Shown here one piece after another: positions 1 to 64,000 of a stretch of 64,000 nt of DNA. The stretch comes from an uncultured Gammaproteobacteria bacterium (lineage in GTDB: Bacteria > Patescibacteriota > Patescibacteriia > Magasanikbacterales > GWA2-37-8): contig CAYZGX010000002.1 in the NCBI GenBank assembly GCA_964478235.1, positions 20,677 to 84,676 of the forward strand, in the 5' to 3' direction. The notes beneath the pieces are model-generated. The model was not told where the DNA came from. It saw only the letters and a list, made by a program, of their open reading frames with translations, and made no database searches. Positions within the stretch are counted from its first letter, which is position 1. Every line of letters starts with the position of its first letter. The translations under genes were made by a program, and so were the position numbers.

Positions 1-1236
1 GGCTGGCTCAACAACAAGCGCTCGTCTGGCCCGATTGCCTTTTTAGAAGTGCGCGACGGCGCCGGCTTTATTCAGGCTGTCGTCAACAAAAATGACGTCT
101 CGGCCGAAGCCTGGACAGCGGTGGAAACAATCTCTCAAGAGTCGTCTTTGAGTGTTACCGGCACCGTCTCCAAACACCCTAAAAAAGACAATGTTTTTGA
201 GTTACAAGTCAAAGATCTAACCATTATTCAATTGTCGGTTGGTTATCCAATTGCCAAAAAAGAACACGGTCCAGATTTTTTGATGGACAACCGTCATCTG
301 TGGCTTCGCAGTAAAAATCAGTGGGCAATTTTGCGCGTCCGTGATGCGATTATTACCGCTATTAACGAATATTTACATCAAGAAAATTTTATCAGAGTAG
401 ATTCCCCAATTTTTACACCGAATGCGTGCGAAGGAACGACGACTTTGTTCCAAGTCCCATATTTTGACGAAGGTTCAGCCTACTTATCGCAATCCGGTCA
501 GCTCTATATCGAAGCAGCTATCGCTTCAGTTGGTCGTTGCTATGACTTCGGCCCGGTTTTCCGCGCTGAAAAAAGCAAAACCAAGCGCCACCTCACGGAG
601 TTTTGGATGATGGATGCTGAAGCAGCGTTTGTCGAACATGATCAAAACTTGGCGATTCAAGAAGGTTTAGTTCGTCATATTATCCGCTATTGTTTGGCGC
701 ACTGTCAGGCCGAACTTGCGCTTCTCGAGCGTGATGTGGAAAAGCTCAAAAAAGCTGACGCGCCATTTACCCGCTACACCTATGATCAAGCGATTGTAAA
801 ATTGCATGAGCTTGGTTCAGATATTAAACACGGTGAAGATTTGGGCAACGACGACGAAGGTCTCCTCACCAAAGATAGTGAGGTGCCAGTGTTTATTGAA
901 AAATGGCCGAAAGAAATTAAGCCGTTCTACATGAAGCTCGACCCAACTGACCCGCGTCGCGCCCTTAACGACGACTTGATTGCCACCGAAGGCGCTGGTG
1001 AATTAATTGGCGGATCTCAGCGTGAAGAAAATGTTGATATTCTCATTGAACGTATTAAACACGAAGGTTTAAACCAAGCCGACTACGAATGGTATTTGGA
1101 TTTGCGTCGTTTTGGCGCCGTGCCGCATTCTGGTTTTGGTATTGGTTTAGAGCGCGCTGTTCGCTGGATCACCGGTGTAGAGCATATCCGCGAGTGTATT
1201 CCGTTCCCACGCACCATTAGTCGTTTGAAGCCGTAA
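1..1236 (+). CDS. asnS: Asparaginyl-tRNA synthetase (class IIb), 5' end truncated by the window edge
   Basis: The reading frame is open from base 1. The class II motifs [21 protein letters not shown] and GGSQRE...GLERAV are present, and the length is typical for AsnRS. Confidence 0.85.
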
Positions 1237-1248
1237 ACTTAGAATATA

Positions 1249-1350
1249 AAAAACCGTCTGGTGTCGGGGTCTCACTGTGAGGCGGACGTACAGTCGCAAG
1301 GCTACTTTCGGGTAGAGCATGGGACGCACCAGTCGGTTTTTTTACTTTAT
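1249..1350 (+). terminator. Long compound hairpin structure ending in a U-run downstream of asnS, either an intrinsic terminator or a small structured RNA
   Basis: An outer stem ccgtctggtg/caccagtcgg encloses two inner hairpins (ggtctcac..gtgaggc and gctac..gtag) and is followed by ttttttt. Confidence 0.4.
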
Positions 1351-1414
1351 TTTTTCTTTATCTACGGCGTGCTAGGGTGATAGTTGACTAAGTCACTTAT
1401 TACCTTTAGAGTAT

Positions 1415-1747
1415 ATGAACGAAGAAAAAATGATTACCTTGGTTATGGAAACCAAAGAGCGGGTAGACCGCTTAGAACACAATGGATTTACTCCAGCCGA
1501 CCGCGAACAATTAACGCGGTTATTTACGATTGTTGAGGCCTTGGTGGTCGCTACGGCGCATATAAAAGAAGAGATTTTGCAAATCAATTATCACCTGCGT
1601 CGCATAGAAGATAAGTTTGACGCTAAGTTTGATATGCTCCAAGCAGAATTTGCTGAAATGAAAGTAGATGTTACTGTTATTAAGGAGGATGTGAGCATGC
1701 TCAAAGACGATATGGTCAAAGTCAAAACTAAGCTGGTCATTGCGTAA
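1415..1747 (+). CDS. Hypothetical small coiled-coil protein
   Basis: A 110-aa ORF with a charged heptad-like sequence (EDKFDAKFDMLQAEFAEMKVD). It is immediately followed by rsmF, 3 bp away. Confidence 0.5.
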   Translation: MNEEKMITLVMETKERVDRLEHNGFTPADREQLTRLFTIVEALVVATAHIKEEILQINYHLRRIEDKFDAKFDMLQAEFAEMKVDVTVIKEDVSMLKDDMVKVKTKLVIA

Positions 1748-1749
1748 TC

Positions 1750-2700
1750 ATGAAAAAACCCTCCCTCCCACAACCATTTCTAGATAGATTGGCCGAGATT
1801 TTCGGTCAATCTTTTATTGCAACACTAGAAAAAACTTTTGTGGAGCGACCGACCACTTTTCGGGTGAATACCCTTAAAGCCAAAAAAGAAGAGGTACTTG
1901 AAGTGCTTCAGCAAGAAGGCTTCAAAGTTCGTCGAGTGGCGTGGTACGGCGATGCTTTTATTTTGGAAAATAGAAAGTTAAGCGAGTTACAAAAATTACC
2001 ACTCTACCAAGAAGGAAAAATCTATGTCCAAAGCTTGGCGAGCATGGTTCCGCCAGTCGTCTTGGCCCCGGCTCCGGGGGATAGAGTGCTTGATCTCACC
2101 GCCGCGCCAGGTAGCAAGACCAGCCAGATGGCCGCTATGATGAAAAACCAAGGCGAGCTTGTGGCTAACGATAATAACGAGATTCGCATCTCACGCCTGA
2201 AGCACAACCTCAAGTTGTTGGGTGTAAGCGATGCTATTGCCTCGGTTATTGAAGCTGATGGCTGGAAGTTAATTGAAAAATACAAAGGTTATTTTGATAA
2301 AGTACTTTTGGATGCGCCGTGCACTGCCGAAGCTCGGTTTATCGCCGGATCACCGCGTACTTTTAGTTTTTGGAATGAAAAAAATATCAAAGAGCATGCC
2401 TTTATTCAGAAAAAATTATTGTTTGCTGGTTGGGAGATGCTCAAACCAGGTGGGGTGATGGTCTATTCCACCTGCACCTTCGCACCCGAAGAAAACGAGC
2501 GACAAATCTCTCGGTTTCTCGCTGAAGCCCCTCAAGCCAAATTAGAAAAAATTTCCCTTAACCAATTACCGCCTGGAAAATTAGTGGCCGAATGGCTCGG
2601 AGAAAAAATAGATAAACGAACGAAAGAAACGCTTCGTCTCACCCCGACCAAAGATATCGAAGGCTTCTATATCGCCAAAATTACAAAACAGCCCGCCTAG
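1750..2700 (+). CDS. 16S rRNA m5C methyltransferase, RsmB/RsmF (NOL1/NOP2/Sun) family
   Basis: SAM-binding motif LDLTAAPGSKT. Catalytic motifs DAPCT and YSTCT, the latter with the TC dipeptide. Confidence 0.8.
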   Translation: MKKPSLPQPFLDRLAEIFGQSFIATLEKTFVERPTTFRVNTLKAKKEEVLEVLQQEGFKVRRVAWYGDAFILENRKLSELQKLPLYQEGKIYVQSLASMVPPVVLAPAPGDRVLDLTAAPGSKTSQMAAMMKNQGELVANDNNEIRISRLKHNLKLLGVSDAIASVIEADGWKLIEKYKGYFDKVLLDAPCTAEARFIAGSPRTFSFWNEKNIKEHAFIQKKLLFAGWEMLKPGGVMVYSTCTFAPEENERQISRFLAEAPQAKLEKISLNQLPPGKLVAEWLGEKIDKRTKETLRLTPTKDIEGFYIAKITKQPA

Positions 2701-2718
2701 ATAAGCGAGCTGTTTTTG

Positions 2719-3684
2719 TTATGGGGTGAGAGTGATGATGGCGACTTCTGGTGGGGTAAAGAGGCGGAGTGAGCCGAGTGATTCACCGCTTCCAACAGTG
2801 GTGAAAATAGGAATGTTATTCCAATAATTTAGCCCGCGATAGTATTTTTTGCCTAAATCAACCCCAGCGTTTCCAAGCGGGCCAAAGAAGGGGAGGTAGA
2901 CCTGTCCACCATGAGTGTGGCCAGCTAAAAAGAGGTCTGGTTTTTTGATCGTTGTTGGCCACGAAAGGATAGCATCTGGGTTGTGGCTCAAGAGAATAAG
3001 TGGTTGGGCAGTGTCCCAGGCCGATAGACGGAAATAGTCAGCCTGACTACCCCAAATATCGTCAGTGCCAAAGATGCAGAGTGTCTGGTTGTTAAATGTT
3101 GGGCAGATAAGCTCATTGCGCAACAGTGGAACGCCAATAGCTTGCATGCGAGCCATGACGAGTTCGTGCTTGTCGCCGTTAATGGAATTGAAGGTGAGAC
3201 CTGGTTTGGTGGCGACTCCATAATCATGGTTGCCGAGCACATAATACACAGGAATAACGCCAACCAATTTTTTGAGCGGTTCTAAATAAACGCTTTCATC
3301 TTCGGTTGTGCCTTCATTGGCGACTAGATCGCCAGCAATCAGGATAATATCTGGTTTTTCGTCTAATGCTTTAGCGACAACTCTTTCCATCCACTCAGTT
3401 CGTTTGTGCATGCCAACCTGCATATCGGCAATCAGGCCAACACGAATGGGGGAGGAGACTGGAAACGAAACAGAAGCGCGGGTGGTAACTAGGCGATAGG
3501 GTTCGATCAGGTGGGCGTAGAGGGCGAGGATAATGCCAAGAGCGAGAATACTCGTTATGCTGGCGGTAAAAATAGGATGACGATGGAGAAAAGTTTCTGG
3601 ACGGCGACTGTCGCGAATGAAAAGAAAGATGAGAAGTAGGGCCACCAAACAATATCCGTAGATACTTACGGCAATAAAAAGCAT
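2719..3684 (-). CDS. Membrane-anchored calcineurin-like metallophosphoesterase
   Basis: N-terminal TM helices. Metal-binding motifs GDLV...GNHDYG and GHTHGGQ. Confidence 0.8.
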   Translation of the reverse strand: MLFIAVSIYGYCLVALLLIFLFIRDSRRPETFLHRHPIFTASITSILALGIILALYAHLIEPYRLVTTRASVSFPVSSPIRVGLIADMQVGMHKRTEWMERVVAKALDEKPDIILIAGDLVANEGTTEDESVYLEPLKKLVGVIPVYYVLGNHDYGVATKPGLTFNSINGDKHELVMARMQAIGVPLLRNELICPTFNNQTLCIFGTDDIWGSQADYFRLSAWDTAQPLILLSHNPDAILSWPTTIKKPDLFLAGHTHGGQVYLPFFGPLGNAGVDLGKKYYRGLNYWNNIPIFTTVGSGESLGSLRLFTPPEVAIITLTP

Positions 3685-3687
3685 AGA

Positions 3688-3915
3688 TCAAGCAATGAAA
3701 GTAAAGCGGGGTAGTGTTTTTCCGTCAACCGTTACCGTTTCGAGAAAAGAAGCGACCGGACGCACCCAAACTGCATCAGCTCCAAAATCGGGGGAGGTGT
3801 AGAGGGCCTTGTAGATCACCACTTCTTCGAGGGTGGCTTCAAGACGGCCCACAGCGATAACTTCGTAAAGATTGCCTTTGTAATGTTGGTATTTTCCGAG
3901 TTTGATAGTATCCAT
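3688..3915 (-). CDS. DUF1653-like small protein (true start is the internal Met)
   Basis: MDTIKLGKYQHYKGNLYEVIAVGRLEATLEEVVIYKALY matches the DUF1653 pattern. The longer ORF (to 4098) runs through the tRNA-Leu gene, so the ATG at 3915 is the likely start. Confidence 0.6.
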   Translation of the reverse strand: MDTIKLGKYQHYKGNLYEVIAVGRLEATLEEVVIYKALYTSPDFGADAVWVRPVASFLETVTVDGKTLPRFTFIA

Positions 3916-3981
3916 AGTAGAGCAAGTGTAACAAAAAGAGGGGTGGGTGTATAGGGTTCGATTCTCCTCTTTTGAATATAT

Positions 3982-4017
3982 ACAACAGGACACCCCTCTA
4001 AAGGAGTGTCCTGTTGT
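3982..4017 (-). terminator. Hairpin terminator downstream of tRNA-Leu
   Basis: Perfect stem caacaggacac/gtgtcctgttg with an AU-rich tail on the minus strand. Confidence 0.5.
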
Positions 4018-4022
4018 ATATG

Positions 4023-4104
4023 TGCCCAGAGAGAGAATCGAACTCTCATGACCGAAGTCGCGGGATTTTGAGTCCCGTGCGTCTACCAATTCCGCCATCT
4101 GGGC
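4023..4104 (-). tRNA. tRNA-Leu (anticodon CAA), type II with a long variable arm
   Basis: Manual fold: acceptor GCCCAGA/TCTGGGC, D-arm GCGGAATTGGTAGACGC, anticodon loop CTCAAAA, long variable arm, T-arm GAGAGTTCGATTCTCTC. CCA is not encoded. Confidence 0.85.
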
Positions 4105-4193
4105 AGGTTTTTAGTACCCTCATCTTACCCTAATCTTGGTTGTTTGTCAATTCTATGCTATCATAGAGATGTGTAAAATGATTAAGCCCTAGT

Positions 4194-4991
4194 ATGTCGG
4201 TGATTATTTCTGTTGTTAACCAAAAAGGTGGGGTGGGAAAGACGACAACGGCAGTCAATTTAGCCGCTGGTTTAGCGGAAGCTGGTAAGTTTGTCCTTCT
4301 CGTTGATCTGGATCCCCAAGGGAATGCTACGTCTGGTTTGGGGCTCAAATATCAAGAAATGGAGAAGGGGCTGTACCACGCCCTCATGTCACAACATAGG
4401 ATTCACGATGTCACCTATAACACCGGCCATGCCGGGCTACGCATTGTACCTTCATCGCCAGATTTAGCCGGGGCTAATGTTGAGCTTGTGAGTGTGGAAG
4501 GGCGCGAAAGTAAGCTATCTGACATTTTGAGCGAAGTACGCCACGCCTACGACTATATTATCATTGATTCGCCACCGTCGCTTGGTCTTTTGACCCTGAA
4601 CGGTTTGGTCGCCGCTGACAAAATTATGATTCCGGTGCAGGCCGAATACTACGCGCTCGAAGGGCTCGGACAATTGCTCAAAACAATTGAACTGGTGCGC
4701 GACAATATTAAGCCAGAAATTGAAGTTATGGGGGCAGTGGTCACCATGTACGATAGTCGCAACCGATTGTCTGAAGAAGTTATGCAAGAATTGGTGAAAT
4801 ATTTCCCAAATACTATTTTTGGATCGGTGATTCCACGCACCGTGCGCCTCGCTGAAGCTCCAAGTTTTGGAAAAAGTATTTTTCACTATGAGCCGGGTGG
4901 CAAAGCTGCTAAATCCTATGAGCGATTAGCCCAAGAGGTGATGGCGATGTTTGAAAAGCCAGCAACACCTGAAAACGAACAACAATCATAA
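4194..4991 (+). CDS. parA: Chromosome partitioning ATPase ParA/Soj
   Basis: Deviant Walker A motif KGGVGKTT and conserved ParA length. Confidence 0.9.
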   Translation: MSVIISVVNQKGGVGKTTTAVNLAAGLAEAGKFVLLVDLDPQGNATSGLGLKYQEMEKGLYHALMSQHRIHDVTYNTGHAGLRIVPSSPDLAGANVELVSVEGRESKLSDILSEVRHAYDYIIIDSPPSLGLLTLNGLVAADKIMIPVQAEYYALEGLGQLLKTIELVRDNIKPEIEVMGAVVTMYDSRNRLSEEVMQELVKYFPNTIFGSVIPRTVRLAEAPSFGKSIFHYEPGGKAAKSYERLAQEVMAMFEKPATPENEQQS

Positions 4992-5011
4992 TTTTTTATA
5001 CCACCAAGGAT

Positions 5012-5866
5012 ATGTCCATTGGACGAGGGCTTGGAGCCTTAATTACCACAACCAACAGTGCTAAAAAGCCAGCTATTCAGTCGCGCGGGCTCGAAAGCTC
5101 CGATCGTGTCTGGCACGTGCCAGTGTCGGAGATTAAACCTGACAGCGACCAACCTCGTCGTCATTTTAAACCAGAAGAATTGCAAGAATTGTCTGACTCT
5201 ATCAAAGAGCATGGTATTTTGCAGCCGTTATTGGTGAGCGAACTGCCTGATGGTGGCTACCAGCTGATTGCTGGGGAGCGTCGCTGGCGTGCAGCTCAGA
5301 TGGCGCATATTGCCACCGTACCAGTGATTGTTAAAAAGCTGGCCGACGAACAGCGTCTCGAGGTCGCCTTGATTGAAAACATTCAGCGCCAAGACTTAAA
5401 TGCTCTTGAAGAAGGTTTTGCTTATAAGCGTCTCATTGAGGAATTTGGTTTGACGCAAGAACAAGTAGCTGACAAGGTGGGCAAAAGTCGTCCCGCTATC
5501 GCCAACATGATTCGTCTACTCAATCTTCCTGAAGAAGTACAAAATGCCCTGGTCACCGGAAAGATTTCCACTGGCCAAGCCAGATCGCTTCTTACTTTGG
5601 ATGATAAAAAACAACAGCTCGACATGCTCGCTTCAATGCTTGGAGAAAAAATGACCGTCCGCGAGGTAGAGAAGCAAGTACAAAAAACAACCGCACCAAC
5701 CAAGCTAGCTCGACGCGATCCAAACATCTTGTATGTCGAAGAGCAGCTCCGCTCAGCGCTCGGCACCAAAGTCACGGTGAATGGCAAAGACGACAAAGGT
5801 GCAGTGGTGATAAACTACTACTCCAAAGATGAGCTCAAAGAACTTATTAAAAAAATTACCGGTTAA
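5012..5866 (+). CDS. parB: Chromosome partitioning protein ParB/Spo0J
   Basis: ParB box GERRWRAA, an HTH region and a C-terminal dimerisation region. It is adjacent to parA. Confidence 0.9.
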   Translation: MSIGRGLGALITTTNSAKKPAIQSRGLESSDRVWHVPVSEIKPDSDQPRRHFKPEELQELSDSIKEHGILQPLLVSELPDGGYQLIAGERRWRAAQMAHIATVPVIVKKLADEQRLEVALIENIQRQDLNALEEGFAYKRLIEEFGLTQEQVADKVGKSRPAIANMIRLLNLPEEVQNALVTGKISTGQARSLLTLDDKKQQLDMLASMLGEKMTVREVEKQVQKTTAPTKLARRDPNILYVEEQLRSALGTKVTVNGKDDKGAVVINYYSKDELKELIKKITG

Positions 5867-5882
5867 ACACCGGTATTTTTTT
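5858..5882 (+). terminator. Intrinsic terminator after parB
   Basis: accggt-taaac-accggt hairpin followed by tttttttt. Confidence 0.6.
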
Positions 5883-7380
5883 TGCGTTTGTATGGGATAA
5901 GATGGTTGATCCACTCTTTGATAGAGTTGGATTTTATACTATCTTTAATATGCGTTTTGGCTAAGTGTGTTTTGACTGATTTAAGCCAGTCAGGACTTGG
6001 CATTTTGCGGTTTTTATCGACGATAATTTCTACGACGTCGCCACTTTTGAGCGGGGTGTCGAGCTGGGCTAAACGATCGTTCACCTTGGCACCAGCGCAT
6101 TTATTGCCGATTTCTGAGTGAATATGATAAGCAAAATCCACTGGGGTAGCATCTTCAGGAAGATCGATAACATCACCTTTGGGAGTAAAGGTAAAAATAC
6201 GGTTTTGGAAAAAGTCGACTTTCAAATCTTCTAAATCAGCGATATTCATCAAAATATCTTTTTGAATTTCAGCGAGCTCTTTGGCCCAGCCGACTTCTTT
6301 GGCAGGAAGTTTAATACCACTCTCATCATAATGCCAATGAGCCGCCACACCGAACTCAGCTTCGTAGTGCATTTCTTGGGTGCGAATTTGAAACTCTACC
6401 GTTTTACCGTCATTACAAAAAACGGTGGTATGAAGTGATTTGTAGCCGTTTGGTTTTGGTTGAGAAGTGTAATCTTTGATGCGACCCTTTAGTGGCTTCC
6501 AGAGTTTGTGCACAATGCCAAGCGCAGCATAGCAATCGGCAATATCTGGCACGATAACGCGCAGAGCGATAACATCATAAATTTTACTTGTCTCCCAATG
6601 TTTCTTAAGTAATTTTTGATAAAAACTATACAATTGTTTTTTACGACCATGAATATCCAAATAGTGGATGCCGGCATCCTTTAATTCTTTTTTAATAACA
6701 TCAAGAATAGATTCAATATAGCCTTCGCCGTCGTGAATCAGCTGGTCACGCAGGGCAACGGTGCGAGTGTAATCTTCGGGATAGACATAGGGGAAAGCTA
6801 AGTCTTCAAGCATACCTTTGAACTCGCCCATACCAAGACGGTGGGCGATAGGAGCATAGATTTCTAAACTCTCAAGAGCGACTCGACGACGTTTTTCTTC
6901 AGGAAGATATTCGAGTGTGCTCAAGTTGTGGATGCGGTCAGCAAATTTGATAATCATCACGCGGACATCTTCGGCCATCGCTACGAACATCTTGCGGAGG
7001 TTTTCAATATAGCGCTCGACGCCGCGGTATTTGAGTTTGCCGAGTTTGGTGACGCCTTCAATCATCGAGGCGATATCCGGGCCAAAATCTTTAGCGATTT
7101 CTTCAATCGTGAGCGAAGTATCTTCGGGAGCGTCGTGCAGAAGGGCAGCTGCGATAATAGAAGCATCCATGCGCATGGTAGCGAGGATGTAGGCAGCGCC
7201 CAGCGGGTGGATAAGGTAGGGCTCACCCGATTTGCGCACCTGTCCCTCATGTGCCTTTTTTGCCACTTCAAACGCCAAAATAACCATCTCAATTTCAGAT
7301 GGTCTCGTATAGCGCTTGATCAGCTCAATAATGTGATCAATGCTTAAATTGGCAGGGAAGTCGACTTTGTACGAAGGCAT
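5863..7380 (-). CDS. Bifunctional (p)ppGpp synthetase/hydrolase, RelA/SpoT family (505 aa from the internal start)
   Basis: HD hydrolase motif (LLHDAPEDT), a RelA_SpoT synthetase region and a TGS-like C-terminus. The start is placed at MPSYKV (7380), because the longer ORF would overlap topA. Confidence 0.85.
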   Translation of the reverse strand: MPSYKVDFPANLSIDHIIELIKRYTRPSEIEMVILAFEVAKKAHEGQVRKSGEPYLIHPLGAAYILATMRMDASIIAAALLHDAPEDTSLTIEEIAKDFGPDIASMIEGVTKLGKLKYRGVERYIENLRKMFVAMAEDVRVMIIKFADRIHNLSTLEYLPEEKRRRVALESLEIYAPIAHRLGMGEFKGMLEDLAFPYVYPEDYTRTVALRDQLIHDGEGYIESILDVIKKELKDAGIHYLDIHGRKKQLYSFYQKLLKKHWETSKIYDVIALRVIVPDIADCYAALGIVHKLWKPLKGRIKDYTSQPKPNGYKSLHTTVFCNDGKTVEFQIRTQEMHYEAEFGVAAHWHYDESGIKLPAKEVGWAKELAEIQKDILMNIADLEDLKVDFFQNRIFTFTPKGDVIDLPEDATPVDFAYHIHSEIGNKCAGAKVNDRLAQLDTPLKSGDVVEIIVDKNRKMPSPDWLKSVKTHLAKTHIKDSIKSNSIKEWINHLIPYKRKKNTGV

Positions 7381-7427
7381 ACTACAGGTTAGACAAGTCT
7401 GTGCTGTAGTATAGAAGCTGGCGCGGT

Positions 7428-9665
7428 TTATGGCAAGGTGGTCTCTACGGCCGCCTCTTTGGTGAAGGAGCACTCTTTGTTGCTACATTTGATAGCGCCT
7501 TTGGCAGCAAACACGAGCGGTTGTGAGCAGGTTGGGCAGGCTTCGCCGGTTGGTTTTTCCCAAACAGCAAAATCACACTCTGGATAACGGTTACAACCGT
7601 AGAAAATCTTGCGACGCTTACTGCGTTTTTCTACAATGTCACCTTCTTTACACTTTGGACATTTGAGATTGAGTTTAACATCAATACTCTTAATATTTTT
7701 ACAGGTTGGATAGTTGGAGCAACCAAGAAATGGCCCAAAGCGACCCATACGGTGCATCATCGGGGAACCGCATTTTTCACAGATTTGATCAGTTGGTTCG
7801 GCAGCAGCCATCGCTTTTTCTTCGGTGCCAAAAGGTTTGGTACTCTTACATTCTGGATAGCCAGTACAAGCCAAGAATTTTCCAAAGCGACCGACTTTAA
7901 CAATCATTGGTTTGCCGCATTTAGCACACACTTCATCAGTGGCTTCTTCGGTGAGTGCTTTTTTCTCGAGCTCGGCATCTTTTTTATCCAAGTTTTCTTT
8001 GAATGGGGTATAAAATTCTTTAATAACCGGTTGCCATTCACGTTCGCCGCGAGCGATTTCATCAAAATGCTCTTCCATTTCAGCGGTAAATTGAAAATCG
8101 ACGACATGGGGAAAATGTTCTACCAACAAATCGTTGACGGTGTAGGCGATTTCTTTAGGGAATAATTTTTTCTTGTCATCACGCTCAACATAACCACGGT
8201 CTTCGATGGTAGCAATAGTTGGGGCGTAGGTACTTGGGCGACCGATACCAAATTCTTCAAGCGATTTAACCAATGTCGCGTCAGAATAGCGAGCTGGTGG
8301 TTCGGTGAAGTGTTGTTCTGGTTTGAGCTCATCACAGGTAACTTTTTCGCCAACCGTTAATTTTGGCAAAAGATTTTCTTTGGTTTTGTCAGGATAGAGT
8401 TTTAGGAAACCTTCGAATAACACTGTTTGACCAGTGGCGTGGAAGCTGTATTTATTGGTGCTTTCAAGATCAATAGTTGCTGAATTAATATCAGCAGCAG
8501 CCATTTGAGTGGCGACAGCACGGTTCCAGATAAGGGTGTAAAGACGAAGCTGATTTTTGTCGAGGTGCGACGCTATATCGTCAGGGGTACGGCTTGCTTC
8601 GGTTGGGCGAATAGCTTCGTGAGCTTCTTGAGCACCTTTGCTTTTGTTTTTAAAAGTGCGCGGTTCTTTGATTTGGTATTTAGCACCAAACGATTTACCG
8701 ATTAATTCGTGCGCATCAGCGACAAATTTTTCTGACAAGTTTACAGCGTCAGTACGCATGTAGGTGATAAGACCGACTGAACCTTCGCCGGCCAATTCCA
8801 CACCTTCATAGAGTTGTTGCGCCAAGCGCATGGTTTGCTTGGCAGAAAAGCCGAGCTGATGGTTGGCGTCCTGTTGGAGACTGGAAGTAGTATAAGGAGC
8901 AAGCGGGTTACGCTTAGTTTGTTTTTCCTCAACCTCAGTAATAGTGTAGGTGGTATTTTTGAGATCTTTTACAATCGCATCAACTGTGGCCTGGTCTTTG
9001 AGATCAAGCTTTTCAACTTTCTTGCCTTTGATAAGGTTGAGCTTGGCTTCAAAATTTTCTTTGGCATCAAGCGGACGGAACAAGCCTTCGATAGACCAGT
9101 ATTCTTCTGGTTTGAAAGCGGTAATTTCTCGCTCACGTTCAACGACAAGACGGACAGCGACAGATTGTACGCGACCAGCTGACAACCCTTTGGCAATTTT
9201 GCGCCACAAGAAAGGGGAGAGGTTATAACCAACCAAGCGGTCAAGCACACGACGAGCTTGTTGCGCATCAACCAAACTTAGATCAAGCGCTCGAGGATGT
9301 TCAATCGCTTCAAGGAGAGCAGTCTTGGTAATTTCATGAAAAACAATACGCTTAGCCTTGGATGGGGCGATATCAAGCAAATTGGCTAAATGAAAAGAAA
9401 TAGCCTCACCTTCACGGTCGCCGTCAGTTGCAAATAGGATTTCGTCAGCTTTTTTGGCAGCGTCTTTGAGCTCTTTAATAACCTTGGTTTTGTCGCGGCT
9501 ATTAATATAGTGAGGGGTAAAATTGTTCTCAACGTCAACGCCGATCTTGCTTTTTGGAAGATCGCGGACATGACCAAAAGACGACTTGACCACGTAGTCC
9601 TTACCAAGGAATTTGGTGATAGTTTTGGCTTTGGTTGGGGATTCTACGATGACGAGAGTGCGCAT
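7428..9665 (-). CDS. topA: DNA topoisomerase I
   Basis: TOPRIM N-terminus (MRTLVIVESPTKAKTI), an active-site Tyr region and C-terminal Cys4 zinc ribbons (CAKCGKPM..., CEKCGSPM..., CPKC). Confidence 0.9.
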   Translation of the reverse strand: MRTLVIVESPTKAKTITKFLGKDYVVKSSFGHVRDLPKSKIGVDVENNFTPHYINSRDKTKVIKELKDAAKKADEILFATDGDREGEAISFHLANLLDIAPSKAKRIVFHEITKTALLEAIEHPRALDLSLVDAQQARRVLDRLVGYNLSPFLWRKIAKGLSAGRVQSVAVRLVVEREREITAFKPEEYWSIEGLFRPLDAKENFEAKLNLIKGKKVEKLDLKDQATVDAIVKDLKNTTYTITEVEEKQTKRNPLAPYTTSSLQQDANHQLGFSAKQTMRLAQQLYEGVELAGEGSVGLITYMRTDAVNLSEKFVADAHELIGKSFGAKYQIKEPRTFKNKSKGAQEAHEAIRPTEASRTPDDIASHLDKNQLRLYTLIWNRAVATQMAAADINSATIDLESTNKYSFHATGQTVLFEGFLKLYPDKTKENLLPKLTVGEKVTCDELKPEQHFTEPPARYSDATLVKSLEEFGIGRPSTYAPTIATIEDRGYVERDDKKKLFPKEIAYTVNDLLVEHFPHVVDFQFTAEMEEHFDEIARGEREWQPVIKEFYTPFKENLDKKDAELEKKALTEEATDEVCAKCGKPMIVKVGRFGKFLACTGYPECKSTKPFGTEEKAMAAAEPTDQICEKCGSPMMHRMGRFGPFLGCSNYPTCKNIKSIDVKLNLKCPKCKEGDIVEKRSKRRKIFYGCNRYPECDFAVWEKPTGEACPTCSQPLVFAAKGAIKCSNKECSFTKEAAVETTLP

Positions 9666-9761
9666 AGGTAAGCGTTATAATGCCCATAGAATACCGGTTT
9701 TTGCCCGTTTTGTCAATTTTTGCTACTATAAAGGCACGCTTTTAGCCTTATCCTTCTACCT

Positions 9762-10208
9762 ATGGAAACTGAAAACCAGCAACCTGATCTCACCCGCCGG
9801 ATTGATCCCGTACTCGATGCGGCCGATGACCGCCTAAAGAAAAATGCCGGTAAAGAAAAACCGCTTCCTCGACAAGAGCAGGCTGTAGTGATAGACAGTG
9901 GTTATAAGGCTGAAGTGCTAGCAAAAAATGAGGCAAAAATGATGCAAGCTGAAGCCTTAAAGAAAGCTCGTGAGGATCGTTTTAAAGATTCAAACTATGT
10001 GCAAGAGTTACGAGGTGTTTTTCAAGCTCTTCAGCGTGGTGAATTGACGACTGATATTGACCGTCAAAAATTAGATGATATTGAAGCTTTAATTGATTTT
10101 AGCAAAAATGTTAAAGAGACAATGGATAAGGGGCATACTATGGTTTTTGATATGCACACCTCGGACGTCGCTGCGCAAGTGCTGACTAAACCAAAAAAAG
10201 TATCGTGA
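9762..10208 (+). CDS. Hypothetical charged protein
   Basis: 148-aa ORF with a downstream terminator. No recognisable motifs. Confidence 0.45.
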   Translation: METENQQPDLTRRIDPVLDAADDRLKKNAGKEKPLPRQEQAVVIDSGYKAEVLAKNEAKMMQAEALKKAREDRFKDSNYVQELRGVFQALQRGELTTDIDRQKLDDIEALIDFSKNVKETMDKGHTMVFDMHTSDVAAQVLTKPKKVS

Positions 10209-10333
10209 CCTAGAGCCGGTGAGCCTCGTGGGAGCACTAGAGGGCGCCAAGATATTTCCCCAGTCAAACCACCAACTCCGCCTGAAAAGAAGAAAGGTTT
10301 TCTCGCTCGATTATTTGGTTAAGCATTTGTATA

Positions 10334-10365
10334 AAACCGGCAAACATACTTTGTCGGTTTTTTTA
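10334..10365 (+). terminator. Intrinsic terminator between convergent genes
   Basis: aaccggcaaa...tttgtcggtt hairpin followed by ttttttt. Confidence 0.6.
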
Positions 10366-11247
10366 TTTGCGCTGTTTAGTTGGTGCGTAGTGAACGGCGT
10401 CAATTTTGATAATAAGACCGCTTAATTCCAAGGTAGTGAGCGTGCCAAGGAGGAGGGTATTAGACAAGTGGGTGAGCGTGGTAAGTTCATCGATTGTTCG
10501 GGGCATAATGGTGATTTCGGTCAGAACGATCTGCTCGGTTTCGGATAATGACAAGACCGGAGTGTTTACTTCTTGAATCACTGTGAGATGAAATAGTTCT
10601 AAAACATCTTCCACACTGGTAATAATAGAGGCTCCGCGTTTAATAAGGCTATTGCAACCTCGACCATAGAGCGAGGTAGTGGGGTGGGGCACAGCCATCA
10701 CTTCACGACCATATTCGAGAGCGTGGTAGGCGGTGATGAGTGCGCCGGATTTTTCGGGTGCTTCGACTACCAGCGTGCCGTGGGTAAGGCCAGCAATAAT
10801 TCGATTGCGAGCAGGGAAGGAGTATTGGGTGGGCCTAAAACCTTCTGGATATTCGCTCATAAGCGCTCCGCCAGAAGCAATAATTGTGTCAGCCAAGCCT
10901 CGGTGTGAGGCTGGATACACTGTGTGTTCATCAACTCCAGAGCCAAGAACAGCGAGCGTGGTTCCGCCGGCACGCAGGACCGCTTCGTGTACTTTACCAT
11001 CAATGCCGAGAGCCAGACCGCTCACGACCACCACTCCAATCCGAGCCAGTTCAAAAGACAACATTTCGGCCATATAGATACCATACGGGGTGGGGCGACG
11101 AGTGCCGACAATAGCAATATGCGGACGAGCGTCATCGGGCAGTGCTCCACGCACAAAAAGAGTATCCGGCGGACTGTGTATTTCGGCTAAACGGAGTGGG
11201 TAGTCGGTGTCGGAGCTCTGAATAGTGCGAATGTCTTCATGAGGCAT
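10363..11247 (-). CDS. dprA: DNA processing protein DprA/Smf
   Basis: Rossmann-like DprA motifs IAIVGTRRPTPYG and GLALGIDG, ending in EAPEKSGALITA. Confidence 0.85.
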   Translation of the reverse strand: MPHEDIRTIQSSDTDYPLRLAEIHSPPDTLFVRGALPDDARPHIAIVGTRRPTPYGIYMAEMLSFELARIGVVVVSGLALGIDGKVHEAVLRAGGTTLAVLGSGVDEHTVYPASHRGLADTIIASGGALMSEYPEGFRPTQYSFPARNRIIAGLTHGTLVVEAPEKSGALITAYHALEYGREVMAVPHPTTSLYGRGCNSLIKRGASIITSVEDVLELFHLTVIQEVNTPVLSLSETEQIVLTEITIMPRTIDELTTLTHLSNTLLLGTLTTLELSGLIIKIDAVHYAPTKQRK

Positions 11248-11300
11248 ATAAAAAAAGATAGACTATTGTCGTAGTCTATCAGGCGGGAGATAAAGAAAAG

Positions 11301-11831
11301 TTAAAGTAGTTGGCGAAGGTTATCAATAGCGTGATTGAAGATCTCGGATAGATGTTGCTGTTCTTCTTTGGTAAACTTCCCAAGAACAAAGTCAGCCGTG
11401 TCAGCAATAGGAGTTTCTTTGGGAGCAACACCAATGCGGAAACGAGTGAAATCGTTGGTACCAACTTTATCAATAATGGATTTCACACCATTATGACCAG
11501 CGGCGCCGCGAGCACTTTGAATGCGGATAGTGCCTAAAGGAATATCTTTATCGTCGTGAATAACAATGAGATCTTTTGGGGTGAGTTTGTAATAGGAGAG
11601 GAGGGCTTGAACAGCGTCACCAGAATTATTCATGAAAGTTTGCGGCTTCGCCAAGACAACGCGCTTGTCATAGAGTGCGGTTTTACAAATTTCGGCATGA
11701 TTTTTTCTATCCGGAGTGAACTGCTCTTCTTCGGTCATAGAGAGAATTCTGTCGAGCGTCAAAAAACCAACATTGTGACGGGTGAACATGTATTCTCTGC
11801 CAGGATTGCCAAGACCGACAATAAGTTTCAT
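11301..11831 (-). CDS. pth: Peptidyl-tRNA hydrolase
   Basis: MKLIVGLGNPG...TRHNVGF signature. Confidence 0.9.
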   Translation of the reverse strand: MKLIVGLGNPGREYMFTRHNVGFLTLDRILSMTEEEQFTPDRKNHAEICKTALYDKRVVLAKPQTFMNNSGDAVQALLSYYKLTPKDLIVIHDDKDIPLGTIRIQSARGAAGHNGVKSIIDKVGTNDFTRFRIGVAPKETPIADTADFVLGKFTKEEQQHLSEIFNHAIDNLRQLL

Positions 11832-11843
11832 ACAAATAAGACG

Positions 11844-13238
11844 TTAGTCTTTTGGGGCGTAGGTATGATGTTTGAGTTTGCTGAGCTTCATGACGATTGG
11901 AGCGGCAAAGAAGCCGAATTCAGCACGGAGACGATTAGCTACGAAGTGTACATAGGACATGTGCACCGAAGTGTTGGATTTGATAACCATTTCAAACATT
12001 GGCGGATTAAAACCAAGTTGATTGAGGGCGACCACGCGAGGGTGGCGAACACCGCGGTCTTTGGTTGGGAGTTTTTTGCGGAGAGTGCGTTTCAAGAAGT
12101 CTTTCAAAACCAATTCATCAACGACGATCTGACGACCTTCCCAGGCTTGTTTGATGAGTGGATAAATTTGGTGTACACGGTATTCGGTTTTGGCACTGAC
12201 AAATACCACTGGGGCATAGTCGAGGTGGGGGAACGAAACCAAAATATCTTTTTTAACATTATTGCGGAATTCATCACTATTGTCGTCGGCCTGATCCCAT
12301 TTGTTGACTACGATAATCACACTGCGAGTGTGCTCGCGGAGTAAGCCGGCTAATTGCTGGTCTTGATCGGAAATTGGTTCGGTAGCATCGAGTACGAGTA
12401 GAACGATGTCGGATTTGTTTACCGTCGCAATACTTTTGCTAATACCCATTTTTTCGAGTTCGCCGGATACTTTTGTTTTTCGGCGGATACCAGCGGTGTC
12501 AACGAAGAGAATGTGCTGACCGTCAACTTCAACGAGCGTATCGTGTGGTTCGCGAGTCGTATGTGGCATATCACTTACAATAACACGATCTTCACCGATG
12601 AGTTTGTTGAAGAGAGATGATTTACCAACATTTGGTTTGCCCATGATGGACACCTTGATAAGCGAGATATCATCTTTGATAGCCTTAGGTCGGCGTTTTG
12701 TTTTATTGAGTTGTTTGAAAACCAAATCAAGCACGTCGCCGATGTTGCTACCATTGGCTGCTGAAGTTGGGGTTGGAGCACCAAAACCAAGCTTCATCCA
12801 TTCCTTGTTATACACTTCAGTGTGCAAAGCGATGGTGTCGGCTTTGTTGGCTACCAAGAGAACCGGTTTTTTATCAACATTTTTCTTGAGGCGTCGAGCG
12901 AGCTCGCGTTCTTGAGGGAGAATACCTGAGGTGATATCAATCACAAACACAATCACATCAGCTTCTTTGAGAGCAATTTCTGTTTGTTTAATAATATCGT
13001 CTTCGAGCGGAACTTCTTCAGAAAAAGTGAGACCGCCGGTATCAATCATGCGGAATTGTTTACCGCGCCAGGTAGCAATCGCAACATTGCGAGTGCGGGT
13101 GGTACCAGGGATGTCGGAAACGAGGGCTAAATTTTGCTCAATAATTTTATTGAAAAGAGATGATTTACCAACATTAACACGGCCAACCAGAGCAACGGTA
13201 GGAAGGTTATTATCAATAATTGTAGCAGGTGTGGCCAT
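11844..13238 (-). CDS. der: Ribosome-associated GTPase Der/EngA
   Basis: Two tandem G domains (GRVNVGKSSLFN and GKPNVGKSSLFN) plus a KH-like C-terminus. Confidence 0.9.
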   Translation of the reverse strand: MATPATIIDNNLPTVALVGRVNVGKSSLFNKIIEQNLALVSDIPGTTRTRNVAIATWRGKQFRMIDTGGLTFSEEVPLEDDIIKQTEIALKEADVIVFVIDITSGILPQERELARRLKKNVDKKPVLLVANKADTIALHTEVYNKEWMKLGFGAPTPTSAANGSNIGDVLDLVFKQLNKTKRRPKAIKDDISLIKVSIMGKPNVGKSSLFNKLIGEDRVIVSDMPHTTREPHDTLVEVDGQHILFVDTAGIRRKTKVSGELEKMGISKSIATVNKSDIVLLVLDATEPISDQDQQLAGLLREHTRSVIIVVNKWDQADDNSDEFRNNVKKDILVSFPHLDYAPVVFVSAKTEYRVHQIYPLIKQAWEGRQIVVDELVLKDFLKRTLRKKLPTKDRGVRHPRVVALNQLGFNPPMFEMVIKSNTSVHMSYVHFVANRLRAEFGFFAAPIVMKLSKLKHHTYAPKD

Positions 13239-13247
13239 AATAGAGTT

Positions 13248-14705
13248 TTATTCTTTGGTGTCTGCGCCCAAGATAACAAGGACATCAGCTTCTTGGTTGT
13301 ATTTCATACCTGATTCGTCTTCGGTCGTCTCAGGGTTATTGTATCCAATGAGGAGCCAATCAGGCAAAACGGTGAGAACCGGCGCTTTGAGCTGATCGCT
13401 CAGAGCTTTGGTTGAAGCTCGAGAAACCGCTGGATTTAGCAAATAAATGGCTGTTTTCTCAATTGGGCGTTTTAAACTGTTCCCCACCGTTATAACAGAA
13501 AAACCCTTTTCTTGCAACCGTTCACGCATTCTAGCAGCCAAACCGACCCGCCAGGTGCCATTTTGAAGCTCCACCTTAAAGTTGGAATATACCACTGTCC
13601 CAGGGGTAGAAGTGGCTGGTTTTGGGTAGATTAAAGCTGGGGTGACCGCCAAAGAAGGGGTAGAAGTAGAGCTGAAAATACCAGCAATGGCAGTGTTGAC
13701 GTTGGTGTAGTCGCCAGTCTTTGGGAAGAGGAGAAATGCTCCACTCTCGCCGGTGGTGCTCACCAAAAAACCAGCTGGAGAGTTATCAAGCACGAGATTT
13801 TTTGGTGAAGAGCCAAACTCGCCGGCCATGCGTGCAAGAGAGGTCAACTCAGTGATACTTAGATTAGTGGTGACATGAGCTTTGAGCGAACTTAAAATTT
13901 GTTGGATGGTGAGTGGGTTAGTGTAAGTACCAGCGGACAGAAGCTTTTGTTTGAGCGACAGGATTACCAGCTGTTGGCGACGAGCGCGAGCAAAGTCACC
14001 GCCTTCACCGTTGTTGCCGTGGCGTGAGCGGGCAAAGGTGAGGGCTGTTTCGCCGTTCATCGTTTGCGGACCAGCTTCAAAACGAACAGTGCGGAAACTA
14101 AAATTTTCTCCAGGGAATTGTGTATCAGTAAAGGTGGTTGGCACGTTGACCTGCACTCCACCGACCGCATCAATCATATCGGTAAACGCTTTGAAATCCA
14201 CGCGAATATAATAGGGGATAGGTTGGTCAAAGGTTTTTTCAAATACTTGGCGAGCAAATTCACCGCCCTGACCTGGCGACTGTGCTTCGCCGTAGGCCCC
14301 AGCGTAGTTAATTTTTCGGACACCTTGGTTAGGAATAGTGACGCCCAAATCACGAGGGATAGAGATCATTGCCACTTCTTTGGTGGACGGTTTAATGCTG
14401 AGAATTAGGTTGGTATCGGTGAGATAGGGACCGTCATGACCAGCACCACCCATGCCAAGAAGTAGAATATTAATTCTATCTTCAGCTTGTCCTTGGAGAG
14501 ATGGTTCATCGGCAAAAATAAAGTTTTTGACCGTTTGAAGCAAGCCTTGTTCGCGAGGGTGCAAAGTGACGCCGGCAATAGTGAACGAAGATAAAGCTGA
14601 CCAAAAAAGAGCGCATAATAAAAAAAGACCAGCAAAGAGACTGATGAAAATAAGCGGTCGTTTGGAAGATTTTTTGGGAAGTAAATTAACTGGTTCGTTA
14701 GTCAT
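13248..14705 (-). CDS. LytR-CpsA-Psr (LCP) family cell-envelope phosphotransferase
   Basis: N-terminal TM segment. LCP core motifs INILLLGMG...DTNLILSI...ISIPRDL. The start is set at MTNEPVNLL. Confidence 0.75.
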   Translation of the reverse strand: MTNEPVNLLPKKSSKRPLIFISLFAGLFLLCALFWSALSSFTIAGVTLHPREQGLLQTVKNFIFADEPSLQGQAEDRINILLLGMGGAGHDGPYLTDTNLILSIKPSTKEVAMISIPRDLGVTIPNQGVRKINYAGAYGEAQSPGQGGEFARQVFEKTFDQPIPYYIRVDFKAFTDMIDAVGGVQVNVPTTFTDTQFPGENFSFRTVRFEAGPQTMNGETALTFARSRHGNNGEGGDFARARRQQLVILSLKQKLLSAGTYTNPLTIQQILSSLKAHVTTNLSITELTSLARMAGEFGSSPKNLVLDNSPAGFLVSTTGESGAFLLFPKTGDYTNVNTAIAGIFSSTSTPSLAVTPALIYPKPATSTPGTVVYSNFKVELQNGTWRVGLAARMRERLQEKGFSVITVGNSLKRPIEKTAIYLLNPAVSRASTKALSDQLKAPVLTVLPDWLLIGYNNPETTEDESGMKYNQEADVLVILGADTKE

Positions 14706-14835
14706 ACAGAAAAAAAGGACGTCGCAAGCATCGTTGTATAAGTATACCACAGTAAAGGTATAAATCAATCTTGGTTTTTTGTCGCCAGATATGCTATACT
14801 AAAGCCTAGTCTCTAGCTTTCTCAAAAAGAATAGT

Positions 14836-15339
14836 ATGCCAAAAGATCTTCTCAAAGAAAATGTGGCCACCGGACGGGTTGTCTATGAATGGTGGGTCAA
14901 AGAATACGAAAAAAGAGAGCGCTCCAAGCGCTGGTATATGATTGCTGCTATTAGTGTAGTGGGGCTTTTGGCGTACAGTCTTATTTCTCAAAATTATTTG
15001 TTTTCACTCATCGTCGTGTTATTTGGCATTATTGTCTATCTGCATGATATGCAGAATCCAATCGATGTTTATTTTGCTATCACCGAAGTAGGGGTTATTC
15101 TGGGTAAGAAATTTTATCGCTACAACGAACTTTCTACGTTTTGGATTATTTACAATCCGCCAGAGGTAAAAAATTTGTACTTTACCCTTAATAATATGGT
15201 AAAACATCGTTTACAAGTGCCTCTCCTTGATTATGATCCACGTCCGGTTCGTGACTATCTTAAAAAATTCCTCAAAGAAGATTTAGATCAAGAAGAAGAG
15301 CCGATGAGTGATCGCCTCGCTCGCACCTTTAAACTCTAG
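14836..15339 (+). CDS. Hypothetical membrane protein
   Basis: 167 aa with two hydrophobic helices. No recognisable motifs. Confidence 0.45.
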   Translation: MPKDLLKENVATGRVVYEWWVKEYEKRERSKRWYMIAAISVVGLLAYSLISQNYLFSLIVVLFGIIVYLHDMQNPIDVYFAITEVGVILGKKFYRYNELSTFWIIYNPPEVKNLYFTLNNMVKHRLQVPLLDYDPRPVRDYLKKFLKEDLDQEEEPMSDRLARTFKL

Positions 15340-15348
15340 AAGCCTACA

Positions 15349-15430
15349 GTAACAAACGCCATTGTAAGCGCAAAATCGTACCTACTGGACTTGACAAAAA
15401 CGGTACGAACGCTTACAATGGCGTTTGTTA
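15349..15430. repeat. Perfect 21-bp inverted repeat enclosing the tRNA-Arg promoter
   Basis: aacaaacgccattgtaagcg ... cgcttacaatggcgtttgtt. The right arm overlaps the -10 hexamer. Confidence 0.6.
15391..15419 (+). promoter_or_regulatory. Sigma70-type promoter of tRNA-Arg
   Basis: TTGACA, a 17-bp spacer, then TACAAT, about 21 nt upstream of the mature tRNA 5' end. Confidence 0.6.
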
Positions 15431-15440
15431 TCTAGCCCCT

Positions 15441-15512
15441 GCACTCATCGTTCAATGGATAGGACATTGGCCTGCGAAGCCGAAAATTTAGGTTCGACTC
15501 CTAATGAGTGCA
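15441..15512 (+). tRNA. tRNA-Arg, anticodon GCG by manual fold
   Basis: Acceptor GCACTCA/TGAGTGC, D-arm GTTC-AATGGATA-GGAC with A20, anticodon stem TTGGC/GCCGA, loop CTGCGAA, T-arm TTAGG-TTCGACT-CCTAA, discriminator A. Confidence 0.7.
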
Positions 15513-15594
15513 CAAACTCCGAGCCTGTTGAACAGGCTCAGCTCATCGAAAAACGGCGCTAACCTGCGCTGTTTTTCGTTTCACGAGCGTCGTT

Positions 15595-17052
15595 CTAGGC
15601 GGACGTGGTCCCGTCCCGAAGAGATTTCGAACCTTCGAGCAGTCCGCGAATCACGGGAGTGAGTCGAAGTGTCGGCTTCAGGCTCGACAGGTCGACGCGC
15701 TCAACCACGGTGGCGATCACCTCTCGGCGTTCGACCGGGTCAGTCGAGTTCTTGAGGGTGGTATCGAGACGCTCGAGTACCTGCTGCAGGCGGAGGTCGC
15801 CATCGCCAGGCTCTCGCTCGCGGCCGACCGCGAGTAGCCACTCGGTCGCGCGGATCTCGTCGCGGAGTTGCCGGCGGCGCTCCTCGTACTCGGATTCCTG
15901 CAGGTTCTGGTGGACGTAGGTCAGGGCGAGCGTCTTCAGTTCGCCATCGAGCCGTCGGCGTGCCGCTCGAAGCGCTCGGGTCCGTTCAGCCGAGTCCGCC
16001 CGTGCTGCCCGTCGAGCCGCTCGAATGCGGCGTTTCAGCACCGGCAGCAGGCGTGAGGGGAGGGCGGTGGCGAGTAGTTCGGCGGCGACTTCGTCCTCGA
16101 CGTCACCAGCTCGGCGCGAGTTCCGGCAGGCCTTCTGGTGGCACCGGTAGTACCGGTGCACCCGGCCCGACTTCTTCTTGTGCTCCTCGCCGACGAGGAG
16201 CGATCCGCACTGCGGACAGGCAACCAGCCGCGACAGCGTGAACGAGAGGGTCTGTCGAGCGCGGGCAGAATTGCCCCGTTTCGCTCGAAACACTGCCTGG
16301 CACCGTTCGAACAGATCTCGCGACACGAGCGGCGCGTGGGTTCCGGCGTACGTCCCGCCGCCGGCGACCATCGTGCCAACGTAGAACGGATTCTGGAGGA
16401 TCCGGCACAGCTCGGTGTTCCGGACGCGGTTGTTGTGGGTCGAGACGAGCCCTGCTCTCCAGAGTTCCTCGGCGAGCTGCTCGGACGTGAGGGTGCCGGT
16501 CGCCCAGCGGTCGAAGGCCAGCTGGATGAACCGCGCTCGTGCTGGATCAGGTACCGCTCGACGTCGCTCCATCCGGTACCCGATCGGAGGCAGTGAAGCC
16601 CAGACGCCGCGTCGTAGACGCTCGTCGAGGCCTTTTTTGACTTCAGCCGCCAGGTTGGCGGAGTAGAATTCTGCTTGTGCAGCCATAATGTGTTCAATGA
16701 ACTCGCCCATGGGGGAGGCCTCGATGGTCTCGACGACCGAGAGAACGCGGACGCCGACGGACCGGAGGCGTCCCTTGAGGACGAGATAGTTAAAGGTGTC
16801 GCGTGAAAGCCGGTCGAGCTTGTGGACGAGGAGTCCGTCGATCGACCGGTCACCGGTGGCCGCCTGGACGGCGGCCATGAGCCCCGGCCGATCCCTGAGG
16901 GAGCGCGCCGAGGCGATGTCTTGGAACCGACCTGCGACCGTGAGGTCGTGGTCCTTGGCGTAGTGTTCCATGAGGTGGAACTGCGCCGACAGCGAGAGCT
17001 CGCGGTCCGCCTGACGGGCGGTCGAGACGCGAGCGTAGAGGAGGATAGCCAT
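15595..17052 (-). CDS. Large serine recombinase (resolvase/integrase family)
   Basis: N-terminal catalytic domain (LYARVSTARQ with the catalytic Ser), a recombinase domain, a Cys4 zinc ribbon (CPQC...CHQKAC) and a C-terminal coiled coil. The gene is about 64% GC. Confidence 0.85.
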   Translation of the reverse strand: MAILLYARVSTARQADRELSLSAQFHLMEHYAKDHDLTVAGRFQDIASARSLRDRPGLMAAVQAATGDRSIDGLLVHKLDRLSRDTFNYLVLKGRLRSVGVRVLSVVETIEASPMGEFIEHIMAAQAEFYSANLAAEVKKGLDERLRRGVWASLPPIGYRMERRRAVPDPARARFIQLAFDRWATGTLTSEQLAEELWRAGLVSTHNNRVRNTELCRILQNPFYVGTMVAGGGTYAGTHAPLVSRDLFERCQAVFRAKRGNSARARQTLSFTLSRLVACPQCGSLLVGEEHKKKSGRVHRYYRCHQKACRNSRRAGDVEDEVAAELLATALPSRLLPVLKRRIRAARRAARADSAERTRALRAARRRLDGELKTLALTYVHQNLQESEYEERRRQLRDEIRATEWLLAVGREREPGDGDLRLQQVLERLDTTLKNSTDPVERREVIATVVERVDLSSLKPTLRLTPVIRGLLEGSKSLRDGTTSA

Positions 17053-17108
17053 ACGCGTTGGTTAGTGAGTGACGTAGGTATCCTGACAGAGTAGGGTAGC
17101 AGGTGACG

Positions 17109-17146
17109 AGAGTCCCGTCGCCGGTGCAAACCGGCACGTTTGTGCC
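17109..17146. repeat. Direct repeat DR1 (38 bp) upstream of the cargo gene, in the divergent promoter region
   Basis: gagtcccgtcgccggtgcaaaccggcacgtttgtgcc; 33 of 37 positions are identical to DR2. Confidence 0.7.
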
Positions 17147-17210
17147 TCTTTGCGCCATTGTCGGCTTCGGGGTGTCATGGTACGCTACGAGAATCCAGAA
17201 GGGGACCTAT

Positions 17211-18713
17211 ATGCCAAAAAAACAGAAAAAATTACTCATCTACTTCTCAGACTATTTCGACGTGGATCCGAAGACGATCCTCGAGTTTGGCGCGTTCAAC
17301 GTCTCCCTCATCAATGACCTCCCTCTATTTATCGATCCGTTTCTCCTGTTTAGCAGCGAGTCGGAGGAATACCGGACCCTGCACGCTGACATCATTCGCT
17401 ACGTCTCCTTTCTGCGAGACAAGGCAGCAACCGGGACGCTGCCGCCGGGCAACCTGAAGGCATGGTTCATGTTTCCCGAGGTCAAGCAGACGTGGCTTGG
17501 CTTCTCTCGGGTCGGCAACTCGGGCTCGGGGCTCGGAATGAACTTCGCCCAGGCTCTCTGCCGGAATCTTCACGCACTCTTTCAGGACTTCGGCGCAGAG
17601 AGTGTCACGAAGAGTAGCCACCTCGAAAAGCTCTGTCTGATCGACGATGGTGTTGGCCGCGACAATATCAGCGACTTCACAACTAACCTGATCAAGAAGT
17701 TCCTGCTCACCTACACGCAGGAGTTCGCGCAGACAAAGCTCAAGCCACACCAAAGGAAGGCGTTTCGAGTCCCCAAGGTCGAGTTCGACTATGACACGGA
17801 GACCTGGAGCCCCCGCACGTTTGTGCTCCCGTGCGTCGAAAACGACTTCGTCGTCCTGACGCCGCGTGACCTCCTCACGAAGGATGAAACTTGGATCAAC
17901 CGGACGGACCTCTACGAACAGTTCGACGACATCGTGCAGGCGGTGCCGGACGATCAGCTTCGCGCGCAGATCAACAACTATCTTGTGTCGAAGTTGCCAA
18001 AGCGAGGGCGAAAGGACAAGGAGCCGACCCAAAAGGAACGCCGTCTCGCTGTCGCGCTCGTCCTTCAGAAATATCCCACGCTGCTCGATTACTACCTTCG
18101 CCACAAAGAGGACAGCGGCGATGAGGCCGAGGCAATCTCTGAGCGTCGAGTCGACGAATCCGAGACTGTTTTCATCAAGGGAGTGCTGAGATTCGTGGAG
18201 CAATTGTCTCAGGAAACGCAGTTCTATGAGACGAGCGATAGCTCGCATGCTGAGGCGAGGAAGCGCGTCTTGTTTCTGAAGGACGTCATCGAGAACATGG
18301 ATGGCTACCGCCTCTTCTACGGGGCCAACAGGAAGCCAGTGCGTCGAGAGGCCGATGTCCATCTCCTGTTTCGACTCACCTGGTACGCGACTTTGCAGGA
18401 TGTAAATCGAGAGGTGAACAATGGGCGTGGGCCAGTCGACTTCAAGGTCTCGCGCGGCGCTCGAAACGCCAGTCTCGTTGAGTTCAAACTAGCGTCGAAC
18501 AGTAAGCTCGAGTCCAACCTGGCGAATCAGGTCGAGATCTACAAGCGCGCTAGTGGAGCCGAGCATGCGCTTAAAGTCATCGTGTACTTCACGCGATCTG
18601 AGCTCGCCAGGGTGAATCGGATTTTGAAGAAGCTCGAACTGCGCGAAGATCCAAACGTGATTCTGATTGATGCGCGTGGCGACAACAAACCGTCCGCATC
18701 CAAGGTTCGCTAA
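17211..18713 (+). CDS. Hypothetical 500-aa cargo protein with a C-terminal RecB-like PD-(D/E)xK nuclease motif set
   Basis: The start is at MPKKQKK (17211). The C-terminus carries GPVDFKV (D), LVEFKL (ExK) and QVEIY (QxxxY). The N-terminal 350 aa has no recognisable family. About 62% GC. Confidence 0.65.
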   Translation: MPKKQKKLLIYFSDYFDVDPKTILEFGAFNVSLINDLPLFIDPFLLFSSESEEYRTLHADIIRYVSFLRDKAATGTLPPGNLKAWFMFPEVKQTWLGFSRVGNSGSGLGMNFAQALCRNLHALFQDFGAESVTKSSHLEKLCLIDDGVGRDNISDFTTNLIKKFLLTYTQEFAQTKLKPHQRKAFRVPKVEFDYDTETWSPRTFVLPCVENDFVVLTPRDLLTKDETWINRTDLYEQFDDIVQAVPDDQLRAQINNYLVSKLPKRGRKDKEPTQKERRLAVALVLQKYPTLLDYYLRHKEDSGDEAEAISERRVDESETVFIKGVLRFVEQLSQETQFYETSDSSHAEARKRVLFLKDVIENMDGYRLFYGANRKPVRREADVHLLFRLTWYATLQDVNREVNNGRGPVDFKVSRGARNASLVEFKLASNSKLESNLANQVEIYKRASGAEHALKVIVYFTRSELARVNRILKKLELREDPNVILIDARGDNKPSASKVR

Positions 18714-18766
18714 TTCTGATGGATGAGTCGTGCCGCCTCGTCCGAACCACTTCTTAGCGAACGATA

Positions 18767-18804
18767 AGAGTCTCTTCGCCGGTGCAAAACGGCACGTTCG
18801 TGCC
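18767..18804. repeat. Direct repeat DR2 (38 bp) downstream of the cargo gene
   Basis: gagtctcttcgccggtgcaaaacggcacgttcgtgcc. Confidence 0.7.
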
Positions 18805-18867
18805 GGTGCCAACGTCGATTTCCGCTGAGGTTTGCGAAAGTGCAGTTCTAAGATAGTCCTCTCTTGT

Positions 18868-18912
18868 GCACGAAATAAAATACCCCCATTTATGGGGGTA
18901 TTTTATTTCGTG
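18868..18912. repeat. Perfect 20-bp-stem palindrome
   Basis: cacgaaataaaataccccca-ttta-tgggggtattttatttcgtg. Confidence 0.8.
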
Positions 18913-19056
18913 TTCTCTTTAAGAGGAGTCGAACGGGGAAGGGAGAAACCGGAAGGTTTCTCATGCGGAGGAAAGGTATCGGAAAACCCGAAGGTTTTTC
19001 CGAAGAGGTCCCGACTTGGTCGGGACCGAGTTCGACTCCGGTGTAAACAGTAGCAG

Positions 19057-19150
19057 ATAAAACATAGGGCCGATATGCTTTTTCTCCTGATGCCCCGGCA
19101 TATGTCAAAAAAGCATATCGGCCCTATGTTTTTGTTTTTCTCACCCCCTT
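19057..19150 (+). terminator. Very long perfect hairpin plus U-run immediately upstream of recG
   Basis: aaaacatagggccgatatgcttttt ... aaaaagcatatcggccctatgtttt, a 22-24-bp stem with a nested palindromic loop, followed by tttttgttttt. Confidence 0.6.
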
Positions 19151-19170
19151 GGTGCTATACTACCGCCACT

Positions 19171-21225
19171 ATGGAATTGACCACTCGCTTGGCCCAGCTA
19201 CCTCGTGTAGGAAAATCAACAGTTGCCCGCTTAGAACGCCTCGGCCTCAGGACCGTCTATGATTTGTTATATTATTTCCCATTTCGTTACGAAGATTTCC
19301 GCCAGTGTCTGCCGATTAAACAACTAATTGAAGGCCAGGCGGTGACGGTCAAAGGCCGGATTGAGCTTATCGCCAATCGGCGTAGTTTTAAAACGAGAAA
19401 AACAATTACCGAAGCGCTGGTCTCTGATGAATCGGGGAGTCTCCGGGTGATTTGGTTTAACCAGCCGTTTATTACCAACAACCTGGCTTCTGGGGACGCG
19501 GTGTATCTGTCGGGAGTGGTGAAATCAGATATGCTCGGGCCACAGCTTGTTGGTCCAACTTATGAAAAGGTGGTTGGCGAAGCCGTGCATACCGCTCGGT
19601 TGGTTCCGGTGTATGGCATTACCGAAGGTTTGCCTCAAAAACAAATCAGACAAATGGTAAAATATTGTGTAGACTCGCTTAAAGAAGTTCCCGATTGGGT
19701 ACCAGACATTATCAAAGAGCGCTTTGATCTTCCGCCGCTGATTGGTGCAATTCACGGCATTCATTTTCCAAGCGACGATGCGCACCTCGCTGAGAGCACT
19801 CGTCGACTTAAATTTGATGAGTTATTTTTGTTGCAACTTCAAGCCGAAATTGCTCGGCGTGACCGGGTGGCATCGTCTGCTCCAGCTTTGGTATTTCAAG
19901 AAACCAACATCAAAGAGTTTGTAGCCAAGCTGCCATTTACTCTCACTAAAACACAAAAAATAGCGACCTGGGAAATTTTAAAAGATATTGCTGAGCCTCG
20001 GCCGATGAATCGCCTGCTCTCGGGTGATGTTGGCTCGGGGAAGACGGTGGTGGCCGCTATCGCCCTCTACAACACTGCGCTCAATGGCTTCCAAGGTGTT
20101 CTTATGGCGCCAACCGAGATTTTGGCCAGCCAACATTTCGAAGGTGTTTCTAAACTACTTTCTACCCTGCCGGTCGCTTTAGTAACTCGTACGCAAAGAT
20201 ATGTGAGTGACAACGGAGTGGTGACTAAGGTCACCAAAAAAGCTCTCCACACTATGCTTGCCGAAGGAAAAATAGCGGTAAGCATCGGAACGCACGCGCT
20301 CCTCACTGAAGCGGTGCATTTTAAACAGCTCGGCCTCGTGATCGTCGATGAACAGCACCGTTTTGGGGTAATGCAGCGAAAAATTATGAAAGACAAAGGC
20401 GCTGGTGCGCATTTTTTGAGTATGACTGCTACCCCGATTCCACGCTCGCTCGCGCTCATGCTCTATGGCGATTTGGAAGTTTCTATTATTAGCGAACTGC
20501 CTCCAGGGCGAAAGAAGATTATCACCAAAGTAGTTGAGCCGGCCAAACGTGAGAAAGCCTATGGCTTTATTCGCGACCAAGTCAAAGCTGGGCGACAAGT
20601 ATTTGTGGTCTGCCCGCTGATTGAAGGGGTGGGGCAGGGGACAGTGGAGAAAAAATCCGTGATGATGGAGTATGAAAAACTATCGACGATTATTTTTCCA
20701 GATTTGAAAGTTGGTTTTTTACATGGAAAATTAAAACCAGAAGAAAAAGAAGCGGTGATGGAGCAATTTGAAAAAAATGAAATACATATTCTCGTCTCAA
20801 CCTCAGTTATTGAGGTGGGGGTGAATATTCCGAACGCCAGTATTATGATGATTGAAGGTGCCGACCGTTTTGGTCTCGCCCAGCTTCACCAATTTCGCGG
20901 GCGGGTGGGGCGATCGAGTTATCAGTCGTATTGTTTACTTTTTACTGACAACACCGCCAAAGCAGTTGTAGAGCGGTTGGGATATTTTGAAGCCCACCAT
21001 GATGGCTTTGCCTTGGCTGAAAAAGATTTAGAAATTCGCGGACCTGGGCAAATGTACGGGGTGGAGCAGAGTGGGTCAATGCGTTTGCGCCTCGCCACAC
21101 TATCAGACAGTGAAATTGTAAAACAAGCTCGGGAAGCTGCCCGGGGTATCGCGCCCAATCTGGCCAACTACCCTCCACTACAAAAAATGCTCCACGAGGT
21201 GGAGCAAAGTTTGCACTTGGAATAG
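19171..21225 (+). CDS. recG: ATP-dependent DNA helicase RecG
   Basis: Wedge-domain N-terminus, helicase motifs GDVGSGKT, DEQHRFG and QLHQFRGRVGR. The start is at MELTTRL; the upstream extension lies inside the palindrome. Confidence 0.9.
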   Translation: MELTTRLAQLPRVGKSTVARLERLGLRTVYDLLYYFPFRYEDFRQCLPIKQLIEGQAVTVKGRIELIANRRSFKTRKTITEALVSDESGSLRVIWFNQPFITNNLASGDAVYLSGVVKSDMLGPQLVGPTYEKVVGEAVHTARLVPVYGITEGLPQKQIRQMVKYCVDSLKEVPDWVPDIIKERFDLPPLIGAIHGIHFPSDDAHLAESTRRLKFDELFLLQLQAEIARRDRVASSAPALVFQETNIKEFVAKLPFTLTKTQKIATWEILKDIAEPRPMNRLLSGDVGSGKTVVAAIALYNTALNGFQGVLMAPTEILASQHFEGVSKLLSTLPVALVTRTQRYVSDNGVVTKVTKKALHTMLAEGKIAVSIGTHALLTEAVHFKQLGLVIVDEQHRFGVMQRKIMKDKGAGAHFLSMTATPIPRSLALMLYGDLEVSIISELPPGRKKIITKVVEPAKREKAYGFIRDQVKAGRQVFVVCPLIEGVGQGTVEKKSVMMEYEKLSTIIFPDLKVGFLHGKLKPEEKEAVMEQFEKNEIHILVSTSVIEVGVNIPNASIMMIEGADRFGLAQLHQFRGRVGRSSYQSYCLLFTDNTAKAVVERLGYFEAHHDGFALAEKDLEIRGPGQMYGVEQSGSMRLRLATLSDSEIVKQAREAARGIAPNLANYPPLQKMLHEVEQSLHLE

Positions 21226-21228
21226 TGT

Positions 21229-22572
21229 TTACGATTGCAAAATCTTCTGAATAATCTCCTGAACATTTTTGAGCGGGGCGACTTTGAGCCCGACAACTTT
21301 GGCTTCGGTACCTTCGGGGATAACCGCTGTTTCAAAACCCATTTTTTTAATTTCCTCTAATCGTTTTTTAGCCGATCCAACGGGGCGAACTTCACCGCTT
21401 AAACCAACTTCGCCAAAGGCGACAATCGTGTGGGGGATAGCCTTGTTTTGGGTCGCTGACGCAATAGCGAGAAGCACGGCTAAGTCGGCGGCCGGCTCTT
21501 CTGCTTGAATACCGCCAATAACGTTTACAAAGACGTCATAGGACTCAAGCGGGAGACCGCTACGCTTGCTGAGGACAGCCAGAAGCACCTGGAGACGATT
21601 CAGATCAAAGCCTGACGCTCGGCGTTGAGGAAAGCCAAAGGTTGTTTTGGTAACGAGCGCTTGGATTTCAATAAGAAGTGGTCGCGAACCTTCCATGAGA
21701 CAGGTGATAGCTGTACCGGGAATTTTGTCATGACGACGAGACAAAAAAGCAACCGACGGATTGGTCACTTCGACTAACCCACTTTCTTCCATACTAAAAA
21801 TACCGACTTCGTCCGTTGAGCCAAAGCGGTTTTTCACGGCGCGTAAAATACGGAAGTTGTGAAATCTGTCACCTTCGAGATAGAGAACAGTATCCACTAA
21901 GTGTTCTAAGGTTTTTGGACCAGCGACAGCGCCATCTTTGGTAACTTGGCCAATGAGAATGATCGGCGTACCGGTGCGTTTGGCATAGGCCATCAGCGTG
22001 GCGGTCACCGCGCGAACCTGAGTGACGCTACCAGCGGTACCGTCGACCTCGTCAAACGTAATTGTTTGAATGGAATCAATAATTACGAGAGCTGGTTTGA
22101 GCTCATCAATAGTTGCTTCAATAACGCCGACATTTGTTTCGGCAAGAAGTTTGAGCTCTGGTGCAGTCACTTTGAGACGCTCGGCTCGAAGTTTAATTTG
22201 CTCCACCGATTCTTCACCCGAGACGTAAAGCGTCTTCGGGAGGGTGGTTGCAAGCTGAAGAGAAAGAGTGGATTTGCCAATACCCGGCTCACCGCCAAGC
22301 AAAATAAGACTGCCAGGGACAATTCCGCCGCCGAGCACAGTATCAAGCTCGCGCACGCCGGTAGACAAGCGACCGGCTGAGCTGGAAGTAACGTCCTGAA
22401 GAGCGATTGGTTTTCCAGCTGGGTAGACAGCTTTTTGTTCGGCTTTGGCTACGGTAGGCGCATTAATTTCGGTGAGTGTACCCCATTTGCCGCATTCGAG
22501 ACACCGACCACTCCATTTGGAATATTGGGCGTCACAGACAGTGCAAGAAAAAAGAGTGGTAGATTTTGACAT
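21229..22572 (-). CDS. radA: DNA repair protein RadA/Sms
   Basis: N-terminal C4 zinc finger (CTVCDAQYSKWSGRCLECGKWG), RecA-like Walker A GEPGIGKST, and a Lon-protease-like C-terminal domain. Confidence 0.9.
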   Translation of the reverse strand: MSKSTTLFSCTVCDAQYSKWSGRCLECGKWGTLTEINAPTVAKAEQKAVYPAGKPIALQDVTSSSAGRLSTGVRELDTVLGGGIVPGSLILLGGEPGIGKSTLSLQLATTLPKTLYVSGEESVEQIKLRAERLKVTAPELKLLAETNVGVIEATIDELKPALVIIDSIQTITFDEVDGTAGSVTQVRAVTATLMAYAKRTGTPIILIGQVTKDGAVAGPKTLEHLVDTVLYLEGDRFHNFRILRAVKNRFGSTDEVGIFSMEESGLVEVTNPSVAFLSRRHDKIPGTAITCLMEGSRPLLIEIQALVTKTTFGFPQRRASGFDLNRLQVLLAVLSKRSGLPLESYDVFVNVIGGIQAEEPAADLAVLLAIASATQNKAIPHTIVAFGEVGLSGEVRPVGSAKKRLEEIKKMGFETAVIPEGTEAKVVGLKVAPLKNVQEIIQKILQS

Positions 22573-22578
22573 AGGCAG

Positions 22579-23877
22579 TTACGGAGTAGCTTTTTTTATA
22601 AAGGTAAATTTATCGTGGTAACTTTTCTTACTTAAACTATCAAGTTTAACAATGCGGGGGTTGGCGTTGGGAGCACGACCGCTTAGGCCACCGTACGATT
22701 CAGCGATGAAGCCGTCGCCAATATACATGATGACATGTCCAACCCACCCAAGCAGGTCGCCGGAAGCGAGTTTGGCGCCATTAACCGTCTCTGTTGAGTA
22801 ATCGGTGTTAGCTGGATCAATTGGGTCGGCGTTGCTAGACATAGCTGAGGTGCCACCACCTGGTGAGGCGATGCCAGCACATTTGTAAACATAGTTTACA
22901 AAACCAGAACAGTCAAGACAAATATTGTTTTCGGGACAGAAGCTTTTGAAGGCTTCATACTTTGCATCTTTTTCTGGATAAGGCGCGGCCCCACCCTTGC
23001 CACCCCAACGGTAGGCTACTTTTTCTTTCATGCTTTCCACAATAGCTTTAACCTCAGAAGCGCCACCGGTGCTTGGACAGTACACACCCTGAGCGTTTAA
23101 GGTGGAAGTGCTCACTGTGCCTGTTGGTACACCAGCAACTGTTGTTGGACGCGAAGGTGGAGCGGCGTTTTCATCGAGAGCATCGTCGCTTTCACCATCA
23201 AGTACATATTCAACAGGTTCAATATATTTAACACGCAACGCCTGAAACTTGGTGAGTTTTGGATTGATGGTGTTAAGGACAAAATATGATCCCCACATAA
23301 TCATGAGTCCGATAACTACTTGGCCAATTTGGTGGTAGCCTTCCATTTTACCTTCACCACCGGCTGACAAGATAATTGTCACACCACTTTTAATAATCAT
23401 GAGGACAGCGAGGATGCTGCCGATTACTAAAGCATAATTATACAAAGCAGATAAAAATTCGCCGACATAGGGAACGTGGATATAGCCATCTTTGTCCAGA
23501 GTTTGTTTGGCATCGCTAAAATTCAGCCCCGGGATATTGATTTCAAGGGCTGGTTTTTTAAGCTCAACAATTTCATTTTGTACGCCAACACCAAAAACAG
23601 TAGTAGTGCTTCTTTGATATTCGTTCATGCGAATTGGATCAAAATAGCAGTAGCCATTTTGACAAGCTGACCCACCAAGCGCATCGGGTAAATTACTGTT
23701 GGATACACAGTCGCTTTGAGAGGAGCATTCTTTGTCGCTCAAAGTACATTTAAGATCTTGATTTGGTCCACAAACAATTAATTCCCCCTGAGCGAGTGCG
23801 ACAGCAGGAGAGATTAAAAACGGAAAGCTCAAAAGTAGTGCGCTAACAGTGGACAAAAAACGCTTAAATACACGCAT
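22579..23877 (-). CDS. Secreted/membrane protein with a Cys-rich N-domain, central hydrophobic hairpin and C-terminal NlpC/P60-like peptidase domain
   Basis: Signal peptide, multiple Cys, two TM-like segments, then DCSGF...GHVIMYIGDG (Cys/His of the NlpC/P60 fold). Confidence 0.55.
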   Translation of the reverse strand: MRVFKRFLSTVSALLLSFPFLISPAVALAQGELIVCGPNQDLKCTLSDKECSSQSDCVSNSNLPDALGGSACQNGYCYFDPIRMNEYQRSTTTVFGVGVQNEIVELKKPALEINIPGLNFSDAKQTLDKDGYIHVPYVGEFLSALYNYALVIGSILAVLMIIKSGVTIILSAGGEGKMEGYHQIGQVVIGLMIMWGSYFVLNTINPKLTKFQALRVKYIEPVEYVLDGESDDALDENAAPPSRPTTVAGVPTGTVSTSTLNAQGVYCPSTGGASEVKAIVESMKEKVAYRWGGKGGAAPYPEKDAKYEAFKSFCPENNICLDCSGFVNYVYKCAGIASPGGGTSAMSSNADPIDPANTDYSTETVNGAKLASGDLLGWVGHVIMYIGDGFIAESYGGLSGRAPNANPRIVKLDSLSKKSYHDKFTFIKKATP

Positions 23878-23881
23878 ACAA

Positions 23882-24538
23882 TTATTGAGCGATAAATGAG
23901 GTCAAAAGCTGCTCCAAATCCACCTCTTCATTAGGATTGAGCATCTTGTTATTGATAAAAACGACTGGGGCAGATGGGAGGCCGAGCTGTTCGGCGAGAA
24001 TAATATCTTCGCCAAGTAGTTGGGTGGTGGCCGAATCAGATACACAAAAATCCCATTGAGGAAGATTGAGGTAGAGTGTCGTGGCAATTTCACGTAAAGC
24101 TTTGGCACTTAATCGTCCTTTGTGAGCGAAGGAAGCGTTTACAAAATCCCAGAAATGATTTTGTGCTCCGGCGCAGACCGCCGCGGTATGAGCTGTGACC
24201 GGCTGGGTGAAAATGCCAGATCCTGGATGATCTTTCCAGATAAAACGAATTTTAAGTGGATTTTTAGCGACCACACGCTCAATAGCTTGATAATAGTTTT
24301 TGGATTGTTTGTCAGTGAGGTCGAAAAATCCAATCACGGTCATCGGAGCGCCGGGGTTACCAAGCATCTGATCTTTTTCGGTGGTTGGTACGTTAATCAG
24401 ATTAGGGCTGAGAAGAGGAAGAGTCTCAGCAGTAGTAGTGATAGAGAACGCTTGGCGGATTTGTTGGAATAGAATAAGACCAGTTAGCGCGATAACTAGA
24501 ACAAGTGCTAGAAGAAGTTTTTTAAAGGTGCTCTTCAT
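23882..24538 (-). CDS. DsbA/thioredoxin-fold protein lacking the CxxC active site
   Basis: DsbA-like block GNPGAPMTVIGFFDLTDKQSKNYY, in which the usual CPxC is replaced by TDKQ. Confidence 0.5.
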   Translation of the reverse strand: MKSTFKKLLLALVLVIALTGLILFQQIRQAFSITTTAETLPLLSPNLINVPTTEKDQMLGNPGAPMTVIGFFDLTDKQSKNYYQAIERVVAKNPLKIRFIWKDHPGSGIFTQPVTAHTAAVCAGAQNHFWDFVNASFAHKGRLSAKALREIATTLYLNLPQWDFCVSDSATTQLLGEDIILAEQLGLPSAPVVFINNKMLNPNEEVDLEQLLTSFIAQ

Positions 24539-24541
24539 AGC

Positions 24542-25780
24542 TTAGAGATTAACCTGAAAGGCACCAACCTGCTGAGTGTCGGTGAAAATAACTTTTTTGC
24601 GAGTAGCGTCGTAGGAAACGGTGTCAAAAGTGTAATTTTTATCAAGAGCAATTGGAGTTTTGAGGCCAGTTTTTAAATCAATCTTGTATAAATCGTCAGG
24701 GGTAGTGCGAGCAATTTCTGGCACCATACCAGCGCCTTCAGGGAGTTCGCGAGGGGCAGCGCAATAGACCGTATTATCGTCGGCAAAGGTACATTTTTCA
24801 GCCCAGGTATTCAGTTGGAGGGATAATCGGCCGCTACCAATTTGGTCGCCGTAGGCGTTGGTGATCCAGAGCTCTGGTTTGTAGCCACTGCGAGCGCTAT
24901 CAACGCTATAGAGCAATTTTTGGCCAGTAGTCGACCATTGTGATTGAAAATCTAAACCTTCTACAATGATAGATTTAAAATTTTCTCCACCTAAGCCGAG
25001 GAGAAAGATCTCGCTTCGGTCGGCACCCTGTGGAGCACCGGTTTTGGAGAAGGCTGCCACTTGGCGACTTGGCGACCAGTCAACAATAACTTTTTCGGCG
25101 TTGTTGCCGAGCGGCTCAATCAGCTTGGTGCCGGTGCCATCATCTTTGGTGGTGACAAGCCAGCGATTTTCAGGAGAGAGACCAATGCTTTTGGCAGCAA
25201 TTTCGCTCGAATCAGGGGAGAAAGAAAAATCTTCCCAATGTTTTGGGAGGGTAACTTGTTTATTTTTGGCAAAATCGTAGACTATTTTTGAACCATCTGG
25301 ATAGCTGAGTACTGCTTTGTCTTGTGTTTTTGCCCAGGTGACATCTTGAACATTGAAAAAAACTTGGTCAGAAAGTGAAGATAGCGATCCGTCGGCATTT
25401 GTTTTGTAAAACTTACCATCACTGGCGTTGTGATAGCGAAGTGAGCCATTGTTGGAGGCAACCGATGGGTAGACCGCTAAATCTTTAGTAAGCTGGGTCA
25501 CTGCTTGGGGGCGATAAAAGTTTTGGTTATCTGGTTGGCGAGTAATTCCCGCTGTTGGCAGGCCACCGGCGCCTACTCCGCCGTCACCTACGCCAGCAGT
25601 GGTGGTGCGAGTTTGTGACCCCGGGAGAGCTCCTGAGCCCGTTGGAGCGCCCGCTACTGGTGGGCGAGTGGCAGTTGGCGCTTGTGAGCGAGTAAACATG
25701 TAATACAGGCCAAAACCAATGAGCCCGACAAGAACGAGAAAGCCCAGGATAAGGAGTGCGCGTTTAACAGTTGGTGACAT
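24542..25780 (-). CDS. Membrane-anchored protein with a Pro/Gly-rich linker and a beta-propeller-like (TolB-like) domain
   Basis: N-terminal TM helix, low-complexity PVAGAPTGSGALPG, then repeated W/D-rich beta-strand motifs. Confidence 0.45.
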   Translation of the reverse strand: MSPTVKRALLILGFLVLVGLIGFGLYYMFTRSQAPTATRPPVAGAPTGSGALPGSQTRTTTAGVGDGGVGAGGLPTAGITRQPDNQNFYRPQAVTQLTKDLAVYPSVASNNGSLRYHNASDGKFYKTNADGSLSSLSDQVFFNVQDVTWAKTQDKAVLSYPDGSKIVYDFAKNKQVTLPKHWEDFSFSPDSSEIAAKSIGLSPENRWLVTTKDDGTGTKLIEPLGNNAEKVIVDWSPSRQVAAFSKTGAPQGADRSEIFLLGLGGENFKSIIVEGLDFQSQWSTTGQKLLYSVDSARSGYKPELWITNAYGDQIGSGRLSLQLNTWAEKCTFADDNTVYCAAPRELPEGAGMVPEIARTTPDDLYKIDLKTGLKTPIALDKNYTFDTVSYDATRKKVIFTDTQQVGAFQVNL

Positions 25781-25803
25781 ACGAAAAAAATTACTAAACT
25801 AAA

Positions 25804-27006
25804 TTAAGCAGCCTGCCGAGGCTGTTGTATCTCTGGGCTTTGGCTGGTGGCTGCGTCGAGCTGGTTGGCGCGAGCTTGGGCTCTCGCCAAGTTAATAGAT
25901 TTTACCTGCTGTGATTGATTATAATATTTTTTGAGATCTTTGTTAAAGGCCTCAAGTTTTTTAATAAATTCATCCATCGCTTTCGCATTCTTGCTAAAGG
26001 CTTTTGGGAAAATTACTGCAAACACCAGAGCAAGCGGTAGAACTAAGATTAAAAGAATTGGAATGATAATGGTTTCTAAGGTGGCTATAAAAGCTTCGAG
26101 CCACTTACTAAAAAAGTCTACCACAGCTACGCCACGCTCAGCATTTTTGAGGAGACGAATAAGACGGTTGGTCACTTTAATCGCTTCGCGAATACTTCGT
26201 CGACCGGCAGTTTCAATTTTATTAAATAAATAACCAACTCCCGGAATACGTTTGACGATCATCCAGGCCCAGCCTTTGCCAAATTGCGGACGAAAAGCGC
26301 CAAGCTCAGATTCGGAGCTCTCAGCTGAAGTGTTTTGGGCGCCCTGCATGCGCCCTGCCCGTGAAGAAGACCGCTCCTCGGCAACTGTTTGGGCTTCGTC
26401 TGGTGAAATTGCTGGCGGTTCGCCTCCGCCAACCTCTTCATCGTCGTTGGCAGCACTAATACCACGACTGGTGGCGTATTCATTGCCTTGACCAATATCG
26501 CCTTTAAGAAGGCTTGTATCTTCAACGTCGTCGTTCGCCGTAGCCTTTTTGGAGTAAGGGCTCAATGGTGCTATGCCACTTTCAAAAGCACTCGGCGACC
26601 CTGGATCGCTCGGGAGTGTTTGGCGGTCGCGTGCTATTTCGCCGGCGGCCTGGTTAGCGCCAGCTGGTGCTAAACGTGGGGGAGTGGCTGTTTTTTCATC
26701 AGATAAAATATCAGCAGCAATACTCGAGCTCGGTTCGTCCATACCTTCGGCAAAAAAATCGCTAGCTGGTGATTCGTTCACTCCAAGATCGCCAGCACCG
26801 CCGTTTTGTCCTGAACGGCGAGTGGTGCGACGTATGGTGGCTGTCTGATCAGGAAGTTTGAGGTCAACAACAAGATTATTGCCGTTTTTTTGCGCAGCAA
26901 TAGTGCCCGATGTAGCATCTATCGAGATGGAAGCGTTGGTAGGTTGTGCCCCTCCAGAAGTTTCGGTAGCCTCGGGGTTGTTGACGACAAGCTTATCATC
27001 AGCCAT
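25804..27006 (-). CDS. Hypothetical protein with a disordered N-terminus and a C-terminal TM helix
   Basis: Low-complexity acidic/Ser-rich N-terminal half. Hydrophobic stretch IIPILLILVLPLALVFAVIF. Confidence 0.4.
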   Translation of the reverse strand: MADDKLVVNNPEATETSGGAQPTNASISIDATSGTIAAQKNGNNLVVDLKLPDQTATIRRTTRRSGQNGGAGDLGVNESPASDFFAEGMDEPSSSIAADILSDEKTATPPRLAPAGANQAAGEIARDRQTLPSDPGSPSAFESGIAPLSPYSKKATANDDVEDTSLLKGDIGQGNEYATSRGISAANDDEEVGGGEPPAISPDEAQTVAEERSSSRAGRMQGAQNTSAESSESELGAFRPQFGKGWAWMIVKRIPGVGYLFNKIETAGRRSIREAIKVTNRLIRLLKNAERGVAVVDFFSKWLEAFIATLETIIIPILLILVLPLALVFAVIFPKAFSKNAKAMDEFIKKLEAFNKDLKKYYNQSQQVKSINLARAQARANQLDAATSQSPEIQQPRQAA

Positions 27007-27018
27007 AAGGCACTAGTG

Positions 27019-29523
27019 TTATTTGAGAGCGAGGTGTTCGCGCTCGACGACAAGTGAATAACGCGGTTTTATCTTTTTTCTAATAATCGTTTCAGACATT
27101 AGCTGCTCAACCCGGCTTCGGAAAATACGACGGACATCGCGAGCGCCCTTTTGTGCTGCTGGCAACTCAGCGATGAGCCATTCGAGAACGGCGTCGTTGC
27201 TGGTGAGCTGTGTTTTGTAGCGGACTAAACGTTCGTTAAATCGTTCGAGCTCAAGGGCGGCAATGGAACGAAGCTTATCGGCGCCAAGAGGTTCAAAAGC
27301 ACAGACCGCATCAAGACGATTGATAACTTCGGGAGTGAAAAATTCTTTAAGACGCTCGAGTAAAATATGATTGCCGATTAATGATGGTGACACTCCGCCG
27401 CTAAAACCAATGGTGCCGCGTTTTACGTCGTCAGCGCCGTAGGAGGTGGTCAAAATAATAATAGTATGGCGCAAAGAAATTTTGCGACCAGTCGCATCAG
27501 TGATCTCGCCATTTTCTAAAATTTGAAGCAGTAATTTCATGACATCGCGATGAGCTTTGTCTATTTCATCAAACAAGAGTACTGAATACGGATTCATTTT
27601 AATTTTGTCAGTAAATTGGTTGTGTTCTTTGTAACCAACATAGCCAGCCGGAGAGCCGAGCAGTTTGCTCACCCCAAAGCTTTCGTTGAATTCGCTCATA
27701 TCGAGCTTAATCAAAGCGTCGGAGTGATTGTAGAGTACTTGAGCGAGTGTTTTAGCGAGCTCAGTTTTGCCAACACCACTTTCGCCAACAAACAAAAATG
27801 AGGCGAGTGGGCGATTAGGGTTGGACAGACCGAGTTGAGCTTGGCGGATATGGTCAGCGACAGCTTTGATAACGGCATCTTGCCCAACAATATGCTCTTT
27901 GATTTTAGTTTCTAAACTAAGAAGTGGAGCGGTATCGTCGATAATCAACTCACTTGGTTTGGTACCAATAATTTTGGCGACCTGTTCAGCTACATCTCGA
28001 GCATTAATCGAACCAAGCATAGTAACTTTTTTGGTCTTTAATCCTTCGGTAGCTTTTTTAATCTCAGCGCGAAGACGGCTCTCTTCTTTTTTGAGAACCA
28101 CCGCTTGATCAAAAGCATCGTTTTGCGCCGCTGACTCTTTGGCAATAATAATTTTTTCTAGTTTTTGTTCAAGCTTGGCTAGCTTAGTTTCGCTAGCTGG
28201 TGTTTTGATAGTCAGACGACGAGCGGCAGCTGTTTCATCAATCAGGTCGATCGCTTTGTCTGGTAAGAATTTATTGGTGATATAGCGCAAAGACAGGGTG
28301 ACAGCAGCCTGAATGGCTTCTGGAGTAATGGTAATTTTGTGAAACGCTTCGTAGTGTGGGGCGACGCCAGACAAAATAGCCACGGTATCTTCGGCACTCG
28401 GCTCTTTGACAGTGATTGGCTGGAAGCGACGCTCCAAAGCTGGATCATTTTCAATATATTTTTTGAATTCTGGGGGAGTGGTGGCGCCAATACAGCGGAG
28501 TTGTCCGCGAGCGAGCGCTGGCTTCAAGATGTTGGCTGCGTCCATAGCGCCTTGGTTGGCTCCGGCGCCAACGATATTATGAAGTTCATCAATAAACAAA
28601 ATAATCGAAGGATTACTCGTTGCTTCTTCGATGACTTGGCGAAGGCGGGCTTCAAATTCACCACGATAAATCGTACCAGCAATCAACATGCCCATATCAA
28701 GAGCGTAGATTTTTTTGTTGCGGAGCATCTCGGGCACATCGCCTTCGATAATTCGCTTGGCCAGGCCTTCAACGATGGCAGTTTTGCCAACACCTGGCTC
28801 GCCGAGAAGCAGGGGGTTGTTTTTGGTGCGACGACTGAGCACCTGGATAGCACGTTCAATTTCAACATCGCGACCAATAACTGGATCAATTTGTTTTTGC
28901 TCAGCTTTTTTGGTGAGATTCACGGCAAAAAATTCTAGAGCTGATTCTTTTTTCTTATTTTTCTTCGGCATCATATCAACTTCAAGTGGGTCAGCACCTT
29001 CTTCTAAAAGTTCGTCGACTTTGTGGGTGTTGTCGGCCACTTCGGTGAGGTGGGGGAGGTGTGTTGCGTTCGCAAGCACGACGTCTAATTGTTTTTGGAG
29101 CTCACCTGCATGGACTTTGGCAGTGGTAAGTACGCTTTGAACGGTGGAATCACCAAGTGATAACAAAGCCGAGAGCAAATGCTCTGATCCAATATAATTA
29201 TGACTGTTTTGCTCGGCGATAGACATAGCCTTCTCGAGCACAGCTTTGGCGCCAGGCGAGAGCGGGGTGAGGGTTTGCTGATCAGTAGAGGTGGTTAAAA
29301 AACCTTCTTTTTTGGTCGGCAACGTCAAAACAGCCTGTTCAATCATCTTTTCGGAGATTTTGAAGCGGTTCATGATTTCGGTGGCGACAGAGCCTGTTTC
29401 GTGGGCAGTGGCAAAAAAAAGATGCACCGGCTCAACTGCTGGATTTTTGAGTTCGGTCGCTAAATGGATACTTTTGGCTAAAATATCTTTGAGATGTGAT
29501 GAAAATCGGTCGAGAAGTTGCAT
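27019..29523 (-). CDS. Clp/Hsp100 AAA+ chaperone (ClpC/ClpB family)
   Basis: Clp_N repeats and two AAA+ modules ([15 protein letters not shown] and [15 protein letters not shown]). The start is set at MQLLDRF. Confidence 0.85.
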
Positions 29524-29618
29524 AGAGTGGATACTTTCTGACAAGCGGATTGTTGCGTAAAAGATAGGCGTAGTATAGAATATTTTCACGCTTTAGTCAA
29601 AATAAAAAACCTGTTTGT

Positions 29619-30989
29619 ATGGCCTTTCCTCAACACATTTTTAAAGCTTACGATATTCGAGGGTTAGTTGAAGGGGAATTAAGTACTGATTTAGCCTATG
29701 GAATTGGGCGAGCTTTTACTGTTTTCCTCAAGAATAAGGGGTTTTTGCAGGGGGGACGCTCGGTGGTGGTGGGGCAAGATATGCGCGCCACGAGCCCAAG
29801 CTTTGCCGAAGCGGTAATCCGAGGTATTACCGATGAAGGTGCTTCAGTGGTAACTATTGGGCAGGCGACAACTCCTCTCTTTAATTTTGCCTGCGCCCAC
29901 TACCCTGAGCATGCTGGGGGCATTATGGTAACCGCTAGTCACAACCCAGCGGAGTATAATGGCTTTAAGATGACCTTGGACAACGGCTTGCCGGTTGGAA
30001 AAGGGAGTGGTATGGCTGAGATTCGGGATATGGTGGAAAAGAATGTATTCGCTGATGCGCCCGTTAAAGGTTCGGTGAGTACAAAAAGTGTTCTTGAAGA
30101 TTATTACACTCGAGTTTTTAGTTTGGTGCCTCCAAAAGCTGTTCGCCCACTTAAGCTTGTTCTTGATGCTGGTAACGGTATGGGCAAAGTGACGTTTGTG
30201 GAACTTTTGAAGTGTTTGCCGGTGACTGTCGAATATCTTTTCTTAGAACCAGACGGCACGTTTCCGAATCACGAAGCTAACCCGCTCAAAACCTCAACTT
30301 TACGAGATTTGCAAGCAAAAGTGCGAGAAACTGGGGCAGATTTTGGCTTTGCGCTTGACGGCGATGCTGATCGTATTGGCTTAGTAGATGAGCATGGTGA
30401 AGTTGTTGATGCGTCGTTTGTTGGTGCGCTCGTGGGGCTCGAAGTGCTCAAAGTGCATCCGGGCGCTACGATGTTTTTTGATCTCCGCTCGAGTATGATT
30501 ATCCCTGAAGTCTGGTCGGCAGCTGGCGGAAAGCCGGAAATGTGCCAAGTTGGTCATGCCCTCATTAAAAAACAGATGAAAGAAGTCGGTGCTGCCTACG
30601 CGAGTGAGTTGTCGCAACACCTCTATTACAAAGATACCTATGATGTGGAATCGACCGACTTGTCGCTCTTGTTGGTCTTACAGATGCTGTCGCGAGAAAA
30701 TAAACCACTCAGCGAGCTTGTCCGGCCACTCAAAAAATACCACCATTCTGGAGAAATTAATTTTGAAGTACACGATAAAGAAAAAATCATTCGCGCACTT
30801 GAAGAAAAATATGCTCCTACAGCTCTAGAAAAATCTCATCTCGACGGTTTGTACCTCAAGTTTAATTGGGGTTGGTTTAATGTCCGGGCAAGCAATACCG
30901 AGCCAGTCCTTCGCCTCAATGCTGAAGCCAAAGAAGCAGGTGTGCTCCAAGAAAAACTAGCCGAAATTACCGCAGTCATTACCGCTTAA
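29619..30989 (+). CDS. Phosphoglucomutase/phosphomannomutase family protein
   Basis: Active-site TASHNPAEYNGFK and metal-binding FALDGDADR. Confidence 0.8.
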   Translation: MAFPQHIFKAYDIRGLVEGELSTDLAYGIGRAFTVFLKNKGFLQGGRSVVVGQDMRATSPSFAEAVIRGITDEGASVVTIGQATTPLFNFACAHYPEHAGGIMVTASHNPAEYNGFKMTLDNGLPVGKGSGMAEIRDMVEKNVFADAPVKGSVSTKSVLEDYYTRVFSLVPPKAVRPLKLVLDAGNGMGKVTFVELLKCLPVTVEYLFLEPDGTFPNHEANPLKTSTLRDLQAKVRETGADFGFALDGDADRIGLVDEHGEVVDASFVGALVGLEVLKVHPGATMFFDLRSSMIIPEVWSAAGGKPEMCQVGHALIKKQMKEVGAAYASELSQHLYYKDTYDVESTDLSLLLVLQMLSRENKPLSELVRPLKKYHHSGEINFEVHDKEKIIRALEEKYAPTALEKSHLDGLYLKFNWGWFNVRASNTEPVLRLNAEAKEAGVLQEKLAEITAVITA

Positions 30990-30996
30990 TATATAC

Positions 30997-31028
30997 AAAA
31001 AAACCAGCCAAACAGGCTGGTTTTTTTG
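30997..31028. terminator. Bidirectional intrinsic terminator
   Basis: aaaaaaaccagcc-aaaca-ggctggttttttt. Confidence 0.7.
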
Positions 31029-31036
31029 TTGTGGGA

Positions 31037-31924
31037 CTAAGCCATTTCGCGAAGTTTTTTGATGCGATCTTCGAGTGGCGGATGAGTGGAGAGAAGGCTT
31101 AGGAATGATTTACCAGCAAATGGATTACTCAAAAACATATGAGCAGTGGCGCGAGACGCTTGAGGCATTGGTTCGTTTTGCGCTTTAATTTTTTCGAGTG
31201 CGCGAGCAAGTCCTTCTGGGTAGCGGGTGAGGAGACTACCTGAGGCGTCAGCTAAATATTCACGACGACGAGAGATGGCAAGCTTAATCATCTCAGCGAC
31301 AATCGGGGAGAGGATGGCCAAGACAATACCAACGAGCATAAAAATCATAGCAAGCTGTCCGCCGCCACTATCGCTGTCGCGTTTGCCGAAAATAAAGCGA
31401 CTACGTAAAAAGAGGTGGGCAAGAATAGAGATGGAGCCCACCATAACTGCGACAAGCGTCATAAAACGAATGTCGTAGTTTTGGATATGGGACAGTTCAT
31501 GGGCAATAACACCTTCTAATTCTTCATTTTCCAACTGTTGAATAGCGCCGGTGGTGATAGCGATAGATGCTAGCTCAGGTTTCCGGCCAGTGGCAAAAGC
31601 GTTAATGGCTGTGGAATCAATCAAGTATACTTTTGGAACCGGTAGGCCAGAGGTGATAGCCAAATTTTCTACCATGCGATAGACGTAGGCATTATCAGCT
31701 TGGGTGATTGGCCGGGCTCCACTTGTCCAAAGAGCGATTTTGTCGCCTTGAAAATAGGACACAGCAGTGCTTCCGAGTGAGATAAGAATAGCTATCCAAA
31801 CAACACTGTAGGTTTCGTCACCGATCGCCATACTATAGATATAGCCAAGACCGATAATGAAAGCGATAAAAACAGTCATAAGAATGACTGAGCGACGCTT
31901 GTTGGAATCAATTTGTGAATACAT
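31037..31924 (-). CDS. htpX: HtpX-like M48 zinc metalloprotease
   Basis: TM segments and HELSHIQNYD (HExxH). Confidence 0.85.
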   Translation of the reverse strand: MYSQIDSNKRRSVILMTVFIAFIIGLGYIYSMAIGDETYSVVWIAILISLGSTAVSYFQGDKIALWTSGARPITQADNAYVYRMVENLAITSGLPVPKVYLIDSTAINAFATGRKPELASIAITTGAIQQLENEELEGVIAHELSHIQNYDIRFMTLVAVMVGSISILAHLFLRSRFIFGKRDSDSGGGQLAMIFMLVGIVLAILSPIVAEMIKLAISRRREYLADASGSLLTRYPEGLARALEKIKAQNEPMPQASRATAHMFLSNPFAGKSFLSLLSTHPPLEDRIKKLREMA

Positions 31925-31947
31925 AAAAGATAAGAAAAGTATGTAGT

Positions 31948-31976
31948 GAGTATAGAAGACACCATCCGCGCTGTCA
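31948..31976 (-). promoter_or_regulatory. Sigma70-type promoter of htpX
   Basis: Minus strand: TTGACA, a 17-bp spacer, then TATACT, placed right after the upp terminator. Confidence 0.55.
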
Positions 31977-31985
31977 ATTAAAAAG

Positions 31986-32020
31986 GTTTCGCCCGCTCCA
32001 GTGATATGCTGAAGCGGGCG
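31986..32020 (-). terminator. Terminator of upp
   Basis: cgcccgc...gcgggcg hairpin followed by a T-run on the minus strand. Confidence 0.55.
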
Positions 32021-32061
32021 GGGTAAACCTCCTTGTGAATTGTGGGGTGTTGCGGCGCTGC

Positions 32062-32760
32062 CTAGGCGAGGCCAGTCAACCGCTCGCCGACGTCTCCGGC
32101 GCCGGGCACGATATAGCTCTTGTCAGTCAGCCGTCGGTCCACCGAGTAGGTATAGATATGGAGCGGGAGACCGAGACTGTTCAGCTTTTCAGCGAACAAG
32201 CTCGTGATGATGAGATTGAGACAAAGGATCTTCTTCGGCATACCGTGGCCGTCATCAACGTACTGTTTGAGCGCTTGCGCGATCGTCGAGCCGGTTGCTC
32301 CCATGCAGTCGGGGATGAGGAGGATCTGGCCCTCGAGATCGCCGAGCTTCTTATAGCTCACCTCGGCTCCTCGCACCCGGCCCTCGCTGTCGCTCACCCG
32401 GCTGATGCCGAGAAAATCAATGCGGTGGTGATCGAGATACTGGTCGAGCACTTCCGAGCAAACATTCGACGGAATGTCTCCGCCTCTGAGGAGATTCAGG
32501 ATGACGACCTGAGACGAAGGATCGATGATGGTGCTCGTCGCAACTGCGTCATCAACATAGGTTGACATCGGAGTGATTACCGACGCCTGCTTGATCGGAA
32601 GCTCGCGCGATGCAACTTCTTGAATAAGCTTGAAGTACAAACCGCGGGTCAAACGACGAAAATCGCTGGCCTTGGTATCCTTATCGCGCCAGCGAGACAT
32701 TTCTGTCTGGGCGCAACGATCAGGAATGACCGTCGTACAGTTATATGTGCGCATTGGCAC
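32062..32760 (-). CDS. upp: Uracil phosphoribosyltransferase
   Basis: PRPP-binding motif LLIPDCMGATGST and C-terminal YIVPGAGDVGER. GC is about 58%, higher than its neighbours. Confidence 0.85.
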   Translation of the reverse strand: MPMRTYNCTTVIPDRCAQTEMSRWRDKDTKASDFRRLTRGLYFKLIQEVASRELPIKQASVITPMSTYVDDAVATSTIIDPSSQVVILNLLRGGDIPSNVCSEVLDQYLDHHRIDFLGISRVSDSEGRVRGAEVSYKKLGDLEGQILLIPDCMGATGSTIAQALKQYVDDGHGMPKKILCLNLIITSLFAEKLNSLGLPLHIYTYSVDRRLTDKSYIVPGAGDVGERLTGLA

Positions 32761-32834
32761 ACCTCACATCTCGTACCGGTAGGGGGGAAGACCTGCCCAA
32801 ACGACCGGATAGCGTTCGGCAGTAAATTTGGGCT

Positions 32835-32863
32835 AGTGTAGCGATTATTTGATGCGTTGTCAA
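32835..32863 (-). promoter_or_regulatory. Sigma70-type promoter of upp
   Basis: Minus strand: TTGACA, a 17-bp spacer, then TACACT, directly after the lemA terminator. Confidence 0.5.
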
Positions 32864-32869
32864 TTAAAA

Positions 32870-32900
32870 AACCCCGACCATAACGATCGGGGTTTGAACT
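32870..32900 (-). terminator. Terminator of lemA
   Basis: ccccga-tcgttatgg-tcgggg hairpin followed by tttttt on the minus strand. Confidence 0.65.
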
Positions 32901-32910
32901 AGATTGCTGA

Positions 32911-33525
32911 CTAGAATTGTACTTTTACGTTAGCGCGTTCGCCTTCAGCAGCAGAAAAGAATTCATATTTGGTGAAGCGAAGCATTCCAGCGATAAGGTT
33001 CGTTGGGAAAACCTGGATCTTGGTGTTGAAGTCGCGGACATTACCATTATAAAATCGGCGAGAAGCTTGGATTTTATTTTCAGTGTCAGCGATTTCATCC
33101 TGCAATTGGAGGAAGTTCTGGCTTGCTTTCAAATCTGGATAGGCTTCGGATACTGCAAACAAACTCTTAAGAGTATTCGAGAGTTGGTTTTCAGCTGCTT
33201 CACGTTGTGCCAAAGTAGCATTTTTATCATCATGAGTTTTCATAGCTGCCGAGCGAGCTTCGGTCAATTTGACCAAGGTTTCGCGCTCATGAGTCATATA
33301 ACCTTTAACTGTCTCTACCAAATTAGGGATAAGGTCGTAGCGACGTTTGAGCTGAACATCGATATCACTCGTTGCTTCGTCAACGCGATTTTTGAGACGG
33401 ATTAAACCATTGAAGGTGAGAATAAGCCAAAGTGCTAAGACACCTAACACGATGAGAGCTATAGTAAGTGGTGACATAAATACGCTAGTATTAAATAGGG
33501 TATCGCACATTAAAGTAGGCGACAA
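32911..33525 (-). CDS. lemA: LemA family membrane protein
   Basis: N-terminal TM helix and the LemA block LKNRVDEA...QLKRRYDLIPNLV. An alternative start is the Met at 33477. Confidence 0.8.
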   Translation of the reverse strand: MSPTLMCDTLFNTSVFMSPLTIALIVLGVLALWLILTFNGLIRLKNRVDEATSDIDVQLKRRYDLIPNLVETVKGYMTHERETLVKLTEARSAAMKTHDDKNATLAQREAAENQLSNTLKSLFAVSEAYPDLKASQNFLQLQDEIADTENKIQASRRFYNGNVRDFNTKIQVFPTNLIAGMLRFTKYEFFSAAEGERANVKVQF

Positions 33526-33590
33526 CCCTTTATTTTTATCTGTCCGTAGTATATACTACGAAAATTAAGTTAGCAAGTTGTTTTATCGGT

Positions 33591-34763
33591 ATGTTCACCT
33601 TATTTGTCTTTCTCGCTGTCCTCGGTATTCTCGTTATTTCACACGAATTTGGCCATTTTATTATGGCTCGTCGAGCTGGTATTCGGGTGGAAGAATTCGG
33701 CTTTGGTTTTCCTCCACGCCTATTTGGGGTTCGCCGATTGGTGGAAAATGGACGAGTGCGTTGGCAATGGGTGGTGGGTCGCGAATCCACCCAACAAGAA
33801 GATAGAACTTTGCCGACACTCTATTCTTTCAACCTCATTCCGCTGGGTGGTTTTGTACGCATCAAAGGTGAAAATGCAGCTGAAATTGGCGCCAGTGACA
33901 CCGATAGTTTTGCGCGAAAAAGTACTTGGATTAAAACCAAAGTCTTGTTGGCGGGTGTAGCTATGAATGTCTTCGTGGCATATGTTCTACTCTCTGTTGG
34001 TTTTATGATTGGTCAACCAACAGTGGCTAACGGCACTGTTTCGCTGGCCGATAGACATCTTCATATTGTGGAGGTATTGTCAGACACACCGGCTCAAAGG
34101 GCTGGGCTTCAGCCGGGGGATGTGGTCTTAAAAATGGGGGAGACGAGCGCGCCGACGTTGAGTGAATTTCAAGCTTATATTGCTGGTCACGAAGGGGCGC
34201 CAGTTGCTATCACTATCACTCGCGGAGCAGAAACATTAGAAAAAACGATCACACCAGCACTCCTCAAAGAAACTGGTCGGGCAGCCATTGGGGTGGCGCT
34301 CGCCGACGTTGGAGTGGAGAAATATGTCTGGTACAAAGCTTTCTACAAAGGCATTTTTGCCACCGGCGTCTATATTCGAGAAATCCTCGTTGCTTTCGGT
34401 CTCTTGTTTAAAGGACTCTTCACTGGTCAGGGAGTCGATGGGAATATCTCTGGTCCAGTTGGTGTCGCTGTAATGACTGGTGAGGTTGCTCGCCTCGGTA
34501 TTAGCTATCTTCTGCAGTTCACCGCCATGCTATCGCTCAATCTAGCTGTCTTGAACGCTCTGCCGATTCCAGCGCTTGATGGTGGTCGTTGGTTGTTTGT
34601 GCTTATCGGCGCTATTCGTCGTCGCCCGGTCACTCCACGCTTGGAGCAAACGATTCACGCTGTTGGTTTTATGGCTTTGATGTTTTTGGTGGTGGTCGTA
34701 ACAGCCAAAGATCTGGGAGCATTTAAAGATGTATTTATTGGTTGGTTTCAAGCTATTTTATAA
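33591..34763 (+). CDS. rseP: Site-2 protease RseP (M50 zinc metalloprotease with PDZ domain)
   Basis: HEFGHF (HExxH) in TM1, a PDZ-like middle region and multiple TM helices. Confidence 0.85.
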   Translation: MFTLFVFLAVLGILVISHEFGHFIMARRAGIRVEEFGFGFPPRLFGVRRLVENGRVRWQWVVGRESTQQEDRTLPTLYSFNLIPLGGFVRIKGENAAEIGASDTDSFARKSTWIKTKVLLAGVAMNVFVAYVLLSVGFMIGQPTVANGTVSLADRHLHIVEVLSDTPAQRAGLQPGDVVLKMGETSAPTLSEFQAYIAGHEGAPVAITITRGAETLEKTITPALLKETGRAAIGVALADVGVEKYVWYKAFYKGIFATGVYIREILVAFGLLFKGLFTGQGVDGNISGPVGVAVMTGEVARLGISYLLQFTAMLSLNLAVLNALPIPALDGGRWLFVLIGAIRRRPVTPRLEQTIHAVGFMALMFLVVVVTAKDLGAFKDVFIGWFQAIL

Positions 34764-34822
34764 GCACTAGAGTATACGGCATTTTTCTGCTAGTATAGGT
34801 ATCAAACAACCTTAATGAATGT

Positions 34823-35854
34823 ATGCAATCTAAACTTGAACAATTAAAAAACGAAGCCTTGCTCGCGATTAAGGCAGTAAAAGACAAGGCGCATCTGGAA
34901 GAGCTGGAAAACAAAGTGCTTGGCCGTAAAGCCGGGGAGCTCACCCAACTGCTCAAAGAGCTTAAAGATTTAACCGGGGAAGCTCGGGCTGCCGCTGGGC
35001 AAATGGCCAACGAAGTAAAGCAATTGATTGAAAGCGAGTTCAAAGCTCGTCGTGATATTTTTGAAGCTGAAGAATGGATGACCAAGGCTGAAGAAGAGCG
35101 AATCGATATCTCTGAGCCATCACTCGGAGCTTCGCGTCGCGGATCGCTTCACCCAAACACACTGGTACAGCAAGATCTGGAAGATTTGTTTACTTCCATG
35201 GGTTTTGCAGTGCTCGACGGACCTGAGCTCGAAAGTGATTATTATAATTTTTCAGCGCTCAATATTCCTGAAAACCATCCAGCTCGGGACATGCAAGATA
35301 CGTTTTATGTTAAAGAGCATAGTAACTGGGTGATGCGCACTCACACTTCGCCTATGCAGGTGAGAGCGCTCCAAAAATATGGTGCTCCACTGCGCGCGAT
35401 TGTGCCAGGAAAATGTTTCCGTAATGAAGCGACCGATGTTCGCCATGAGCACACCTTTTATCAGATGGAAGGGTTAGTTGTTGATAAAAATATTACTTTT
35501 AGTCATCTGAAAGGCGTGCTTGAAGCTGTCGCTAAGCATCTGTATGGGGAAGAAACAAAAGTGCGTCTTCGCCCTAAGTTTTATCCATTTGTGGAGCCAG
35601 GTGTCAACGGCGAAGTGTCATGCTTTATGTGTAAAGGCGTTGGTTGTCGTTTGTGTAAACACACCGGTTGGTTGGAAGTCTTTGGTGCCGGTATGGTGCA
35701 TCCAAACGTACTCAAAGAAGGTGGAGTAGATAGTTCGGTCTACCAAGGTTTTGCTTTTGGTTTTGGTCTGACCCGCTTGGTAATGCTTAAATATGGCATC
35801 GACGATATTCGCTTGCTCCAAAACGGCCAGATTTCTTTCTTAGAACAGTTCTAG
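34823..35854 (+). CDS. pheS: Phenylalanyl-tRNA synthetase alpha subunit
   Basis: Class II core with HPARDMQDTFY. Confidence 0.9.
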   Translation: MQSKLEQLKNEALLAIKAVKDKAHLEELENKVLGRKAGELTQLLKELKDLTGEARAAAGQMANEVKQLIESEFKARRDIFEAEEWMTKAEEERIDISEPSLGASRRGSLHPNTLVQQDLEDLFTSMGFAVLDGPELESDYYNFSALNIPENHPARDMQDTFYVKEHSNWVMRTHTSPMQVRALQKYGAPLRAIVPGKCFRNEATDVRHEHTFYQMEGLVVDKNITFSHLKGVLEAVAKHLYGEETKVRLRPKFYPFVEPGVNGEVSCFMCKGVGCRLCKHTGWLEVFGAGMVHPNVLKEGGVDSSVYQGFAFGFGLTRLVMLKYGIDDIRLLQNGQISFLEQF

Positions 35855-35860
35855 ACTCCT

Positions 35861-38290
35861 ATGCGTATCTCATTTTCATGGCTCAAAAAACACGTCGCGA
35901 TTCCAGAGTCGCTGACTCCAGCTGAGCTTGCCGAAAAATTAAAATTAAGCACCGTAGAAGTTGAAGGTGTTGACTATGCTGGCGCTCATCTCGACAAAAT
36001 TGTCGTTGGTAAAGTGCTTTCGGCTGAAAAGCATCCGAACGCTGACAGTCTGCAGGTGTGCCAAGTAGATACTGGCGCCGAGACCGCTACGATTGTTTGT
36101 GGCGGGAGCAATGTAGTGCCAAATATGTATGTCGCTGTCGCTCAAACTGGCGCCAAAGTGCGCTGGCACGGCGAAGGGGAGTTGATTGAGTTGAAGCCGG
36201 CCAAAATCCGTGGTGTAGAATCCAACGGTATGATTTGCGGGGCTGACGAAATCGGTTTGGCTGAACGTTTTCCAAAAAAATCTGAAAAAGAAATTGTTGA
36301 CCTAAGCAGTCTCAAGGTGCGCGCAGGCGAACCGCTTGCCAAAGCGCTCGGCCTGAGTGATGCTGTTTTTGAAATAGATAATAAATCGCTGTCCAACCGC
36401 CCAGATTTGTGGGGGCATTATGGTTTGGCGCGAGAAGTTGCCGCGCTTGTTGGTCGACCTGTTCAACCATATAAAACAACTGAAATTAAAAAAGGCAAAG
36501 GCATTGATTTAAAAATAAAAAACAACGACACTAAAGCGTGTCCACGGTATATGGCTGTTGCTTTGAGTGGCGTAGCTGTTGCTCCATCGCCTCGTTGGCT
36601 GGAAGAGAGTCTTTTGGCTGTTGGGGTGCGCCCAATTAACAATATCGTTGATGCGACTAATTTTGTCATGCTTGATCTTGGTCAACCACTTCATGCTTTT
36701 GATGCGAACGCCGTTTCTGGTGGAGAGGTAATTATCAGATCAGCGAAACATGGTGAAAAAATTATCACACTTGATGATAAAGAACGCGAACTCGAAGAGG
36801 GGATGCTCTTGATCGCAAACAAAGAAAAACCACTGGCCATCGCCGGGGTGATGGGTGGAAAAGAGAGTGCGATTACGGCTGGAACCACAACGGTGATTAT
36901 TGAGTCAGCAAATTTTTCGGCGGACAGTATTCGTAAAACTTCAACTAAACTCGGACTTCGCACCGACGCCTCAGCTCGTTTTGAAAAAAGTCTAGACGTC
37001 ACCTTGCCAAAAATTGCTTTGGAACGAGTTGTTGCTCTGATTCAAGAAGTTGCGCCTGGAGCGAAAGTGTCGAGTATTGTCGTCGATGAGGGGGTAAAAA
37101 ATGCCCCAAAGGTGGTGTTAGAAATACCAGCAGATTTTTGTGAAAAAAGAATTGGTCTTTCGGTACCAGGCAAAACTGTTGTTGCTATTTTAGCTCGCTT
37201 AGGTTTTGAAGTAAAAGAAAAAAAAGGCAGTATCACCGTGACAGTGCCGAGTTGGCGCGCCAAAGATGTTTCTCGAGCTGAAGATGTTGTTGAAGAGGTT
37301 TTGAGAGTGCTCGGTTATTCGGCTGTTCAGGCTAGTTTGCCAACATTTCCAGTCACCCCGCCACTAGTAAACAAGCTCGGCTCGCTTAGTCGGGTTGTTC
37401 GCCGGGTTCTCGCTTTTGAATTGGGGTATAACGAAACGTATAACTACTCGTTTGTGAGTGCATCTCAGGTGGCCAAGCTTGGCGAAGACGCTAAGTTGTC
37501 TTTGGAATTAGACAACCCGCTGTCCAAAGAAAAACCATTGATTCGCCGCTCACTGTTACCAAATCTTTTAGAAAATGTAGTCAATAATGCCACTCGTGGA
37601 AGTGTGCGGTTGTTTGAAATCGGACAGGTCTACACCAAAGAAAATCCTGGCCTGCGCGCTCTGCCACAAGGTGATGAGCTGCTACCACGCCAAGATACCT
37701 GGCTCGGAGCTGTTGTTATGGAAAAAAAGAATACTAATCCGTTTAGTGAAGCTCGCCGGGTGGTGGAGGCGCTGCAAAAACAGGTGCCAATCACTATTGC
37801 CGAAGCTCGAGAGCTTTTGCCATCACAACATCCGACACGCACGGCAGTTATTCGTTTACGCGGTGAAACAGTTGGTAGTATTTTTGAAGTACATCCTCGG
37901 GTGAGATCGGCTTATGGCCTAGAGGAACGAGTGGCTGTGGTAGAAATTAATATGAGTGCGCTTGTTCTCTCGGATGCAATGGTTGTAACAAAGTTTAGCC
38001 CACTGTCAGCCTATCCAACCGTCAAACGTGATATCGCTATGGTGGTGAAAAAAGATATTACCCACGAAATGGTGCAAAAAGCGTTAAAAAATTGCGACCC
38101 GCTTCTTCTTGGGGTGGAGTTGTTTGATGTTTATCGCGGTGCGACTATTGGCGCGGAGTACAAGAGTATGGCCTATCATCTTACTTATGGAAGCGACAGT
38201 AAAACACTTACCACTGAAGAAGTTGACGCTGCTCACGCCAAAATTATTGCTCAATTAGTTAAAAAATGCGGCGCGGAAATGCGTGCCTAA
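35861..38290 (+). CDS. pheT: Phenylalanyl-tRNA synthetase beta subunit
   Basis: Domain order tRNA-binding OB, B3/B4, B5, then FDX-ACB. Directly downstream of pheS. Confidence 0.9.
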   Translation: MRISFSWLKKHVAIPESLTPAELAEKLKLSTVEVEGVDYAGAHLDKIVVGKVLSAEKHPNADSLQVCQVDTGAETATIVCGGSNVVPNMYVAVAQTGAKVRWHGEGELIELKPAKIRGVESNGMICGADEIGLAERFPKKSEKEIVDLSSLKVRAGEPLAKALGLSDAVFEIDNKSLSNRPDLWGHYGLAREVAALVGRPVQPYKTTEIKKGKGIDLKIKNNDTKACPRYMAVALSGVAVAPSPRWLEESLLAVGVRPINNIVDATNFVMLDLGQPLHAFDANAVSGGEVIIRSAKHGEKIITLDDKERELEEGMLLIANKEKPLAIAGVMGGKESAITAGTTTVIIESANFSADSIRKTSTKLGLRTDASARFEKSLDVTLPKIALERVVALIQEVAPGAKVSSIVVDEGVKNAPKVVLEIPADFCEKRIGLSVPGKTVVAILARLGFEVKEKKGSITVTVPSWRAKDVSRAEDVVEEVLRVLGYSAVQASLPTFPVTPPLVNKLGSLSRVVRRVLAFELGYNETYNYSFVSASQVAKLGEDAKLSLELDNPLSKEKPLIRRSLLPNLLENVVNNATRGSVRLFEIGQVYTKENPGLRALPQGDELLPRQDTWLGAVVMEKKNTNPFSEARRVVEALQKQVPITIAEARELLPSQHPTRTAVIRLRGETVGSIFEVHPRVRSAYGLEERVAVVEINMSALVLSDAMVVTKFSPLSAYPTVKRDIAMVVKKDITHEMVQKALKNCDPLLLGVELFDVYRGATIGAEYKSMAYHLTYGSDSKTLTTEEVDAAHAKIIAQLVKKCGAEMRA

Positions 38291-38367
38291 AGGCAGAGTA
38301 GTTGGTGGGCTTACTAAAAGTATGTTATACTATCTGTAAGTCTAAAATTATATAATCAAGGAAGGGT

Positions 38368-38754
38368 ATGTTTGCAACCACTCAAGATTTCTTCTATCTC
38401 ATCGTCTCGTTCTGTATTATTTGTGTCACCGTTTTTGTTTGCTGGGCCTTCTATTATGTTATGCGCCTGCTCCGGAATGCTAACATGATCGTAGAAGAGT
38501 TCCGCATGCGCCTTCAAACACTCACCGACACCATTAATTATATCCGTGGTAAGGTGGAGCACATCTCTGGTATTATGACACTCGCGAGTGGTGGGGTCTC
38601 GGGGTTGGTCAAAAAAATGGTTACCAAAAAAGCCCACGACTGGCTTGATGACACCTCTGAGGAATTTGATACTGCAGCCAAAGAAGCAGTTGATAAAGCA
38701 GTGGCAATGACGGCCAAAAAAATGAAAAAAGTAACGGCTAAAATGAAACGATAA
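38368..38754 (+). CDS. Hypothetical small membrane protein
   Basis: One N-terminal TM helix. A terminator (ccctccc...gggaggg plus a T-run) follows. Confidence 0.5.
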   Translation: MFATTQDFFYLIVSFCIICVTVFVCWAFYYVMRLLRNANMIVEEFRMRLQTLTDTINYIRGKVEHISGIMTLASGGVSGLVKKMVTKKAHDWLDDTSEEFDTAAKEAVDKAVAMTAKKMKKVTAKMKR

Positions 38755-38850
38755 TTTCTTCAAAACCCTCCCGAGTGGAGGGTTTTTTAATCATTGATTT
38801 TTAGGGGTGGTTAGGGTAGTATTGAGGGCGAAGGGGCAACCCCTTTTTTT

Positions 38851-41800
38851 ATGTCATTTGTTCACCTTCATACCCACAGCCACTATTCGCTACTCGACGC
38901 CTTAACCCAGGTGGGTGATTTGGTTTCCGCTGCCAAAAAACGAGGGTTTTCTGCTATTGCACTCACTGATCATGCCAACTTGTATGGCGCTATTGAGTTT
39001 TATGAAGCGTGTCAAAAAGAAGGTATCAAACCGATTATCGGGGTTGAGCTTCACGTTACACCTCATGACATTGATGATAAAACTGTTGAGCATAAATACT
39101 ACCACCTTGTTTTGTTGGCCAAAGACTACGCTGGCTACCGCAATTTAGTGGAGTTAGTCTCCATTGGTGCGCTTCGGCCAGATATGCCTAAGCCGTTGAT
39201 TGATAAAACTACCCTAAAAAAATATAGCACAGGAATTATTGCCCTATCAGGTTGTCTTGAGGGGGAAATACCAGCTATTTTACAAAAAGAACACAACTAC
39301 GAAAAAGCCAAAAAGGTGGCGCTAGAATTTCACGAGATATTTGGCGCTGACAATTTTTATCTAGAACTCAATGATCTGCCAGATTTGGAGGGGCAAATTG
39401 AGGTGAACACCGAACTTATTCAACTCAGTAAAGACACTGGTATTCCGCTGGTTGTCACTCGTGATTCGCATTATCTGAGTCAGGGAGATGCTGAAGCGCA
39501 AGATATTTTGACCTGTATTCGCGATGGGCGCACGGTGGACGAGCCAAATCGACCGAGTAGTGCGGCGATTGATTATTCGCTTGCTTCAGAAAAAGAAATT
39601 GCTGGGCGGTTTAAGCATATTCCCGAAGCTCTCGAAAACACCCAAAAGATTGCTGATGCTACCAACCTGCAGCTCGCTCTTAATAAATGGCATTTTCCGC
39701 AGATTGATTTACCGCCCAATAAAACAGCTGACGAACATCTCAAAGACGAGGTCTATCGTCGTCTCGCTATCCTCACCGCTGTTGATGAAAAAGTTGCTGA
39801 GCGCGTGGAATATGAGCTTGGGATTATTAGCAAAAAAGGATATTCGCCCTACTTTTTAGTCGTATCAGATTACGTTGGTTTTGCTCGTAAAAACGGGATT
39901 ATTGAAACCACTCGTGGCTCGGGCGCCGGGTCAATCGTGGCCTATGCTATGGGGATTACCACGGTAAATCCGCTACTCTTCAAATTGCCATTTGAACGTT
40001 TTTTGAATCCATTTCGTCCAAGCCCGCCAGATATTGATGCCGACTTTGCCGACGACCGCCGCGACGATATGATCGCCTACGTCACCAAAAAATACGGGGC
40101 TGACAAAGTGGCGCAGATTATTACCTTCGGTACTATGGCTGCTCGTGGGAGTATTCGCGATGTTGGCCGTGCGCTTGGTTATAGCTATTCGTTTTGTGAT
40201 CAGGTGTCCAAGCTGATTCCGTTTGGGGCGCAAGGATTCAACATGACGATTGAAAAAGCGCTTGATTTGGAGCCAGACTTGAAAGAGCTCTACAACAAAA
40301 ACGCTCAAGTAAAACGCTTGATTGATTTAGCTCAAAAAATTGAAGGTTGTGCGCGTCATACTTCTATCCATGCGGCCGGGGTGGTTATCTCGCCATCGTC
40401 ACTCACTGATTTTACTCCAATTCAACACGAAGTCGGTGGAACGCGTACGGTGACACAATATGAAATGCATGCGGTGGAAGCGGCAGGCCTGCTTAAAATG
40501 GACTTTTTGGGTATTCGCAACTTGTCTATCTTGGGGCATGCTGTTGTTTTGACCGAGCAAACTACTGGTCAGAAAATTGATATCTATAATCTCCAACCGT
40601 GGGACGATAAAAAAACCTACGATATGTTGGCGCGTGGAGAAACTATGGGGGTGTTTCAGCTGTCAGGCTCTGGTATGACTCGCTATTTGAAGGAGTTGCG
40701 GCCGGCTAGTATTTTTGACATCATGGCGATGGTGGCTTTGTTCCGCCCTGGTCCGATGGAATCTATCCCGGAATATATTAAACGAAAAAACAGCCCTGAT
40801 TTGGTGGAATATCTTGATCCGCGCATGAAAGACTTCCTTGACCAGTCGCTTGGTATCATCGTCTATCAAGATGACGTGCTTTTGACGGCGATCAATCTTG
40901 CTGGCTACAACTGGGAAGAAGCTGACAAATTTCGCAAAGCGATGGGTAAAAAAATTCCAGAAGAAATGATGAAGCAGAAAGAAAAGTTTTTCAAAGGTGC
41001 TAAAGAAATCGGTAAGCTGTCTGATTCGACGATTAATAAGTTGTGGGAATATATTGAACCTTTTGCAGCTTACGGTTTCAACAAAGCGCATGCGGCGAGT
41101 TATGCCGTGGTGGCCTACCAAACTGCCTTCATGAAGGCTAATTTCCCGCTCCAATACATGACGGCCGTTTTGATTGCGGAAAGTGGTGATATTGATAAAG
41201 TGCCAGCGATTATCCACGAGTGTAGTCGCATGGGGATTAAAGTATTACCACCAGATATTAACGCTAGCCAAAAAACGTTTGCTATGATTGAACCAAAAGA
41301 TGGTTCTCCTGCGCATATTCGTTTTGGGTTGAGTGGTATTAAAAATCTTGGCGAGCATATTGCTGAAGTTATCTATACCGAGCGCCAAGCCAATGGACCC
41401 TACACTGATTTGGAAAACATGTTGTCGCGGGTGCAAGATAAAGATCTTAACAAAAAATCATTAGAAGCGCTCATTAAATGTGGGGCGATGGATAGCTTTG
41501 GTTACGACCGCGGACTTTTGGTTGCCAATGTTGAGGGGATGCTTCATTTTGTTCACGATCGTCAAACAAAATCCACCACCAAACAAAACACTCTTTTTAG
41601 CGGAAGTGCGATTGATGTCTTAAGCCATGTAAAACTATCGCCAGCCAAGAATGCCACCCCCGACGAAAAGCTCACCTGGGAAAAAGAATTGCTTGGTCTA
41701 TACGTCACCTCACATCCGTTTGCATATTACCAGAAAGCGATGGAGCGGGTGTTGACTCCGATTACCGAATTAGCTGGCCAAGCCCGCAAACAGTGGGTGG

Positions 41801-42342
41801 TGGTGGGCGGGGTGATTGATAGCACTAAAAAGAAAATTACTCGTAGTGGTTCGGCGATGATGTTCGTGACTATCCAGGATATCTCGAGCAGTCTCGAGTT
41901 GTTGGTCTTTCCAAAAACCTACGAAACCACCAAAGATGTCTGGGTGGAAGGGCGCACAGTCTGTGTTATTGGTCGCACCGGGGACGAAGAAGGCGACGAT
42001 AAGCTCTTTGTAGAAAAAGCGTATGTACTGACCAAAGACAACGTTCAAGGTTTGGTGGCGCAAATGGCTGCCAGCGGCTCAACGAGACGTTCGAGCGCCC
42101 GAGCGCCCGAAGCACCAGCTTCGACAGCGCCTGAGCCAAGCGAAAGAGCAATGCCAACCTTTGATCTCGCTCTGGCACCCGAGATGCTCCAAGCCAAAGC
42201 TAGCGAGCTCAAAGCGGTCTTTGAAGAGTTTAAGGGGGATGTTACTGTTCAGCTTGTCGTTGGGTCAAAAAAAATCAAAACCGCTTTTCAGGTTAGAGAG
42301 TGCGCCGAGCTTCAAGAAGCTATAAAAAAAGTACTGAGTTAA
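38851..42342 (+). CDS. dnaE: DNA polymerase III alpha subunit
   Basis: PHP domain (HLHTHSHYSLLDA), polymerase core, and an OB-fold C-terminus. 1163 aa. Confidence 0.9.
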   Translation: MSFVHLHTHSHYSLLDALTQVGDLVSAAKKRGFSAIALTDHANLYGAIEFYEACQKEGIKPIIGVELHVTPHDIDDKTVEHKYYHLVLLAKDYAGYRNLVELVSIGALRPDMPKPLIDKTTLKKYSTGIIALSGCLEGEIPAILQKEHNYEKAKKVALEFHEIFGADNFYLELNDLPDLEGQIEVNTELIQLSKDTGIPLVVTRDSHYLSQGDAEAQDILTCIRDGRTVDEPNRPSSAAIDYSLASEKEIAGRFKHIPEALENTQKIADATNLQLALNKWHFPQIDLPPNKTADEHLKDEVYRRLAILTAVDEKVAERVEYELGIISKKGYSPYFLVVSDYVGFARKNGIIETTRGSGAGSIVAYAMGITTVNPLLFKLPFERFLNPFRPSPPDIDADFADDRRDDMIAYVTKKYGADKVAQIITFGTMAARGSIRDVGRALGYSYSFCDQVSKLIPFGAQGFNMTIEKALDLEPDLKELYNKNAQVKRLIDLAQKIEGCARHTSIHAAGVVISPSSLTDFTPIQHEVGGTRTVTQYEMHAVEAAGLLKMDFLGIRNLSILGHAVVLTEQTTGQKIDIYNLQPWDDKKTYDMLARGETMGVFQLSGSGMTRYLKELRPASIFDIMAMVALFRPGPMESIPEYIKRKNSPDLVEYLDPRMKDFLDQSLGIIVYQDDVLLTAINLAGYNWEEADKFRKAMGKKIPEEMMKQKEKFFKGAKEIGKLSDSTINKLWEYIEPFAAYGFNKAHAASYAVVAYQTAFMKANFPLQYMTAVLIAESGDIDKVPAIIHECSRMGIKVLPPDINASQKTFAMIEPKDGSPAHIRFGLSGIKNLGEHIAEVIYTERQANGPYTDLENMLSRVQDKDLNKKSLEALIKCGAMDSFGYDRGLLVANVEGMLHFVHDRQTKSTTKQNTLFSGSAIDVLSHVKLSPAKNATPDEKLTWEKELLGLYVTSHPFAYYQKAMERVLTPITELAGQARKQWVVVGGVIDSTKKKITRSGSAMMFVTIQDISSSLELLVFPKTYETTKDVWVEGRTVCVIGRTGDEEGDDKLFVEKAYVLTKDNVQGLVAQMAASGSTRRSSARAPEAPASTAPEPSERAMPTFDLALAPEMLQAKASELKAVFEEFKGDVTVQLVVGSKKIKTAFQVRECAELQEAIKKVLS

Positions 42343-43380
42343 TCAGTACTTTTTTTGATCAATTTTCCAGTTTGGATCGACATTCACTGCTCGCCAATCG
42401 GTGTAATGTTGTTTTTTGGCTTGGTAATAACCAGCAGCTGCAATCATCGCGCCGTTGTCCATACAATAATGGGGGAGAGCCATGAGAAAACGTGTTTCGC
42501 TCGAATGTTTTTTGACTGCTTCTTCAAGCGAGAAACGAAGTTTTTTGTTGGCTGACACGCCGCCGGCTAAAATAATACTTTTTGGTGAGAACTCTCGAGC
42601 TGCACGAATGGTTTTGGTGACGAGGACGTCAACGATTGCCTGCTCAAGACTGGCTGCAAAGTCATTGACGGTAATTTCTGAAGAAAGAGTGTTGTCGCGA
42701 AGCCAATAGAGCGCCGAAGTTTTGAGACCCGAAAAACTAAAAGCGTACGAAGGATCCTGCATCATCGGACGAGGAAAAGCAATTGCATCGGTGCGTCCGG
42801 TGAGAGCGAGTTTAGAAATTTGTGGACCACCTGGATAGGGGAGTTGTAGTAGCTTGGCGACTTTATCAAAACATTCACCGGCAGCGTCATCTTTGGTAGC
42901 GCCCAAAATTCGGCAATCATTGTTGTCGGTCATGAGTACCAGCTCGGTGTGTCCGCCACTGACCACCAATGCTAACGCTGGAAAGGTGATAGCTTCGCGC
43001 GGGACACCTCGTTCGGTCGAGATTTCCACTGAGTGGATATGGCCAAGGAGGTGGTTGGTGGGAATGAGCGGTATATTCTTGCTGTAGGACAACGTTTTGG
43101 CTGCTGTAGTGCCCACCAGAAGGCCGGTAATGAGCCCAGGGCCACTTGTGACAGCGATAGCGTCAGGCGTGGGGTGTCCGGCTAATACGGCTTCAATGAG
43201 TGGGGTAATTTTTTCAGCGTGGAGACGCCCAGCCACTTCAGGTACGACGCCACCGTATTGTTTATGAACATCAATTTGCGAAGCAGTTTTTTCAGAAACA
43301 ACAAATTGCCCTGCTTCAGATGAATGAAGAAGAGCTACTGAAGTATCGTCACATGAACTTTCAATACCTAAAATGTACAT
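42343..43380 (-). CDS. tsaD: tRNA N6-adenosine threonylcarbamoyltransferase TsaD (Kae1/Gcp)
   Basis: MYILGIESSCDDTSVAL N-terminus and metal-binding HxxGH. Confidence 0.9.
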   Translation of the reverse strand: MYILGIESSCDDTSVALLHSSEAGQFVVSEKTASQIDVHKQYGGVVPEVAGRLHAEKITPLIEAVLAGHPTPDAIAVTSGPGLITGLLVGTTAAKTLSYSKNIPLIPTNHLLGHIHSVEISTERGVPREAITFPALALVVSGGHTELVLMTDNNDCRILGATKDDAAGECFDKVAKLLQLPYPGGPQISKLALTGRTDAIAFPRPMMQDPSYAFSFSGLKTSALYWLRDNTLSSEITVNDFAASLEQAIVDVLVTKTIRAAREFSPKSIILAGGVSANKKLRFSLEEAVKKHSSETRFLMALPHYCMDNGAMIAAAGYYQAKKQHYTDWRAVNVDPNWKIDQKKY

Positions 43381-43383
43381 ACC

Positions 43384-44247
43384 TTAGCGAGCGAGAGTCC
43401 AAACACCATTGACTGGGGCGGCTAAAATTTCAATCTCACCAAAGCTGCTTTCTGGGCCAAGCTTGATTGGGGAGTAGCCATTTTTATCAGTCACTTTAAT
43501 CAAACGTTTGTTGGCAACAAGTTCAAAACGCAACGTTGAAGTCGGCAAACGGTGGCGAGGGTTTTCAAAGAGTGGTGGAAAAACAATTTGTTTAAATTCG
43601 TTTTCAGTGTAGACCTGAGCAAAATTGTAGTTATTTATTTCGTTAAATTGATAGCGAAAAGCTTTGAACATTGTCTCTGGATTTTTTGAGCCAATCGCTA
43701 GCCATGTTTTGAAGATAAGCATTGAGACCTGTCCTTTGGTGTAGGTGGTAATAGTGAGTGGTTTGGCTGAAGTCCAAAAGGTGCTTGGCGGCACTGGTGT
43801 TGCTCGGAAAGTTTTGGTGATGGTTGTTGATTTGGCAGTAAGCGTGTCAGCTTTAATATTCACGACCGCTAATTTTTCACCTTCATTAGTTTTTTGGCCG
43901 TCGCGTACGCGAGAGATTTCAATATAGATAATTTCTCCAGGGGCAGTGGTGGTGGAAGTGTCTTTCTGTAAAGTGACCGTCAGTGTATTAGAAACTCCTG
44001 GAATCCAGGCGTTCACGTTGGCATAGCCTTTGACGAGCTGTTTGTTGGTGCCGGTCTGCAGACTCTTCACAATAGCGGTGTCGTTAAGCTTGAGTGTGGC
44101 CAAAACACCCACTGGTTTGTAGTAGTTGATAAGATAAAAATAGGGTGTCGGCTGGTTGGCTGGAGTTGTGGTTGCAGCTTGTGACAGAGATGGAAAAACA
44201 AGCGATACCACCAAGAGAAAACCAAGGAAAGTTCGTGTCATAAACAT
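43384..44247 (-). CDS. Hypothetical secreted protein
   Basis: A signal peptide then a Thr-rich beta-rich sequence. No motif recognised. Confidence 0.45.
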   Translation of the reverse strand: MFMTRTFLGFLLVVSLVFPSLSQAATTTPANQPTPYFYLINYYKPVGVLATLKLNDTAIVKSLQTGTNKQLVKGYANVNAWIPGVSNTLTVTLQKDTSTTTAPGEIIYIEISRVRDGQKTNEGEKLAVVNIKADTLTAKSTTITKTFRATPVPPSTFWTSAKPLTITTYTKGQVSMLIFKTWLAIGSKNPETMFKAFRYQFNEINNYNFAQVYTENEFKQIVFPPLFENPRHRLPTSTLRFELVANKRLIKVTDKNGYSPIKLGPESSFGEIEILAAPVNGVWTLAR

Positions 44248-44273
44248 AGATATAAGAAGTAGACAAAACGGTG

Positions 44274-44347
44274 TGTCAAGGGCGGGGATCGAACCCGCGA
44301 CCTTAGCGTTATGAATGCTACGCTCTAACCAACTGAGCTACCCTGAC
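44274..44347 (-). tRNA. tRNA-Met (anticodon CAT; elongator Met or the lysidine-modified tRNA-Ile type)
   Basis: Acceptor GTCAGGG/CCTTGAC, D-arm GCTC-AGTTGGTTA-GAGC, anticodon loop TTCATAA, T-arm GCGGG-TTCGATC-CCCGC. The 1:72 pair is intact, so it is not an initiator. Confidence 0.8.
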
Positions 44348-44413
44348 ATGGCGCGCGTAGTATAGTAAAAAAATCATGGTTAGTCAAGCTATACCAGGCG
44401 GCTAAATAGGCTT

Positions 44414-46243
44414 CTACCAGCTTCCGCCCCCACCTCCGCCAAACCCACCACCAGAGGAGCCGCTGCTAAGCCCGCTGCCACCAGAGGAGCCGCTGCTTTT
44501 GCTCGGGCGCGAAGTTAGCATCGTGTTAGCTGCCCGGGAGCTAAAGGTGCTGAGGCCGTTGGTAATAGCCAATGCGGAGAAAGTTTTCATCGTTGGGTCG
44601 CTATACCACTCTGGCGACTCAGTCTGCATGTCGGCAAAGTGTTTGGCCCACGCTTCTTCTACCCCAAGCACCATCGCATAAGGGAGGAGAGCTTCAAAAT
44701 GCTTTGGGTCAGCTGTTGGAGCATTGTGAAATGCCAAGCGATCTTTTTCAGCCACTGAGAGGTAGAGTTTAAGCCCGAGCGCATGTTCGCGGGTGGTTGA
44801 GCCAAGTACGGTACGCACCGGCATGAGAAAACCGATAAAAATAACAATAAAGGCTGACATAAGACCAGCGACAATCCACATCCAGCCGAGGAGTGCCCCC
44901 GGAAGGCTGATTAGCATGCCAACACCAGCGCCTTTGAGGTAGTAGGCGAACTTTACTTGCCATGGATCTTTTTCGTAATACTTTTTCTCAACAAATGTTT
45001 CGGAAATATCGCTCATAAAATCCATAGCAATCGTGGAGAGGGCATAGCGAAGCTCGGACACTTTTATCTCAATTTTCTTTTTGGTAAAAATTTCTTCAAA
45101 GAGTGTTTTTTGCCATGATCGCAAGCCGTCGGCACCTTTCTTTTTGGTAAAAATAAAATCATCAGACCCGAGTAGGCCGGTTTTGGGAATGCGGGTGATG
45201 GTTAAATATCCTTGGACTGCCAAATGAATAATTTCAGCTGAAACGTCAATTGGTCGGGTTTTACCTTTCACGAGCAAACCAACTTGCGCGGGGGATAATT
45301 TGTCTGGTGCGGTAAACTCAGCGACAATCACGCCATGACCAGCTTTGTCGCGACCGTGTGACCACCAGTGGGCGAGCATGTAGATAAAAACGAGTAGTGG
45401 TAGAAAGAAAATAAGAGGGTTATTGGCGCCAGAGCTCGCTTCATTCAAGGTGTAGCGCAAGCGAGCAAAAAAGCCGTTCGGTACAATTTCAGCTGGGGCG
45501 TATGGCTCAAGCCGAGGGGTGACCACCGGAATATGCCCGGCCGGGAAACCGACGACAACGGTGAGACCATCATAGGTCTCCACATTGTTAGCTGTAAAGC
45601 TAGCCGTGGTAATAAGTTGAGACGACGAGGTGTTAAAAGTTGAGCTGTCACAAGAAGTGATGCTCCCAGTGTAGCCTTGGTAGCATTTTTTGCTGAGAGC
45701 CGACAGTGGAAAAGCCTTTGGCAGAGTAACTGTCGCCGTTATTTTTTTCATTGGCACTGGCCAATCGTTGCCGGTGACATTCCAATAGACTTCATCGTGA
45801 TCTTCAAAATGGGGGACAACGCCGCGAGCCACGTAGGTGATATGGTAGGTGTGCTGGCCTGTCACTGTTGTATCAGGGTCGCCAATCCGCACTCGGAGGC
45901 TGTAGCCGAAATCCTCAAGTTCATAGGGGATAGGTTGGTTATCTTGATTGGTCACCGCGGTAATAGTAACTGCGGTGTAGAGTGTTCCGCTCGGGCTCGA
46001 ATAGCTTGTCGGCAAGTCTCTAAAAATACCATGTCGCTCTAGGTCTCCAAAGTTGTAAACAATTGTTTCTTTTACCAAAAGTGAAGCGTCAGATCGGACA
46101 GTGAGATCGGCGTGAAATGATTCGATAAATTCAGCACTGTCGGCAAAGGGGTTGTAGTCATCTTCGGCTCGGACAAAAGCGGTGGGGGTGAGAGCTAAGC
46201 CAGCAAAGAAAAAGAGACTAATAAAAACAAAGATTTTTCTCAT
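44414..46243 (-). CDS. DUF2207-like membrane protein with a Gly/Ser-rich C-terminal tail
   Basis: Signal peptide, a large extracytoplasmic N-domain, TM helices, and a C-terminus of SGSSGGSGLSSGSSGGGFGGGGGGSW. Confidence 0.5.
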   Translation of the reverse strand: MRKIFVFISLFFFAGLALTPTAFVRAEDDYNPFADSAEFIESFHADLTVRSDASLLVKETIVYNFGDLERHGIFRDLPTSYSSPSGTLYTAVTITAVTNQDNQPIPYELEDFGYSLRVRIGDPDTTVTGQHTYHITYVARGVVPHFEDHDEVYWNVTGNDWPVPMKKITATVTLPKAFPLSALSKKCYQGYTGSITSCDSSTFNTSSSQLITTASFTANNVETYDGLTVVVGFPAGHIPVVTPRLEPYAPAEIVPNGFFARLRYTLNEASSGANNPLIFFLPLLVFIYMLAHWWSHGRDKAGHGVIVAEFTAPDKLSPAQVGLLVKGKTRPIDVSAEIIHLAVQGYLTITRIPKTGLLGSDDFIFTKKKGADGLRSWQKTLFEEIFTKKKIEIKVSELRYALSTIAMDFMSDISETFVEKKYYEKDPWQVKFAYYLKGAGVGMLISLPGALLGWMWIVAGLMSAFIVIFIGFLMPVRTVLGSTTREHALGLKLYLSVAEKDRLAFHNAPTADPKHFEALLPYAMVLGVEEAWAKHFADMQTESPEWYSDPTMKTFSALAITNGLSTFSSRAANTMLTSRPSKSSGSSGGSGLSSGSSGGGFGGGGGGSW

Positions 46244-46340
46244 AAAAATGAAGAAGAATAGTCCTAATAGTGTAGCACAGTGAGCTATTTTTGACTAAAA
46301 CAAAACCAACTACCGGAAAGTAGTTGGTTTTTGAAAGGTC

Positions 46341-46377
46341 GCTCTCCCTATTACAGCATAGCTATGTTGTAATAGGG
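46341..46377. repeat. Perfect 12-bp-stem palindrome with a palindromic loop, acting as a bidirectional terminator
   Basis: ctccctattaca-gcatagctatgt-tgtaatagggag. It is preceded by a second hairpin (ccaactacc..ggtagttgg) and a T-run. Confidence 0.7.
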
Positions 46378-46431
46378 AGTTGGAGCGATCTTTACAAGCT
46401 TCGCCACAACCCGTTCTGCGAACAGTTCGCC

Positions 46432-47166
46432 TTAGTTGTTGGCGAGTGTCCCGGCGCCTTCGAATGTCACGTTCGCCGACCGATTTTTGTAGCGGAAGGT
46501 GTAGGCCGTGCCGCTCTGGCGCTCGAGCGCAGTCGGCAGTCCGACCAGGCGGGTCTTGTGGTGCCGGCGCATCTCCGCGGGGGTGATGGGCAGGTAGCGC
46601 CACTCCGAGCCTTGGTAGGCGACGATGCCGGCAGGGGCACCTTGCTGGGTGTCAAAGACGACGAACGCCGAGGTGTCCTCAGTCGAGATGTCGGTGATGA
46701 CTGCCGTCAGGTTCTTCCCGAACGCGTGCACGAGCTCGAAGCTGGTGAGACCCTCATCTTCACCGCGCTTGATCTTGCCATAGCGATAGATCTGTCGCTG
46801 CGCCACCAGATAGACGATATCGTCGTGCTTTACAAATGTGACCGCCCGACAGTCGTAGCTCGACGCGCAGGCGAGGCCACGAGGCGCGCCGAGAATCTGG
46901 CCACCCGTTGGGGTGACAATGATTTCGGTCGACACCTGCCCTTGAGGGCGGTGCCGATAGACCTTGAAGCCATAGCCGACGGTAGCGACTGTGCCTTCGG
47001 GTGGGGGAAGAAGAAAACTGTCATCCACCTGGGGCGTCAGTCGGGGGGCCGGCTGCTTGGTCGGCGGGGTGGTTGCGACCACCGTCGCCTGGTTCTGGGT
47101 GGGGGTCGTGTACATACTGCAAGCGACCAGAAAAAATACACTGACAAAACCGAACAGTTTTTTCAC
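46432..47166 (-). CDS. GC-rich (~62%) lipoprotein of unknown function
   Basis: A GTG start sits 5 nt after GGAGG. The signal VKKLFGFVSVFFLVAC ends in the LVAC lipobox. The overlapping plus-strand ORF is judged to be a GC artefact. Confidence 0.6.
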   Translation of the reverse strand: MKKLFGFVSVFFLVACSMYTTPTQNQATVVATTPPTKQPAPRLTPQVDDSFLLPPPEGTVATVGYGFKVYRHRPQGQVSTEIIVTPTGGQILGAPRGLACASSYDCRAVTFVKHDDIVYLVAQRQIYRYGKIKRGEDEGLTSFELVHAFGKNLTAVITDISTEDTSAFVVFDTQQGAPAGIVAYQGSEWRYLPITPAEMRRHHKTRLVGLPTALERQSGTAYTFRYKNRSANVTFEGAGTLANN

Positions 47167-47376
47167 GGCGTCCTCCGGGGACAGGGGTTGGTGCAATGGG
47201 GTTATTCCCACGCGCACAGCAGTCATTGTGAGAGCGGTGCGACTGGGAATAACACTGTAAAAGAACGAGTTTATAGAGCAGGAGTATACTTGAAAACAGG
47301 GGTTTTGTCAAGGTTTTTTAGTATAAAAACAAAACCGGCCACCTGAGGTGGCCGGCTGTAGTTTTGAGAAAAAAGC

Positions 47377-47658
47377 TTATAAAACAGCTTCTTTGGCAAC
47401 TTTAGCGAGGCGGAATTTTGCTACAGTTTTAGCAGCAATTTTGATTTGTTCGCCGGTTGCTGGGTTGCGACCCATGCGAGCTGCGCGGTGTACTTTTACC
47501 ATTTTGCCAAAACCTGGCAAAACAAATTGACCGGATTTCTTAACTTCCTTGTACGCTGTTTCAGCGAGGGTGTCGAGGAAAGCTGCGACATCTTTTTTAC
47601 TAAGACCTGACTTCTCTGCCAAGAGGGAGAGTAAAGCCGACTTTGTCATACCTGCCAT
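47377..47658 (-). CDS. hupB: HU family DNA-binding protein
   Basis: GFGKF/RNPxTGE arm motif. TTGTCA-N17-TATACT lies upstream and a terminator hairpin downstream. Confidence 0.9.
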   Translation of the reverse strand: MAGMTKSALLSLLAEKSGLSKKDVAAFLDTLAETAYKEVKKSGQFVLPGFGKMVKVHRAARMGRNPATGEQIKIAAKTVAKFRLAKVAKEAVL

Positions 47659-48042
47659 ATAAAATATGGTTAAGAATAAATGGTATATGGCCTAGTATAT
47701 AGGGGATTCCTAATTCTGACAAGTGATATCAGCCATATTTGTCAAGGGTATGATGTGTATTTAGTTTTTCACTCTAGACGCAGATCAGAAAAAACGACTA
47801 GTCTGTAGGGGTAGCTTTTTTCCAGATCGTCCCAATCACCTTGGCAGGTGATGAGATTGAGATGGGCTTGGCCGTCATCGGAAATAAAGACTTCGGAAGG
47901 CGGGGGATCGTTGGTGTTAAAGAGTTTTAATTTTCTAATTAGGCTTTTTAGTCAATAGTGAGCAGGGTAGAAAAAAACTTACCAACAAATTTGGTAAGTT
48001 TTTATATACAGCAGTGAAAGTGAAGCGGAGACACGTTAATTG

Positions 48043-49743
48043 CTATGAGGCTCCGCCGTTTTCAAAATCTTTAAGCTGCTGCATGACCTCTTTGAGATCT
48101 TCAAGAGCTAGGCGTTCTTGAGGTGTTAGGCCATGGATTCGTTCAGCATTTTCAAGCACAGCAATCTGGCGTTGGGCGCGTGACATGAGCAGGCTAAAAA
48201 TTTGATGAGAGCGCTGTTCCACCTTGTGATAACGGCGTTTGAGGGCAAAGTATCGAGCCCAGCCAAGAATGCTAAGTAATAGCAAGATTGCTGCGCCAAT
48301 AGGAGAGTAGCGTTTATAGATCGCCAGCATGTTCGCCGCTAAAGATGGTGGTGGCAAAATGTTAATGGTCACAGCTGTTGACGGTTGTCCTTTGATGCCG
48401 GTAGTGCTCAAGACATAGGCAGTTACTTGAGCAGTTTCATCGGCGGAGGTTAGAACGGTGGACAGACTGAATGAGCCTTCGGAATTAGCAGCAGTCTCAA
48501 AGGTAATTAAGCCGGCTTGTCGGGATTGCACCTCGACAGCTATACGGGCACCAGGGTAGCGGGTTGAACCACGCACCACAATGTTGTCGCCGCGGTTAAT
48601 AAGCGAAGTGTAGTCGGTGATGGTTGGTGCGCCCAGTAGCTGTGTATCAACAGTAGTAGTGTAGAGCGACTGGTTGCCAGCTCGGTCATAAGCTGCCACC
48701 TTTAGAGCGTGTTGACCAGGTGTGAGATTTGGAAATAGTTTTGAGACTAAAACAGTGGTTGGCCCAGTCGCTTCAGGAGTAATGCGCACAACATCGTAAC
48801 TATCAAGGTGGACATCGTAGTGATCAACCCCAGACATTGCATCGGTCGCTTGTAAAACCAAGGTTTGTTGGAGGGAGTTGTTGAGAGTAAGAGCAGCTGA
48901 AACGTTGGATGGGTCAGTCGTATCAACACGTATCATGGTGCGGCTAGTTTTTGACCAACCACTAACAGTTTGGTAGCGCAAAGCAAAATAGTAAGTGCCG
49001 TCTTCCAGGTTAGCAAAAGATTTTTCATTAATCGATCGAGCTATGCGCTGGTCTGGTTCGGCAGTAGCAGACTTTCCGAAATAGGTTTCAAATACCCGTG
49101 TACCAGCCGGTATGTTCCAATTAAGTTCCGCTTCAGTTTTTGCATACCAAGACGTTTGGTCTGGGTGGGTTGGCGAAGTTGGCACTAAAGCAGTCAGCGT
49201 CGGTGCTGGTTTTGGAGAATCTGGTTGTTTAGTTGTATCTGCTGGGGCTGCCGCAGCAATTTCCACAGTTGTTCCGTTTTGGCCGGTAAAGACGTTTGTT
49301 CCCAAGCCGTCATTTTCGCGAATGGCAGCGCCGCTGAAGGTGAAGTTGGCAGTACCATCTTTTTTAGCTCGAAAAGTCGCTGAAACAACTCGGCCGCCCG
49401 ATCCAGTATATCCAGGGTTAGGGACACCGCCGTTGAATGAAACAACTCCATTAGAGGCTGTAGGCTGTTCTACCCATAACGAAAAAACCGATGGCTGACT
49501 AGCGACTGAAACTACCTCAACCAAATCAGCTGGGTAGACGATACTCGCTTCAGCATTATTAATAGTTTTAGTTTGGGTATTAATATAGGCGCTAATGGTA
49601 AAAGTATTTCCCACTGCAACATTTTTAGTTGAGGCGCTAAGCGACAAAGTCGCCGCTTGAACGGTATAAAAAGGAAATGTTAAACCAGCCAGTAGGTTTG
49701 TGGCTATAAATCCAGTTAGTAACTTTTGGTGGTACGGGCGCAT
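48043..49743 (-). CDS. Cell-surface protein with an N-terminal cohesin-like domain, an Ig-like domain and a C-terminal TM anchor
   Basis: Signal peptide, ATLSLSASTKNVAVGNTFTISAYIN...IVYPADLVEV (cohesin-like), SGVDHYDV...AYDRAGN (Ig-like), then a TM helix and a coiled-coil tail. Confidence 0.5.
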   Translation of the reverse strand: MRPYHQKLLTGFIATNLLAGLTFPFYTVQAATLSLSASTKNVAVGNTFTISAYINTQTKTINNAEASIVYPADLVEVVSVASQPSVFSLWVEQPTASNGVVSFNGGVPNPGYTGSGGRVVSATFRAKKDGTANFTFSGAAIRENDGLGTNVFTGQNGTTVEIAAAAPADTTKQPDSPKPAPTLTALVPTSPTHPDQTSWYAKTEAELNWNIPAGTRVFETYFGKSATAEPDQRIARSINEKSFANLEDGTYYFALRYQTVSGWSKTSRTMIRVDTTDPSNVSAALTLNNSLQQTLVLQATDAMSGVDHYDVHLDSYDVVRITPEATGPTTVLVSKLFPNLTPGQHALKVAAYDRAGNQSLYTTTVDTQLLGAPTITDYTSLINRGDNIVVRGSTRYPGARIAVEVQSRQAGLITFETAANSEGSFSLSTVLTSADETAQVTAYVLSTTGIKGQPSTAVTINILPPPSLAANMLAIYKRYSPIGAAILLLLSILGWARYFALKRRYHKVEQRSHQIFSLLMSRAQRQIAVLENAERIHGLTPQERLALEDLKEVMQQLKDFENGGAS

Positions 49744-49746
49744 GGA

Positions 49747-50553
49747 TTATTTTTTAGCTCGACGTTTTAAAAGCAGACCAAGACCAACCGCTACGATGAT
49801 GCTAATGACAATATAAACAAAAGAGAGAGAGGCTTTTGCTATGACGGTTGGCGGAAGGGTAGTGCTCGCCGCGTTGCCAGCTTTGTCATAGGCTACAACG
49901 GTAACAGGCAAGCTTCGATCTTGAGCGCGCAAAACATAGGTGTTACCAATACGTATTGCCGGGGAACTGCCCTCGGTAACTTCATAATGATCAATGCCAG
50001 ATTGAGCGTCAGTTGCAAATACTGATAAAAAAACTTTACCATTAAATAAGCTTGGATCTTGGCCAATATCGGCTGTAGTGAAAACTGGCGGTGTATTATC
50101 TTGGGCAACAATATCACGCTCAGCATTATGTGGTTCGGCGGTGGCACGACCAATTGAAAAAGATGTCGCCATTTCCTTTACCGGCACCGGCGTGCCTTTG
50201 CCGTCGTGAGCATAGGCGGAAAGTGTTGGTTTGAAGGTGAGTGTACCGGCATTGTTAACTTTAAAAAACATGGTAAACAATAAGCCGTTCGGACCACTAA
50301 AGCCAGTCGGCGCCCCACCGGTAAATGTAATGGTTTTAGCGGTTGGCGACCATGATGGTTTGCGAACCCAATATGATAATGCAGAACCAGCCACGCTCAC
50401 CTCGCGCATGTCAACAAGTGTACCACCAACAGGTATCGAAAGCGTCCCTTCCACTACATTAATATCCTTCCCCTCGGTATTGAGATATACTCCAACAGAC
50501 ACAATGTCATTTTTGTGGATAGTGGGTGTTGATGGTGTGAGTGTGATGTACAT
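49747..50553 (-). CDS. Paralogous cohesin-like and Ig-like protein, C-terminally anchored
   Basis: ITLTPSTPTIHKNDIVSVGVYLN...; SGIDHYEV...AYDKAGN; C-terminal TM helix plus KRRAKK. Confidence 0.5.
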   Translation of the reverse strand: MYITLTPSTPTIHKNDIVSVGVYLNTEGKDINVVEGTLSIPVGGTLVDMREVSVAGSALSYWVRKPSWSPTAKTITFTGGAPTGFSGPNGLLFTMFFKVNNAGTLTFKPTLSAYAHDGKGTPVPVKEMATSFSIGRATAEPHNAERDIVAQDNTPPVFTTADIGQDPSLFNGKVFLSVFATDAQSGIDHYEVTEGSSPAIRIGNTYVLRAQDRSLPVTVVAYDKAGNAASTTLPPTVIAKASLSFVYIVISIIVAVGLGLLLKRRAKK

Positions 50554-50556
50554 AGA

Positions 50557-53094
50557 TTATTTTTTCTTATCCCATTGGTAGAGCAAGATGGAAAAATCTA
50601 CTGAGTTAACCTGGGCATCTTTATTGATATCAACACAAGGGTTGCGGAACGGTGGAGTCAACTTCCAGAAAGCTAATAAGATAGAAAAATCAATCGAATT
50701 TACACGAGTGTCATGGTTGAAGTCAGCCCCAGAGCAGGTTTGTGCACCAACAGGCTGTGTAGAGGTAGTTTCTGGTGCAAGAGAGCTAGGGCCTCCACCA
50801 CCACCTCCGCCGCCTCCTCCTCCTCCACCACCTCCGCCGCCACCGCCACCGTCAGTTTCTCCGCTAGGAATGGTAAACATGCGGGAAGAGCCGGATTGTT
50901 CGGTGCCAAAGTATACTACTAATCTAAAATAGTGAACCCCTACCGATGTAACGGTGGTAGAGAGGTCAGTGTTAAAATCTTCACCGGGGTTGATAAATTT
51001 TGCAGCCGAAGCGTAGTAGACATCGTTACTCCCACCGCATGGATTGGTAAGATCTTGCACGACACACCACTCATAGTGGTATTCATAACCACTGGTACCT
51101 TCGTTGGTAATAGTGACGTTGGCAGAAACATCAGGGGCGGTGCTTGAAGTTACACTGTTAATAATAACTTGAGCGGGGGAGGTGGCCACAAGCCAGTAGT
51201 CGTTAGTTGTAATTGTTTTTCCACTCTCAACTTGGGTGGAAACCGACGATTCCCACAAGCCGCCGGTGGCCGCGCTTGAAATCGAATAGGTGTATTCATA
51301 GACACCGGTAGCGATACTAGTCATACTGGCGCCAGAAATAATCACGTTACGATCAGCGTCATAGATAGTGATTGCGGGTACGGTAAATGAGGCGGTTGGG
51401 ACAGAATTGCTGTTAAGCACGTATATTTTGGCGCGGTAGGTGTTACCAGCTGCTACACTGTCAATATTTGACATGGTAACCAAAAAACCAGCGGTCTGGT
51501 TAGACAGTGAAGCGCGGGTGGAGGCGGCTACGTCAATATTAGCAGTCAAGAAGTTGCCGATTGTGCTAGCAGTGGTCAGGGTGCTAGTTAAAACTGACCA
51601 TACATCAGCAGCAGTAATATTGTTTCCGTAGTTGGTCAGAGTACGAGCGGCATTGCTCCAGACAGCGAGTGCAAGCGAGGTGGTAGAGTAATCGGTCAAG
51701 GTTCGAACAGAGGTGTTCCACACGTCAGCAGCACTGAGTGTGCTCGTGCCGCGAGAAGAAACCTGGGCATCGAGGTTGGTAGCAAGAAGTCGTCCAACTG
51801 AGCCAAGACTGGTGAGAGTGGTTGTCGGAACCTGCCAAATTGCTGTAGCAATAGTGGAGGTACTGTAATCGGTGAGGGTGCGGCTACCAGCTGCCCACAC
51901 ATCGTTAGCGCTAATGTTATTAAGCGCGTTTATGAGCGATCGGTTAGTTAGAACCTCGGTGCGGATTGTAGACGCGGCAATATCTGTGTTAGCTGCCAGC
52001 TGTTGCCCGATAGTGCCAGCAACGGAAAGTGTCGATGTTAAAATGCTCCAAACTTCAGCAGCAGTAATATCGTTACCGTAGTTAGTTAGAGTACGAGCGG
52101 CATTGCTCCAGACAGCCAGTGATAATGAAGTAGTTGAATAGTCGGTCAGAGTACGAGCGGCACTATTCCACACGTCAGCAGCGCTGAGTGTGCTCGTGCC
52201 ACGAGAAGAAACCTGGGCGTCGAGGTTGGTGGCAAGGAGTCGCCCAACTGAACCAAGGCTGGTGAGAGTGGTTGTTGGAATTTCCCAGATGGCAGAAGCA
52301 ATACTGGAAGTGCCATAGTTGGTAAGTGAGCGGGTCGACGCAGCCCAGACATCGCTCGCGCTAATATTATTGAGAGCATTAATGAGTGAGCGGTTGGCAA
52401 GGACTTCGGTAATAATACTTGAGGTAGCAGTATTCAGAGCGGTGGCAATGTATGATTCGGTAGCAATTGTTCCGCCTCCTGTTAATGTGCTGTCGGTCAA
52501 GCGACGAGTTGGGGCGGTAATATCGCTCCAGATATCGGTAACGAGTGTGCCAAAGCCAGTCAAAGTGCGGGTTCCGGCGCTCCAGACATCGGTAGCGATA
52601 GTCGCCCCCGAAGTGAGTGTTCGCGCAGCTGAGCTCCAGACTGAAGTAGCAATCGACGAAGTCGAGGCGCCAGAAGAGGTAATGGTAAAAGTTTTATCAA
52701 TTTTGGCCAGATCACCACCAACGAGTGTTCCGCAGGTTATAGCTGCTGGGTACACACCCTCGGTAGAAGTGGGGGCAAATGAATAACTCTGCCAGCCGTT
52801 GTCACTGGTTGTAGTTAGAGCAACATTATTAACCAATAAAAGGTTGGAAGGGCTGTAAATAGAGATAGAGCAACTGGTCGTTGCAGCTACAAAATCATCA
52901 TTGTAAATAAATTCACCAATAGTGTTGGTAGTATTGAGTGGGTATTGCGTAATACCAGCGGCTAAGGCTGCTTGTGGCGCGGAAAAAAAGCTGCACAAGG
53001 CGAGAAGTGAAAAAAAAGAAAGAAAGCCCCCGGATGATTTTTTGGGCGCTATCTTTAAAAGTCGTGCGCTAAATTCACGATTAAAAAAAATCAC
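50557..53094 (-). CDS. Large secreted repeat protein with a poly-Gly linker and a C-terminal tandem dockerin-like module
   Basis: Signal peptide. Repeated VWS(N)AARTLT(D/N)Y units, including two ~150-aa near-identical repeats. A run of 22 Gly. C-terminal DFNHDTRVNSIDFSILL and DINKDAQVNSVDFSILL, matching the D-x-N-x-D-x-x-VNS-x-D pattern. Confidence 0.6.
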   Translation of the reverse strand: MIFFNREFSARLLKIAPKKSSGGFLSFFSLLALCSFFSAPQAALAAGITQYPLNTTNTIGEFIYNDDFVAATTSCSISIYSPSNLLLVNNVALTTTSDNGWQSYSFAPTSTEGVYPAAITCGTLVGGDLAKIDKTFTITSSGASTSSIATSVWSSAARTLTSGATIATDVWSAGTRTLTGFGTLVTDIWSDITAPTRRLTDSTLTGGGTIATESYIATALNTATSSIITEVLANRSLINALNNISASDVWAASTRSLTNYGTSSIASAIWEIPTTTLTSLGSVGRLLATNLDAQVSSRGTSTLSAADVWNSAARTLTDYSTTSLSLAVWSNAARTLTNYGNDITAAEVWSILTSTLSVAGTIGQQLAANTDIAASTIRTEVLTNRSLINALNNISANDVWAAGSRTLTDYSTSTIATAIWQVPTTTLTSLGSVGRLLATNLDAQVSSRGTSTLSAADVWNTSVRTLTDYSTTSLALAVWSNAARTLTNYGNNITAADVWSVLTSTLTTASTIGNFLTANIDVAASTRASLSNQTAGFLVTMSNIDSVAAGNTYRAKIYVLNSNSVPTASFTVPAITIYDADRNVIISGASMTSIATGVYEYTYSISSAATGGLWESSVSTQVESGKTITTNDYWLVATSPAQVIINSVTSSTAPDVSANVTITNEGTSGYEYHYEWCVVQDLTNPCGGSNDVYYASAAKFINPGEDFNTDLSTTVTSVGVHYFRLVVYFGTEQSGSSRMFTIPSGETDGGGGGGGGGGGGGGGGGGGGPSSLAPETTSTQPVGAQTCSGADFNHDTRVNSIDFSILLAFWKLTPPFRNPCVDINKDAQVNSVDFSILLYQWDKKK
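51520..52440. repeat. Intragenic tandem duplication (~450-bp unit, two copies, ~90% identity)
   Basis: gcagcagtaatat...gagtacgagcggcattgctccagacag recurs at about 51607 and about 52058. Confidence 0.75.
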
Positions 53095-53121
53095 AAACCT
53101 CCATGATATAAAATACGAAGA

Positions 53122-53301
53122 CTATTTTTTCTTGGATTGAGAATCTTCGGTTGGGGCTGCTTCACCATCTTTAAAAGCGCTTCGCAAATGACGAATAGCT
53201 TCAGTAATACTCTTAGCTAATTCTGGGATTTTTTTAGTCCCAAACAAGAGAATTACCACAATGGCTAAAATGACGATTTCTTTTGTTCCAATATTAAACA
53301 T
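53122..53301 (-). CDS. tatA: Twin-arginine translocase subunit TatA/E (59 aa; too short for the supplied ORF track)
   Basis: MFNIGTKEIVILAIVVILLFGTKKIPELAKSITEAIRHLRSAFKDG is a TatA-type TM helix plus amphipathic helix with the conserved FG hinge. Confidence 0.75.
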   Translation of the reverse strand: MFNIGTKEIVILAIVVILLFGTKKIPELAKSITEAIRHLRSAFKDGEAAPTEDSQSKKK

Positions 53302-53306
53302 AGTGG

Positions 53307-54032
53307 TTAGTTAGTTTCTTGAATAGCTTTATTAGCATTCATTAAAATAGTAATTTCGTATAAAACCAGCAAAGGTAGAACCATTATCAATAATGATACA
53401 CCATCAGTTGGTGGAAGTAAAGTCACAAAAATAAAAATAGTAAGCACAGCATGACGGCGTTTTCCGCGTAATTGCGGAGCGCTCAACAAACCGAGTTTTA
53501 CCAGAAAACTAAGAACAATTGGGAATTCAAAGGTGAGCCCAAGGAAGGTGGAGGTGATAAAAATTTGCTCTAAAAATTGGCCGATATCCCAGTAATTTTT
53601 GATGCCAAGGCTAGTGTTGATATCAGCAATGGCGCCAAAAGTGGAATGCATGGTAAAAAAACCGTAGGCAAAACCAGAGGCAAAGAGAATGATGGTTCCA
53701 GGGATCGTAGCAAAAAAACGACGTTTTTCTCGCTTGTTTAAGCCAGTTTTTAAAAAAGAAAATATCTGAAAAGCAATGTAGGGTAGGGTAAAAATGAGAG
53801 CAAAGAAAAGCCCGGTATTCATAGAAAGATCTAAGAATTGAAAGGGTGAAGTTGCCACCATTAAGACCCCGTCAAATTCCATTAACGTCTTAAATACTCG
53901 AAAAAAAGGAATTGTACAAAGGAATCCGACAGCAAAAAAGAATAAAAAAACAATCGCAATGCGGTAGATGCGCCGGCGAATTTCATCTATGTAGATGGCG
54001 TACGGGGCAAATTTTTTCCAAAAAGTAGTCAT
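53307..54032 (-). CDS. tatC: Twin-arginine translocase subunit TatC
   Basis: Six-TM topology with a TatC-like N-terminus. Adjacent to tatA. Confidence 0.75.
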   Translation of the reverse strand: MTTFWKKFAPYAIYIDEIRRRIYRIAIVFLFFFAVGFLCTIPFFRVFKTLMEFDGVLMVATSPFQFLDLSMNTGLFFALIFTLPYIAFQIFSFLKTGLNKREKRRFFATIPGTIILFASGFAYGFFTMHSTFGAIADINTSLGIKNYWDIGQFLEQIFITSTFLGLTFEFPIVLSFLVKLGLLSAPQLRGKRRHAVLTIFIFVTLLPPTDGVSLLIMVLPLLVLYEITILMNANKAIQETN

Positions 54033-54067
54033 AGAGCGTATTTGCCCTCCTTTGGCTGAAGATCTGC

Positions 54068-55099
54068 TTATTCAGTTGGAATAGTGTCGTTTGGTTCAGA
54101 AACTGCTACGCTTTCGGTTGGTGCTGGGCTAGCATCTTGGGGAGGGGCCGTAACTGGTTCGATTATCGGGAGTTCAGCTGGGGCGACAACAGGCGCTTCA
54201 ACTGCTGGCAGTTCGATCGGGGCTGTAGAGGCTGTTTCTGTAGGTGGGACAACTGGTTCGGTAGATGTTGGGAACTCTACAGGGAGAGGTGGGTTGGGTG
54301 TAGAGGTGCTTGGAGTTGGAACCTCGGAGATTGGCGCAAAAAACGGTGAGGTTGTAGCAATGGTACTACTGGCAGTTGAGGTAAGAATTGGAGCATTCGG
54401 AATATCGATAGTCAGGGGAACAATGGCAACCGTGCTTGTAGGGACAACTGTTGGAAGAGCTGTTGCGGTGCGGTGTTTATTTAGCCATTGGGCAACAGCA
54501 GCCACACCCTCTTCCCATGAAGCATATGTGTGGGTAGAAGAACCAGTGTTGCCAACATTGCCAGGGTTGTTGGTGGTGGCGCCAATGCCAAGGGTACCAA
54601 AAAATGAATCAAGCTGAATAATCGCGGTTACCAGGCGCATATCCACTGAGTATTGGTGGGCGCTAAACCAAACCATCTCACCAGTTATCGGACTAGCTGG
54701 AGCCGCTGCGATAATATAGTCGGTGATGTCTTTTGAAGAAACAAAAACCGGCATTTTTGATAAAATAGTGTCGATTTTTTGCTGATGTAGCGGGTCGGTG
54801 GCGTAGAGTGAGATGTCATAGCCAAGCATGGTGGTGGCTGGAGCTGGTCGTGGAGTAGTATCAAGAACGACTTCTAGGCCACTCGCCACAATTTCGGCCG
54901 GGGAAGAATTGGCTGCTTGCGCGCCCATCTCTACGGTGGCTAGTAATAAAATTTGGCTTAGGGTGACTTGAGTTTGTCGGTAGTCAGTATCGGCTGCTTG
55001 GTAATTTTCTAAATCACCATTTTGCAAATGCAAACCACGCATCGAATTGAGAGTGATGAGTCGTTTCTCGAGGATTGTTTTCAGGAAATCAAGATCCAT
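54068..55099 (-). CDS. Hypothetical protein with a Pro/Thr-rich C-terminal half
   Basis: A structured N-domain followed by about 150 aa of P/T/S/A-rich low-complexity sequence. Confidence 0.45.
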   Translation of the reverse strand: MDLDFLKTILEKRLITLNSMRGLHLQNGDLENYQAADTDYRQTQVTLSQILLLATVEMGAQAANSSPAEIVASGLEVVLDTTPRPAPATTMLGYDISLYATDPLHQQKIDTILSKMPVFVSSKDITDYIIAAAPASPITGEMVWFSAHQYSVDMRLVTAIIQLDSFFGTLGIGATTNNPGNVGNTGSSTHTYASWEEGVAAVAQWLNKHRTATALPTVVPTSTVAIVPLTIDIPNAPILTSTASSTIATTSPFFAPISEVPTPSTSTPNPPLPVEFPTSTEPVVPPTETASTAPIELPAVEAPVVAPAELPIIEPVTAPPQDASPAPTESVAVSEPNDTIPTE

Positions 55100-55102
55100 A
55101 AC

Positions 55103-57772
55103 CTAGGTAAAGAGTAGTGCTTTAAAGCTTTCCAAGTTACTTGGGCGATTAATCCACAACCACTTTAATCCATCAACAGTGGTAAATATTTCCATTTTAT
55201 TACCCACGATGGCAGTACCGGCAGTATAAGGGTACTGTCCAGCCGCCTCTAAGGTATTTTCGACAACATCTAAATAATATATTCTTTGTGTAGTGGCGGA
55301 TACGTTGAGATATAAGCGGTCACCGCCATCATAAGCGTATTGTGCACCGGTGGTAAGCGTTTCAATCTGCGGAGTGATACTCATCGGCTCCCAGCGATTG
55401 GTGGTGATATTGAAACGATCAAAGCCGAGCGCTGCACTACCTTTGGCGGAGAAAATAAATTTACCTTTCATGTTAGCGTCGGAGGTGCCAAAACCCCACT
55501 TCATACAGGTTGCCAAACCGCGCGTTACTTCGTCGTAGACAGTGTAGGATGTTGAAGCTGCCACCGGTAGTGTGCCAGCAACAGTAATAGTCAAGACTGT
55601 AGAAGTATTTGAAGAAACGATACCTTCGATATCAGATTGGCCAGCGCCGGCGGTTTTTTTGACGCGCTTACCAGTAAAGATGTTGGTGGCCCAGGTTTGA
55701 CTACTATCGGCAATAGCGGTAGTAGTTTGGCCGGCGCCGGTGGCAATACCAGAGGTGCTCGCACCATATCCAGCACGCTCACAAATAACATACCGACCAG
55801 TACCGTTTACCGGCAATGTAGTGGCAGTTTTTAGGGTAAGCGTCGTGGCAGTATTGGAAGAGATTTCCATACCAACCGAGATGAGCGAGCCGGTGGCGGC
55901 TACTGGGTTGGCGGCGGCATAGTAAACGATATAGTTGGCCCAAGCGTTCACCGTCCAATTTTGTGAAGCGTCGGTCAGAGTGGATGTAGAAAAACCGGTA
56001 AAGGTAGCATTGCCCGATGGAGTGCCCCCCATAGTGTAGGTAAATACTGTTGCGCTGGTCACCGATACAACGGTAGTAGTGATGTTGTAGGTGGCCGCAT
56101 CGCCACCGGTGGCGCCTTGTATTTTTATATAGTCGCCAACTTTGAGACGGTGTGCGTTGACGGTGGTTACTGTTGCGGTGGTAGTAGAAAAGGTAATAGT
56201 GGAAATAGCTTGATCGCGGCGGGACAAGACGCCGGAAGAGTTGCACAAAGTAACGGTGCCTTGTGCCGGTGATCCTGAGGCAAAATTGCGTCCCAAGAAA
56301 CACATATCAGAAGGAATGCTGTACCCGATGATGGCCGATTGCACGCCCATGGCAAAGAAAATTTTGTCGTAGTCGCCAACAATAATATAGCCACTCGTGG
56401 TATCAGGAGTCGTTGTCCAAGCATTCTCCGCATACAAGGTAAGGGCGGTGGCAGTATTACTCGCAATACGTCGGCGCTGGCCAATACCGGTGCCGGAAAT
56501 AATTTCTACCATATAATTGGCCCAGCGATTGGTGGTCCAGCTAGCGGCTGGGGCGTTTGTATCAGTAAGTGTGGTACTGGTAGCAGCTGTTGCCACACCG
56601 CCTCCAAATCCTTCAATACGGTACAAAGTGGTTGTATCAGCTGGGGTGGTAATACTGCCTGCCCACGTGAGCACAGTGGCAGTATTTGAGACGATAAGAC
56701 GAATTTGATCAGCGCCCGAGGATGGTTTGGTACCAGAATAAAAACGGACATAATAGCCAGCCCATTCGTTGGTAGTCCAGTTTTTTGTGCTGTCGGTGAG
56801 GGTGGTGATAGTGCCAGAAGTCGCAGTACCCTTTTCCCACAAAGTCGCATTCAGATTTGGTTTTTCGATAGCTCCGTCGGTGGCGGCAACGTTGAGTAGG
56901 GCTGAGGTAGCTGAGCGGATATACCAGGTATCAGCAGCTACGTCGTAAAACTGAACAGTATAAAAAGGAATTGAAGCACTAGAGGAGAATAAAAAGATGC
57001 CGCCTGATTCCACAATAAAGCGTGATGAAGAATCTGGGGTGACATCCCAAGCAGTATCAACGGTGATAACAGAGCTTTCTATTTGATAGATAGAGCCAAC
57101 GCCGGCAGCTTGAGCAACAAAAGCGGTAGCCGGTGCAGCTGGGTTGGTGTTGTAGTCGATTTCGTAACCACCAGTATCAGCGTAGGTAAACACCGTGGCA
57201 GTATGGTGTAAAATTTTACGCACTGCCCCGATACCAGCGCCGTAGATAACGCGAAATTGATAACCAGCATACTGGTTGATAGCTGCGGTAGAAGTAGAAT
57301 CAGTGAAAGTTAAACCAGCACTGATGGCTGTCATGATGCCGGTTTGGGCGACCACTGGGTCAGCTACAGCAGTAATTTTGCGGCGTTGCCCCGCCCCGGT
57401 GCCCGAAACAATTTTAATATCATACCCTTTGAGCACCTGGCCGTTGTAGGCAGCAGCTGTAATGGTGGTAGCGGTAGCAGACAAAACAGCCCCTTCATAG
57501 CCATAATCACTCGAAAATTTCATGGATGCCCAAGTGGTTGGGGCAATAGTTGGGATACTTAGCTGAATGTAGGTATCATTCCAGGTGTCGTATTTGTAAA
57601 AGAGTGCCGCAGTAATGAGGTAGTAGATGTAGCGGCCGTGAGATTCGTGTGAGATGCTATTTTCAGCAGTAGTAGAACAGCTAAATGCTGCTGATACAGC
57701 TGGTGCAAAACGACACCACTTCCAGACGGGTGTATCAACTTGTCTAATGAGTTTATTAGTAGTAAGTGCCAT
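55103..57772 (-). CDS. Large (889 aa) Thr/Ala/Gly-rich secreted repeat protein
   Basis: Recurrent WxxNxW/AGxG motifs throughout. No TM helix after the N-terminus. Confidence 0.45.
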   Translation of the reverse strand: MALTTNKLIRQVDTPVWKWCRFAPAVSAAFSCSTTAENSISHESHGRYIYYLITAALFYKYDTWNDTYIQLSIPTIAPTTWASMKFSSDYGYEGAVLSATATTITAAAYNGQVLKGYDIKIVSGTGAGQRRKITAVADPVVAQTGIMTAISAGLTFTDSTSTAAINQYAGYQFRVIYGAGIGAVRKILHHTATVFTYADTGGYEIDYNTNPAAPATAFVAQAAGVGSIYQIESSVITVDTAWDVTPDSSSRFIVESGGIFLFSSSASIPFYTVQFYDVAADTWYIRSATSALLNVAATDGAIEKPNLNATLWEKGTATSGTITTLTDSTKNWTTNEWAGYYVRFYSGTKPSSGADQIRLIVSNTATVLTWAGSITTPADTTTLYRIEGFGGGVATAATSTTLTDTNAPAASWTTNRWANYMVEIISGTGIGQRRRIASNTATALTLYAENAWTTTPDTTSGYIIVGDYDKIFFAMGVQSAIIGYSIPSDMCFLGRNFASGSPAQGTVTLCNSSGVLSRRDQAISTITFSTTTATVTTVNAHRLKVGDYIKIQGATGGDAATYNITTTVVSVTSATVFTYTMGGTPSGNATFTGFSTSTLTDASQNWTVNAWANYIVYYAAANPVAATGSLISVGMEISSNTATTLTLKTATTLPVNGTGRYVICERAGYGASTSGIATGAGQTTTAIADSSQTWATNIFTGKRVKKTAGAGQSDIEGIVSSNTSTVLTITVAGTLPVAASTSYTVYDEVTRGLATCMKWGFGTSDANMKGKFIFSAKGSAALGFDRFNITTNRWEPMSITPQIETLTTGAQYAYDGGDRLYLNVSATTQRIYYLDVVENTLEAAGQYPYTAGTAIVGNKMEIFTTVDGLKWLWINRPSNLESFKALLFT

Positions 57773-57781
57773 ACAACGATG

Positions 57782-58480
57782 CTAAATTGAGCTGGTAAAA
57801 TCAAGCCCGCGACGAATAGAATTCGCGTAGGCATTATCAGCTGGATCTTGGAACATCTGGTGAGTCCAACCAGCAAGTGAAACCATGTTGGTTACCGAGG
57901 TGACGGTGGAGCAGGTAGTAACAGTAGTGACCGTACCGACAGTGGTGATTGTAGACAAGGTGAGTGAAGTGGTAATCGAATCAAGTGTCACACGTAGGCG
58001 CCGCTGAGCATCAACCGTCCCAACACCTTCAAGCAATTCAGCAATACGACGCAAGAAAAACAAGCTATCGGCCGAATCGGTCACCATGGCCGACGAAGTG
58101 TCGAAACTAGCGGTAACTGTACCAGAAATAGGTAAGGTTGTTTGGTTGCTCGCGATAACCACCGGAGTGGACGAAGCCATAACGGCCTGACCCTGCGAAG
58201 GAATTTTATTGGTGTTGGTAACAATTGTTGCCAGGTTTCCGTCTTCGGTAGCTGGGTTAACACGGGCGTTAGAGCTATTTTTTACCCCAACAACACTGGT
58301 AGACGGAGTGCTACCAAATACATAAGCTTCGGCTTTTTTGGGAGCGAGAAGCGAGCCAAAAAAACCCAAACCAGCCACCCCTAACAATTTAAAGAAGAGG
58401 CGCTTTCGTTTATCAATACGATCGTTTGTGGCAACCGGAGCAGGAGCTTTAGTTTTAGTGGGCTGTTTTTTACGTTTCAT
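57782..58480 (-). CDS. Secreted Thr-rich protein with a Tat-like (KR) signal peptide
   Basis: N-terminus KRKRLFFKLLGVAGLGFFGSLLAPKKAEA resembles (S/T)RRxFLK with a KR pair. Confidence 0.45.
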   Translation of the reverse strand: MKRKKQPTKTKAPAPVATNDRIDKRKRLFFKLLGVAGLGFFGSLLAPKKAEAYVFGSTPSTSVVGVKNSSNARVNPATEDGNLATIVTNTNKIPSQGQAVMASSTPVVIASNQTTLPISGTVTASFDTSSAMVTDSADSLFFLRRIAELLEGVGTVDAQRRLRVTLDSITTSLTLSTITTVGTVTTVTTCSTVTSVTNMVSLAGWTHQMFQDPADNAYANSIRRGLDFTSSI

Positions 58481-58663
58481 AGTACTAAATTAAAGTACGT
58501 ATACATAAAAAATAATATATAAAACTAATTATAGCACAAAATGGATAGAAGTAACAATTGAGATAGTGGGTGTAGTATATAAAACAAAAACAGCCTATCT
58601 TTAAGCTGTTTTTGAAGGGTCGCGATTTTTGCTGACACCCTTTCTGTGCGTCGCGAGAGCGCC

Positions 58664-58879
58664 TCAGCGGGTGGTGCGGGTGGCTGGTTTCGATGACGCA
58701 GTGAGCAGTGTGTGCTTTTTGGCGCGACGCAGGGCGGTGTAGGTAATCCACATGGGAGACAGAACTACACCTCCAGGAGCGATGACAAAAATGAGGGCGC
58801 CAACTACGACATTGAAATAACCGACTTTCTGGGTTAAAAGAGCGACCTTCTTGCCAACACGTCGAGCCTCTTGTAGCAC
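58664..58879 (-). CDS. Small hypothetical membrane protein in a GC-rich block
   Basis: A 71-aa ORF with one TM helix and local GC of about 55%. Weak call. Confidence 0.3.
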   Translation of the reverse strand: MLQEARRVGKKVALLTQKVGYFNVVVGALIFVIAPGGVVLSPMWITYTALRRAKKHTLLTASSKPATRTTR

Positions 58880-58949
58880 GGTTGCCTCCGGAAGAAAAAG
58901 GTTGTTTAAGAGGTCAACATGATACCACGATGTGGGGCAAAAGTCAACA

Positions 58950-59339
58950 TTATGGGGTATTCACGAACCCGACGGGGTTGCGGCGGGAGACGCGTAGTGT
59001 GAGCGCGGACCAGGGTAGTGGCAGAATACTTTTGTAATCCTGCAGCATACGGTCGAGGTCGAGCAGAGCCTTGCGCAGCAGGTTGTCATTATCTCGATCG
59101 GCTCGGTTCGCGGGGAGCGAGCCGCGCGCCACGAGCATGCCGGCTACCTGAGAAATAGTGTACGTTTCGTCAGCTTCGTACCCCTCAATGAGAATCTGCG
59201 TGAGTTCAATTTTGTTCACACATTCTGTCTCAAGCTTTTTTCTTTTCCGGTGCGATGTGCGTACCTGCCTCGGCAGGTACTTATTCAGAAAAAGATCAAG
59301 AAAACTGTGGATGACTTCTTCGGCGTTTGCATTGTTCAT
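58950..59339 (-). CDS. Hypothetical protein in a GC-rich block
   Basis: 129-aa ORF with no recognisable motif. GC is elevated. Confidence 0.4.
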   Translation of the reverse strand: MNNANAEEVIHSFLDLFLNKYLPRQVRTSHRKRKKLETECVNKIELTQILIEGYEADETYTISQVAGMLVARGSLPANRADRDNDNLLRKALLDLDRMLQDYKSILPLPWSALTLRVSRRNPVGFVNTP

Positions 59340-59610
59340 GATGCCCCTTTCCGATGGACGAGGTGGAGGTGTTCAGCTTGGTGAGACGCGGATAGTTGAG
59401 CTTCGTGTAGGATAGTACTTGTTTTGTGGATTTTGTCAATATAAAAACACCCCAATTGCTTGAAGTGTTTTAAATATTTTTTTGAGCAAAACCGTCTCAT
59501 TTTAGGTACAATGATTTGTAGCCAAAATGAGTGGACGGTTTTACTTCTAATGTTCGCCTGCCTCCCTGCACGATGCAAGGAGGGGTTGAGTGTTTCTTGT
59601 AGCTTTTACA

Positions 59611-59982
59611 CTATTCCCCGGCGCTGGGTTGGCGCACGATGTTGGTCTTGTGCCCATTGGGGTACAGGTAGACCATGATCAGCTCTTTGTTCATGATACT
59701 CGAAACGGAAAGAACTCCATTGGTCAATGCGATTTTCTTGACCGGCAGCTTGACGATATCTGGACCATCGAACTCCCAGCGGTCATCGGTCTCATCTTTG
59801 TCGTCCCTCGTAGCTACGAACAGACGACCCACCCAGGAGCAGTGAATGGTAATTTTTTCTTTTTTCTGTACGATCTTGGCGATTTCCGACCGATGCCACA
59901 CCCGGTGGCTAGTACGACCAGTTGACCAGACGCTATAGAAGACCTGCCCTCCAATGTAATGTTGCAAATCGATCTCAGCCAT
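59611..59982 (-). CDS. Hypothetical protein in a GC-rich block
   Basis: ATG at 59982 preceded by GGAGAG. 123 aa with no recognisable motif. Confidence 0.45.
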   Translation of the reverse strand: MAEIDLQHYIGGQVFYSVWSTGRTSHRVWHRSEIAKIVQKKEKITIHCSWVGRLFVATRDDKDETDDRWEFDGPDIVKLPVKKIALTNGVLSVSSIMNKELIMVYLYPNGHKTNIVRQPSAGE

Positions 59983-60350
59983 GGGCTTCTCTCCTCTTGG
60001 CAAACCGGACGTCTGTCCGTGCCAGATTGCGCGAAATGCGCAGTTTGTATTGCTTGTTTGCTCCCTGCTCTGACTAGTGATGTAACTAAAATCAGAACGG
60101 CTAATTATACAATACAATCACCTATTTGTCAATACTGCCATACCGAGTGGGACACCTCAGTATTTTTTGATATGTAGGGCAGTAGACAAAATATAAGGCA
60201 GTTTATTAAGGATAAAATGGGTATGAGGATAAAATAAAAATACCCCAGATAAACTGGAGTATTTTTATTGGTAGACCCAATGATTGAGAATTGGAACTCT
60301 TTGGTACAGGAAATAGGTAGGTGGAAGGTGGTTTTACAAGCTATATAAAC

Positions 60351-61166
60351 CTAATTGTCCAAACACTTTATGTATTCAGAATTATAGTTGCTATCGTAGT
60401 TAGCTGGATGTTCTGGTTTACGACTTAACTCATAATAAAACTGTGCAGTTTGCGTGTCACCTGCTTCTTGGGCTTTTTCAAAGGCTAGCAGATAGTCTCT
60501 CCTAGCTACACCGTCTGCATAATTCTTTGCTTGAGTTTTACACTTTTCTATTTTTATCGCTGGGTCAATGGTCTTGCGTACTTGGGTTACAGGCTTTACT
60601 TGTGTACTTGTTGTTGGTTGTAAATTTAGTGAGTCTAATAACTGTTTAATTTCTGAATATTGAGCCTCGCTTCCTGTAACATCGAAAATTGCTTTTTTCA
60701 TGTCTGAAATCTGTTTTTCTTTAATCGGGTCACCTGCAATATAAGCCTCAACGAATGCCTTCGCCTCATTCTCTCTTTGAGAAATTTCGGCAGTAGCAAT
60801 CACATAATAAATTACAGCGTCTTCACCAGCACAATTTTTCTGCCCAGATATCAACCAAGAATTAAAAGATACTGTTACCTGTGTTTTTTTCTGGGCTAAT
60901 TCTTCAAGTTTTGAATATACCTTTGGGTCAACAACACAATACTCATCTTCTTGAGAAGATTGTGGGTCGGTTTTAACGTAAGCCCTAAATGTCTTGAAAT
61001 ACAACCCTCTTCTTTCAACCGCAGTAACATAACCAGTATGTTCACCCACCGTAGTTTCATGGTGAATGCCGCTAATTAATGCGTATAACGCACCTATGAA
61101 TAGAACAACTATAACCAAAGTACCATTAATGAATTTCATATGATTGTTATTCTTTTTTTCTACCAA
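60351..61166 (-). CDS. Hypothetical membrane-anchored protein in an AT-rich block
   Basis: N-terminal TM helix. About 37% GC. Confidence 0.45.
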   Translation of the reverse strand: MVEKKNNNHMKFINGTLVIVVLFIGALYALISGIHHETTVGEHTGYVTAVERRGLYFKTFRAYVKTDPQSSQEDEYCVVDPKVYSKLEELAQKKTQVTVSFNSWLISGQKNCAGEDAVIYYVIATAEISQRENEAKAFVEAYIAGDPIKEKQISDMKKAIFDVTGSEAQYSEIKQLLDSLNLQPTTSTQVKPVTQVRKTIDPAIKIEKCKTQAKNYADGVARRDYLLAFEKAQEAGDTQTAQFYYELSRKPEHPANYDSNYNSEYIKCLDN

Positions 61167-61797
61167 AAATAATGTATAAGAAGCCTTTAAAATATAATAC
61201 TAGGCACAAAGTAATCCAACAGAACCAGATAAGAATTGAGAACAATGCGACATGAAGAAAAAAAGCATTGCTTCTTTCATACTTAACTATGTTTTCATAG
61301 GCACATTTGTCACGTTTATCTTCATGTATTAAGCAAACTCGGTTTTTTTCATGAACTAAATTAAGGATGCTTTCTTTTATCGTTGTTTTCATTTTTTCAG
61401 ATTCCTTCTTGTAATCAGAAGACACAAGTGGTAAAGCGGTATCAAGTGAATTTTCTAAATTTCTATTACAATAACTCTGTTCTTTGAGTTTGTATTCGTA
61501 TAACCAAGTATACTCATCTTCCAGTACGTTAAGACAGCCGAACTCGCCATTCAAAGCTAAAAAATCTGGTACGACATTGCCTGTTTTGTAAGACTTTCTA
61601 GTAAAATCCTCAATGGAATATATTATTTTTGTGTTTGATGGTTTTAGTTCGATACCGTGATACAACCCAATAGGTGTAACTATTATTAGGAAAGTAGTCG
61701 TGACAACAAAGACTACTTTTAATAATCTATGCCACCATCTTGAAGTTAGATTCAAATCTGGGCGGAAAAAGGACTTTATTTTATTACTCATATTCAT
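61147..61797 (-). CDS. Hypothetical two-TM protein in an AT-rich block
   Basis: TM helices near the N- and C-termini. Overlaps the downstream gene by 20 bp. Confidence 0.45.
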   Translation of the reverse strand: MNMSNKIKSFFRPDLNLTSRWWHRLLKVVFVVTTTFLIIVTPIGLYHGIELKPSNTKIIYSIEDFTRKSYKTGNVVPDFLALNGEFGCLNVLEDEYTWLYEYKLKEQSYCNRNLENSLDTALPLVSSDYKKESEKMKTTIKESILNLVHEKNRVCLIHEDKRDKCAYENIVKYERSNAFFLHVALFSILIWFCWITLCLVLYFKGFLYIIFGRKKE

Positions 61798-61859
61798 AAA
61801 TAATGGGTATTTCTACCCATAGTTAAAGCTAACTAGATTGTATCTCTAAGATTGCTTTT

Positions 61860-62468
61860 TTACAAGTTTTCGCTAAGTAAAGGCAATAATTTTCTCTGTT
61901 TTTCCATCTCCTGTTCAAGGGTATAATGTGCAGAATAGTAAACATTATTAGTTAACCGAAGCAAAATGGGCGCTTTTACCTCTACCATAAATCTGCGATT
62001 CTCCTCAGTTAAGCCGCCCGACTGCTTAAGGTTATCAGTTAAGTCAGCTAATTTGATACGCCACGCATCTTCGTTTTTGGCTTCCGTGAGTCTCGCAATC
62101 ATGAGTAGCCATCGTTCAGTGTGGTCTGTAACGTCCATAGGGTGAGTGCAAAGCCTGATAAGCTCAATGGTACGCTCTGTAAAACCCATATTCTTTAGTT
62201 CTTCGAATGATATGCCACCATCTTCAACAATGTCATGTAGCAAGGCTGCGGTAAACAAATCATAATCAGGGTCATCCCAGTGATGACAAGTGCTTACCAA
62301 ATCTCGAACACGAAAAGAATGCGTGTAATTTTGTTCGTCTGGAAGACCTTTGCGAGTTCCTTTAATATGTTTTTTTACGAGCGTTTCAGCCTTTTTAGTA
62401 AGTTCATCGCATTTTGCATAGTAATCTGATAAAGAATGTGTTGACTCAGTATTTTTTATATTTTTCAT
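61860..62468 (-). CDS. Standalone HD-domain phosphohydrolase (SpoT-hydrolase-like)
   Basis: H...HD...D pattern: YTHSFRV, LLHDIVEDGG, KLADLTDN. Confidence 0.65.
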   Translation of the reverse strand: MKNIKNTESTHSLSDYYAKCDELTKKAETLVKKHIKGTRKGLPDEQNYTHSFRVRDLVSTCHHWDDPDYDLFTAALLHDIVEDGGISFEELKNMGFTERTIELIRLCTHPMDVTDHTERWLLMIARLTEAKNEDAWRIKLADLTDNLKQSGGLTEENRRFMVEVKAPILLRLTNNVYYSAHYTLEQEMEKQRKLLPLLSENL

Positions 62469-62764
62469 ATGTTTATTGTTAGGTGAATTAAATTAGTGCT
62501 TGATGTTTTCTGCTTTAAAAGCGAACGACCTTTAAAAACAAAAAAGCGGCTAAGAGATTAAATCCAGTCTATGACTGAATGAAATCTCCCAACCGCTTAG
62601 GTTAGTCATATATTACATTGGTTTCCAGCAGATTTCCCTGGTTACCTATCTCAACTAAGTTGAGAAGTACTACATGGCCTGATTAGTGACAGGCTGACAG
62701 TTTAAATTGTGAAGAGTACATGTATATTTTACCACGATTTCAAGGTTTTGTCAACGAAGCATAA

Positions 62765-64000
62765 CTAGCCGCCGAGAACTTTTAAAGTCCGAATAACATA
62801 GCTTTTTAATTCACCTTCGCTAATTGACACTCCATCTGCCGCAGGGTGGTGATACTTTTTTGAGTAATCGTTAATACTACTCAGTTCAGCTTCAAGACCA
62901 TGTAGCGATTTAGGTAAATCTGCTTGGTTTACGGCTGCCATTTTCGACAGCAGGTCTCCCAGCCATTCAGCAGGCAAAAATAATTTTGGTAACTTAAAAC
63001 GAAGATAACCTTCAAGAACTGGCCTGATACATCTTGCGACGCCAATCAAGCTTGAATACTCACCTGTGTCAGCAAATTTATTGAGAGTTTCAATGTCTCG
63101 AAGATATGTGTTTAGGGCATGATGAGCTACGTCCCACTCCACAATAGTACTGCTGTTTGCAACTCGTTTAACTTCTAAGCATTTAAGGTCGAGAGCTTTG
63201 GCTTCGTTCCAAACAGAAATTAAAAATTGTAAATCATGAGACATTACGATTGTTTGTTTTGCTTTTGCCGCCATAAGCATTATTTCTTGCTGAGTGGAGG
63301 TCTTTCGGTGAATGTCGAGACTAGTAATCGGGTCGTCAAAAATAACTACTTTATCGCATATGTTTGCGTCCTGGTCTAGGCGTGCCAAGAAGAAGGCAAA
63401 AGCCAAGGTGCTCTTATCACCATCACTCAATATGGACTTAAATGAGGGTTCTCCAATAGCGCCATCAAGGTTGATTGGAGCACCATTAATTTCAATGCAG
63501 TAACTTGAGCTTGGTGTGCCACCGCTATATCCTTTTCTAGTCTGTGCAATTCTGAATGATACCCCAAACTTTTCCAGGTAGGCATTTATACTTGTTTCAA
63601 ACCTTTCCAGCAGCGTCTTATCAAAGGAATCGAGGTCATCTTTTGCAACCCTTTTTTTCTCTTCAAGTTCTGTTTTTTCATTTCTTAATTTTTTCCAGGC
63701 GTTACATAATTCGGTAGCTAAAGGTGTATGTCGATTCTTTAGGCAGTTGAGTGTGCTAAGTTTATTTTGCTCAGTAAGTAAGTTTCCAGAACCCGCAGAT
63801 GTTTTTTTGGTTGCTAAAATAGCGTTAATGTCGGCAACTTCTTTGTTGTATGCAGTCACTAATTTTTCGATTTCACCAAACTCCAGTAGTGCTGCCGCCA
63901 AATTTGGCTCAACGTTGATAATTTCAAGCGGAGCATCAGTTTTGCGTTTAAGATGTTCGGTGATTTCAGTTTGAAGCTTGTCCCAGGCCTCTTTCAAATC
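62765..64000 (-). CDS. AAA_13-type ABC ATPase (PrrC/RloC-like), N-terminus outside the window
   Basis: Coiled-coil segment, ABC signature-like LSDGDKSTLAFAFFLA, Walker B VVIFDDPITSLD and H-loop MSHD. The C-terminal ~170-aa domain has R-x3-E plus His. Walker A is absent from the window, so the gene continues past 64000. Confidence 0.55.
   Translation of the reverse strand, partial: DLKEAWDKLQTEITEHLKRKTDAPLEIINVEPNLAAALLEFGEIEKLVTAYNKEVADINAILATKKTSAGSGNLLTEQNKLSTLNCLKNRHTPLATELCNAWKKLRNEKTELEEKKRVAKDDLDSFDKTLLERFETSINAYLEKFGVSFRIAQTRKGYSGGTPSSSYCIEINGAPINLDGAIGEPSFKSILSDGDKSTLAFAFFLARLDQDANICDKVVIFDDPITSLDIHRKTSTQQEIMLMAAKAKQTIVMSHDLQFLISVWNEAKALDLKCLEVKRVANSSTIVEWDVAHHALNTYLRDIETLNKFADTGEYSSLIGVARCIRPVLEGYLRFKLPKLFLPAEWLGDLLSKMAAVNQADLPKSLHGLEAELSSINDYSKKYHHPAADGVSISEGELKSYVIRTLKVLGG

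What the first reader, a model, noticed from the sequence alone, without database searches (positions are those of the whole stretch)
15441..19040. GC-rich cassette integrated at tRNA-Arg: a large serine recombinase plus one nuclease-like cargo gene
Directly after the 3' end of tRNA-Arg the GC content jumps from about 45% to about 64% for some 3.3 kb, then falls back. The block holds only a 485-aa large serine recombinase (minus strand) and one divergently transcribed 500-aa protein. The same high GC makes any plus-strand ORF antisense to the recombinase suspect. I treat this as a very small integrative element with a single cargo gene. That layout is typical of mobile defence or abortive-infection modules. 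It is unusual for a phage remnant, because no structural or regulatory phage genes are present. It is my strongest candidate for an undescribed system in this window.
Basis: partly seen in the sequence, partly recalled or inferred. Interest (0 to 1): 0.85.

Follow-up and report, generated by a model that had tools for sequence, protein, structure and literature searches.

The report
Tiny serine-recombinase island carrying one nuclease
A 3.5-kb piece of foreign DNA sits right after a tRNA-Arg gene in a Patescibacteria (CPR) genome and carries only a large serine integrase and one uncharacterised nuclease that is probably an anti-phage gene; it is a clean but fairly ordinary example of an integrase-only defence islet.

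Summary
A close relative (L006) has tRNA-Arg followed 25 nt later by the recG leader. The window therefore carries a 3.54-3.61 kb insertion that starts at 15515. GC is not a flat 64%: the recombinase is 66%, the cargo 55%, the island 59% and the host 46%.

The minus-strand gene is an intact large serine recombinase (LSR). Its closest relatives are in Patescibacteria, and four related loci also place the gene next to a tRNA 3' end. One relative carries the known single-gene defence system Ppl as a divergent cargo.

The cargo is 500 aa. Its C-terminal domain is a PD-(D/E)xK nuclease with an invariant D410/E424/K426 motif. Its N-terminal 375 aa give a confident model with no solved-structure match. 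It belongs to a large family (DUF8370+DUF8371, phrog_30194). All 51 members tested share their N-terminal half with the untested PADLOC candidate PDC-M36A. Family members lie in defence islands and beside prophage integrases.

Verdict: an integrase-only mobile islet with a candidate defence nuclease, a new member of a known kind. Two features remain unexplained. A 56-60-nt direct repeat brackets the cargo alone, and a related element has one copy and no cargo. A 115-nt structured non-coding region lies at the right end.

The parts
15441..15513 (+). tRNA-Arg (anticodon GCG). Its 3' end is the integration target (attB side).
   Evidence: ARAGORN and Rfam tRNA at 62 bits. The sequence is identical in the empty-site relative L006.
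15514..15515 (.). Left junction. Homology to the empty site ends between 15514 and 15515.
   Evidence: BLAST of L006 against the window ends at 15514. L006 reads GAGTGCACA|TATT and the window reads GAGTGCACA|AACT.
15547..15578 (.). GC-rich hairpin flanked by A and T runs (CGAAAAACGGCGC...GCGCTGTTTTTCG). It is a likely bidirectional terminator for the tRNA and the recombinase gene.
   Evidence: Inverted repeat I24. A homologous hairpin occupies the same position in L091.
15595..17052 (-). Large serine recombinase, 485 aa, intact.
   Evidence: Pfam Resolvase 9e-28, Recombinase 7e-10, Zn_ribbon_recom 6e-7. phrog_95 integrase 2e-76. Catalytic S10 and R8 are invariant in the clade alignment. PDB matches: catalytic domain to resolvases and TP901-1, residues 219-320 to A118 integrase.
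17053..17210 (.). Divergent intergenic region between the recombinase and the cargo. It contains repeat copy D1-1.
   Evidence: Sequence. The recombinase-proximal part is homologous to L091 (z 5.5). No sigma-70 consensus was found.
17109..17168 (+). D1-1, the first copy of the direct repeat. Its core is the imperfect palindrome GGTGCAAAC-CGGCAC-GTTTGTGCC.
   Evidence: 38 nt, 34/38 identical. extends it to 56-60 nt with a 4-nt indel. Only two copies occur in 64 kb against 0 expected. z = 18 against shuffles.
17211..18713 (+). Cargo of 500 aa: an N-terminal domain of unknown fold (DUF8370) plus a C-terminal PD-(D/E)xK nuclease (DUF8371).
18767..18822 (+). D1-2, the second copy of the direct repeat, 54 nt after the cargo stop codon.
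18869..18912 (+). Perfect 21-nt-arm AT-rich hairpin followed by a T-rich tail. It is a likely cargo terminator and part of the element backbone.
   Evidence: Inverted repeat I4 and terminator scan. The region 18844-18907 is homologous to sequence just after the single D1 of L091 (z 3.4, 6/500 shuffles).
18925..19039 (+). Structured non-coding region: a 10-bp closing stem around three hairpins. Function unknown.
   Evidence: RNA fold of 18905-19060 gives -64.8 kcal/mol, z = -4.7, 0/200 shuffles as stable. No Rfam family matches. No relatives were found.
19030..19039 (+). GTTCGACTCC, an exact direct repeat of the tRNA-Arg T-arm 10-mer at 15492-15501. It is a possible att-arm motif or tRNA-derived remnant.
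   Evidence: 0 of about 2800 background segments scored as high. The 10-mer is also the 3' strand of the closing stem.
19055..19126 (.). Zone of the right junction. Unambiguous host homology resumes at 19127. The hairpin at 19059-19132 probably replaces the host's tRNA terminator.
   Evidence: BLAST of L006 resumes at 19127. By eye, CAGATAAAACA at 19054-19064 resembles L006's CATATTAAAAACA.

Best explanation
This is a non-autonomous mini genomic island of about 3.54 kb (15515 to about 19055). A large serine recombinase inserted it immediately 3' of tRNA-Arg in a Patescibacteria (CPR) chromosome.

Inferred mechanism for the element: the recombinase acts as the integrase, recombining a site on the circular element with the tRNA 3' end. 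It belongs to a clade, named as Patescibacteria wherever its members carry a name, that repeatedly sits against tRNA 3' ends in very small elements. The element has no replication gene, no transfer gene and no recognisable directionality factor. Spread between cells would therefore need transformation or a helper element.

Inferred mechanism for the cargo: the single cargo is a stand-alone PD-(D/E)xK DNA endonuclease fused to a 375-aa N-terminal domain of unknown fold. That domain most likely acts as a sensor or target-recognition module. The protein most probably serves as a single-gene anti-phage or anti-mobile-element defence that also favours retention of the island.

Status of each step:
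- Shown: the insertion polymorphism, the domain content, the intact catalytic motifs, the nuclease fold, and the genomic contexts of both families.
- Inferred: integrase activity at this site, nuclease activity, and the defence role.
For: Empty site in a close relative.

LSR domain set and invariant catalytic Ser10.

The related LSRs that carry names are from Patescibacteria or Uhrbacteria. Four related loci place the LSR near a tRNA 3' end:
- L091: a tRNA 3' end with CCA, and the same terminator hairpin.
- L090: tRNA-Ala 46 nt after the LSR stop codon.
- L187: tRNA-Ser.
- L086: tRNA-Ser 1.9 kb away.

All six related LSR genes checked are 8-17 GC points richer than their flanks.

L184, whose LSR is 50% identical, carries a divergently transcribed 894-aa protein that matches the PADLOC single-gene system Ppl at 1e-37.

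Cargo family contexts:
- Directly after a helicase-DUF1156-DUF499 cluster and before GmrSD.
- Beside Hachiman, with another LSR.
- Beside Kiwa KwaA/KwaB.
- Beside a PLD-helicase-DUF3427 protein.
- Next to tyrosine or serine integrases at prophage ends.

All 51 family members match the N-terminal half of PDC-M36A. The PDC systems are untested 'guilt-by-embedding' candidates (bioRxiv 10.1101/2024.01.29.577857).
Against: No att sites could be defined convincingly. The dyad at the left junction scores 10/22, which is not significant, and neither the right junction (best 9/22) nor the reconstructed attP (nothing reached 11/22) gave a stronger dyad.

There is no directionality factor and no evidence of a circular form. 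The only other sample holding the element gives an identical sub-contig.

The defence role rests only on neighbourhood and fold; no member of the family has been tested. The PADLOC match is to a multi-gene candidate and covers only half of the protein, and no partner gene is present here.

The nuclease could instead serve the element itself. The repeat that brackets only the cargo is not explained by a simple 'one element, one integration' model.
Confidence: 0.7

Rival explanations
1. The island is composite. An LSR-only backbone acquired the cargo as a separate cassette by recombination at the D1 site. The backbone is tRNA junction, terminator, LSR, D1, AT-rich hairpin. The LSR clade would then act as a platform that swaps single defence genes, loosely like an integron but built on a serine recombinase.
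For: A 56-60-nt direct repeat brackets the cargo alone and leaves the recombinase outside it (z = 18). L091 (LSR 60% identical) has the same backbone in the same order with one D1-like site and no cargo. Its homology to the window is collinear: LSR-proximal region z 5.5, D1-1 z 5.6, the region right of D1-2 z 3.4, and no match to the cargo 5' region. The D1 core is an imperfect palindrome, and L091's version keeps the symmetry through paired changes. A related LSR carries a different single cargo, Ppl. D1 resembles the island's right end weakly (P about 0.04).
Against: There is only one instance. L184 (LSR + Ppl), L005 and L190 show no flanking repeats. Large serine recombinases normally recombine unlike attP and attB sites, not two near-identical sites. 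Homologous deletion between the repeats would also yield an L091-like single copy. The L091 contig ends about 65 nt past the hairpin, so its right end is not seen. GC3 of LSR and cargo is similar (77% vs 72%), so separate origins are not required.
Confidence: 0.15
2. The cargo is not a defence gene. It is a selfish maintenance or mobility factor of the element, for example an addiction-type or homing-type nuclease, or a nuclease that processes the excised circle. The D1 sites and the structured right end would be its cis-acting targets.
Against: Homologues occur with unrelated integrases, near TerL, and inside defence islands where no integrase was seen among the called neighbouring genes. That pattern fits cargo better than a dedicated partner. 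The cargo-less L091 element keeps the same backbone. D1-like repeats are absent around homologues.
Confidence: 0.1
3. A decayed prophage or larger island remnant, in which the recombinase and the nuclease are the last surviving genes and are no longer mobile.
For: No directionality factor, replication gene or transfer gene is present. The right end (18913-19055) is non-coding and contains a tRNA-like 10-mer. No circular form was detected.
Against: Both ORFs are full length with all family-invariant residues. Comparison with L006 shows a single clean insertion with no phage genes on either side. Related LSRs sit in similarly tiny units bounded by tRNAs: the L189 contig of 2.9 kb runs from tRNA to tRNA, and L091 is under 2 kb. 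GC3 remains strongly foreign, so there has been no amelioration.
Confidence: 0.05

Closest known systems
Integrase-only defence-carrying mobile islands (Hochhauser et al. 2023, PLoS Genet, PMC10121019)
   Same: A small island present in only some genomes, inserted at a tRNA-type hotspot, holding an integrase or recombinase plus a defence or candidate defence gene, with no other mobility genes and an unclear mode of transfer.
   Different: Those islands were described in E. coli. [quoted passage not shown] Here the host is a Patescibacteria bacterium, the integrase is a large serine recombinase, the island is only 3.5 kb, and the cargo is an untested family.
Large serine integrases of phages and elements (A118/LI, TP901-1, phiC31, Bxb1; SCCmec CcrA/B/C; Tn4451 TnpX; XisF)
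   Same: The domain architecture is the same: a resolvase catalytic domain with a Ser nucleophile, a recombinase domain and a zinc ribbon. NCBIfam gives sub-threshold similarity to XisF, CcrB and CcrA. From general knowledge, Ccr and TnpX elements also carry cargo without phage genes.
   Different: Every NCBIfam score is far below its family cut-off (85 vs 375 bits for XisF, 83 vs 900 for CcrB), so it is not a member of those named families. The nearest relatives form a separate clade; those that carry names are from Patescibacteria. The target is a tRNA 3' end, which from general knowledge is more typical of tyrosine integrases. No directionality factor or Mob gene is present.
PADLOC candidate PDC-M36 (subunit A), DUF8370/DUF8371 and phrog_30194
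   Same: All 51 family members tested match the PDC-M36A profile (best 3e-24). The window protein matches phrog_30194 over its full length (2e-32). Precomputed Pfam annotation gives DUF8370+DUF8371.
   Different: The PDC-M36A match covers only residues 29-257, which correspond to profile positions 23-246 of 457. PDC-M36 is a multi-gene candidate, whereas this gene stands alone. None of these families has a demonstrated function.
Stand-alone PD-(D/E)xK defence nucleases (Shedu SduA, McrC, Cas4/Can2-type effectors, type II restriction enzymes)
Integron cassettes, and accretion arrays of cis-mobilisable elements (SCC composites, CIMEs)
   Same: A recombinase gene is transcribed divergently from a cargo gene that is bracketed by direct repeats containing an imperfect palindrome.
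   Different: There is no tyrosine IntI. The repeats are 56-60 nt and near-identical, rather than an attI plus an attC. Only one cassette is seen. No repeat copy could be shown at the tRNA junction (P 0.2-0.85).

Membership tests
Large serine recombinase (serine integrase) | N-terminal resolvase-type catalytic domain with the nucleophilic serine | tested here: met
   PF00239 at 9e-28 over residues 4-151. S10, R8 and other residues are invariant in the 23-sequence clade alignment. PDB matches to gamma-delta resolvase and the TP901-1 integrase catalytic domain.
Large serine recombinase (serine integrase) | C-terminal recombinase domain plus zinc-ribbon domain | tested here: met
   PF07508 at 7e-10 and PF13408 at 6e-7. 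Residues 219-320 align to A118 integrase. Cys279, Cys282 and Cys304 are invariant and Cys309 is nearly so (>=90%).
Large serine recombinase (serine integrase) | Short attP/attB sites with dyad half-sites around a 2-bp crossover | tested here: inconclusive
   The left junction is placed to within 1 nt by comparison with L006. The dyad centred at 15512|15513 scores 10/22, which is not significant after multiple testing. Neither the right junction nor the reconstructed attP gave a stronger dyad.
Integrative genomic island / integrative element | Presence/absence polymorphism at a conserved locus, next to a tRNA, with its own integrase | tested here: met
   L006 has the empty site, with a 25-nt interval. 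tRNA-Arg abuts the island. The LSR lies inside it. Base composition is foreign.
Integrative genomic island / integrative element | Excision to a circular form | not testable with these tools
   No reads are available. The only other sample gives an identical sub-contig covering 15484-18895. Its left end falls in the tRNA 3' half. By inference, its right end falls in a perfect palindrome that would break a de Bruijn assembly.
PD-(D/E)xK (restriction-endonuclease-like) nuclease superfamily | Alpha-beta-beta-beta-alpha-beta core fold with the catalytic D...(D/E)xK motif | tested here: met
PD-(D/E)xK (restriction-endonuclease-like) nuclease superfamily | Metal-dependent nuclease activity | not testable with these tools
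   This needs biochemistry.
PADLOC candidate system PDC-M36 | Full-length match to subunit A | tested here: not met
   The match covers only residues 29-257, corresponding to profile positions 23-246 of 457, at E 3e-21. The same partial match is seen in all 51 relatives. The cargo is therefore a relative that shares one domain, not a member.
PADLOC candidate system PDC-M36 | Presence of the partner gene or genes of a multi-gene system | tested here: not met
   Apart from the recombinase gene and the chance ORFs overlapping it, the island has no other plausible ORF; 18714-19126 holds only short unconserved ORFs. Neighbours of homologues gave no PDC-M36B hit.
Anti-phage defence system | Recurrent location in defence islands or mobile-element accessory hotspots | tested here: met
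   About 15 distinct homologue loci were examined. Four abut known or candidate defence genes: an Hma-like cluster plus GmrSD, Hachiman, Kiwa, and a PLD-helicase. About five abut integrases at prophage or element ends. The sample is small and no statistics were run.
Anti-phage defence system | Experimental protection against phage | not testable with these tools
   No paper mentions PDC-M36, DUF8370 or DUF8371. The PDC systems are explicitly untested.
Integron | Tyrosine integrase IntI with attI and attC cassette sites | tested here: not met
   The only recombinase is of the serine family. The repeats are near-identical 56-60-mers.
Prophage remnant | Phage structural, replication or regulatory genes in or beside the block | tested here: not met
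   The island holds only two genes. The flanks (a 167-aa membrane protein, recG, radA) are collinear with L006.

The most novel reading that the evidence does not exclude
A Patescibacteria-associated clade of tRNA-targeting large serine recombinases forms the smallest known class of defence-gene shuttles, with single defence genes (here the DUF8370/8371 nuclease, elsewhere Ppl) loaded and unloaded as cassettes at a palindromic D1 site next to the recombinase promoter, so that it works as a serine-recombinase analogue of an integron. The 115-nt structured right end would be a cis element needed for transfer or regulation.
Probability: 0.12. Interest if true: 0.8.

Novelty: new member of a known kind. 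Interest (0 to 1): 0.42.

Why it matters
Little appears to be written on mobile elements of CPR/Patescibacteria: my one search combining 'serine recombinase', 'Patescibacteria' and 'mobile genetic element' returned a single, unrelated paper. This locus is a clean case with an empty-site control. It shows that a 3.5-kb unit, consisting of a serine integrase plus one gene, can deliver a candidate immune gene to a tRNA locus. It also shows that related integrases do the same with a known defence gene, Ppl.

The cargo family is very large: more than 2,400 clusters at 50% identity, spread across many phyla, with about 56-65% identity among the closest 120 relatives. It has a confident but unmatched N-terminal fold joined to a conserved nuclease. 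That makes it a good, cheap target for a phage-challenge screen.

The recombinase has a defined left junction and a known empty-site sequence. It could therefore be tested directly as a compact site-specific integrase.

Tried and rejected
1. Defining attL, attR and attP by symmetry. The left-junction dyad scores 10/22. The right junction (best 9/22) and the reconstructed attP (nothing reached 11/22) gave nothing stronger. None of this is significant.

2. Treating D1 as a copy of the island ends, as in a tandem accretion array. D1 against the left junction gives P 0.2-0.85. D1 against the right end gives P 0.04-0.1. D1 against the empty site gives nothing.

3. Looking for cargo-flanking repeats in other loci (L184, L005, L190). 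None were found. Repeats near other related LSRs turned out to be different things: a small duplicated ORF region in L090, a REP-like hairpin in L086, and duplicated LSR upstream regions in L088.

4. Looking for a conserved operator palindrome upstream of all clade LSRs. It is shared only by the window and L091.

5. The divergent 535-aa neighbour of the L086 LSR is unrelated to the cargo.

6. The metagenome scan with the LSR alignment returned only one close relative; the rest were at most 40% identical.

7. Searches for the D1 core and for the closing stem of the structured region in viral contigs gave nothing, or chance tRNA and coding matches.

8. Rfam found no family for the non-coding parts.

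10. My idea that the two GC levels prove separate origins for the two genes is weakened, because their GC3 values are similar.

11. Contigs from other samples were identical subsets and gave no information on variants or excision.

Full report
**1. The observation**

ARAGORN and Rfam place tRNA-Arg (anticodon GCG) at 15441-15513 on the plus strand. GC is 38-46% just upstream. It rises to 66-69% over 15600-17200, stays at 54-57% over 17200-18800, and falls to about 49% after that. Exact values are: host 46.1%, island 59.2%, recombinase gene 65.8% (GC3 77%) and cargo gene 55.2% (GC3 72%). Third-position GC is similarly foreign in both genes.

Two long ORFs fill the block. One is 15595-17052 on the minus strand (485 aa). 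The other is 17103-18713 on the plus strand. Its real start is very probably the ATG at 17211 (500 aa), because homologues align from there.

**2. It is a real insertion**

I searched one genome per species with RecG. The host falls among Patescibacteria (CPR), with Magasanikbacteria- and Falkowbacteria-like neighbours. One close relative was found, L006 (RecG 98% aa, DNA 86-89%). L006 aligns to window 9959-15514 and to 19127-21065, and only 25 nt separate the two blocks.

In L006 the tRNA is followed by a small terminator hairpin and then the recG leader. In the window, homology stops after GAGTGCACA at 15514. It resumes unambiguously at 19127. By eye, CAGATAAAACA at 19054-19064 looks like L006's CATATTAAAAACA. 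The long hairpin at 19059-19132 has the same AAAACA...TGTTTT outer stem as L006's terminator.

I therefore place the right end near 19055, giving an island of about 3.54 kb, with 19126 as the outer limit. The true recG start is the ATG at 19172, not 19075. The flanking genes are host genes collinear with L006, so nothing phage-like adjoins the block.

**3. The recombinase**

The protein matches Pfam Resolvase, Recombinase and Zn_ribbon_recom and the PHROG integrase family phrog_95 at 2e-76. Its catalytic domain matches resolvases and TP901-1 integrase in the PDB, and residues 219-320 match A118 integrase. In an alignment of 23 clade members, the nucleophile Ser10, Arg8 and three of the zinc-ribbon cysteines are invariant and the fourth is nearly so. 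NCBIfam scores for XisF, CcrA, CcrB and CcrC are far below their cut-offs, so it is not one of those named families.

The closest relatives are 42-60% identical. Those that carry names come from Patescibacteria or Uhrbacteria. Their contexts repeat the layout seen here:
- L091 (60% identical): a tRNA 3' end with CCA, about 30 nt of spacer, a homologous terminator hairpin, then the LSR in reverse orientation.
- L090: tRNA-Ala lies 46 nt beyond the LSR stop codon.
- L187: the LSR unit lies between two tRNA-Ser genes. A 2.9-kb contig from another sample ends inside both tRNAs.
- L086: tRNA-Ser lies 1.9 kb away.

In all six loci checked, the LSR gene is 8-17 GC points richer than its surroundings.

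**4. The cargo**

The local Pfam copy gives no hit. Precomputed annotation of homologues gives the new families DUF8370 + DUF8371. The protein matches phrog_30194 over its full length at 2e-32. Its N-terminal half matches the PADLOC candidate PDC-M36A (residues 29-257, 3e-21). All 51 relatives tested show the same partial match.

The PDC systems are 145 untested candidates predicted by 'guilt-by-embedding' (bioRxiv 10.1101/2024.01.29.577857). No paper mentions PDC-M36 or these DUFs.

The family is large. In the 50%-identity library, 2,452 clusters were hit. The closest relatives are 56-65% identical and come from Chloroflexota, Nitrospinae, Halomonas and Marinobacter, which indicates frequent horizontal transfer.

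**5. Contexts of cargo homologues**

- L002-L004: directly after a helicase-DUF1156-DUF499 cluster and before GmrSD, a PDDEXK_4 protein and an AAA_15/21 ATPase.
- L005: between Hachiman (HamA plus helicase) and an unknown gene, immediately preceded by a different LSR.
- L190 (closest homologue, 65% identical): next to a PLD-helicase-DUF3427 protein.
- Twelve viral or proviral contigs: next to tyrosine integrases (L174; L177, which is P2-like with GPA), another LSR (L176), a disrupted serine-recombinase gene read as two adjacent ORFs (L180/181), TerL (L172/173), Kiwa KwaA/KwaB (L178) and a tail sheath gene (L179).

This is the usual distribution of accessory or defence genes of mobile elements. 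It is not the distribution of a dedicated partner of one recombinase.

In L184, an LSR 50% identical to ours is paired with a divergently transcribed 894-aa PHP + ABC-ATPase protein. That protein matches the PADLOC single-gene system Ppl at 1e-37. So the clade carries at least one recognised defence gene in the same layout.

**6. Most likely mechanism**

I read the block as an integrase-only mini-island. The LSR integrates a roughly 3.5-kb circle at the tRNA-Arg 3' end. The cargo is a stand-alone nuclease whose N-terminal domain senses or selects its target, and it most probably acts in defence against phages or other invading DNA. The island encodes no directionality factor, replication function or transfer function (one search lists only short, unconserved ORFs). 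Excision and spread would therefore need host or helper functions, or transformation.

The insertion polymorphism, the domains, the motifs, the fold and the contexts are shown. The enzymatic activities and the defence role are inferred. Integrase-only defence-carrying islands with unclear mobilisation have been described in E. coli (PMC10121019). The kind is therefore known.

**7. What does not fit the simple model**

(a) A direct repeat brackets only the cargo. The copies are 17109-17146 and 18767-18804 (34/38 identical). With a 4-nt indel they extend to 17109-17168 and 18767-18822. The repeat occurs nowhere else in the 64 kb and scores z = 18 against shuffles. Its core is the imperfect palindrome GGTGCAAAC-CGGCAC-GTTTGTGCC.

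L091 has one D1-like copy (GGCGCAGAGCGGCATGATTGCGCC). That copy is followed almost at once by sequence homologous to the window's AT-rich hairpin region at 18844-18907. The matches are collinear, and the cargo is absent (z 5.5, 5.6 and 3.4). The cargo plus one repeat copy therefore behaves as an insertion or deletion relative to an LSR-only backbone.

This could reflect site-specific capture, or homologous deletion between the repeats. I found no comparable repeats around cargos in L184, L005 or L190. D1 is not significantly similar to the left junction and only marginally similar to the right end. I give the cassette model about 0.15.

(b) The last 130 nt of the island (18925-19039) fold into a 10-bp stem enclosing three hairpins (z = -4.7, 0/200 shuffles as stable). 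The region has no Rfam match and no relatives that I could find. The 3' strand of that stem, GTTCGACTCC at 19030-19039, is identical to the tRNA-Arg T-arm 10-mer at 15492-15501, a match absent from about 2,800 background comparisons. It may be an att-arm motif, a tRNA-derived remnant or part of a functional RNA. I could not decide between these.

(c) Symmetry tests did not define the att sites.

**8. Verdict**

The element is a new member of a known kind. The cargo belongs to a large, catalogued but untested family. The D1-bracketed cargo and the structured right end are the parts worth following up.

Noticed in passing
window 18925-19039: A 115-nt non-coding region folds as a 10-bp stem (GGAGTCGAAC/GTTCGACTCC) closing three hairpins with GGAA, CGAA and TTG loops. 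The fold z-score is -4.7. No Rfam family matches and no relatives were found. The 3' strand of the stem equals the tRNA-Arg T-arm 10-mer at 15492-15501.
   Followed up: partly
window 15350-15430: A perfect 21-nt inverted repeat (15350-15370 / 15410-15430) encloses a consensus promoter for the tRNA: TTGACA at 15391-15396, a 17-nt spacer, and TACAAT at 15414-15419. The arrangement is conserved in L006.
   Followed up: no
window 19059-19172: A long hairpin (36-nt arms, 86% complementary) stands where L006 has a short tRNA terminator. The ORF-list start of recG (19075) lies inside this hairpin. The conserved start is the ATG at 19172 (MELTTRLAQ).
   Followed up: partly
window 15441-15513: The tRNA-Arg has anticodon GCG and no encoded CCA. 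From my own knowledge, ACG is the more common bacterial anticodon for this codon box, so GCG is a less common choice.
   Followed up: no
L184 1037-5461: An LSR 50% identical to the window's is paired with a divergently transcribed 894-aa PHP + ABC-ATPase protein that matches the PADLOC single-gene defence system Ppl (1e-37). The layout is the same as in the window.
   Followed up: partly
L090 3600-7000: Upstream of a related LSR (48% identical) that abuts tRNA-Ala, GC-rich genes (SLT, a 206-aa unknown, PNP_UDP) alternate with AT-rich spacers. Two of the spacers carry a 60-nt repeat (4553-4612 and 5765-5824, 80% identical). The pattern looks like an array.
   Followed up: no
L088 6763-9491: An LSR gene is followed by a second ORF carrying only the Recombinase domain, and each is preceded by a copy of a 76-nt repeat (79% identical). 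This suggests tandem copies of a minimal LSR unit.
   Followed up: no
L187 5009-5242: Next to a related LSR, a 74-nt stretch covering most of a tRNA-Ser is duplicated exactly 141 nt away (5028-5101 and 5169-5242). This may be an att-type duplication.
   Followed up: no
L002 1-11298: A cargo homologue (63% identical) follows directly after a helicase-DUF1156-DUF499 cluster (Hma-like) and precedes a GmrSD protein, a PDDEXK_4 protein and an AAA_15/21 ATPase. This is a dense defence island.
   Followed up: partly
L001 (= window 15484-18895): A Logan contig from SRR12487046 is 100% identical to the island. It starts inside the tRNA 3' half and ends at the centre of the perfect palindrome 18869-18912. 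These contig breaks fit an assembly-graph branch at the tRNA junction and a palindrome artefact.
   Followed up: partly
L086 4876-4935 and 6224-6283: A 60-nt hairpin-containing repeat (88% identical), resembling a REP or MITE element, occurs twice near a related LSR. It lies inside ORFs that were probably miscalled.
   Followed up: no

What the first reader, a model, noticed from the sequence alone, without database searches (positions are those of the whole stretch)
17109..18804. 38-bp direct repeats, each with a palindromic core, bracket the cargo gene
gagtcccgtcgccggtgcaaaccggcacgtttgtgcc at 17109-17146 and gagtctcttcgccggtgcaaaacggcacgttcgtgcc at 18767-18804 match at 33 of 37 positions, in direct orientation, 1.66 kb apart. 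They flank the cargo ORF exactly. DR1 sits in the divergent promoter region between the recombinase and the cargo gene. Each contains the small palindrome GTGC-N-GCAC. They could be recombinase recognition sites, which would make the cargo an excisable cassette. They could equally be binding sites for a regulator acting at both ends. Duplicated promoter or terminator modules are a third option. Direct repeats of this length are not a standard feature of large-serine-recombinase att sites, so the arrangement is unusual.
Basis: seen in the sequence. Interest (0 to 1): 0.7.

Follow-up and report, generated by a model that had tools for sequence, protein, structure and literature searches.

The report
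Duplicated control site brackets captured gene
Two 38-base repeats inside a small mobile island of a Patescibacteria-type genome are two copies of a palindromic stretch that sits once in front of the recombinase gene in the closest relative; they mark where a candidate anti-phage gene was spliced in and are not the sites at which the island moves.

Summary
The repeats are real: 17109-17146 and 18767-18804, 34 of 38 identical, direct, and the only two copies in the window. They are not a dispersed repeat.

They are not the island's attachment sites. The island is about 3.35 kb (15514-18865) and GC-rich in a low-GC host. It is bounded by a 6-bp GTGCAC core at the 3' end of tRNA-Arg(GCG) and just before a host terminator. 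Two neighbouring Logan contigs from one sample overlap by exactly k-1 at the tRNA-side core. The island contig also ends exactly one 31-mer past the other core and has no break at the repeats. This suggests an empty-site allele coexists, and it gives no sign of repeat-by-repeat deletion.

Relatives of the recombinase form recombinase-only elements of about 1.8 kb. The closest one (60% identity) carries one homologue of the repeat between its left end and the recombinase start. In the window, a 1.62-kb module sits between the two copies. It is a DUF8370/DUF8371 gene that matches the PADLOC candidate PDC-M36A.

DR1 lies within a 34-bp palindrome between the divergent genes and is probably an operator. 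DR2 is a partial copy. No relative shows repeat-flanked cargo. The cassette-site reading is unsupported but not excluded. Interest is moderate to low.

The parts
15441..15513 (+). tRNA-Arg(GCG), the host target. Its last 6 nt are the crossover core.
   Evidence: ARAGORN; Rfam tRNA 62 bits. A related Magasanikbacteria genome (L022) has the same LytR-p167-tRNA-Arg(GCG) site occupied by a 45%-identical recombinase.
15508..15513 (.). GTGCAC core at the tRNA-side junction of the island (attL/attR type).
   Evidence: The same hexamer is at 18866-18871. Logan contig L188 ends at 15513 and L020 starts at 15484, an overlap of exactly 30 = k-1. GTGCAC or CGTGC cores occur at the ends of related elements L003/L005, L022 and L024.
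15514..15594 (.). Right-end arm of the island: hairpin GAGCCTGTTGAACAGGCTC (15521-15539) and a terminator-like hairpin (15547-15578) after the recombinase stop.
   Evidence: Inverted repeat I20. The same layout (terminator hairpin, CCTGTT..AACAGGCTC, GTGCAC, tRNA-Arg) is seen in L022, and a similar terminator hairpin in L003 and L006.
15595..17052 (-). Large serine recombinase, 485 aa, 65.8% GC.
   Evidence: Pfam Resolvase 9e-28, Recombinase 7e-10, Zn_ribbon_recom 6e-7. R8 and S10 are invariant in the family alignment. Relatives are mostly Patescibacteria.
17053..17108 (-). Inner upstream region of the recombinase. It contains the block TCACCTGCTACCCT (putative extended -10) and the ACTCACTAACC motif before the ATG.
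   Evidence: Homologous to the region just upstream of the ATG in L006 (local alignment p<0.001). The motif is conserved in all close relatives. The promoter assignment is inference; the consensus scan found no sigma-70 match.
17109..17146 (.). DR1, the copy contiguous with the recombinase promoter region.
   Evidence: Homologous to a single-copy segment of L006 (p = 0.002). Agrees with L006 at 3 of the 4 positions where DR1 and DR2 differ.
17123..17156 (.). 34-bp palindrome GGTGCAAACCGGCAC-GTTT-GTGCCTCTTTGCGCC, a putative operator between the divergent genes.
   Evidence: Read from the sequence. Folding z-scores are -4.5 and -4.1 on the two strands. Arms match at 12 of 15 positions, plus a perfect inner GGCAC/GTGCC.
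17147..17210 (+). Cargo leader, part of the inserted module, with promoter-like TTGTCG-17-TACGCT and GAAGGGGA before the ATG.
   Evidence: Not similar to L006 (p = 0.46). The promoter was read by eye and is below the threshold of the consensus scan.
17211..18713 (+). Cargo gene, 500 aa, 55.2% GC: DUF8370 + DUF8371, a candidate defence protein.
   Evidence: PADLOC PDC-M36A 3e-21. Precomputed PF28123/PF28130. Homologues sit beside DUF1156, DUF499, GmrSD and PLD-helicase genes. No PDB or NCBIfam match by sequence. The AlphaFold model (pLDDT 75) has no significant fold match.
18714..18766 (+). Cargo 3' flank, part of the inserted module.
   Evidence: Not similar to L006 (p = 0.39).
18767..18804 (.). 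DR2, a partial copy. It keeps CGGCACG-TT-CGTGCCG but not the outer arm of the large palindrome.
18805..18865 (.). Left-end (outer) arm of the island.
   Evidence: Lies between DR2 and the core. outer+DR1+inner (155 nt) aligns colinearly with the 170-nt end-to-ATG region of L006 (p<0.001). The outer part alone is not significant.
18866..18871 (.). GTGCAC core at the far junction.
   Evidence: Logan contig L020 ends at 18895, which is the last 31-mer containing the island-specific base 18865.
18869..18912 (+). Host intrinsic terminator (21-bp perfect arms plus a T run). Inferred to be the original tRNA-Arg terminator, now serving the cargo.

Best explanation
The repeats are two copies of one ~38-bp piece of the recombinase gene's own upstream control region. 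They mark the seam where a passenger module was spliced into a minimal, recombinase-only serine-recombinase element.

Shown:
- The mobile unit is the whole ~3.35-kb GC-rich island. It is joined to the host at a 6-bp GTGCAC core inside the 3' end of tRNA-Arg(GCG) and in front of a host terminator.
- The closest relative is a recombinase-only element that has one homologue of the repeat between its left end and the recombinase ATG.
- In the window, a 1620-bp stretch of different composition (leader plus DUF8370/DUF8371 gene) lies between the two copies.
- Deleting it together with one copy would restore the minimal architecture: 155 nt from core to ATG, against 170 nt in the relative.

Inferred:
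- DR1 keeps the full 34-bp palindrome and lies just upstream of the conserved promoter-like block of the recombinase. By my reading of two weak promoters, it is about equally far from both. It most likely works as a dimer-binding operator that controls recombinase expression and perhaps the cargo. The binding protein is unknown; the recombinase itself is the only DNA-binding protein recognised in the island.
- DR2 lacks the outer arm, sits in the cargo's 3' untranslated region and is most likely a passive leftover of the capture event.
- The pair offers 34/38 homology for occasional deletion of the cargo, but there is no evidence that this happens.
- The capture mechanism is unresolved. It could be a staggered break at the palindrome with fill-in, recombination with a second DNA carrying a similar site, or tandem elements followed by deletion.
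For: - Repeat real and unique. A degenerate pattern covering DR1, DR2 and the L006 homologue gave only 8 chance hits in coding regions of unrelated high-GC metagenome contigs, and none in viral contigs.
- Island limits: GC jumps from 35-50% to 60-70%. GTGCAC is at both junctions.
- Logan contigs of SRR12487046: L188 = 8611-15513, and L020 = 15484-18895 at 100% identity. They overlap by exactly 30 nt at a branching node that ends at the tRNA-side core. L020's other end, 18895, closes the last 31-mer holding an island-specific base next to the second core. Logan uses k = 31 (PMC12424806).
- Minimal elements: L003:5763-7525 equals L005:1560-3323 at 99.9% in two different host contexts, ending at CGTGC next to tRNA-Arg(TCG). 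L006 is recombinase-only.
- Homology of the repeat to a single-copy segment: alignment A1. outer+DR1+inner against L006 gives p<0.001; DR1 p = 0.002; inner p<0.001. The sequences just inside the repeats are not similar, p about 0.4.
- Composition: recombinase 65.8% GC, cargo 55.2%, host genes 39-48%.
- Palindrome.
- The four DR1/DR2 mismatches all avoid the palindrome arms (read from the sequence; chance about 0.07).
- No similarity of the repeats to inferred attP or attB.
Against: - There is only one instance. None of about 90 recombinase loci screened shows repeat-flanked cargo, so the insertion-at-this-site idea cannot be replicated.
- The closest relative is only 60% identical. The outer arm is not demonstrably homologous (p = 0.58).
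- The consensus scan found no sigma-70 promoter in the region, so the operator and promoter geometry rests on my reading of weak matches.
- Palindromes at the equivalent place in L006 and L007 have only 6-8-bp arms, which is near chance expectation.
- 89% rather than 100% identity means the duplication is either old or arose from two non-identical sites, which would favour a site-specific or two-element origin.
- No protein is known to bind the palindrome.
Confidence: 0.55

Rival explanations
1. Cassette sites. DR1 and DR2 are secondary site-specific recombination sites, recognised by the island's serine recombinase or by a host enzyme. A circular cargo cassette was integrated through them and can be excised again, as in SCC/ECC composite elements or an integron attI/attC pair.
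For: An insert flanked by imperfect direct repeats, one of which corresponds to a pre-existing site, is the classic footprint of site-specific integration. The sites are palindromic. The layout, with the recombinase divergent from the cassette and the site at the recombinase promoter, resembles an integron. CcrAB-type serine recombinases use direct-repeat att sites (PMC6222049). There is a weak resemblance of DR2 to the left arm of the inferred attP (17/25, p about 0.1) and a shared GCACAAAC with the core region. The family tolerates insertion next to resident elements: tandem arrays occur in L003 and L024.
Against: The repeats lack the GTGCAC core and have no significant similarity to attP or attB. 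The dyad motifs of the real arms (CACAA..TT(A)GAAC) are absent from the repeats (read from the sequence). No relative has different cargo between such repeats. The Logan contig runs through both repeats without a branch, so no recombinant was present at detectable level. The cargo module appears to carry its own leader and promoter. The cargo's closest homologues elsewhere have no such flanks.
Confidence: 0.12
2. Relic of two elements. The island descends from two related elements integrated in tandem. DR2 plus the outer arm is the left end of an older element that carried the cargo, and DR1 belongs to the present recombinase. An internal deletion removed the junction between them, leaving only the best-conserved part of the two upstream regions as a repeat.
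For: Tandem arrays with repeated left ends are seen in this family: L003 has 76-nt and 223-nt left-end copies, and L024 has a 37-nt copy that includes the GTGCAC core. 89% identity fits two diverged elements better than a fresh duplication. The recombinase and cargo differ in GC.
Against: In the observed tandems the repeat always starts at the GTGCAC core. Here the core and the 61-nt outer arm are present once only. The model needs an extra deletion and an ancestral element in which the cargo already abutted the repeat. No element with cargo in place of the recombinase was found.
Confidence: 0.15
3. Both copies work. A regulator binds DR1 and DR2 and bridges them (DNA looping) to control the cargo and the recombinase from both ends.
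For: The palindrome arms GGTGCAAA, GGCAC and GTGCC are identical in both copies, and all four mismatches fall outside them (chance about 0.07). DR1 is in the divergent promoter region.
Against: DR2 lacks the outer right arm of the 34-bp palindrome, and its context has no excess folding. The nearest relative manages with one copy. No separate regulator gene is recognised in the island.
Confidence: 0.1
4. Structural hairpins. The GC-rich stem-loop in each repeat acts at the RNA level as a terminator, insulator or stabiliser. It would block read-through into the recombinase (minus strand: GGCAC-GAAC-GUGCC followed by GUUUUG) and end or stabilise the cargo transcript.
For: Stem-loops of 5-7 bp are present in both copies, with short U tracts on the minus strand. 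Insulating a transposase from outside transcription is common in insertion sequences (general knowledge).
Against: No site passes the terminator scan. The U tracts are only 3-4 nt. The L006 homologue has no U tract. There is no Rfam match at either repeat. The cargo already has the strong host terminator at 18869-18912.
Confidence: 0.05
5. Chance similarity, or a member of a dispersed genomic repeat family unrelated to the island.
For: None found.
Against: 0 expected in shuffles. There are only two copies in 64 kb, both inside the compositionally foreign island. There were no related hits in metagenome or viral contig scans.
Confidence: 0.01

Closest known systems
Integrative elements and prophages moved by large serine recombinases (phiC31, Bxb1, A118/LI integrase type; TnpX/TndX transposons)
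   Same: The same three-domain recombinase. The element is bounded by junctions that share only a short core (6 bp). The inferred attP has imperfect dyad symmetry (TTGTGCACAA core, TT(A)GAAC about 18-25 nt out on both arms). Insertion preserves the target gene (the tRNA 3' end).
   Different: Very small: relatives are recombinase-only units of about 1.8 kb, and this one carries a single passenger gene. It targets tRNA 3' ends. No directionality factor is visible. It has an internal 38-bp duplication that is not part of the att sites.
SCCmec / ECC cassette chromosomes (CcrAB large serine recombinases) and their composite, multi-repeat forms
   Same: A serine recombinase plus variable cargo. Direct repeats delimit cargo segments. 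Tandem accretion at one chromosomal site occurs, and is seen in relatives L003 and L024. NCBIfam gives weak CcrA/CcrB similarity, far below cut-off.
   Different: In SCC/ECC every repeat carries the recombinase's core recognition motif and lies at an element boundary (PMC6222049). Here the repeats lack the GTGCAC core, are internal, and do not resemble attP or attB.
res site of Tn3/gamma-delta, in the divergent tnpA-tnpR promoter region (autoregulation by a serine resolvase)
   Same: Dyad-symmetric sites between a serine recombinase gene and a divergent gene. The idea is that a recombinase-family protein could repress its own promoter there (a functional analogy only).
   Different: That system uses a small resolvase with a C-terminal helix-turn-helix and three subsites. 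Here the recombinase is large, there is one palindrome, and no binding is shown.
Integron platform (intI, attI, divergent cassettes ending in attC)
   Same: The gene order is the same: recombinase, site at its promoter, divergently oriented cargo, second palindromic site.
   Different: Integrons use a tyrosine recombinase, promoterless cassettes, and short shared core sites (about 7 bp) with folded single-stranded attC. None of these was shown here.
IS607-family and other serine-recombinase insertion sequences
   Same: Minimal mobile units that consist essentially of a serine recombinase gene and short ends. NCBIfam gives a weak IS607 hit over the catalytic domain only.
   Different: IS607 transposases are small, with an N-terminal DNA-binding domain and low target specificity. 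These are large serine recombinases with tRNA-specific integration.

Membership tests
Large-serine-recombinase integrative element | Recombinase with Resolvase catalytic domain, Recombinase domain and zinc beta-ribbon domain | tested here: met
   Pfam PF00239 9e-28, PF07508 7e-10, PF13408 6e-7, all above the curated cut-offs.
Large-serine-recombinase integrative element | Catalytic serine and arginines conserved | tested here: met
   R8, S10, R55, R81 and R84 are invariant in a 23-sequence family alignment.
Large-serine-recombinase integrative element | Element bounded by attL/attR that share only a short crossover core, so that attB can be reconstructed | tested here: met
   GTGCAC at 15508-15513 and 18866-18871. 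The reconstructed attB is an intact tRNA-Arg 3' end plus its terminator. The GC boundary coincides. The same site is occupied in L022.
Large-serine-recombinase integrative element | Evidence of mobility (empty site, or the same element in different contexts) | tested here: inconclusive
   Indirect for this island: L188 and L020 overlap by exactly k-1 at the tRNA-side core, and L020 ends exactly one 31-mer past the other core, implying an alternative allele there. Direct for a relative: L003 and L005 are 99.9% identical in two contexts. No empty-site sequence was retrieved.
SCC/ECC-like cassette chromosome (repeats = att sites) | Each direct repeat contains the recombinase's core recognition motif shared with attB | tested here: not met
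   The repeats lack GTGCAC. The best alignments to inferred attP/attB are not significant (p of 0.09 or more).
SCC/ECC-like cassette chromosome (repeats = att sites) | Repeats lie at the boundaries of the mobile segments, and the content between them varies among relatives | tested here: not met
   DR1 is internal and DR2 is 61 nt inside the junction. No other locus among about 90 has repeat-flanked cargo. L181 has a divergent cargo without such repeats.
Integron | Tyrosine recombinase IntI; promoterless cassettes; attC sites | tested here: not met
   The recombinase is of the serine type. The cargo has a 64-nt leader with promoter-like hexamers (read from the sequence). attC folding was not assessed.
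Transposon target-site duplication | Short (2-15 bp), initially identical duplication directly abutting the element's terminal repeats | tested here: not met
   The duplication is 38 bp at 89% identity. No terminal inverted repeats lie just inside the copies.
Dispersed repeat (REP/MITE-like) | Many copies scattered in the genome or in other genomes | tested here: not met
   Two copies in 64 kb. Metagenome and viral scans gave only unrelated coding-region hits or none. The rest of the host genome was not available.
Operator of an autoregulated recombinase promoter (Tn3 res-like function) | A protein binds the dyad-symmetric site and changes promoter activity | not testable with these tools
   Only position and symmetry are shown. 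The consensus promoter scan was negative.
PADLOC candidate defence system PDC-M36 (cargo) | Match to the PDC-M36A profile and a defence-island neighbourhood | tested here: met
   PDLC04597 3e-21 over residues 29-257. Homologues lie next to GmrSD, DUF499, DUF1156 and PLD-helicase genes. Anti-phage activity itself was not tested.

The most novel reading that the evidence does not exclude
The palindrome next to the recombinase promoter is a dedicated docking site, a serine-recombinase counterpart of an integron attI. Promoter-bearing defence cassettes would be inserted and removed there, so these minimal tRNA-targeting elements of Patescibacteria would act as exchangeable single-gene defence carriers, with DR1/DR2 as the hybrid sites left by one such insertion.
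Probability: 0.1. Interest if true: 0.75.

Novelty: new variant of a known kind. Interest (0 to 1): 0.35.

Why it matters
The case shows how a recombinase-only mobile element can turn into a one-gene defence carrier. These elements are about as simple as a site-specific integrative element can be. The acquisition seam is still readable here: a duplicated piece of the recombinase's own control region.

Patescibacteria have tiny genomes and few described mobile elements. A family of tRNA-targeting large serine recombinases with a compact, palindromic GTGCAC core is therefore useful for annotation, and possibly as compact integrases. So is the indication that one member is polymorphic in a natural population.

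The repeats themselves are most likely a by-product of gene capture and not a new recombination system. If the cassette-docking reading were true, it would be a new way of exchanging defence genes.

Tried and rejected
- Dispersed repeat: rejected.
- Repeats as the island's att sites: rejected once the GTGCAC junctions were located.
- Similarity of the repeats to inferred attP or attB: not significant. A shared 10-mer (CGTTTGTGCC) with the L003 upstream region is on the opposite strand and near chance.
- Rfam families at the repeats: none.
- Intrinsic terminators or sigma-70 promoters at the repeats: none by the consensus scan.
- Repeat-flanked cargo in relatives: not found. I screened 220 nt upstream of about 90 recombinase genes. 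I also inspected L001, L008, L022, L024, L181 and L184. The only repeats found were left ends of tandem neighbouring elements.
- Repeat-like flanks around the closest cargo homologues (L009-L011): none.
- Extension of the repeat into its flanks: not significant.
- A conserved palindrome in the upstream regions of relatives: suggestive only, because 6-bp arms are expected by chance.
- Cargo function: no PDB or NCBIfam sequence match. The fold search of a pLDDT-75 model gave nothing below E = 0.1. Several of the weak top hits are nucleases (N.BspD6I, Can2, PspGI), but none is significant.
- Viral contigs hold only distant recombinase relatives, at most 34% identity.
- Literature searches for PDC-M36 and for large serine recombinases in Patescibacteria found nothing.
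Full report
**Observation.** The two repeats exist as described. They lie at 17109-17146 and 18767-18804, match at 34 of 38 positions, are in direct orientation, and are spaced 1658 bp start to start. A 28-nt consensus with up to three mismatches finds only these two sites in the 64-kb window, and none in 100 dinucleotide-preserving shuffles. Each copy holds GTGC-N6-GCAC and a tighter GGCAC-N4-GTGCC. The repeats bracket the cargo ORF but do not abut it. DR1 ends 64 nt before the ATG at 17211, and DR2 begins 53 nt after the stop at 18713. Only DR1 is part of a larger palindrome, GGTGCAAACCGGCAC-GTTT-GTGCCTCTTTGCGCC at 17123-17156. Its folding energy is 4.5 sd below shuffles, whereas the DR2 context is unremarkable.

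**Setting.** The repeats lie inside a compositional island. GC rises from 35-50% to 60-70% at about 15580 and falls again at about 18850. The island begins immediately after tRNA-Arg(GCG) at 15441-15513.
- It holds a 485-aa large serine recombinase on the minus strand (15595-17052). The protein has Resolvase, Recombinase and zinc-ribbon domains, and the catalytic residues are conserved.
- It also holds a divergent 500-aa gene (17211-18713). This gene matches the PADLOC candidate defence profile PDC-M36A (3e-21) and carries Pfam DUF8370 + DUF8371.
- Homologues of the cargo are widespread. They sit beside GmrSD, DUF499, DUF1156 and PLD-helicase genes, which is a defence-island neighbourhood.
- The cargo's biochemical function stays unknown. 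There is no PDB or NCBIfam match, and a pLDDT-75 model has no significant fold match.
- Flanking host genes (LytR, a 167-aa protein, RecG) are low-GC.

**Real junctions of the island.** The hexamer GTGCAC occurs at 15508-15513, the last bases of the tRNA. It occurs again at 18866-18871, directly in front of a perfect 21-bp-arm terminator hairpin with a T run at 18869-18912. Joining the two host sides gives an intact tRNA followed by its terminator, which is the inferred attB. Joining the island ends gives TTGTGCACAA, flanked on both sides by TT(A)GAAC at about 18-25 nt. This imperfect dyad is what a large-serine-recombinase attP is expected to show (my reading of the sequence).

Independent support comes from relatives:
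- In L022, a Magasanikbacteria genome, the same LytR-p167-tRNA-Arg(GCG) site is followed by GTGCAC. The same right-end hairpin CCTGTT..AACAGGCTC and a 45%-identical recombinase follow.
- L003:5763-7525 and L005:1560-3323 are 99.9% identical in two unrelated contexts. They consist of the recombinase gene only, and in L005 the right end abuts tRNA-Arg(TCG) at a CGTGC core present at both junctions.
- In L008, a tRNA-Ala gene lies just after the recombinase stop.

The family therefore consists of minimal, tRNA-targeting, recombinase-only elements that sometimes carry extra genes (L001, L022, L024, L181).

**Population evidence.** Three Logan contigs from one sequencing run (SRR12487046) match the window at 100%. 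L188 covers 8611-15513, L020 covers 15484-18895, and L189 starts at 18936. Logan assemblies are de Bruijn graphs with k = 31 in which every 31-mer occurs once. Contigs shorter than 150 bp are not reported, and k-mers seen once are discarded (PMC12424806).

L188 and L020 overlap by exactly 30 nt. The shared 30-mer ends with the GTGCAC core. At the other side, L020 stops at the last 31-mer that still contains an island-specific base. My inference is that the 30-mers 15484-15513 and 18866-18895 are branch nodes. If so, the sample also contains DNA in which the tRNA end is followed by something other than the island, and the terminator is preceded by something other than the island. The simplest case is the empty site, whose 54-nt path would be too short to be reported.

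The island contig extends past both cores, so a circular attP junction was not present at detectable level. It runs through both repeats without a break, so a DR1 x DR2 recombinant was not detectable either. Rare variants would be missed. A related strain (L190, SRR12487035) has a different tRNA and terminator joined at about 18926, so this is a variable spot.

**What the repeat is.** The closest recombinase relative (P0122, 60% identity) lies on L006, a recombinase-only element in a low-GC host. Its 170-nt stretch between the end core (CGTGC) and the ATG contains one segment homologous to the repeat. This segment is followed by a block that matches the window's sequence between DR1 and the recombinase ATG, TCACCTGCTAC...ACTCAC.TAAC...ACGCGTATG.

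A hypothetical deletion product of the window (outer arm 18805-18865 + DR1 + inner region 17053-17108, 155 nt) aligns colinearly with that 170-nt stretch, better than all 1000 shuffles. Taken separately:
- DR1 gives p = 0.002 and the inner region p<0.001.
- The outer arm is not significant on its own.
- The sequences immediately inside the repeats (17147-17210 and 18714-18766) are not similar to L006, p about 0.4.

DR1 agrees with L006 at three of the four positions where DR1 and DR2 differ. The cargo (55% GC) and the recombinase (66% GC) differ in composition. So the cargo module plus one repeat copy is an addition to a minimal element. Equivalently, the minimal form is what remains when the cargo and one copy are removed. 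The repeat is a duplicated piece of the recombinase's own upstream region.

- Dispersed repeat: a degenerate pattern that covers DR1, DR2 and the L006 homologue hit eight metagenome contigs. All hits were inside coding regions of unrelated high-GC DNA without the recombinase or cargo. There were no hits in viral contigs.
- Recombinase sites: the repeats lack the GTGCAC core, and their best alignments to the inferred attP and attB are not significant. The best case is 17/25 between DR2 and the left arm, p about 0.1.
- Variation of cargo between the same repeats: I took the 220 nt upstream of the recombinase gene in about 90 loci and searched each locus for a second copy. Only the window (and its Logan twin) and the tandem arrays of L003/L004 and L024 gave hits. 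In those arrays the repeat is the whole left end starting at the core. L181, a 50%-identical relative with a divergent 894-aa PHP/ATPase gene, has no such flanking repeats.
- RNA elements: there is no Rfam family at the repeats. No terminator-like or sigma-70-like site passes the consensus scans.

**Most likely function (inference).** DR1 with its full 34-bp palindrome lies just upstream of the conserved block CACCTGCTACCCT. I read this block as an extended -10 of the recombinase promoter. Its centre is about 53-55 nt from the start points I would predict for the recombinase promoter and for a cargo promoter (TTGTCG-17-TACGCT, 17160-17188). All four DR1/DR2 differences avoid the palindrome arms (chance about 0.07). 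L006 (GGCGCA-N12-TGCGCC) and L007 (CGTGCG-N12-CGCACG) have short palindromes at the equivalent place, but arms of this length are near chance expectation.

I therefore take the sequence to be a dimer-binding operator of the recombinase promoter. DR2 would be a partial, probably inert copy now lying in the cargo's 3' untranslated region. How the duplication arose cannot be decided from one instance. The options are a staggered break at the palindrome with fill-in, integration of a second DNA carrying a similar site, or two tandem elements followed by deletion.

**Comparison with known systems.**
- The island as a whole is an ordinary, if unusually small, large-serine-recombinase integrative element.
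- The repeats fail the defining tests for SCC/ECC-type att repeats: there is no core motif, they are not at element boundaries, and no variable content was found.
- The gene order recalls an integron, and the position recalls the res site of Tn3. The defining features of both are absent or untestable here.

**Verdict.** The cassette interpretation is not supported but not excluded, at about 0.1. The best account, at about 0.55, is a duplicated control-region segment marking the capture of a candidate defence gene by a minimal serine-recombinase element that is itself polymorphic at a tRNA-Arg site. This is a new variant of a known kind, of moderate to low interest.

Noticed in passing
window 15484-15513 and 18866-18895; loci L020, L188, L189: Logan contigs L188 and L020 of run SRR12487046 overlap by exactly k-1 = 30 nt at the tRNA-side GTGCAC core. 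L020 ends exactly one 31-mer past the other core. This implies an alternative (probably empty-site) allele in the same sample, so the island seems polymorphic in nature.
   Followed up: partly
L003:5763-7525 = L005:1560-3323; L006; L024:5851-8090: Relatives of the recombinase form recombinase-only mobile units of about 1.8 kb that insert at tRNA 3' ends with a (C)GTGC(AC) core. They also occur in tandem with remnants of related elements, with left-end copies at L003:7515-7590, L003:10903-11124 and L024:8084-8120.
   Followed up: partly
window 17062-17072 (minus strand), and 10-20 nt before the recombinase ATG in L001, L003, L006, L007, L008, L022, L023, L024: A motif like TTACTCTTAACC (ACTCACTAACC in the window) is conserved just before the start codon in all close relatives. 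It is often inside a hairpin (for example L008 GAATGGTTAA-CTC-TTAACCATTC and L023 CTGAGGTGGT..ACCACCTCAG). It may be a translational control element of the recombinase.
   Followed up: no
window 18925-19040 (+): Between the island and RecG lies a stretch of about 115 nt that folds into a closed four-way junction. The closing stem is 10 bp (GGAGUCGAAC/GUUCGACUCC), with three hairpins, two of them with GGAA/CGAA loops. Folding is at z = -4.6. The stretch is conserved in the related strain L190. It is not called by ARAGORN and does not reach any Rfam threshold. It may be an unannotated small RNA.
   Followed up: partly
L190:1-123 versus window upstream of about 18926: A closely related strain (99.98% identical downstream) has a different tRNA 3' end and a different terminator at this position instead of the tRNA-Arg, island and terminator. 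The spot in front of RecG is therefore a variable region.
   Followed up: no
window 15350-15370 / 15410-15430: A perfect 21-nt inverted repeat with a 39-nt spacer lies between the 167-aa gene and tRNA-Arg. It is a long hairpin of unknown role just upstream of the tRNA.
   Followed up: no
window 19059-19132 and ORF 19075-21225: A 36-nt-arm inverted repeat (86% complementary) overlaps the first 19 codons of the RecG ORF as listed. An in-frame ATG at 19171 begins a typical RecG N-terminus (MELTTRLAQLPRVGK...), so the true start is probably there and the hairpin is intergenic.
   Followed up: no
L181:1037-3721: A 50%-identical recombinase relative carries a divergent 894-aa gene with PHP and AAA_21/SMC_N ATPase hits. 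It looks like another defence-type passenger in the same position, but it has no flanking repeats.
   Followed up: partly
L184:2046-2192, 5009-5242: In another relative, the recombinase region lies between tRNA-Ser genes and duplicated tRNA-Ser fragments. These include a 74-nt segment repeated at 100% identity 141 bp apart. This suggests repeated integration or excision at a tRNA-Ser site.
   Followed up: no
L001:3876-3935 and 5224-5283: A 60-nt repeat (88% identical) with an internal hairpin (CCCCCTGAAC..GTTCAGGG) occurs twice, once inside a called 535-aa ORF next to the recombinase. It may be a small repeat element, or the ORF call may be wrong.
   Followed up: no

What the first reader, a model, noticed from the sequence alone, without database searches (positions are those of the whole stretch)
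17211..18713. Orphan 500-aa cargo protein with a C-terminal RecB-like PD-(D/E)xK nuclease signature
The last ~90 residues contain, in the correct order and spacing, a hydrophobic-Asp (GPVDFKV), a hydrophobic-hydrophobic-Glu-hydrophobic-Lys (LVEFKL) and a QxxxY (QVEIY). Together these are the motif II, III and Q-Y hallmarks of RecB/Cas4/DUF4263-type nucleases. The ~350-aa N-terminal region matches nothing I recognise. Single-gene systems with an unknown N-terminal sensor fused to a C-terminal PD-(D/E)xK nuclease are a known architecture in antiphage defence, Shedu being one example. So this may be a new member or a new family.
Basis: inference. Interest (0 to 1): 0.8.

Follow-up and report, generated by a model that had tools for sequence, protein, structure and literature searches.

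The report
Widespread nuclease-tipped candidate defence protein
The gene is real and probably encodes a DNA-cutting enzyme, but it is not an orphan: it belongs to a very large, uncharacterised bacterial family (Pfam DUF8370+DUF8371) whose relatives replace the nuclease with other cell-killing domains, which suggests an untested anti-phage defence protein carried here on a tiny mobile island.

Summary

"Orphan" is wrong. There are over 6,800 homologue clusters, at least 588 species genomes and two Pfam DUFs.

The N-terminal 340 residues (DUF8370) model at pLDDT 93. They have no PDB match except a helix-hairpin-helix-like part.

The same N-domain is also found with TIR, SIR2, CHAT, caspase or PNP-nucleosidase domains. 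In 15 of 16 such long variants the nuclease motif is degenerate, against 41 of 65 intact in short forms. There is no obligate partner gene. Neighbours are often restriction-modification genes, integrases or transposons.

In the window the gene and a large serine recombinase form a 3,354-bp island (GC 60% against 46%) beside tRNA-Arg in a Magasanikbacteria-like CPR genome.

Best reading: a stand-alone sensor-nuclease defence protein, never tested experimentally. Interest is moderate.

The parts
17211..18713 (+). Complete gene (500 codons plus stop) for a DUF8370+DUF8371 protein, the subject of the finding.
   Evidence: The translation is open. It is 100% identical to P0001, and 56-67% identical to the other 119 listed full-length homologues. 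The N-terminus aligns with those homologues, which supports ATG 17211 rather than the upstream GTG 17103.
17211..18230 (+). N-terminal domain, residues 1-340 (Pfam DUF8370). It is the proposed sensor or DNA-binding module. The last ~40 residues form a long linker helix.
17433..17738 (+). Approximate helix-hairpin-helix-like part of the N-domain (residues ~75-176). It contains the conserved hairpins GSGLG (105-109) and GVGRD (147-151). The boundaries are inferred, not measured.
18231..18710 (+). C-terminal domain, residues 341-500 (Pfam DUF8371). It is the PD-(D/E)xK-type nuclease domain.
18429..18542 (+). Catalytic signature G407-Y444. D410 is at 18438-18440, E424 at 18480-18482, K426 at 18486-18488, Q440 at 18528-18530 and Y444 at 18540-18542. 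Upstream, E380 is at 18348-18350 and E401 at 18411-18413.
   Evidence: Codon positions were checked. These residues are invariant in 83 sequences. They are intact in 41 of 65 short family representatives but in only 1 of 16 long variants that carry another effector, and that one only partly.
15595..17052 (-). Large serine recombinase (485 aa), divergently transcribed from the cargo gene. It is the presumed integrase of the island.
   Evidence: Pfam finds Resolvase 8.8e-28, Recombinase 7.1e-10 and Zn_ribbon_recom 6.4e-7. The N-terminus reads AILLYARVSTARQ, which includes the catalytic-serine motif.
15441..15513 (+). tRNA-Arg (GCG), immediately left of the island. It is the probable integration target.
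   Evidence: Found by ARAGORN and by Rfam tRNA at 62 bits.
15514..18867 (.). GC-rich mini-island of about 3,354 bp (boundaries approximate) that carries only the recombinase and the cargo gene.
   Evidence: GC is 0.597 against 0.453 and 0.475 in the flanks. GC3 is 0.72-0.77 against 0.44-0.48 in recG and der. GTGCAC is present at both junctions. An independent 3,412-bp contig (L089) is identical in the end regions aligned and stops inside the tRNA and inside the flanking hairpin.
17109..17146 (+). Upstream copy of a 38-nt direct repeat, in the divergent promoter region between the recombinase and the cargo gene.
   Evidence: Found by the repeat finder as family D1. No match is expected by chance. 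It has internal dyad symmetry.
18767..18804 (+). Downstream copy of the 38-nt direct repeat (89% identical), 54 nt after the stop codon and near the right end of the island.
   Evidence: The repeat was not found next to the homologous gene in 84 other loci.
18868..18913 (+). Strong hairpin followed by a T-run (intrinsic-terminator-like) in host DNA, directly after the island.
   Evidence: The stem has 20 pairs followed by TCTCTTT. The inverted repeat I4 is 100% complementary.

Best explanation
The gene encodes a stand-alone, horizontally mobile defence (conflict) protein of the uncharacterised DUF8370+DUF8371 family.

Proposed mechanism:
1. The N-terminal DUF8370 domain is the constant sensing module. 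It has a fold with no solved relative, a tandem helix-hairpin-helix-like DNA-binding part and an invariant Asp/Glu/His cluster. It recognises a nucleic-acid cue from an invader, most plausibly a DNA structure or foreign DNA.
2. The C-terminal DUF8371 domain is a metal-dependent PD-(D/E)xK endonuclease (E380/E401, D410, E424-x-K426, Q440-xxx-Y444). It then cuts DNA, which either destroys the invader or kills the infected cell.

In this window the gene is the only cargo of a 3.35-kb serine-recombinase island inserted beside tRNA-Arg in a Magasanikbacteria-like CPR bacterium.

What is shown: the gene is intact; the family is large; the catalytic residues are conserved; the fold resembles nucleases; effectors are exchanged among relatives; and the gene sits in mobile and R-M contexts.

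What is inferred: nuclease activity, DNA sensing by the N-domain, and protection against phages.
For: (1) Nuclease domain.
- The catalytic residues are invariant across 83 species.
- The strand/helix placement is canonical.
- Two of the three most frequent weak Pfam hits are PD-(D/E)xK families, PDDEXK_9 at 4e-5 and DpnII-MboI at 3e-4. The N-domain control gives no recurring hit.

(2) Effector logic.
- A profile of the N-domain finds 2,241 50%-identity clusters.
- Long members carry SIR2_2, CHAT, Peptidase_C14+EAD7 or TIR/SEFIR, CHAT, or an MTA/SAH-nucleosidase-like domain.
- The nuclease signature is intact in 41 of 65 proteins of 560 aa or less, but in only 1 of 16 longer ones, and there only partly (Fisher p = 3.8e-5).
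- A short DUF8370-only member is followed 52 nt downstream by a PNP protein that matches the PADLOC CBASS 'PN-superfamily' effector at 1.3e-16.

(3) Context.
- No partner gene is conserved in 84 loci.
- Recurring neighbours are HsdS (7-8 loci, at position -1), N6-methyltransferase and ResIII/HsdR helicases (13 loci each within +/-5 genes), integrases, resolvases, PLD and McrBC.
- Individual loci sit beside SoFic, PemK, Shedu and type III/IIG R-M genes.
- On plasmids the gene lies near a Tn3-family transposase and resolvase, or ends a methyltransferase-helicase-GIY-YIG operon.

(4) A distant relative of the N-domain, PDC-M36A, was already proposed as a defence candidate by 'guilt-by-embedding' in R-M, BREX and DISARM systems.

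(5) Horizontal transfer. Identity is 53-64% across more than 10 phyla, and the island has atypical GC.

Against: - No experiment exists for any member. The held papers do not mention DUF8370/8371, the Pfam accessions, PDC-M36 or member accession numbers.
- Foldseek against the PDB gives no match with E <= 1e-3.
- No curated nuclease profile reaches significance on the window protein itself.
- Weak Pfam hits among ~60%-identical sequences are not independent of each other. An obviously unrelated family, MdoG, also recurs in 37 of 83 members.
- The family is unusually conserved for an immune gene: about 60% identity between phyla, and the polar residues of the N-domain are near-invariant. That would also fit an enzyme with a fixed substrate.
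- Most loci (roughly three quarters) show no recognisable defence gene directly adjacent. I did not compute a background rate.
- No relative was found in 50,697 deposited phage genomes.
Confidence: 0.6

Rival explanations
1. It is an accessory or alternative nuclease of restriction-modification systems. It could be a type IV-like (modification-dependent) restriction enzyme or an extra cleavage subunit. The N-domain would read DNA (for example modified DNA) and the PD-(D/E)xK domain would cut it, so it would act as direct restriction rather than as a triggered sensor-effector.
Against: Most loci, including the window, have no R-M gene nearby. Relatives that swap the nuclease for TIR, SIR2, caspase/CHAT or PNP nucleosidase fit a triggered cell-suicide logic, not DNA restriction. 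Nothing is known about modification dependence.
Confidence: 0.15
2. It serves the mobile element rather than the host. It could be an addiction or toxin module, an exclusion factor against competing elements, or a DNA-processing nuclease needed for the movement of the recombinase island or transposon.
For: It is the sole cargo of a 3.35-kb serine-recombinase island. It is flanked by a 38-nt direct repeat that also sits in the recombinase promoter region. It lies near a Tn3-family transposase and resolvase on pSmeSM11a. Integrases or resolvases are direct neighbours in about 7 of 82 loci.
Against: Linkage to a serine recombinase is not conserved. Relatives of the window's recombinase lie directly beside the gene only in L007, L004/5 (a fragment) and L067; one more (L057) lies six genes away. 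The 38-nt repeat is absent from the other 84 loci. Many copies are chromosomal with no mobility gene nearby. No antitoxin-like partner is conserved.
Confidence: 0.1
3. The C-terminal domain is not the active part. The N-terminal DUF8370 domain is itself the enzyme, using its invariant Asp/Glu/His/Lys cluster. The PD-(D/E)xK-like domain is then a DNA-binding or oligomerisation scaffold, or the protein is a housekeeping structure-specific repair nuclease of the XPF/Mus81 kind.
Against: The seven catalytic-type residues of the C-domain are invariant wherever no other effector is present, and they decay when one is added. That is the pattern expected of an active effector. The patchy, horizontally transferred distribution and the island location argue against a housekeeping role. 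The domain order and motifs differ from XPF/Mus81.
Confidence: 0.1

Closest known systems
Pfam DUF8370 (PF28123) + DUF8371 (PF28130) family, uncharacterised
   Same: The window protein is identical to P0001, which carries both precomputed Pfam hits. All 120 listed homologues have the same two-domain architecture, and all but one are 485-540 aa long.
   Different: Nothing differs; this is the family it belongs to. The family has no assigned function and no literature in the library searched.
Shedu (SduA, DUF4263 / SduA_C)
   Different: No match to the DUF4263/SduA_C profile in Pfam or to any PADLOC model other than PDC-M36A/PDC-M28B. The N-domain is conserved and large here, rather than variable. 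The sequence signature includes QxxxY.
PADLOC phage defence candidate PDC-M36 (Payne et al., bioRxiv 10.1101/2024.01.29.577857)
   Same: PDC-M36A shares the first ~230 residues of the DUF8370 domain (E 3e-21 on the window protein; 1e-13 to 1e-22 on ten other variants). It was proposed as a defence candidate because it is embedded in R-M, BREX or DISARM loci.
   Different: Only profile positions ~8-280 of 457 match, so the C-terminal half differs. PDC-M36 is a three-gene cassette (FAM_01399>>FAM_00303>>FAM_00303), whereas the window gene stands alone. PDC-M36 is itself unvalidated.
Modular single-protein immune sensors with exchangeable effectors (Avs/STAND NTPases; CBASS and type III CRISPR effectors such as Cap4, Can2, TIR-SAVED, SAVED-CHAT)
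   Different: No STAND/P-loop NTPase, SAVED, CARF or STING domain was detected. No cyclase or other signal-generating gene is conserved nearby. The constant module is a fold without a solved relative.
XPF/Mus81/Hef structure-specific endonucleases (ERCC4 nuclease + (HhH)2)
   Same: Both combine a PD-(D/E)xK-fold nuclease with a tandem HhH DNA-binding module. Hef, ERCC1, FANCM and FAAP24 nuclease-like domains appear in the full-model list, and Hef/ERCC1 HhH domains appear in the N-domain list.
BamHI-like type II restriction endonucleases (BstYI, BamHI, BglII, OkrAI)
   Different: Sequence identity is only 6-12%. No cognate methyltransferase is present in the window. The QxxxY helix motif and the 340-residue N-domain are not features of those enzymes.

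Membership tests
Pfam DUF8370 + DUF8371 family | Matches to both Pfam profiles PF28123 and PF28130 | tested here: met
   The database protein identical to the window product (P0001, 100% identity and coverage) carries both precomputed hits. The names are given, and the domain order is deduced. The local Pfam copy predates these models, so I could not rerun the match.
PD-(D/E)xK nuclease superfamily | Acidic residue at the start of one core strand and (D/E)xK on the next strand, conserved across the family | tested here: met
   D410 precedes strand 411-413. E424 and K426 lie in strand 421-427. All three are invariant in 83 sequences.
PD-(D/E)xK nuclease superfamily | Restriction-endonuclease-like alpha-beta-beta-beta-alpha-beta core fold | tested here: inconclusive
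PD-(D/E)xK nuclease superfamily | Significant sequence-profile match to a family of the clan | tested here: inconclusive
   The window protein has no hit. Among 83 members, PDDEXK_9 is hit by 25 (best 4e-5) and DpnII-MboI by 24 (best 3e-4). These hits are not independent, and the unrelated MdoG also recurs.
RecB/Cas4-type nucleases (PDDEXK_1, Cas_Cas4) | QxxxY motif on the helix after the ExK strand | tested here: met
   Q440 and Y444 lie in helix 433-448 and are invariant.
RecB/Cas4-type nucleases (PDDEXK_1, Cas_Cas4) | Profile match to PDDEXK_1 or Cas_Cas4, and for Cas4 the four-cysteine Fe-S cluster | tested here: not met
Shedu (SduA) | DUF4263 / SduA_C nuclease domain | tested here: not met
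   No PF14082 hit. The PADLOC scan returned only PDC-M36A and PDC-M28B. A true SduA_C gene in locus L090 is a separate protein.
PADLOC candidate PDC-M36 | Full-length match to PDC-M36A plus the multi-gene cassette A>>B>>B | tested here: not met
   The match covers only profile positions 23-246 of 457. No co-oriented downstream genes exist in the window: the next feature is the island end, then recG.
Anti-phage defence system (functional class) | Experimentally shown protection against phage | not testable with these tools
   Only indirect evidence is available: effector exchange, neighbourhoods, and carriage on mobile elements.
XPF/Mus81/Hef nucleases | N-terminal ERCC4 nuclease domain followed by a C-terminal (HhH)2 domain | tested here: not met
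   The order is reversed: the HhH-like part lies at ~75-176 and the nuclease at 341-500. No ERCC4 Pfam hit.

The most novel reading that the evidence does not exclude
DUF8370 is a previously unrecognised immune sensor module. It has no NTPase domain and a fold with no solved relative, and it probably reads DNA. It defines a large 'one sensor, many effectors' defence family. The effectors are a PD-(D/E)xK nuclease, TIR, SIR2, caspase/CHAT and PNP nucleosidase, attached in cis or encoded in trans. The canonical nuclease form is spread between phyla, and even into small CPR genomes, by minimal vehicles such as the 3.35-kb serine-recombinase island seen here.
Probability: 0.45. Interest if true: 0.7.

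Novelty: new variant of a known kind. Interest (0 to 1): 0.55.

Why it matters
If the family is a defence system, it would add a widespread system to the known set. It occurs in at least 588 species genomes from more than 10 phyla. It has thousands of sequence clusters, and 2,241 clusters at 50% identity for the sensor domain alone.

Its sensing domain has no solved structural relative and no NTPase. That would give a new answer to how a single protein detects infection.

The exchange of an intact nuclease for TIR, SIR2, protease or nucleosidase domains gives ready-made comparative material for testing how the sensor couples to an effector.

The window also shows a very small integrative element: a recombinase plus one cargo gene. 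It delivers such a gene to a Patescibacteria (CPR) genome, a group generally thought to be poor in defence systems (my own knowledge, not tested here).

If the family is not a defence system, its high conservation still points to an unknown DNA-processing enzyme of broad distribution.

Tried and rejected
- Local Pfam, NCBIfam and PDB-sequence searches of the protein gave nothing useful. A family profile against PDB sequences also gave nothing.
- The afdb50 Foldseek library was not available.
- Foldseek against the PDB gave no significant hit.
- An exact-sequence contig look-up of P0001 found nothing on record.
- tblastn against 50,697 phage genomes found no match. Megablast of the island against plasmids found no match.
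- Literature searches for PF28130/PF28123, DUF8370/8371, PDC-M36 and member accession numbers found nothing.
- I first recalled 'PDC-M' as meaning candidates from Millman et al. That was wrong. The paper shows that PDCs come from Payne et al.'s guilt-by-embedding study, and M appears to mean multi-gene.
- Conserved partner gene: rejected. Clustering of the +/-5 neighbours in 84 loci gave no family present in more than 13 loci.
- Conserved recombinase-cargo module: rejected.
- The 38-nt flanking repeat as a family feature: rejected. It is absent from the other loci.
- Two metagenome scans for an empty (island-free) tRNA-Arg site or for the host flank found nothing, so excision or polymorphism could not be shown.
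- The 3,412-bp contig L089 is not a circular form. It is the same integrated sequence.
- The two small ORFs after the short variant P0217 are not paralogues and are not PDC-M36 components.
- Rfam found no RNA family in the island apart from the tRNA.
- The long antisense ORF 17325-18362 (-) is treated as a by-product of the high GC content and was not pursued.
Full report
**1. The observation**

The ORF at 17211-18713 (+) is open and encodes 500 residues. A longer reading from GTG 17103 exists. Homologues align from the ATG at 17211, which is preceded by AAGGGG.

- GPVDFKV at residues 407-413
- LVEFKL at residues 422-427
- QVEIY at residues 440-444

They are not chance matches. I aligned the last 160 residues from the window and from 82 other species-representative genomes. 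In that alignment E380, E401, G407, D410, E424, K426, Q440 and Y444 are invariant.

The 345-codon antisense ORF (17325-18362) is what one expects in 55-60% GC DNA. It was not pursued.

**2. Not an orphan**

- A search of the 5.8-billion-protein collection returned 6,821 clusters with E <= 1e-3 among the candidates scored.
- The 119 listed homologues other than the identical P0001 are 56-67% identical, and all but one are 485-540 aa. All carry the precomputed Pfam families PF28130 and PF28123.
- These are DUF8371 and DUF8370. The local Pfam copy is older and lacks them, which explains its silence.
- At least 588 species genomes encode a relative. They include Myxococcota, Gamma- and Betaproteobacteria, Chloroflexota, Acidobacteriota, Bacillota, Cyanobacteria, Planctomycetota, Bacteroidota, Nitrospirota and Patescibacteria.
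- Twenty plasmids carry a match, always annotated 'hypothetical protein'.
- No deposited phage genome has it, although two PHROGs of unknown function match.
- No paper in the held library mentions the DUFs, the Pfam accessions or member accession numbers.

**3. The C-terminal domain**

An AlphaFold2 model of the whole protein was built from 32 sequences (pLDDT 78, pTM 0.79). After residue 340 it gives helix 380-391, strands 411-413 and 421-427, helix 433-448, strand 452-459, helix 462-474 and strand 483-487.
- D410 sits at the start of a strand.
- E424 and K426 sit on the next strand.
- Q440 and Y444 sit on the following helix.

When the 83 C-domains are scanned against Pfam at permissive thresholds, two of the three most frequent families are PD-(D/E)xK families. 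PDDEXK_9 is hit by 25 members (best 4e-5) and DpnII-MboI by 24 (best 3e-4). The same experiment on the N-domains gives no recurring family.

Caveats:
- Foldseek finds nothing at E <= 1e-3.
- The segment 392-410, which should form the first core strand, is modelled with low confidence.
- The weak Pfam hits are shared by related sequences and so are not independent. The unrelated MdoG family also recurs.
- Profiles of RecB/PDDEXK_1 and Cas4 do not match, and the PADLOC scan returned only PDC-M36A and PDC-M28B, with no Shedu model. The domain has no conserved cysteines.

I therefore accept 'PD-(D/E)xK nuclease domain' at about 0.8. I reject membership of the RecB/Cas4 and Shedu families.

**4. 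The N-terminal domain**

Residues 1-340, modelled with a more diverse 64-sequence alignment, give a very confident model (pLDDT 93.2, pTM 0.91).

This fits the two conserved Gly-rich hairpins, GSGLG (105-109) and GVGRD (147-151), each flanked by helices. The assignment is only suggestive, and no HhH profile matches.

The domain carries a dense set of invariant polar residues: D36, D42, H58, E90, N103, H137, E139, K140, D151 and D155.

**5. Relatives with other effectors (the most informative result)**

A profile of the N-domain searched against 1.84 billion cluster representatives finds 2,241 clusters at E <= 1e-3 and 328 at E <= 1e-30. Domains found in the longer hits:

| Domain | Found in |
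|---|---|
| SIR2_2 | P0121 |
| CHAT | P0126, P0157 |
| CHAT (weak PDB-sequence match, E 0.0048) | P0140 |
| Caspase, with or without EAD7 | P0136, P0147 |
| TIR/SEFIR | P0124, P0128, P0152, P0164, P0175 |
| bSEFIR/TIR (PADLOC models) | P0143 |
| MTA/SAH-nucleosidase-like domain | P0209 |

Most of these long proteins still contain the DUF8371 domain between the N-domain and the new effector, but its catalytic residues are deleted or replaced.

I aligned all 81 listed representatives of 440 aa or more to the family model. The D/ExK signature is intact in 41 of 65 proteins of 560 aa or less, but in only 1 of 16 longer ones, and there only partly (Fisher p = 3.8e-5). The polar residues of the N-domain are kept in nearly all of them.

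Short DUF8370-only variants have tightly linked downstream genes:
- In L090 the downstream gene is a 513-aa PNP_UDP_1 protein that matches the PADLOC CBASS 'PN-superfamily' effector. A Shedu gene lies 1 kb away.
- In L096 there are two small overlapping ORFs, next to a Bsp6I R-M system.

A constant module joined to nuclease, TIR, SIR2, protease or nucleosidase domains is the known signature of immune sensor-effector proteins. I base this on my own knowledge of Avs, CBASS, Thoeris and type III CRISPR effectors. The mutual exclusivity argues that the intact nuclease is the effector in the canonical form.

**6. Genomic context elsewhere**

In 84 loci no neighbour is conserved. The recurring neighbours are:
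- an N6-adenine methyltransferase (13 loci)
- ResIII/HsdR-type helicases (13 loci)
- HsdS (11 loci, 7 of them immediately upstream)
- tyrosine integrases (6 loci)
- SNF2 helicases, type III Mod and UvrD-type helicases

Pfam and PADLOC tallies of the 150 immediate neighbours agree: Methylase_S 7, ResIII 4, Phage_integrase 4, Resolvase 3, PLDc_2 3, and also HSDR_N, MmeI and McrBC.

Individual loci put the gene beside:
- PemK, SoFic and a type III R-M system
- a type IIG/DUF499 cluster on an integrative element
- a Tn3-family transposase and resolvase on pSmeSM11a
- the end of a methyltransferase-helicase-GIY-YIG operon

I did not compute a background rate, so this is qualitative support only.

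**7. PADLOC**

The only PADLOC hit is PDC-M36A, over its first ~230 profile positions. Ten other variants show the same partial match.

The 'phage defence candidates' come from Payne et al. (bioRxiv 10.1101/2024.01.29.577857). That study inferred defence function from embedding in BREX, DISARM and type I R-M loci. PDC-M36 is an unvalidated three-gene cassette with 90 instances.

The window protein is therefore a relative of that candidate, not a member of it.

**8. The window itself**

- Der GTPase homologues place the host among Patescibacteria, closest to Candidatus Magasanikbacteria among named relatives (76-77% identity).
- The flanking genes are housekeeping genes: dprA, pth, der, a LytR-family gene, recG and radA.
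- Between tRNA-Arg (15441-15513) and a strong terminator hairpin (18868-18913) lies 3,354 bp with GC 0.597 and GC3 0.72-0.77. The surrounding values are 0.45-0.475 and 0.44-0.48.
- This stretch contains only a 485-aa large serine recombinase with an intact catalytic-serine motif (15595-17052, minus strand) and the cargo gene.
- An independent 3,412-bp contig from run SRR12487046 is identical in the end regions aligned. It ends inside the tRNA and inside the hairpin.
- Searches for an empty site failed, so mobility is inferred from composition and gene content only.
- A 38-nt direct repeat with internal dyad symmetry brackets the cargo gene (17109-17146 and 18767-18804). It is specific to this island. 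Its role is unknown; it may be an operator or a recombinase-binding site.

**9. Verdict**

Two points were wrong: the protein is not an orphan, and it does not belong to the RecB/Cas4/DUF4263 families.

The best-supported explanation (confidence about 0.6) is a stand-alone, horizontally mobile sensor-nuclease defence protein of the uncharacterised DUF8370+DUF8371 family.

The rivals are an R-M accessory or type IV-like nuclease (0.15), a function that serves the mobile element (0.1), and an enzymatically active N-domain with a non-catalytic C-domain, or a repair role (0.1).

On novelty, the architecture is of a known kind, but the sensing domain has no solved relative and the family is not among the described defence systems I could check. 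I rate it a new variant of a known kind, with moderate interest (0.55).

Noticed in passing
window 18925-19040 (+): A stretch of about 115 nt of host DNA lies between the island's right end and recG. It folds into three hairpins closed by a 10-bp stem (GGAGUCGAAC/GUUCGACUCC). The MFE is -60.7 against -43.1 kcal/mol for shuffles (z = -4.9). It has no Rfam match and is not called by ARAGORN. Its 3' side, GTTCGACTCC, equals the T-arm of the nearby tRNA-Arg. It could be an unknown structured RNA or a tRNA-like remnant.
   Followed up: partly
window 17109-17146 and 18767-18804: A 38-nt direct repeat (89% identical) brackets the cargo gene. Each copy contains an imperfect 9-nt inverted repeat with a 6-nt spacer. 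One copy lies in the divergent promoter region of the recombinase and the other near the island end. The repeat is not found at 84 homologous loci. It may be an operator or a recombinase-binding site.
   Followed up: partly
window 15514-18867: This is a minimal integrative island of 3,354 bp, with one large serine recombinase and one cargo gene, next to tRNA-Arg in a Magasanikbacteria-like CPR genome. GTGCAC is present at both junctions (15508-15513 and 18866-18871). No empty site was found in the metagenome collection.
   Followed up: partly
window 19059-19132: A 36-nt inverted repeat (86% complementary, 2-nt loop) overlaps the annotated start of recG at 19075. Rfam gives only meaningless miRNA-like hits there.
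   Followed up: no
window 60000-64000: GC falls to 0.35-0.40, against about 0.47 for the window as a whole. This may be another foreign or specialised region. Its ORFs were not examined.
   Followed up: no
window 18687-18710 (residues 493-500) and family alignments A1/A7: The extreme C-terminal tail DNKPSAS is strongly conserved: K493 and S497 are invariant in all 83 sequences, and S495 in the 32-sequence alignment A1 (90% or more in the 83). This is unusual for a protein terminus. It may be a regulatory or active-site element.
   Followed up: no
L096 4001-6363 and L090 6001-8956: Short DUF8370-only relatives form apparent operons with downstream genes. In L096 these are two overlapping ORFs of about 180 aa with no known domain, next to a Peptidase_M78/HTH pair and a Bsp6I R-M system. 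In L090 it is a 513-aa PNP-type nucleosidase next to a Shedu gene. These look like multi-gene versions of the same system.
   Followed up: partly
L088 (Paenarthrobacter plasmid NZ_CP094490.1) 8590-12834: Directly downstream of the family gene, on the opposite strand, lie an Hsp70-family gene and two hypothetical genes. This may be another defence-type cluster. It was not examined.
   Followed up: no
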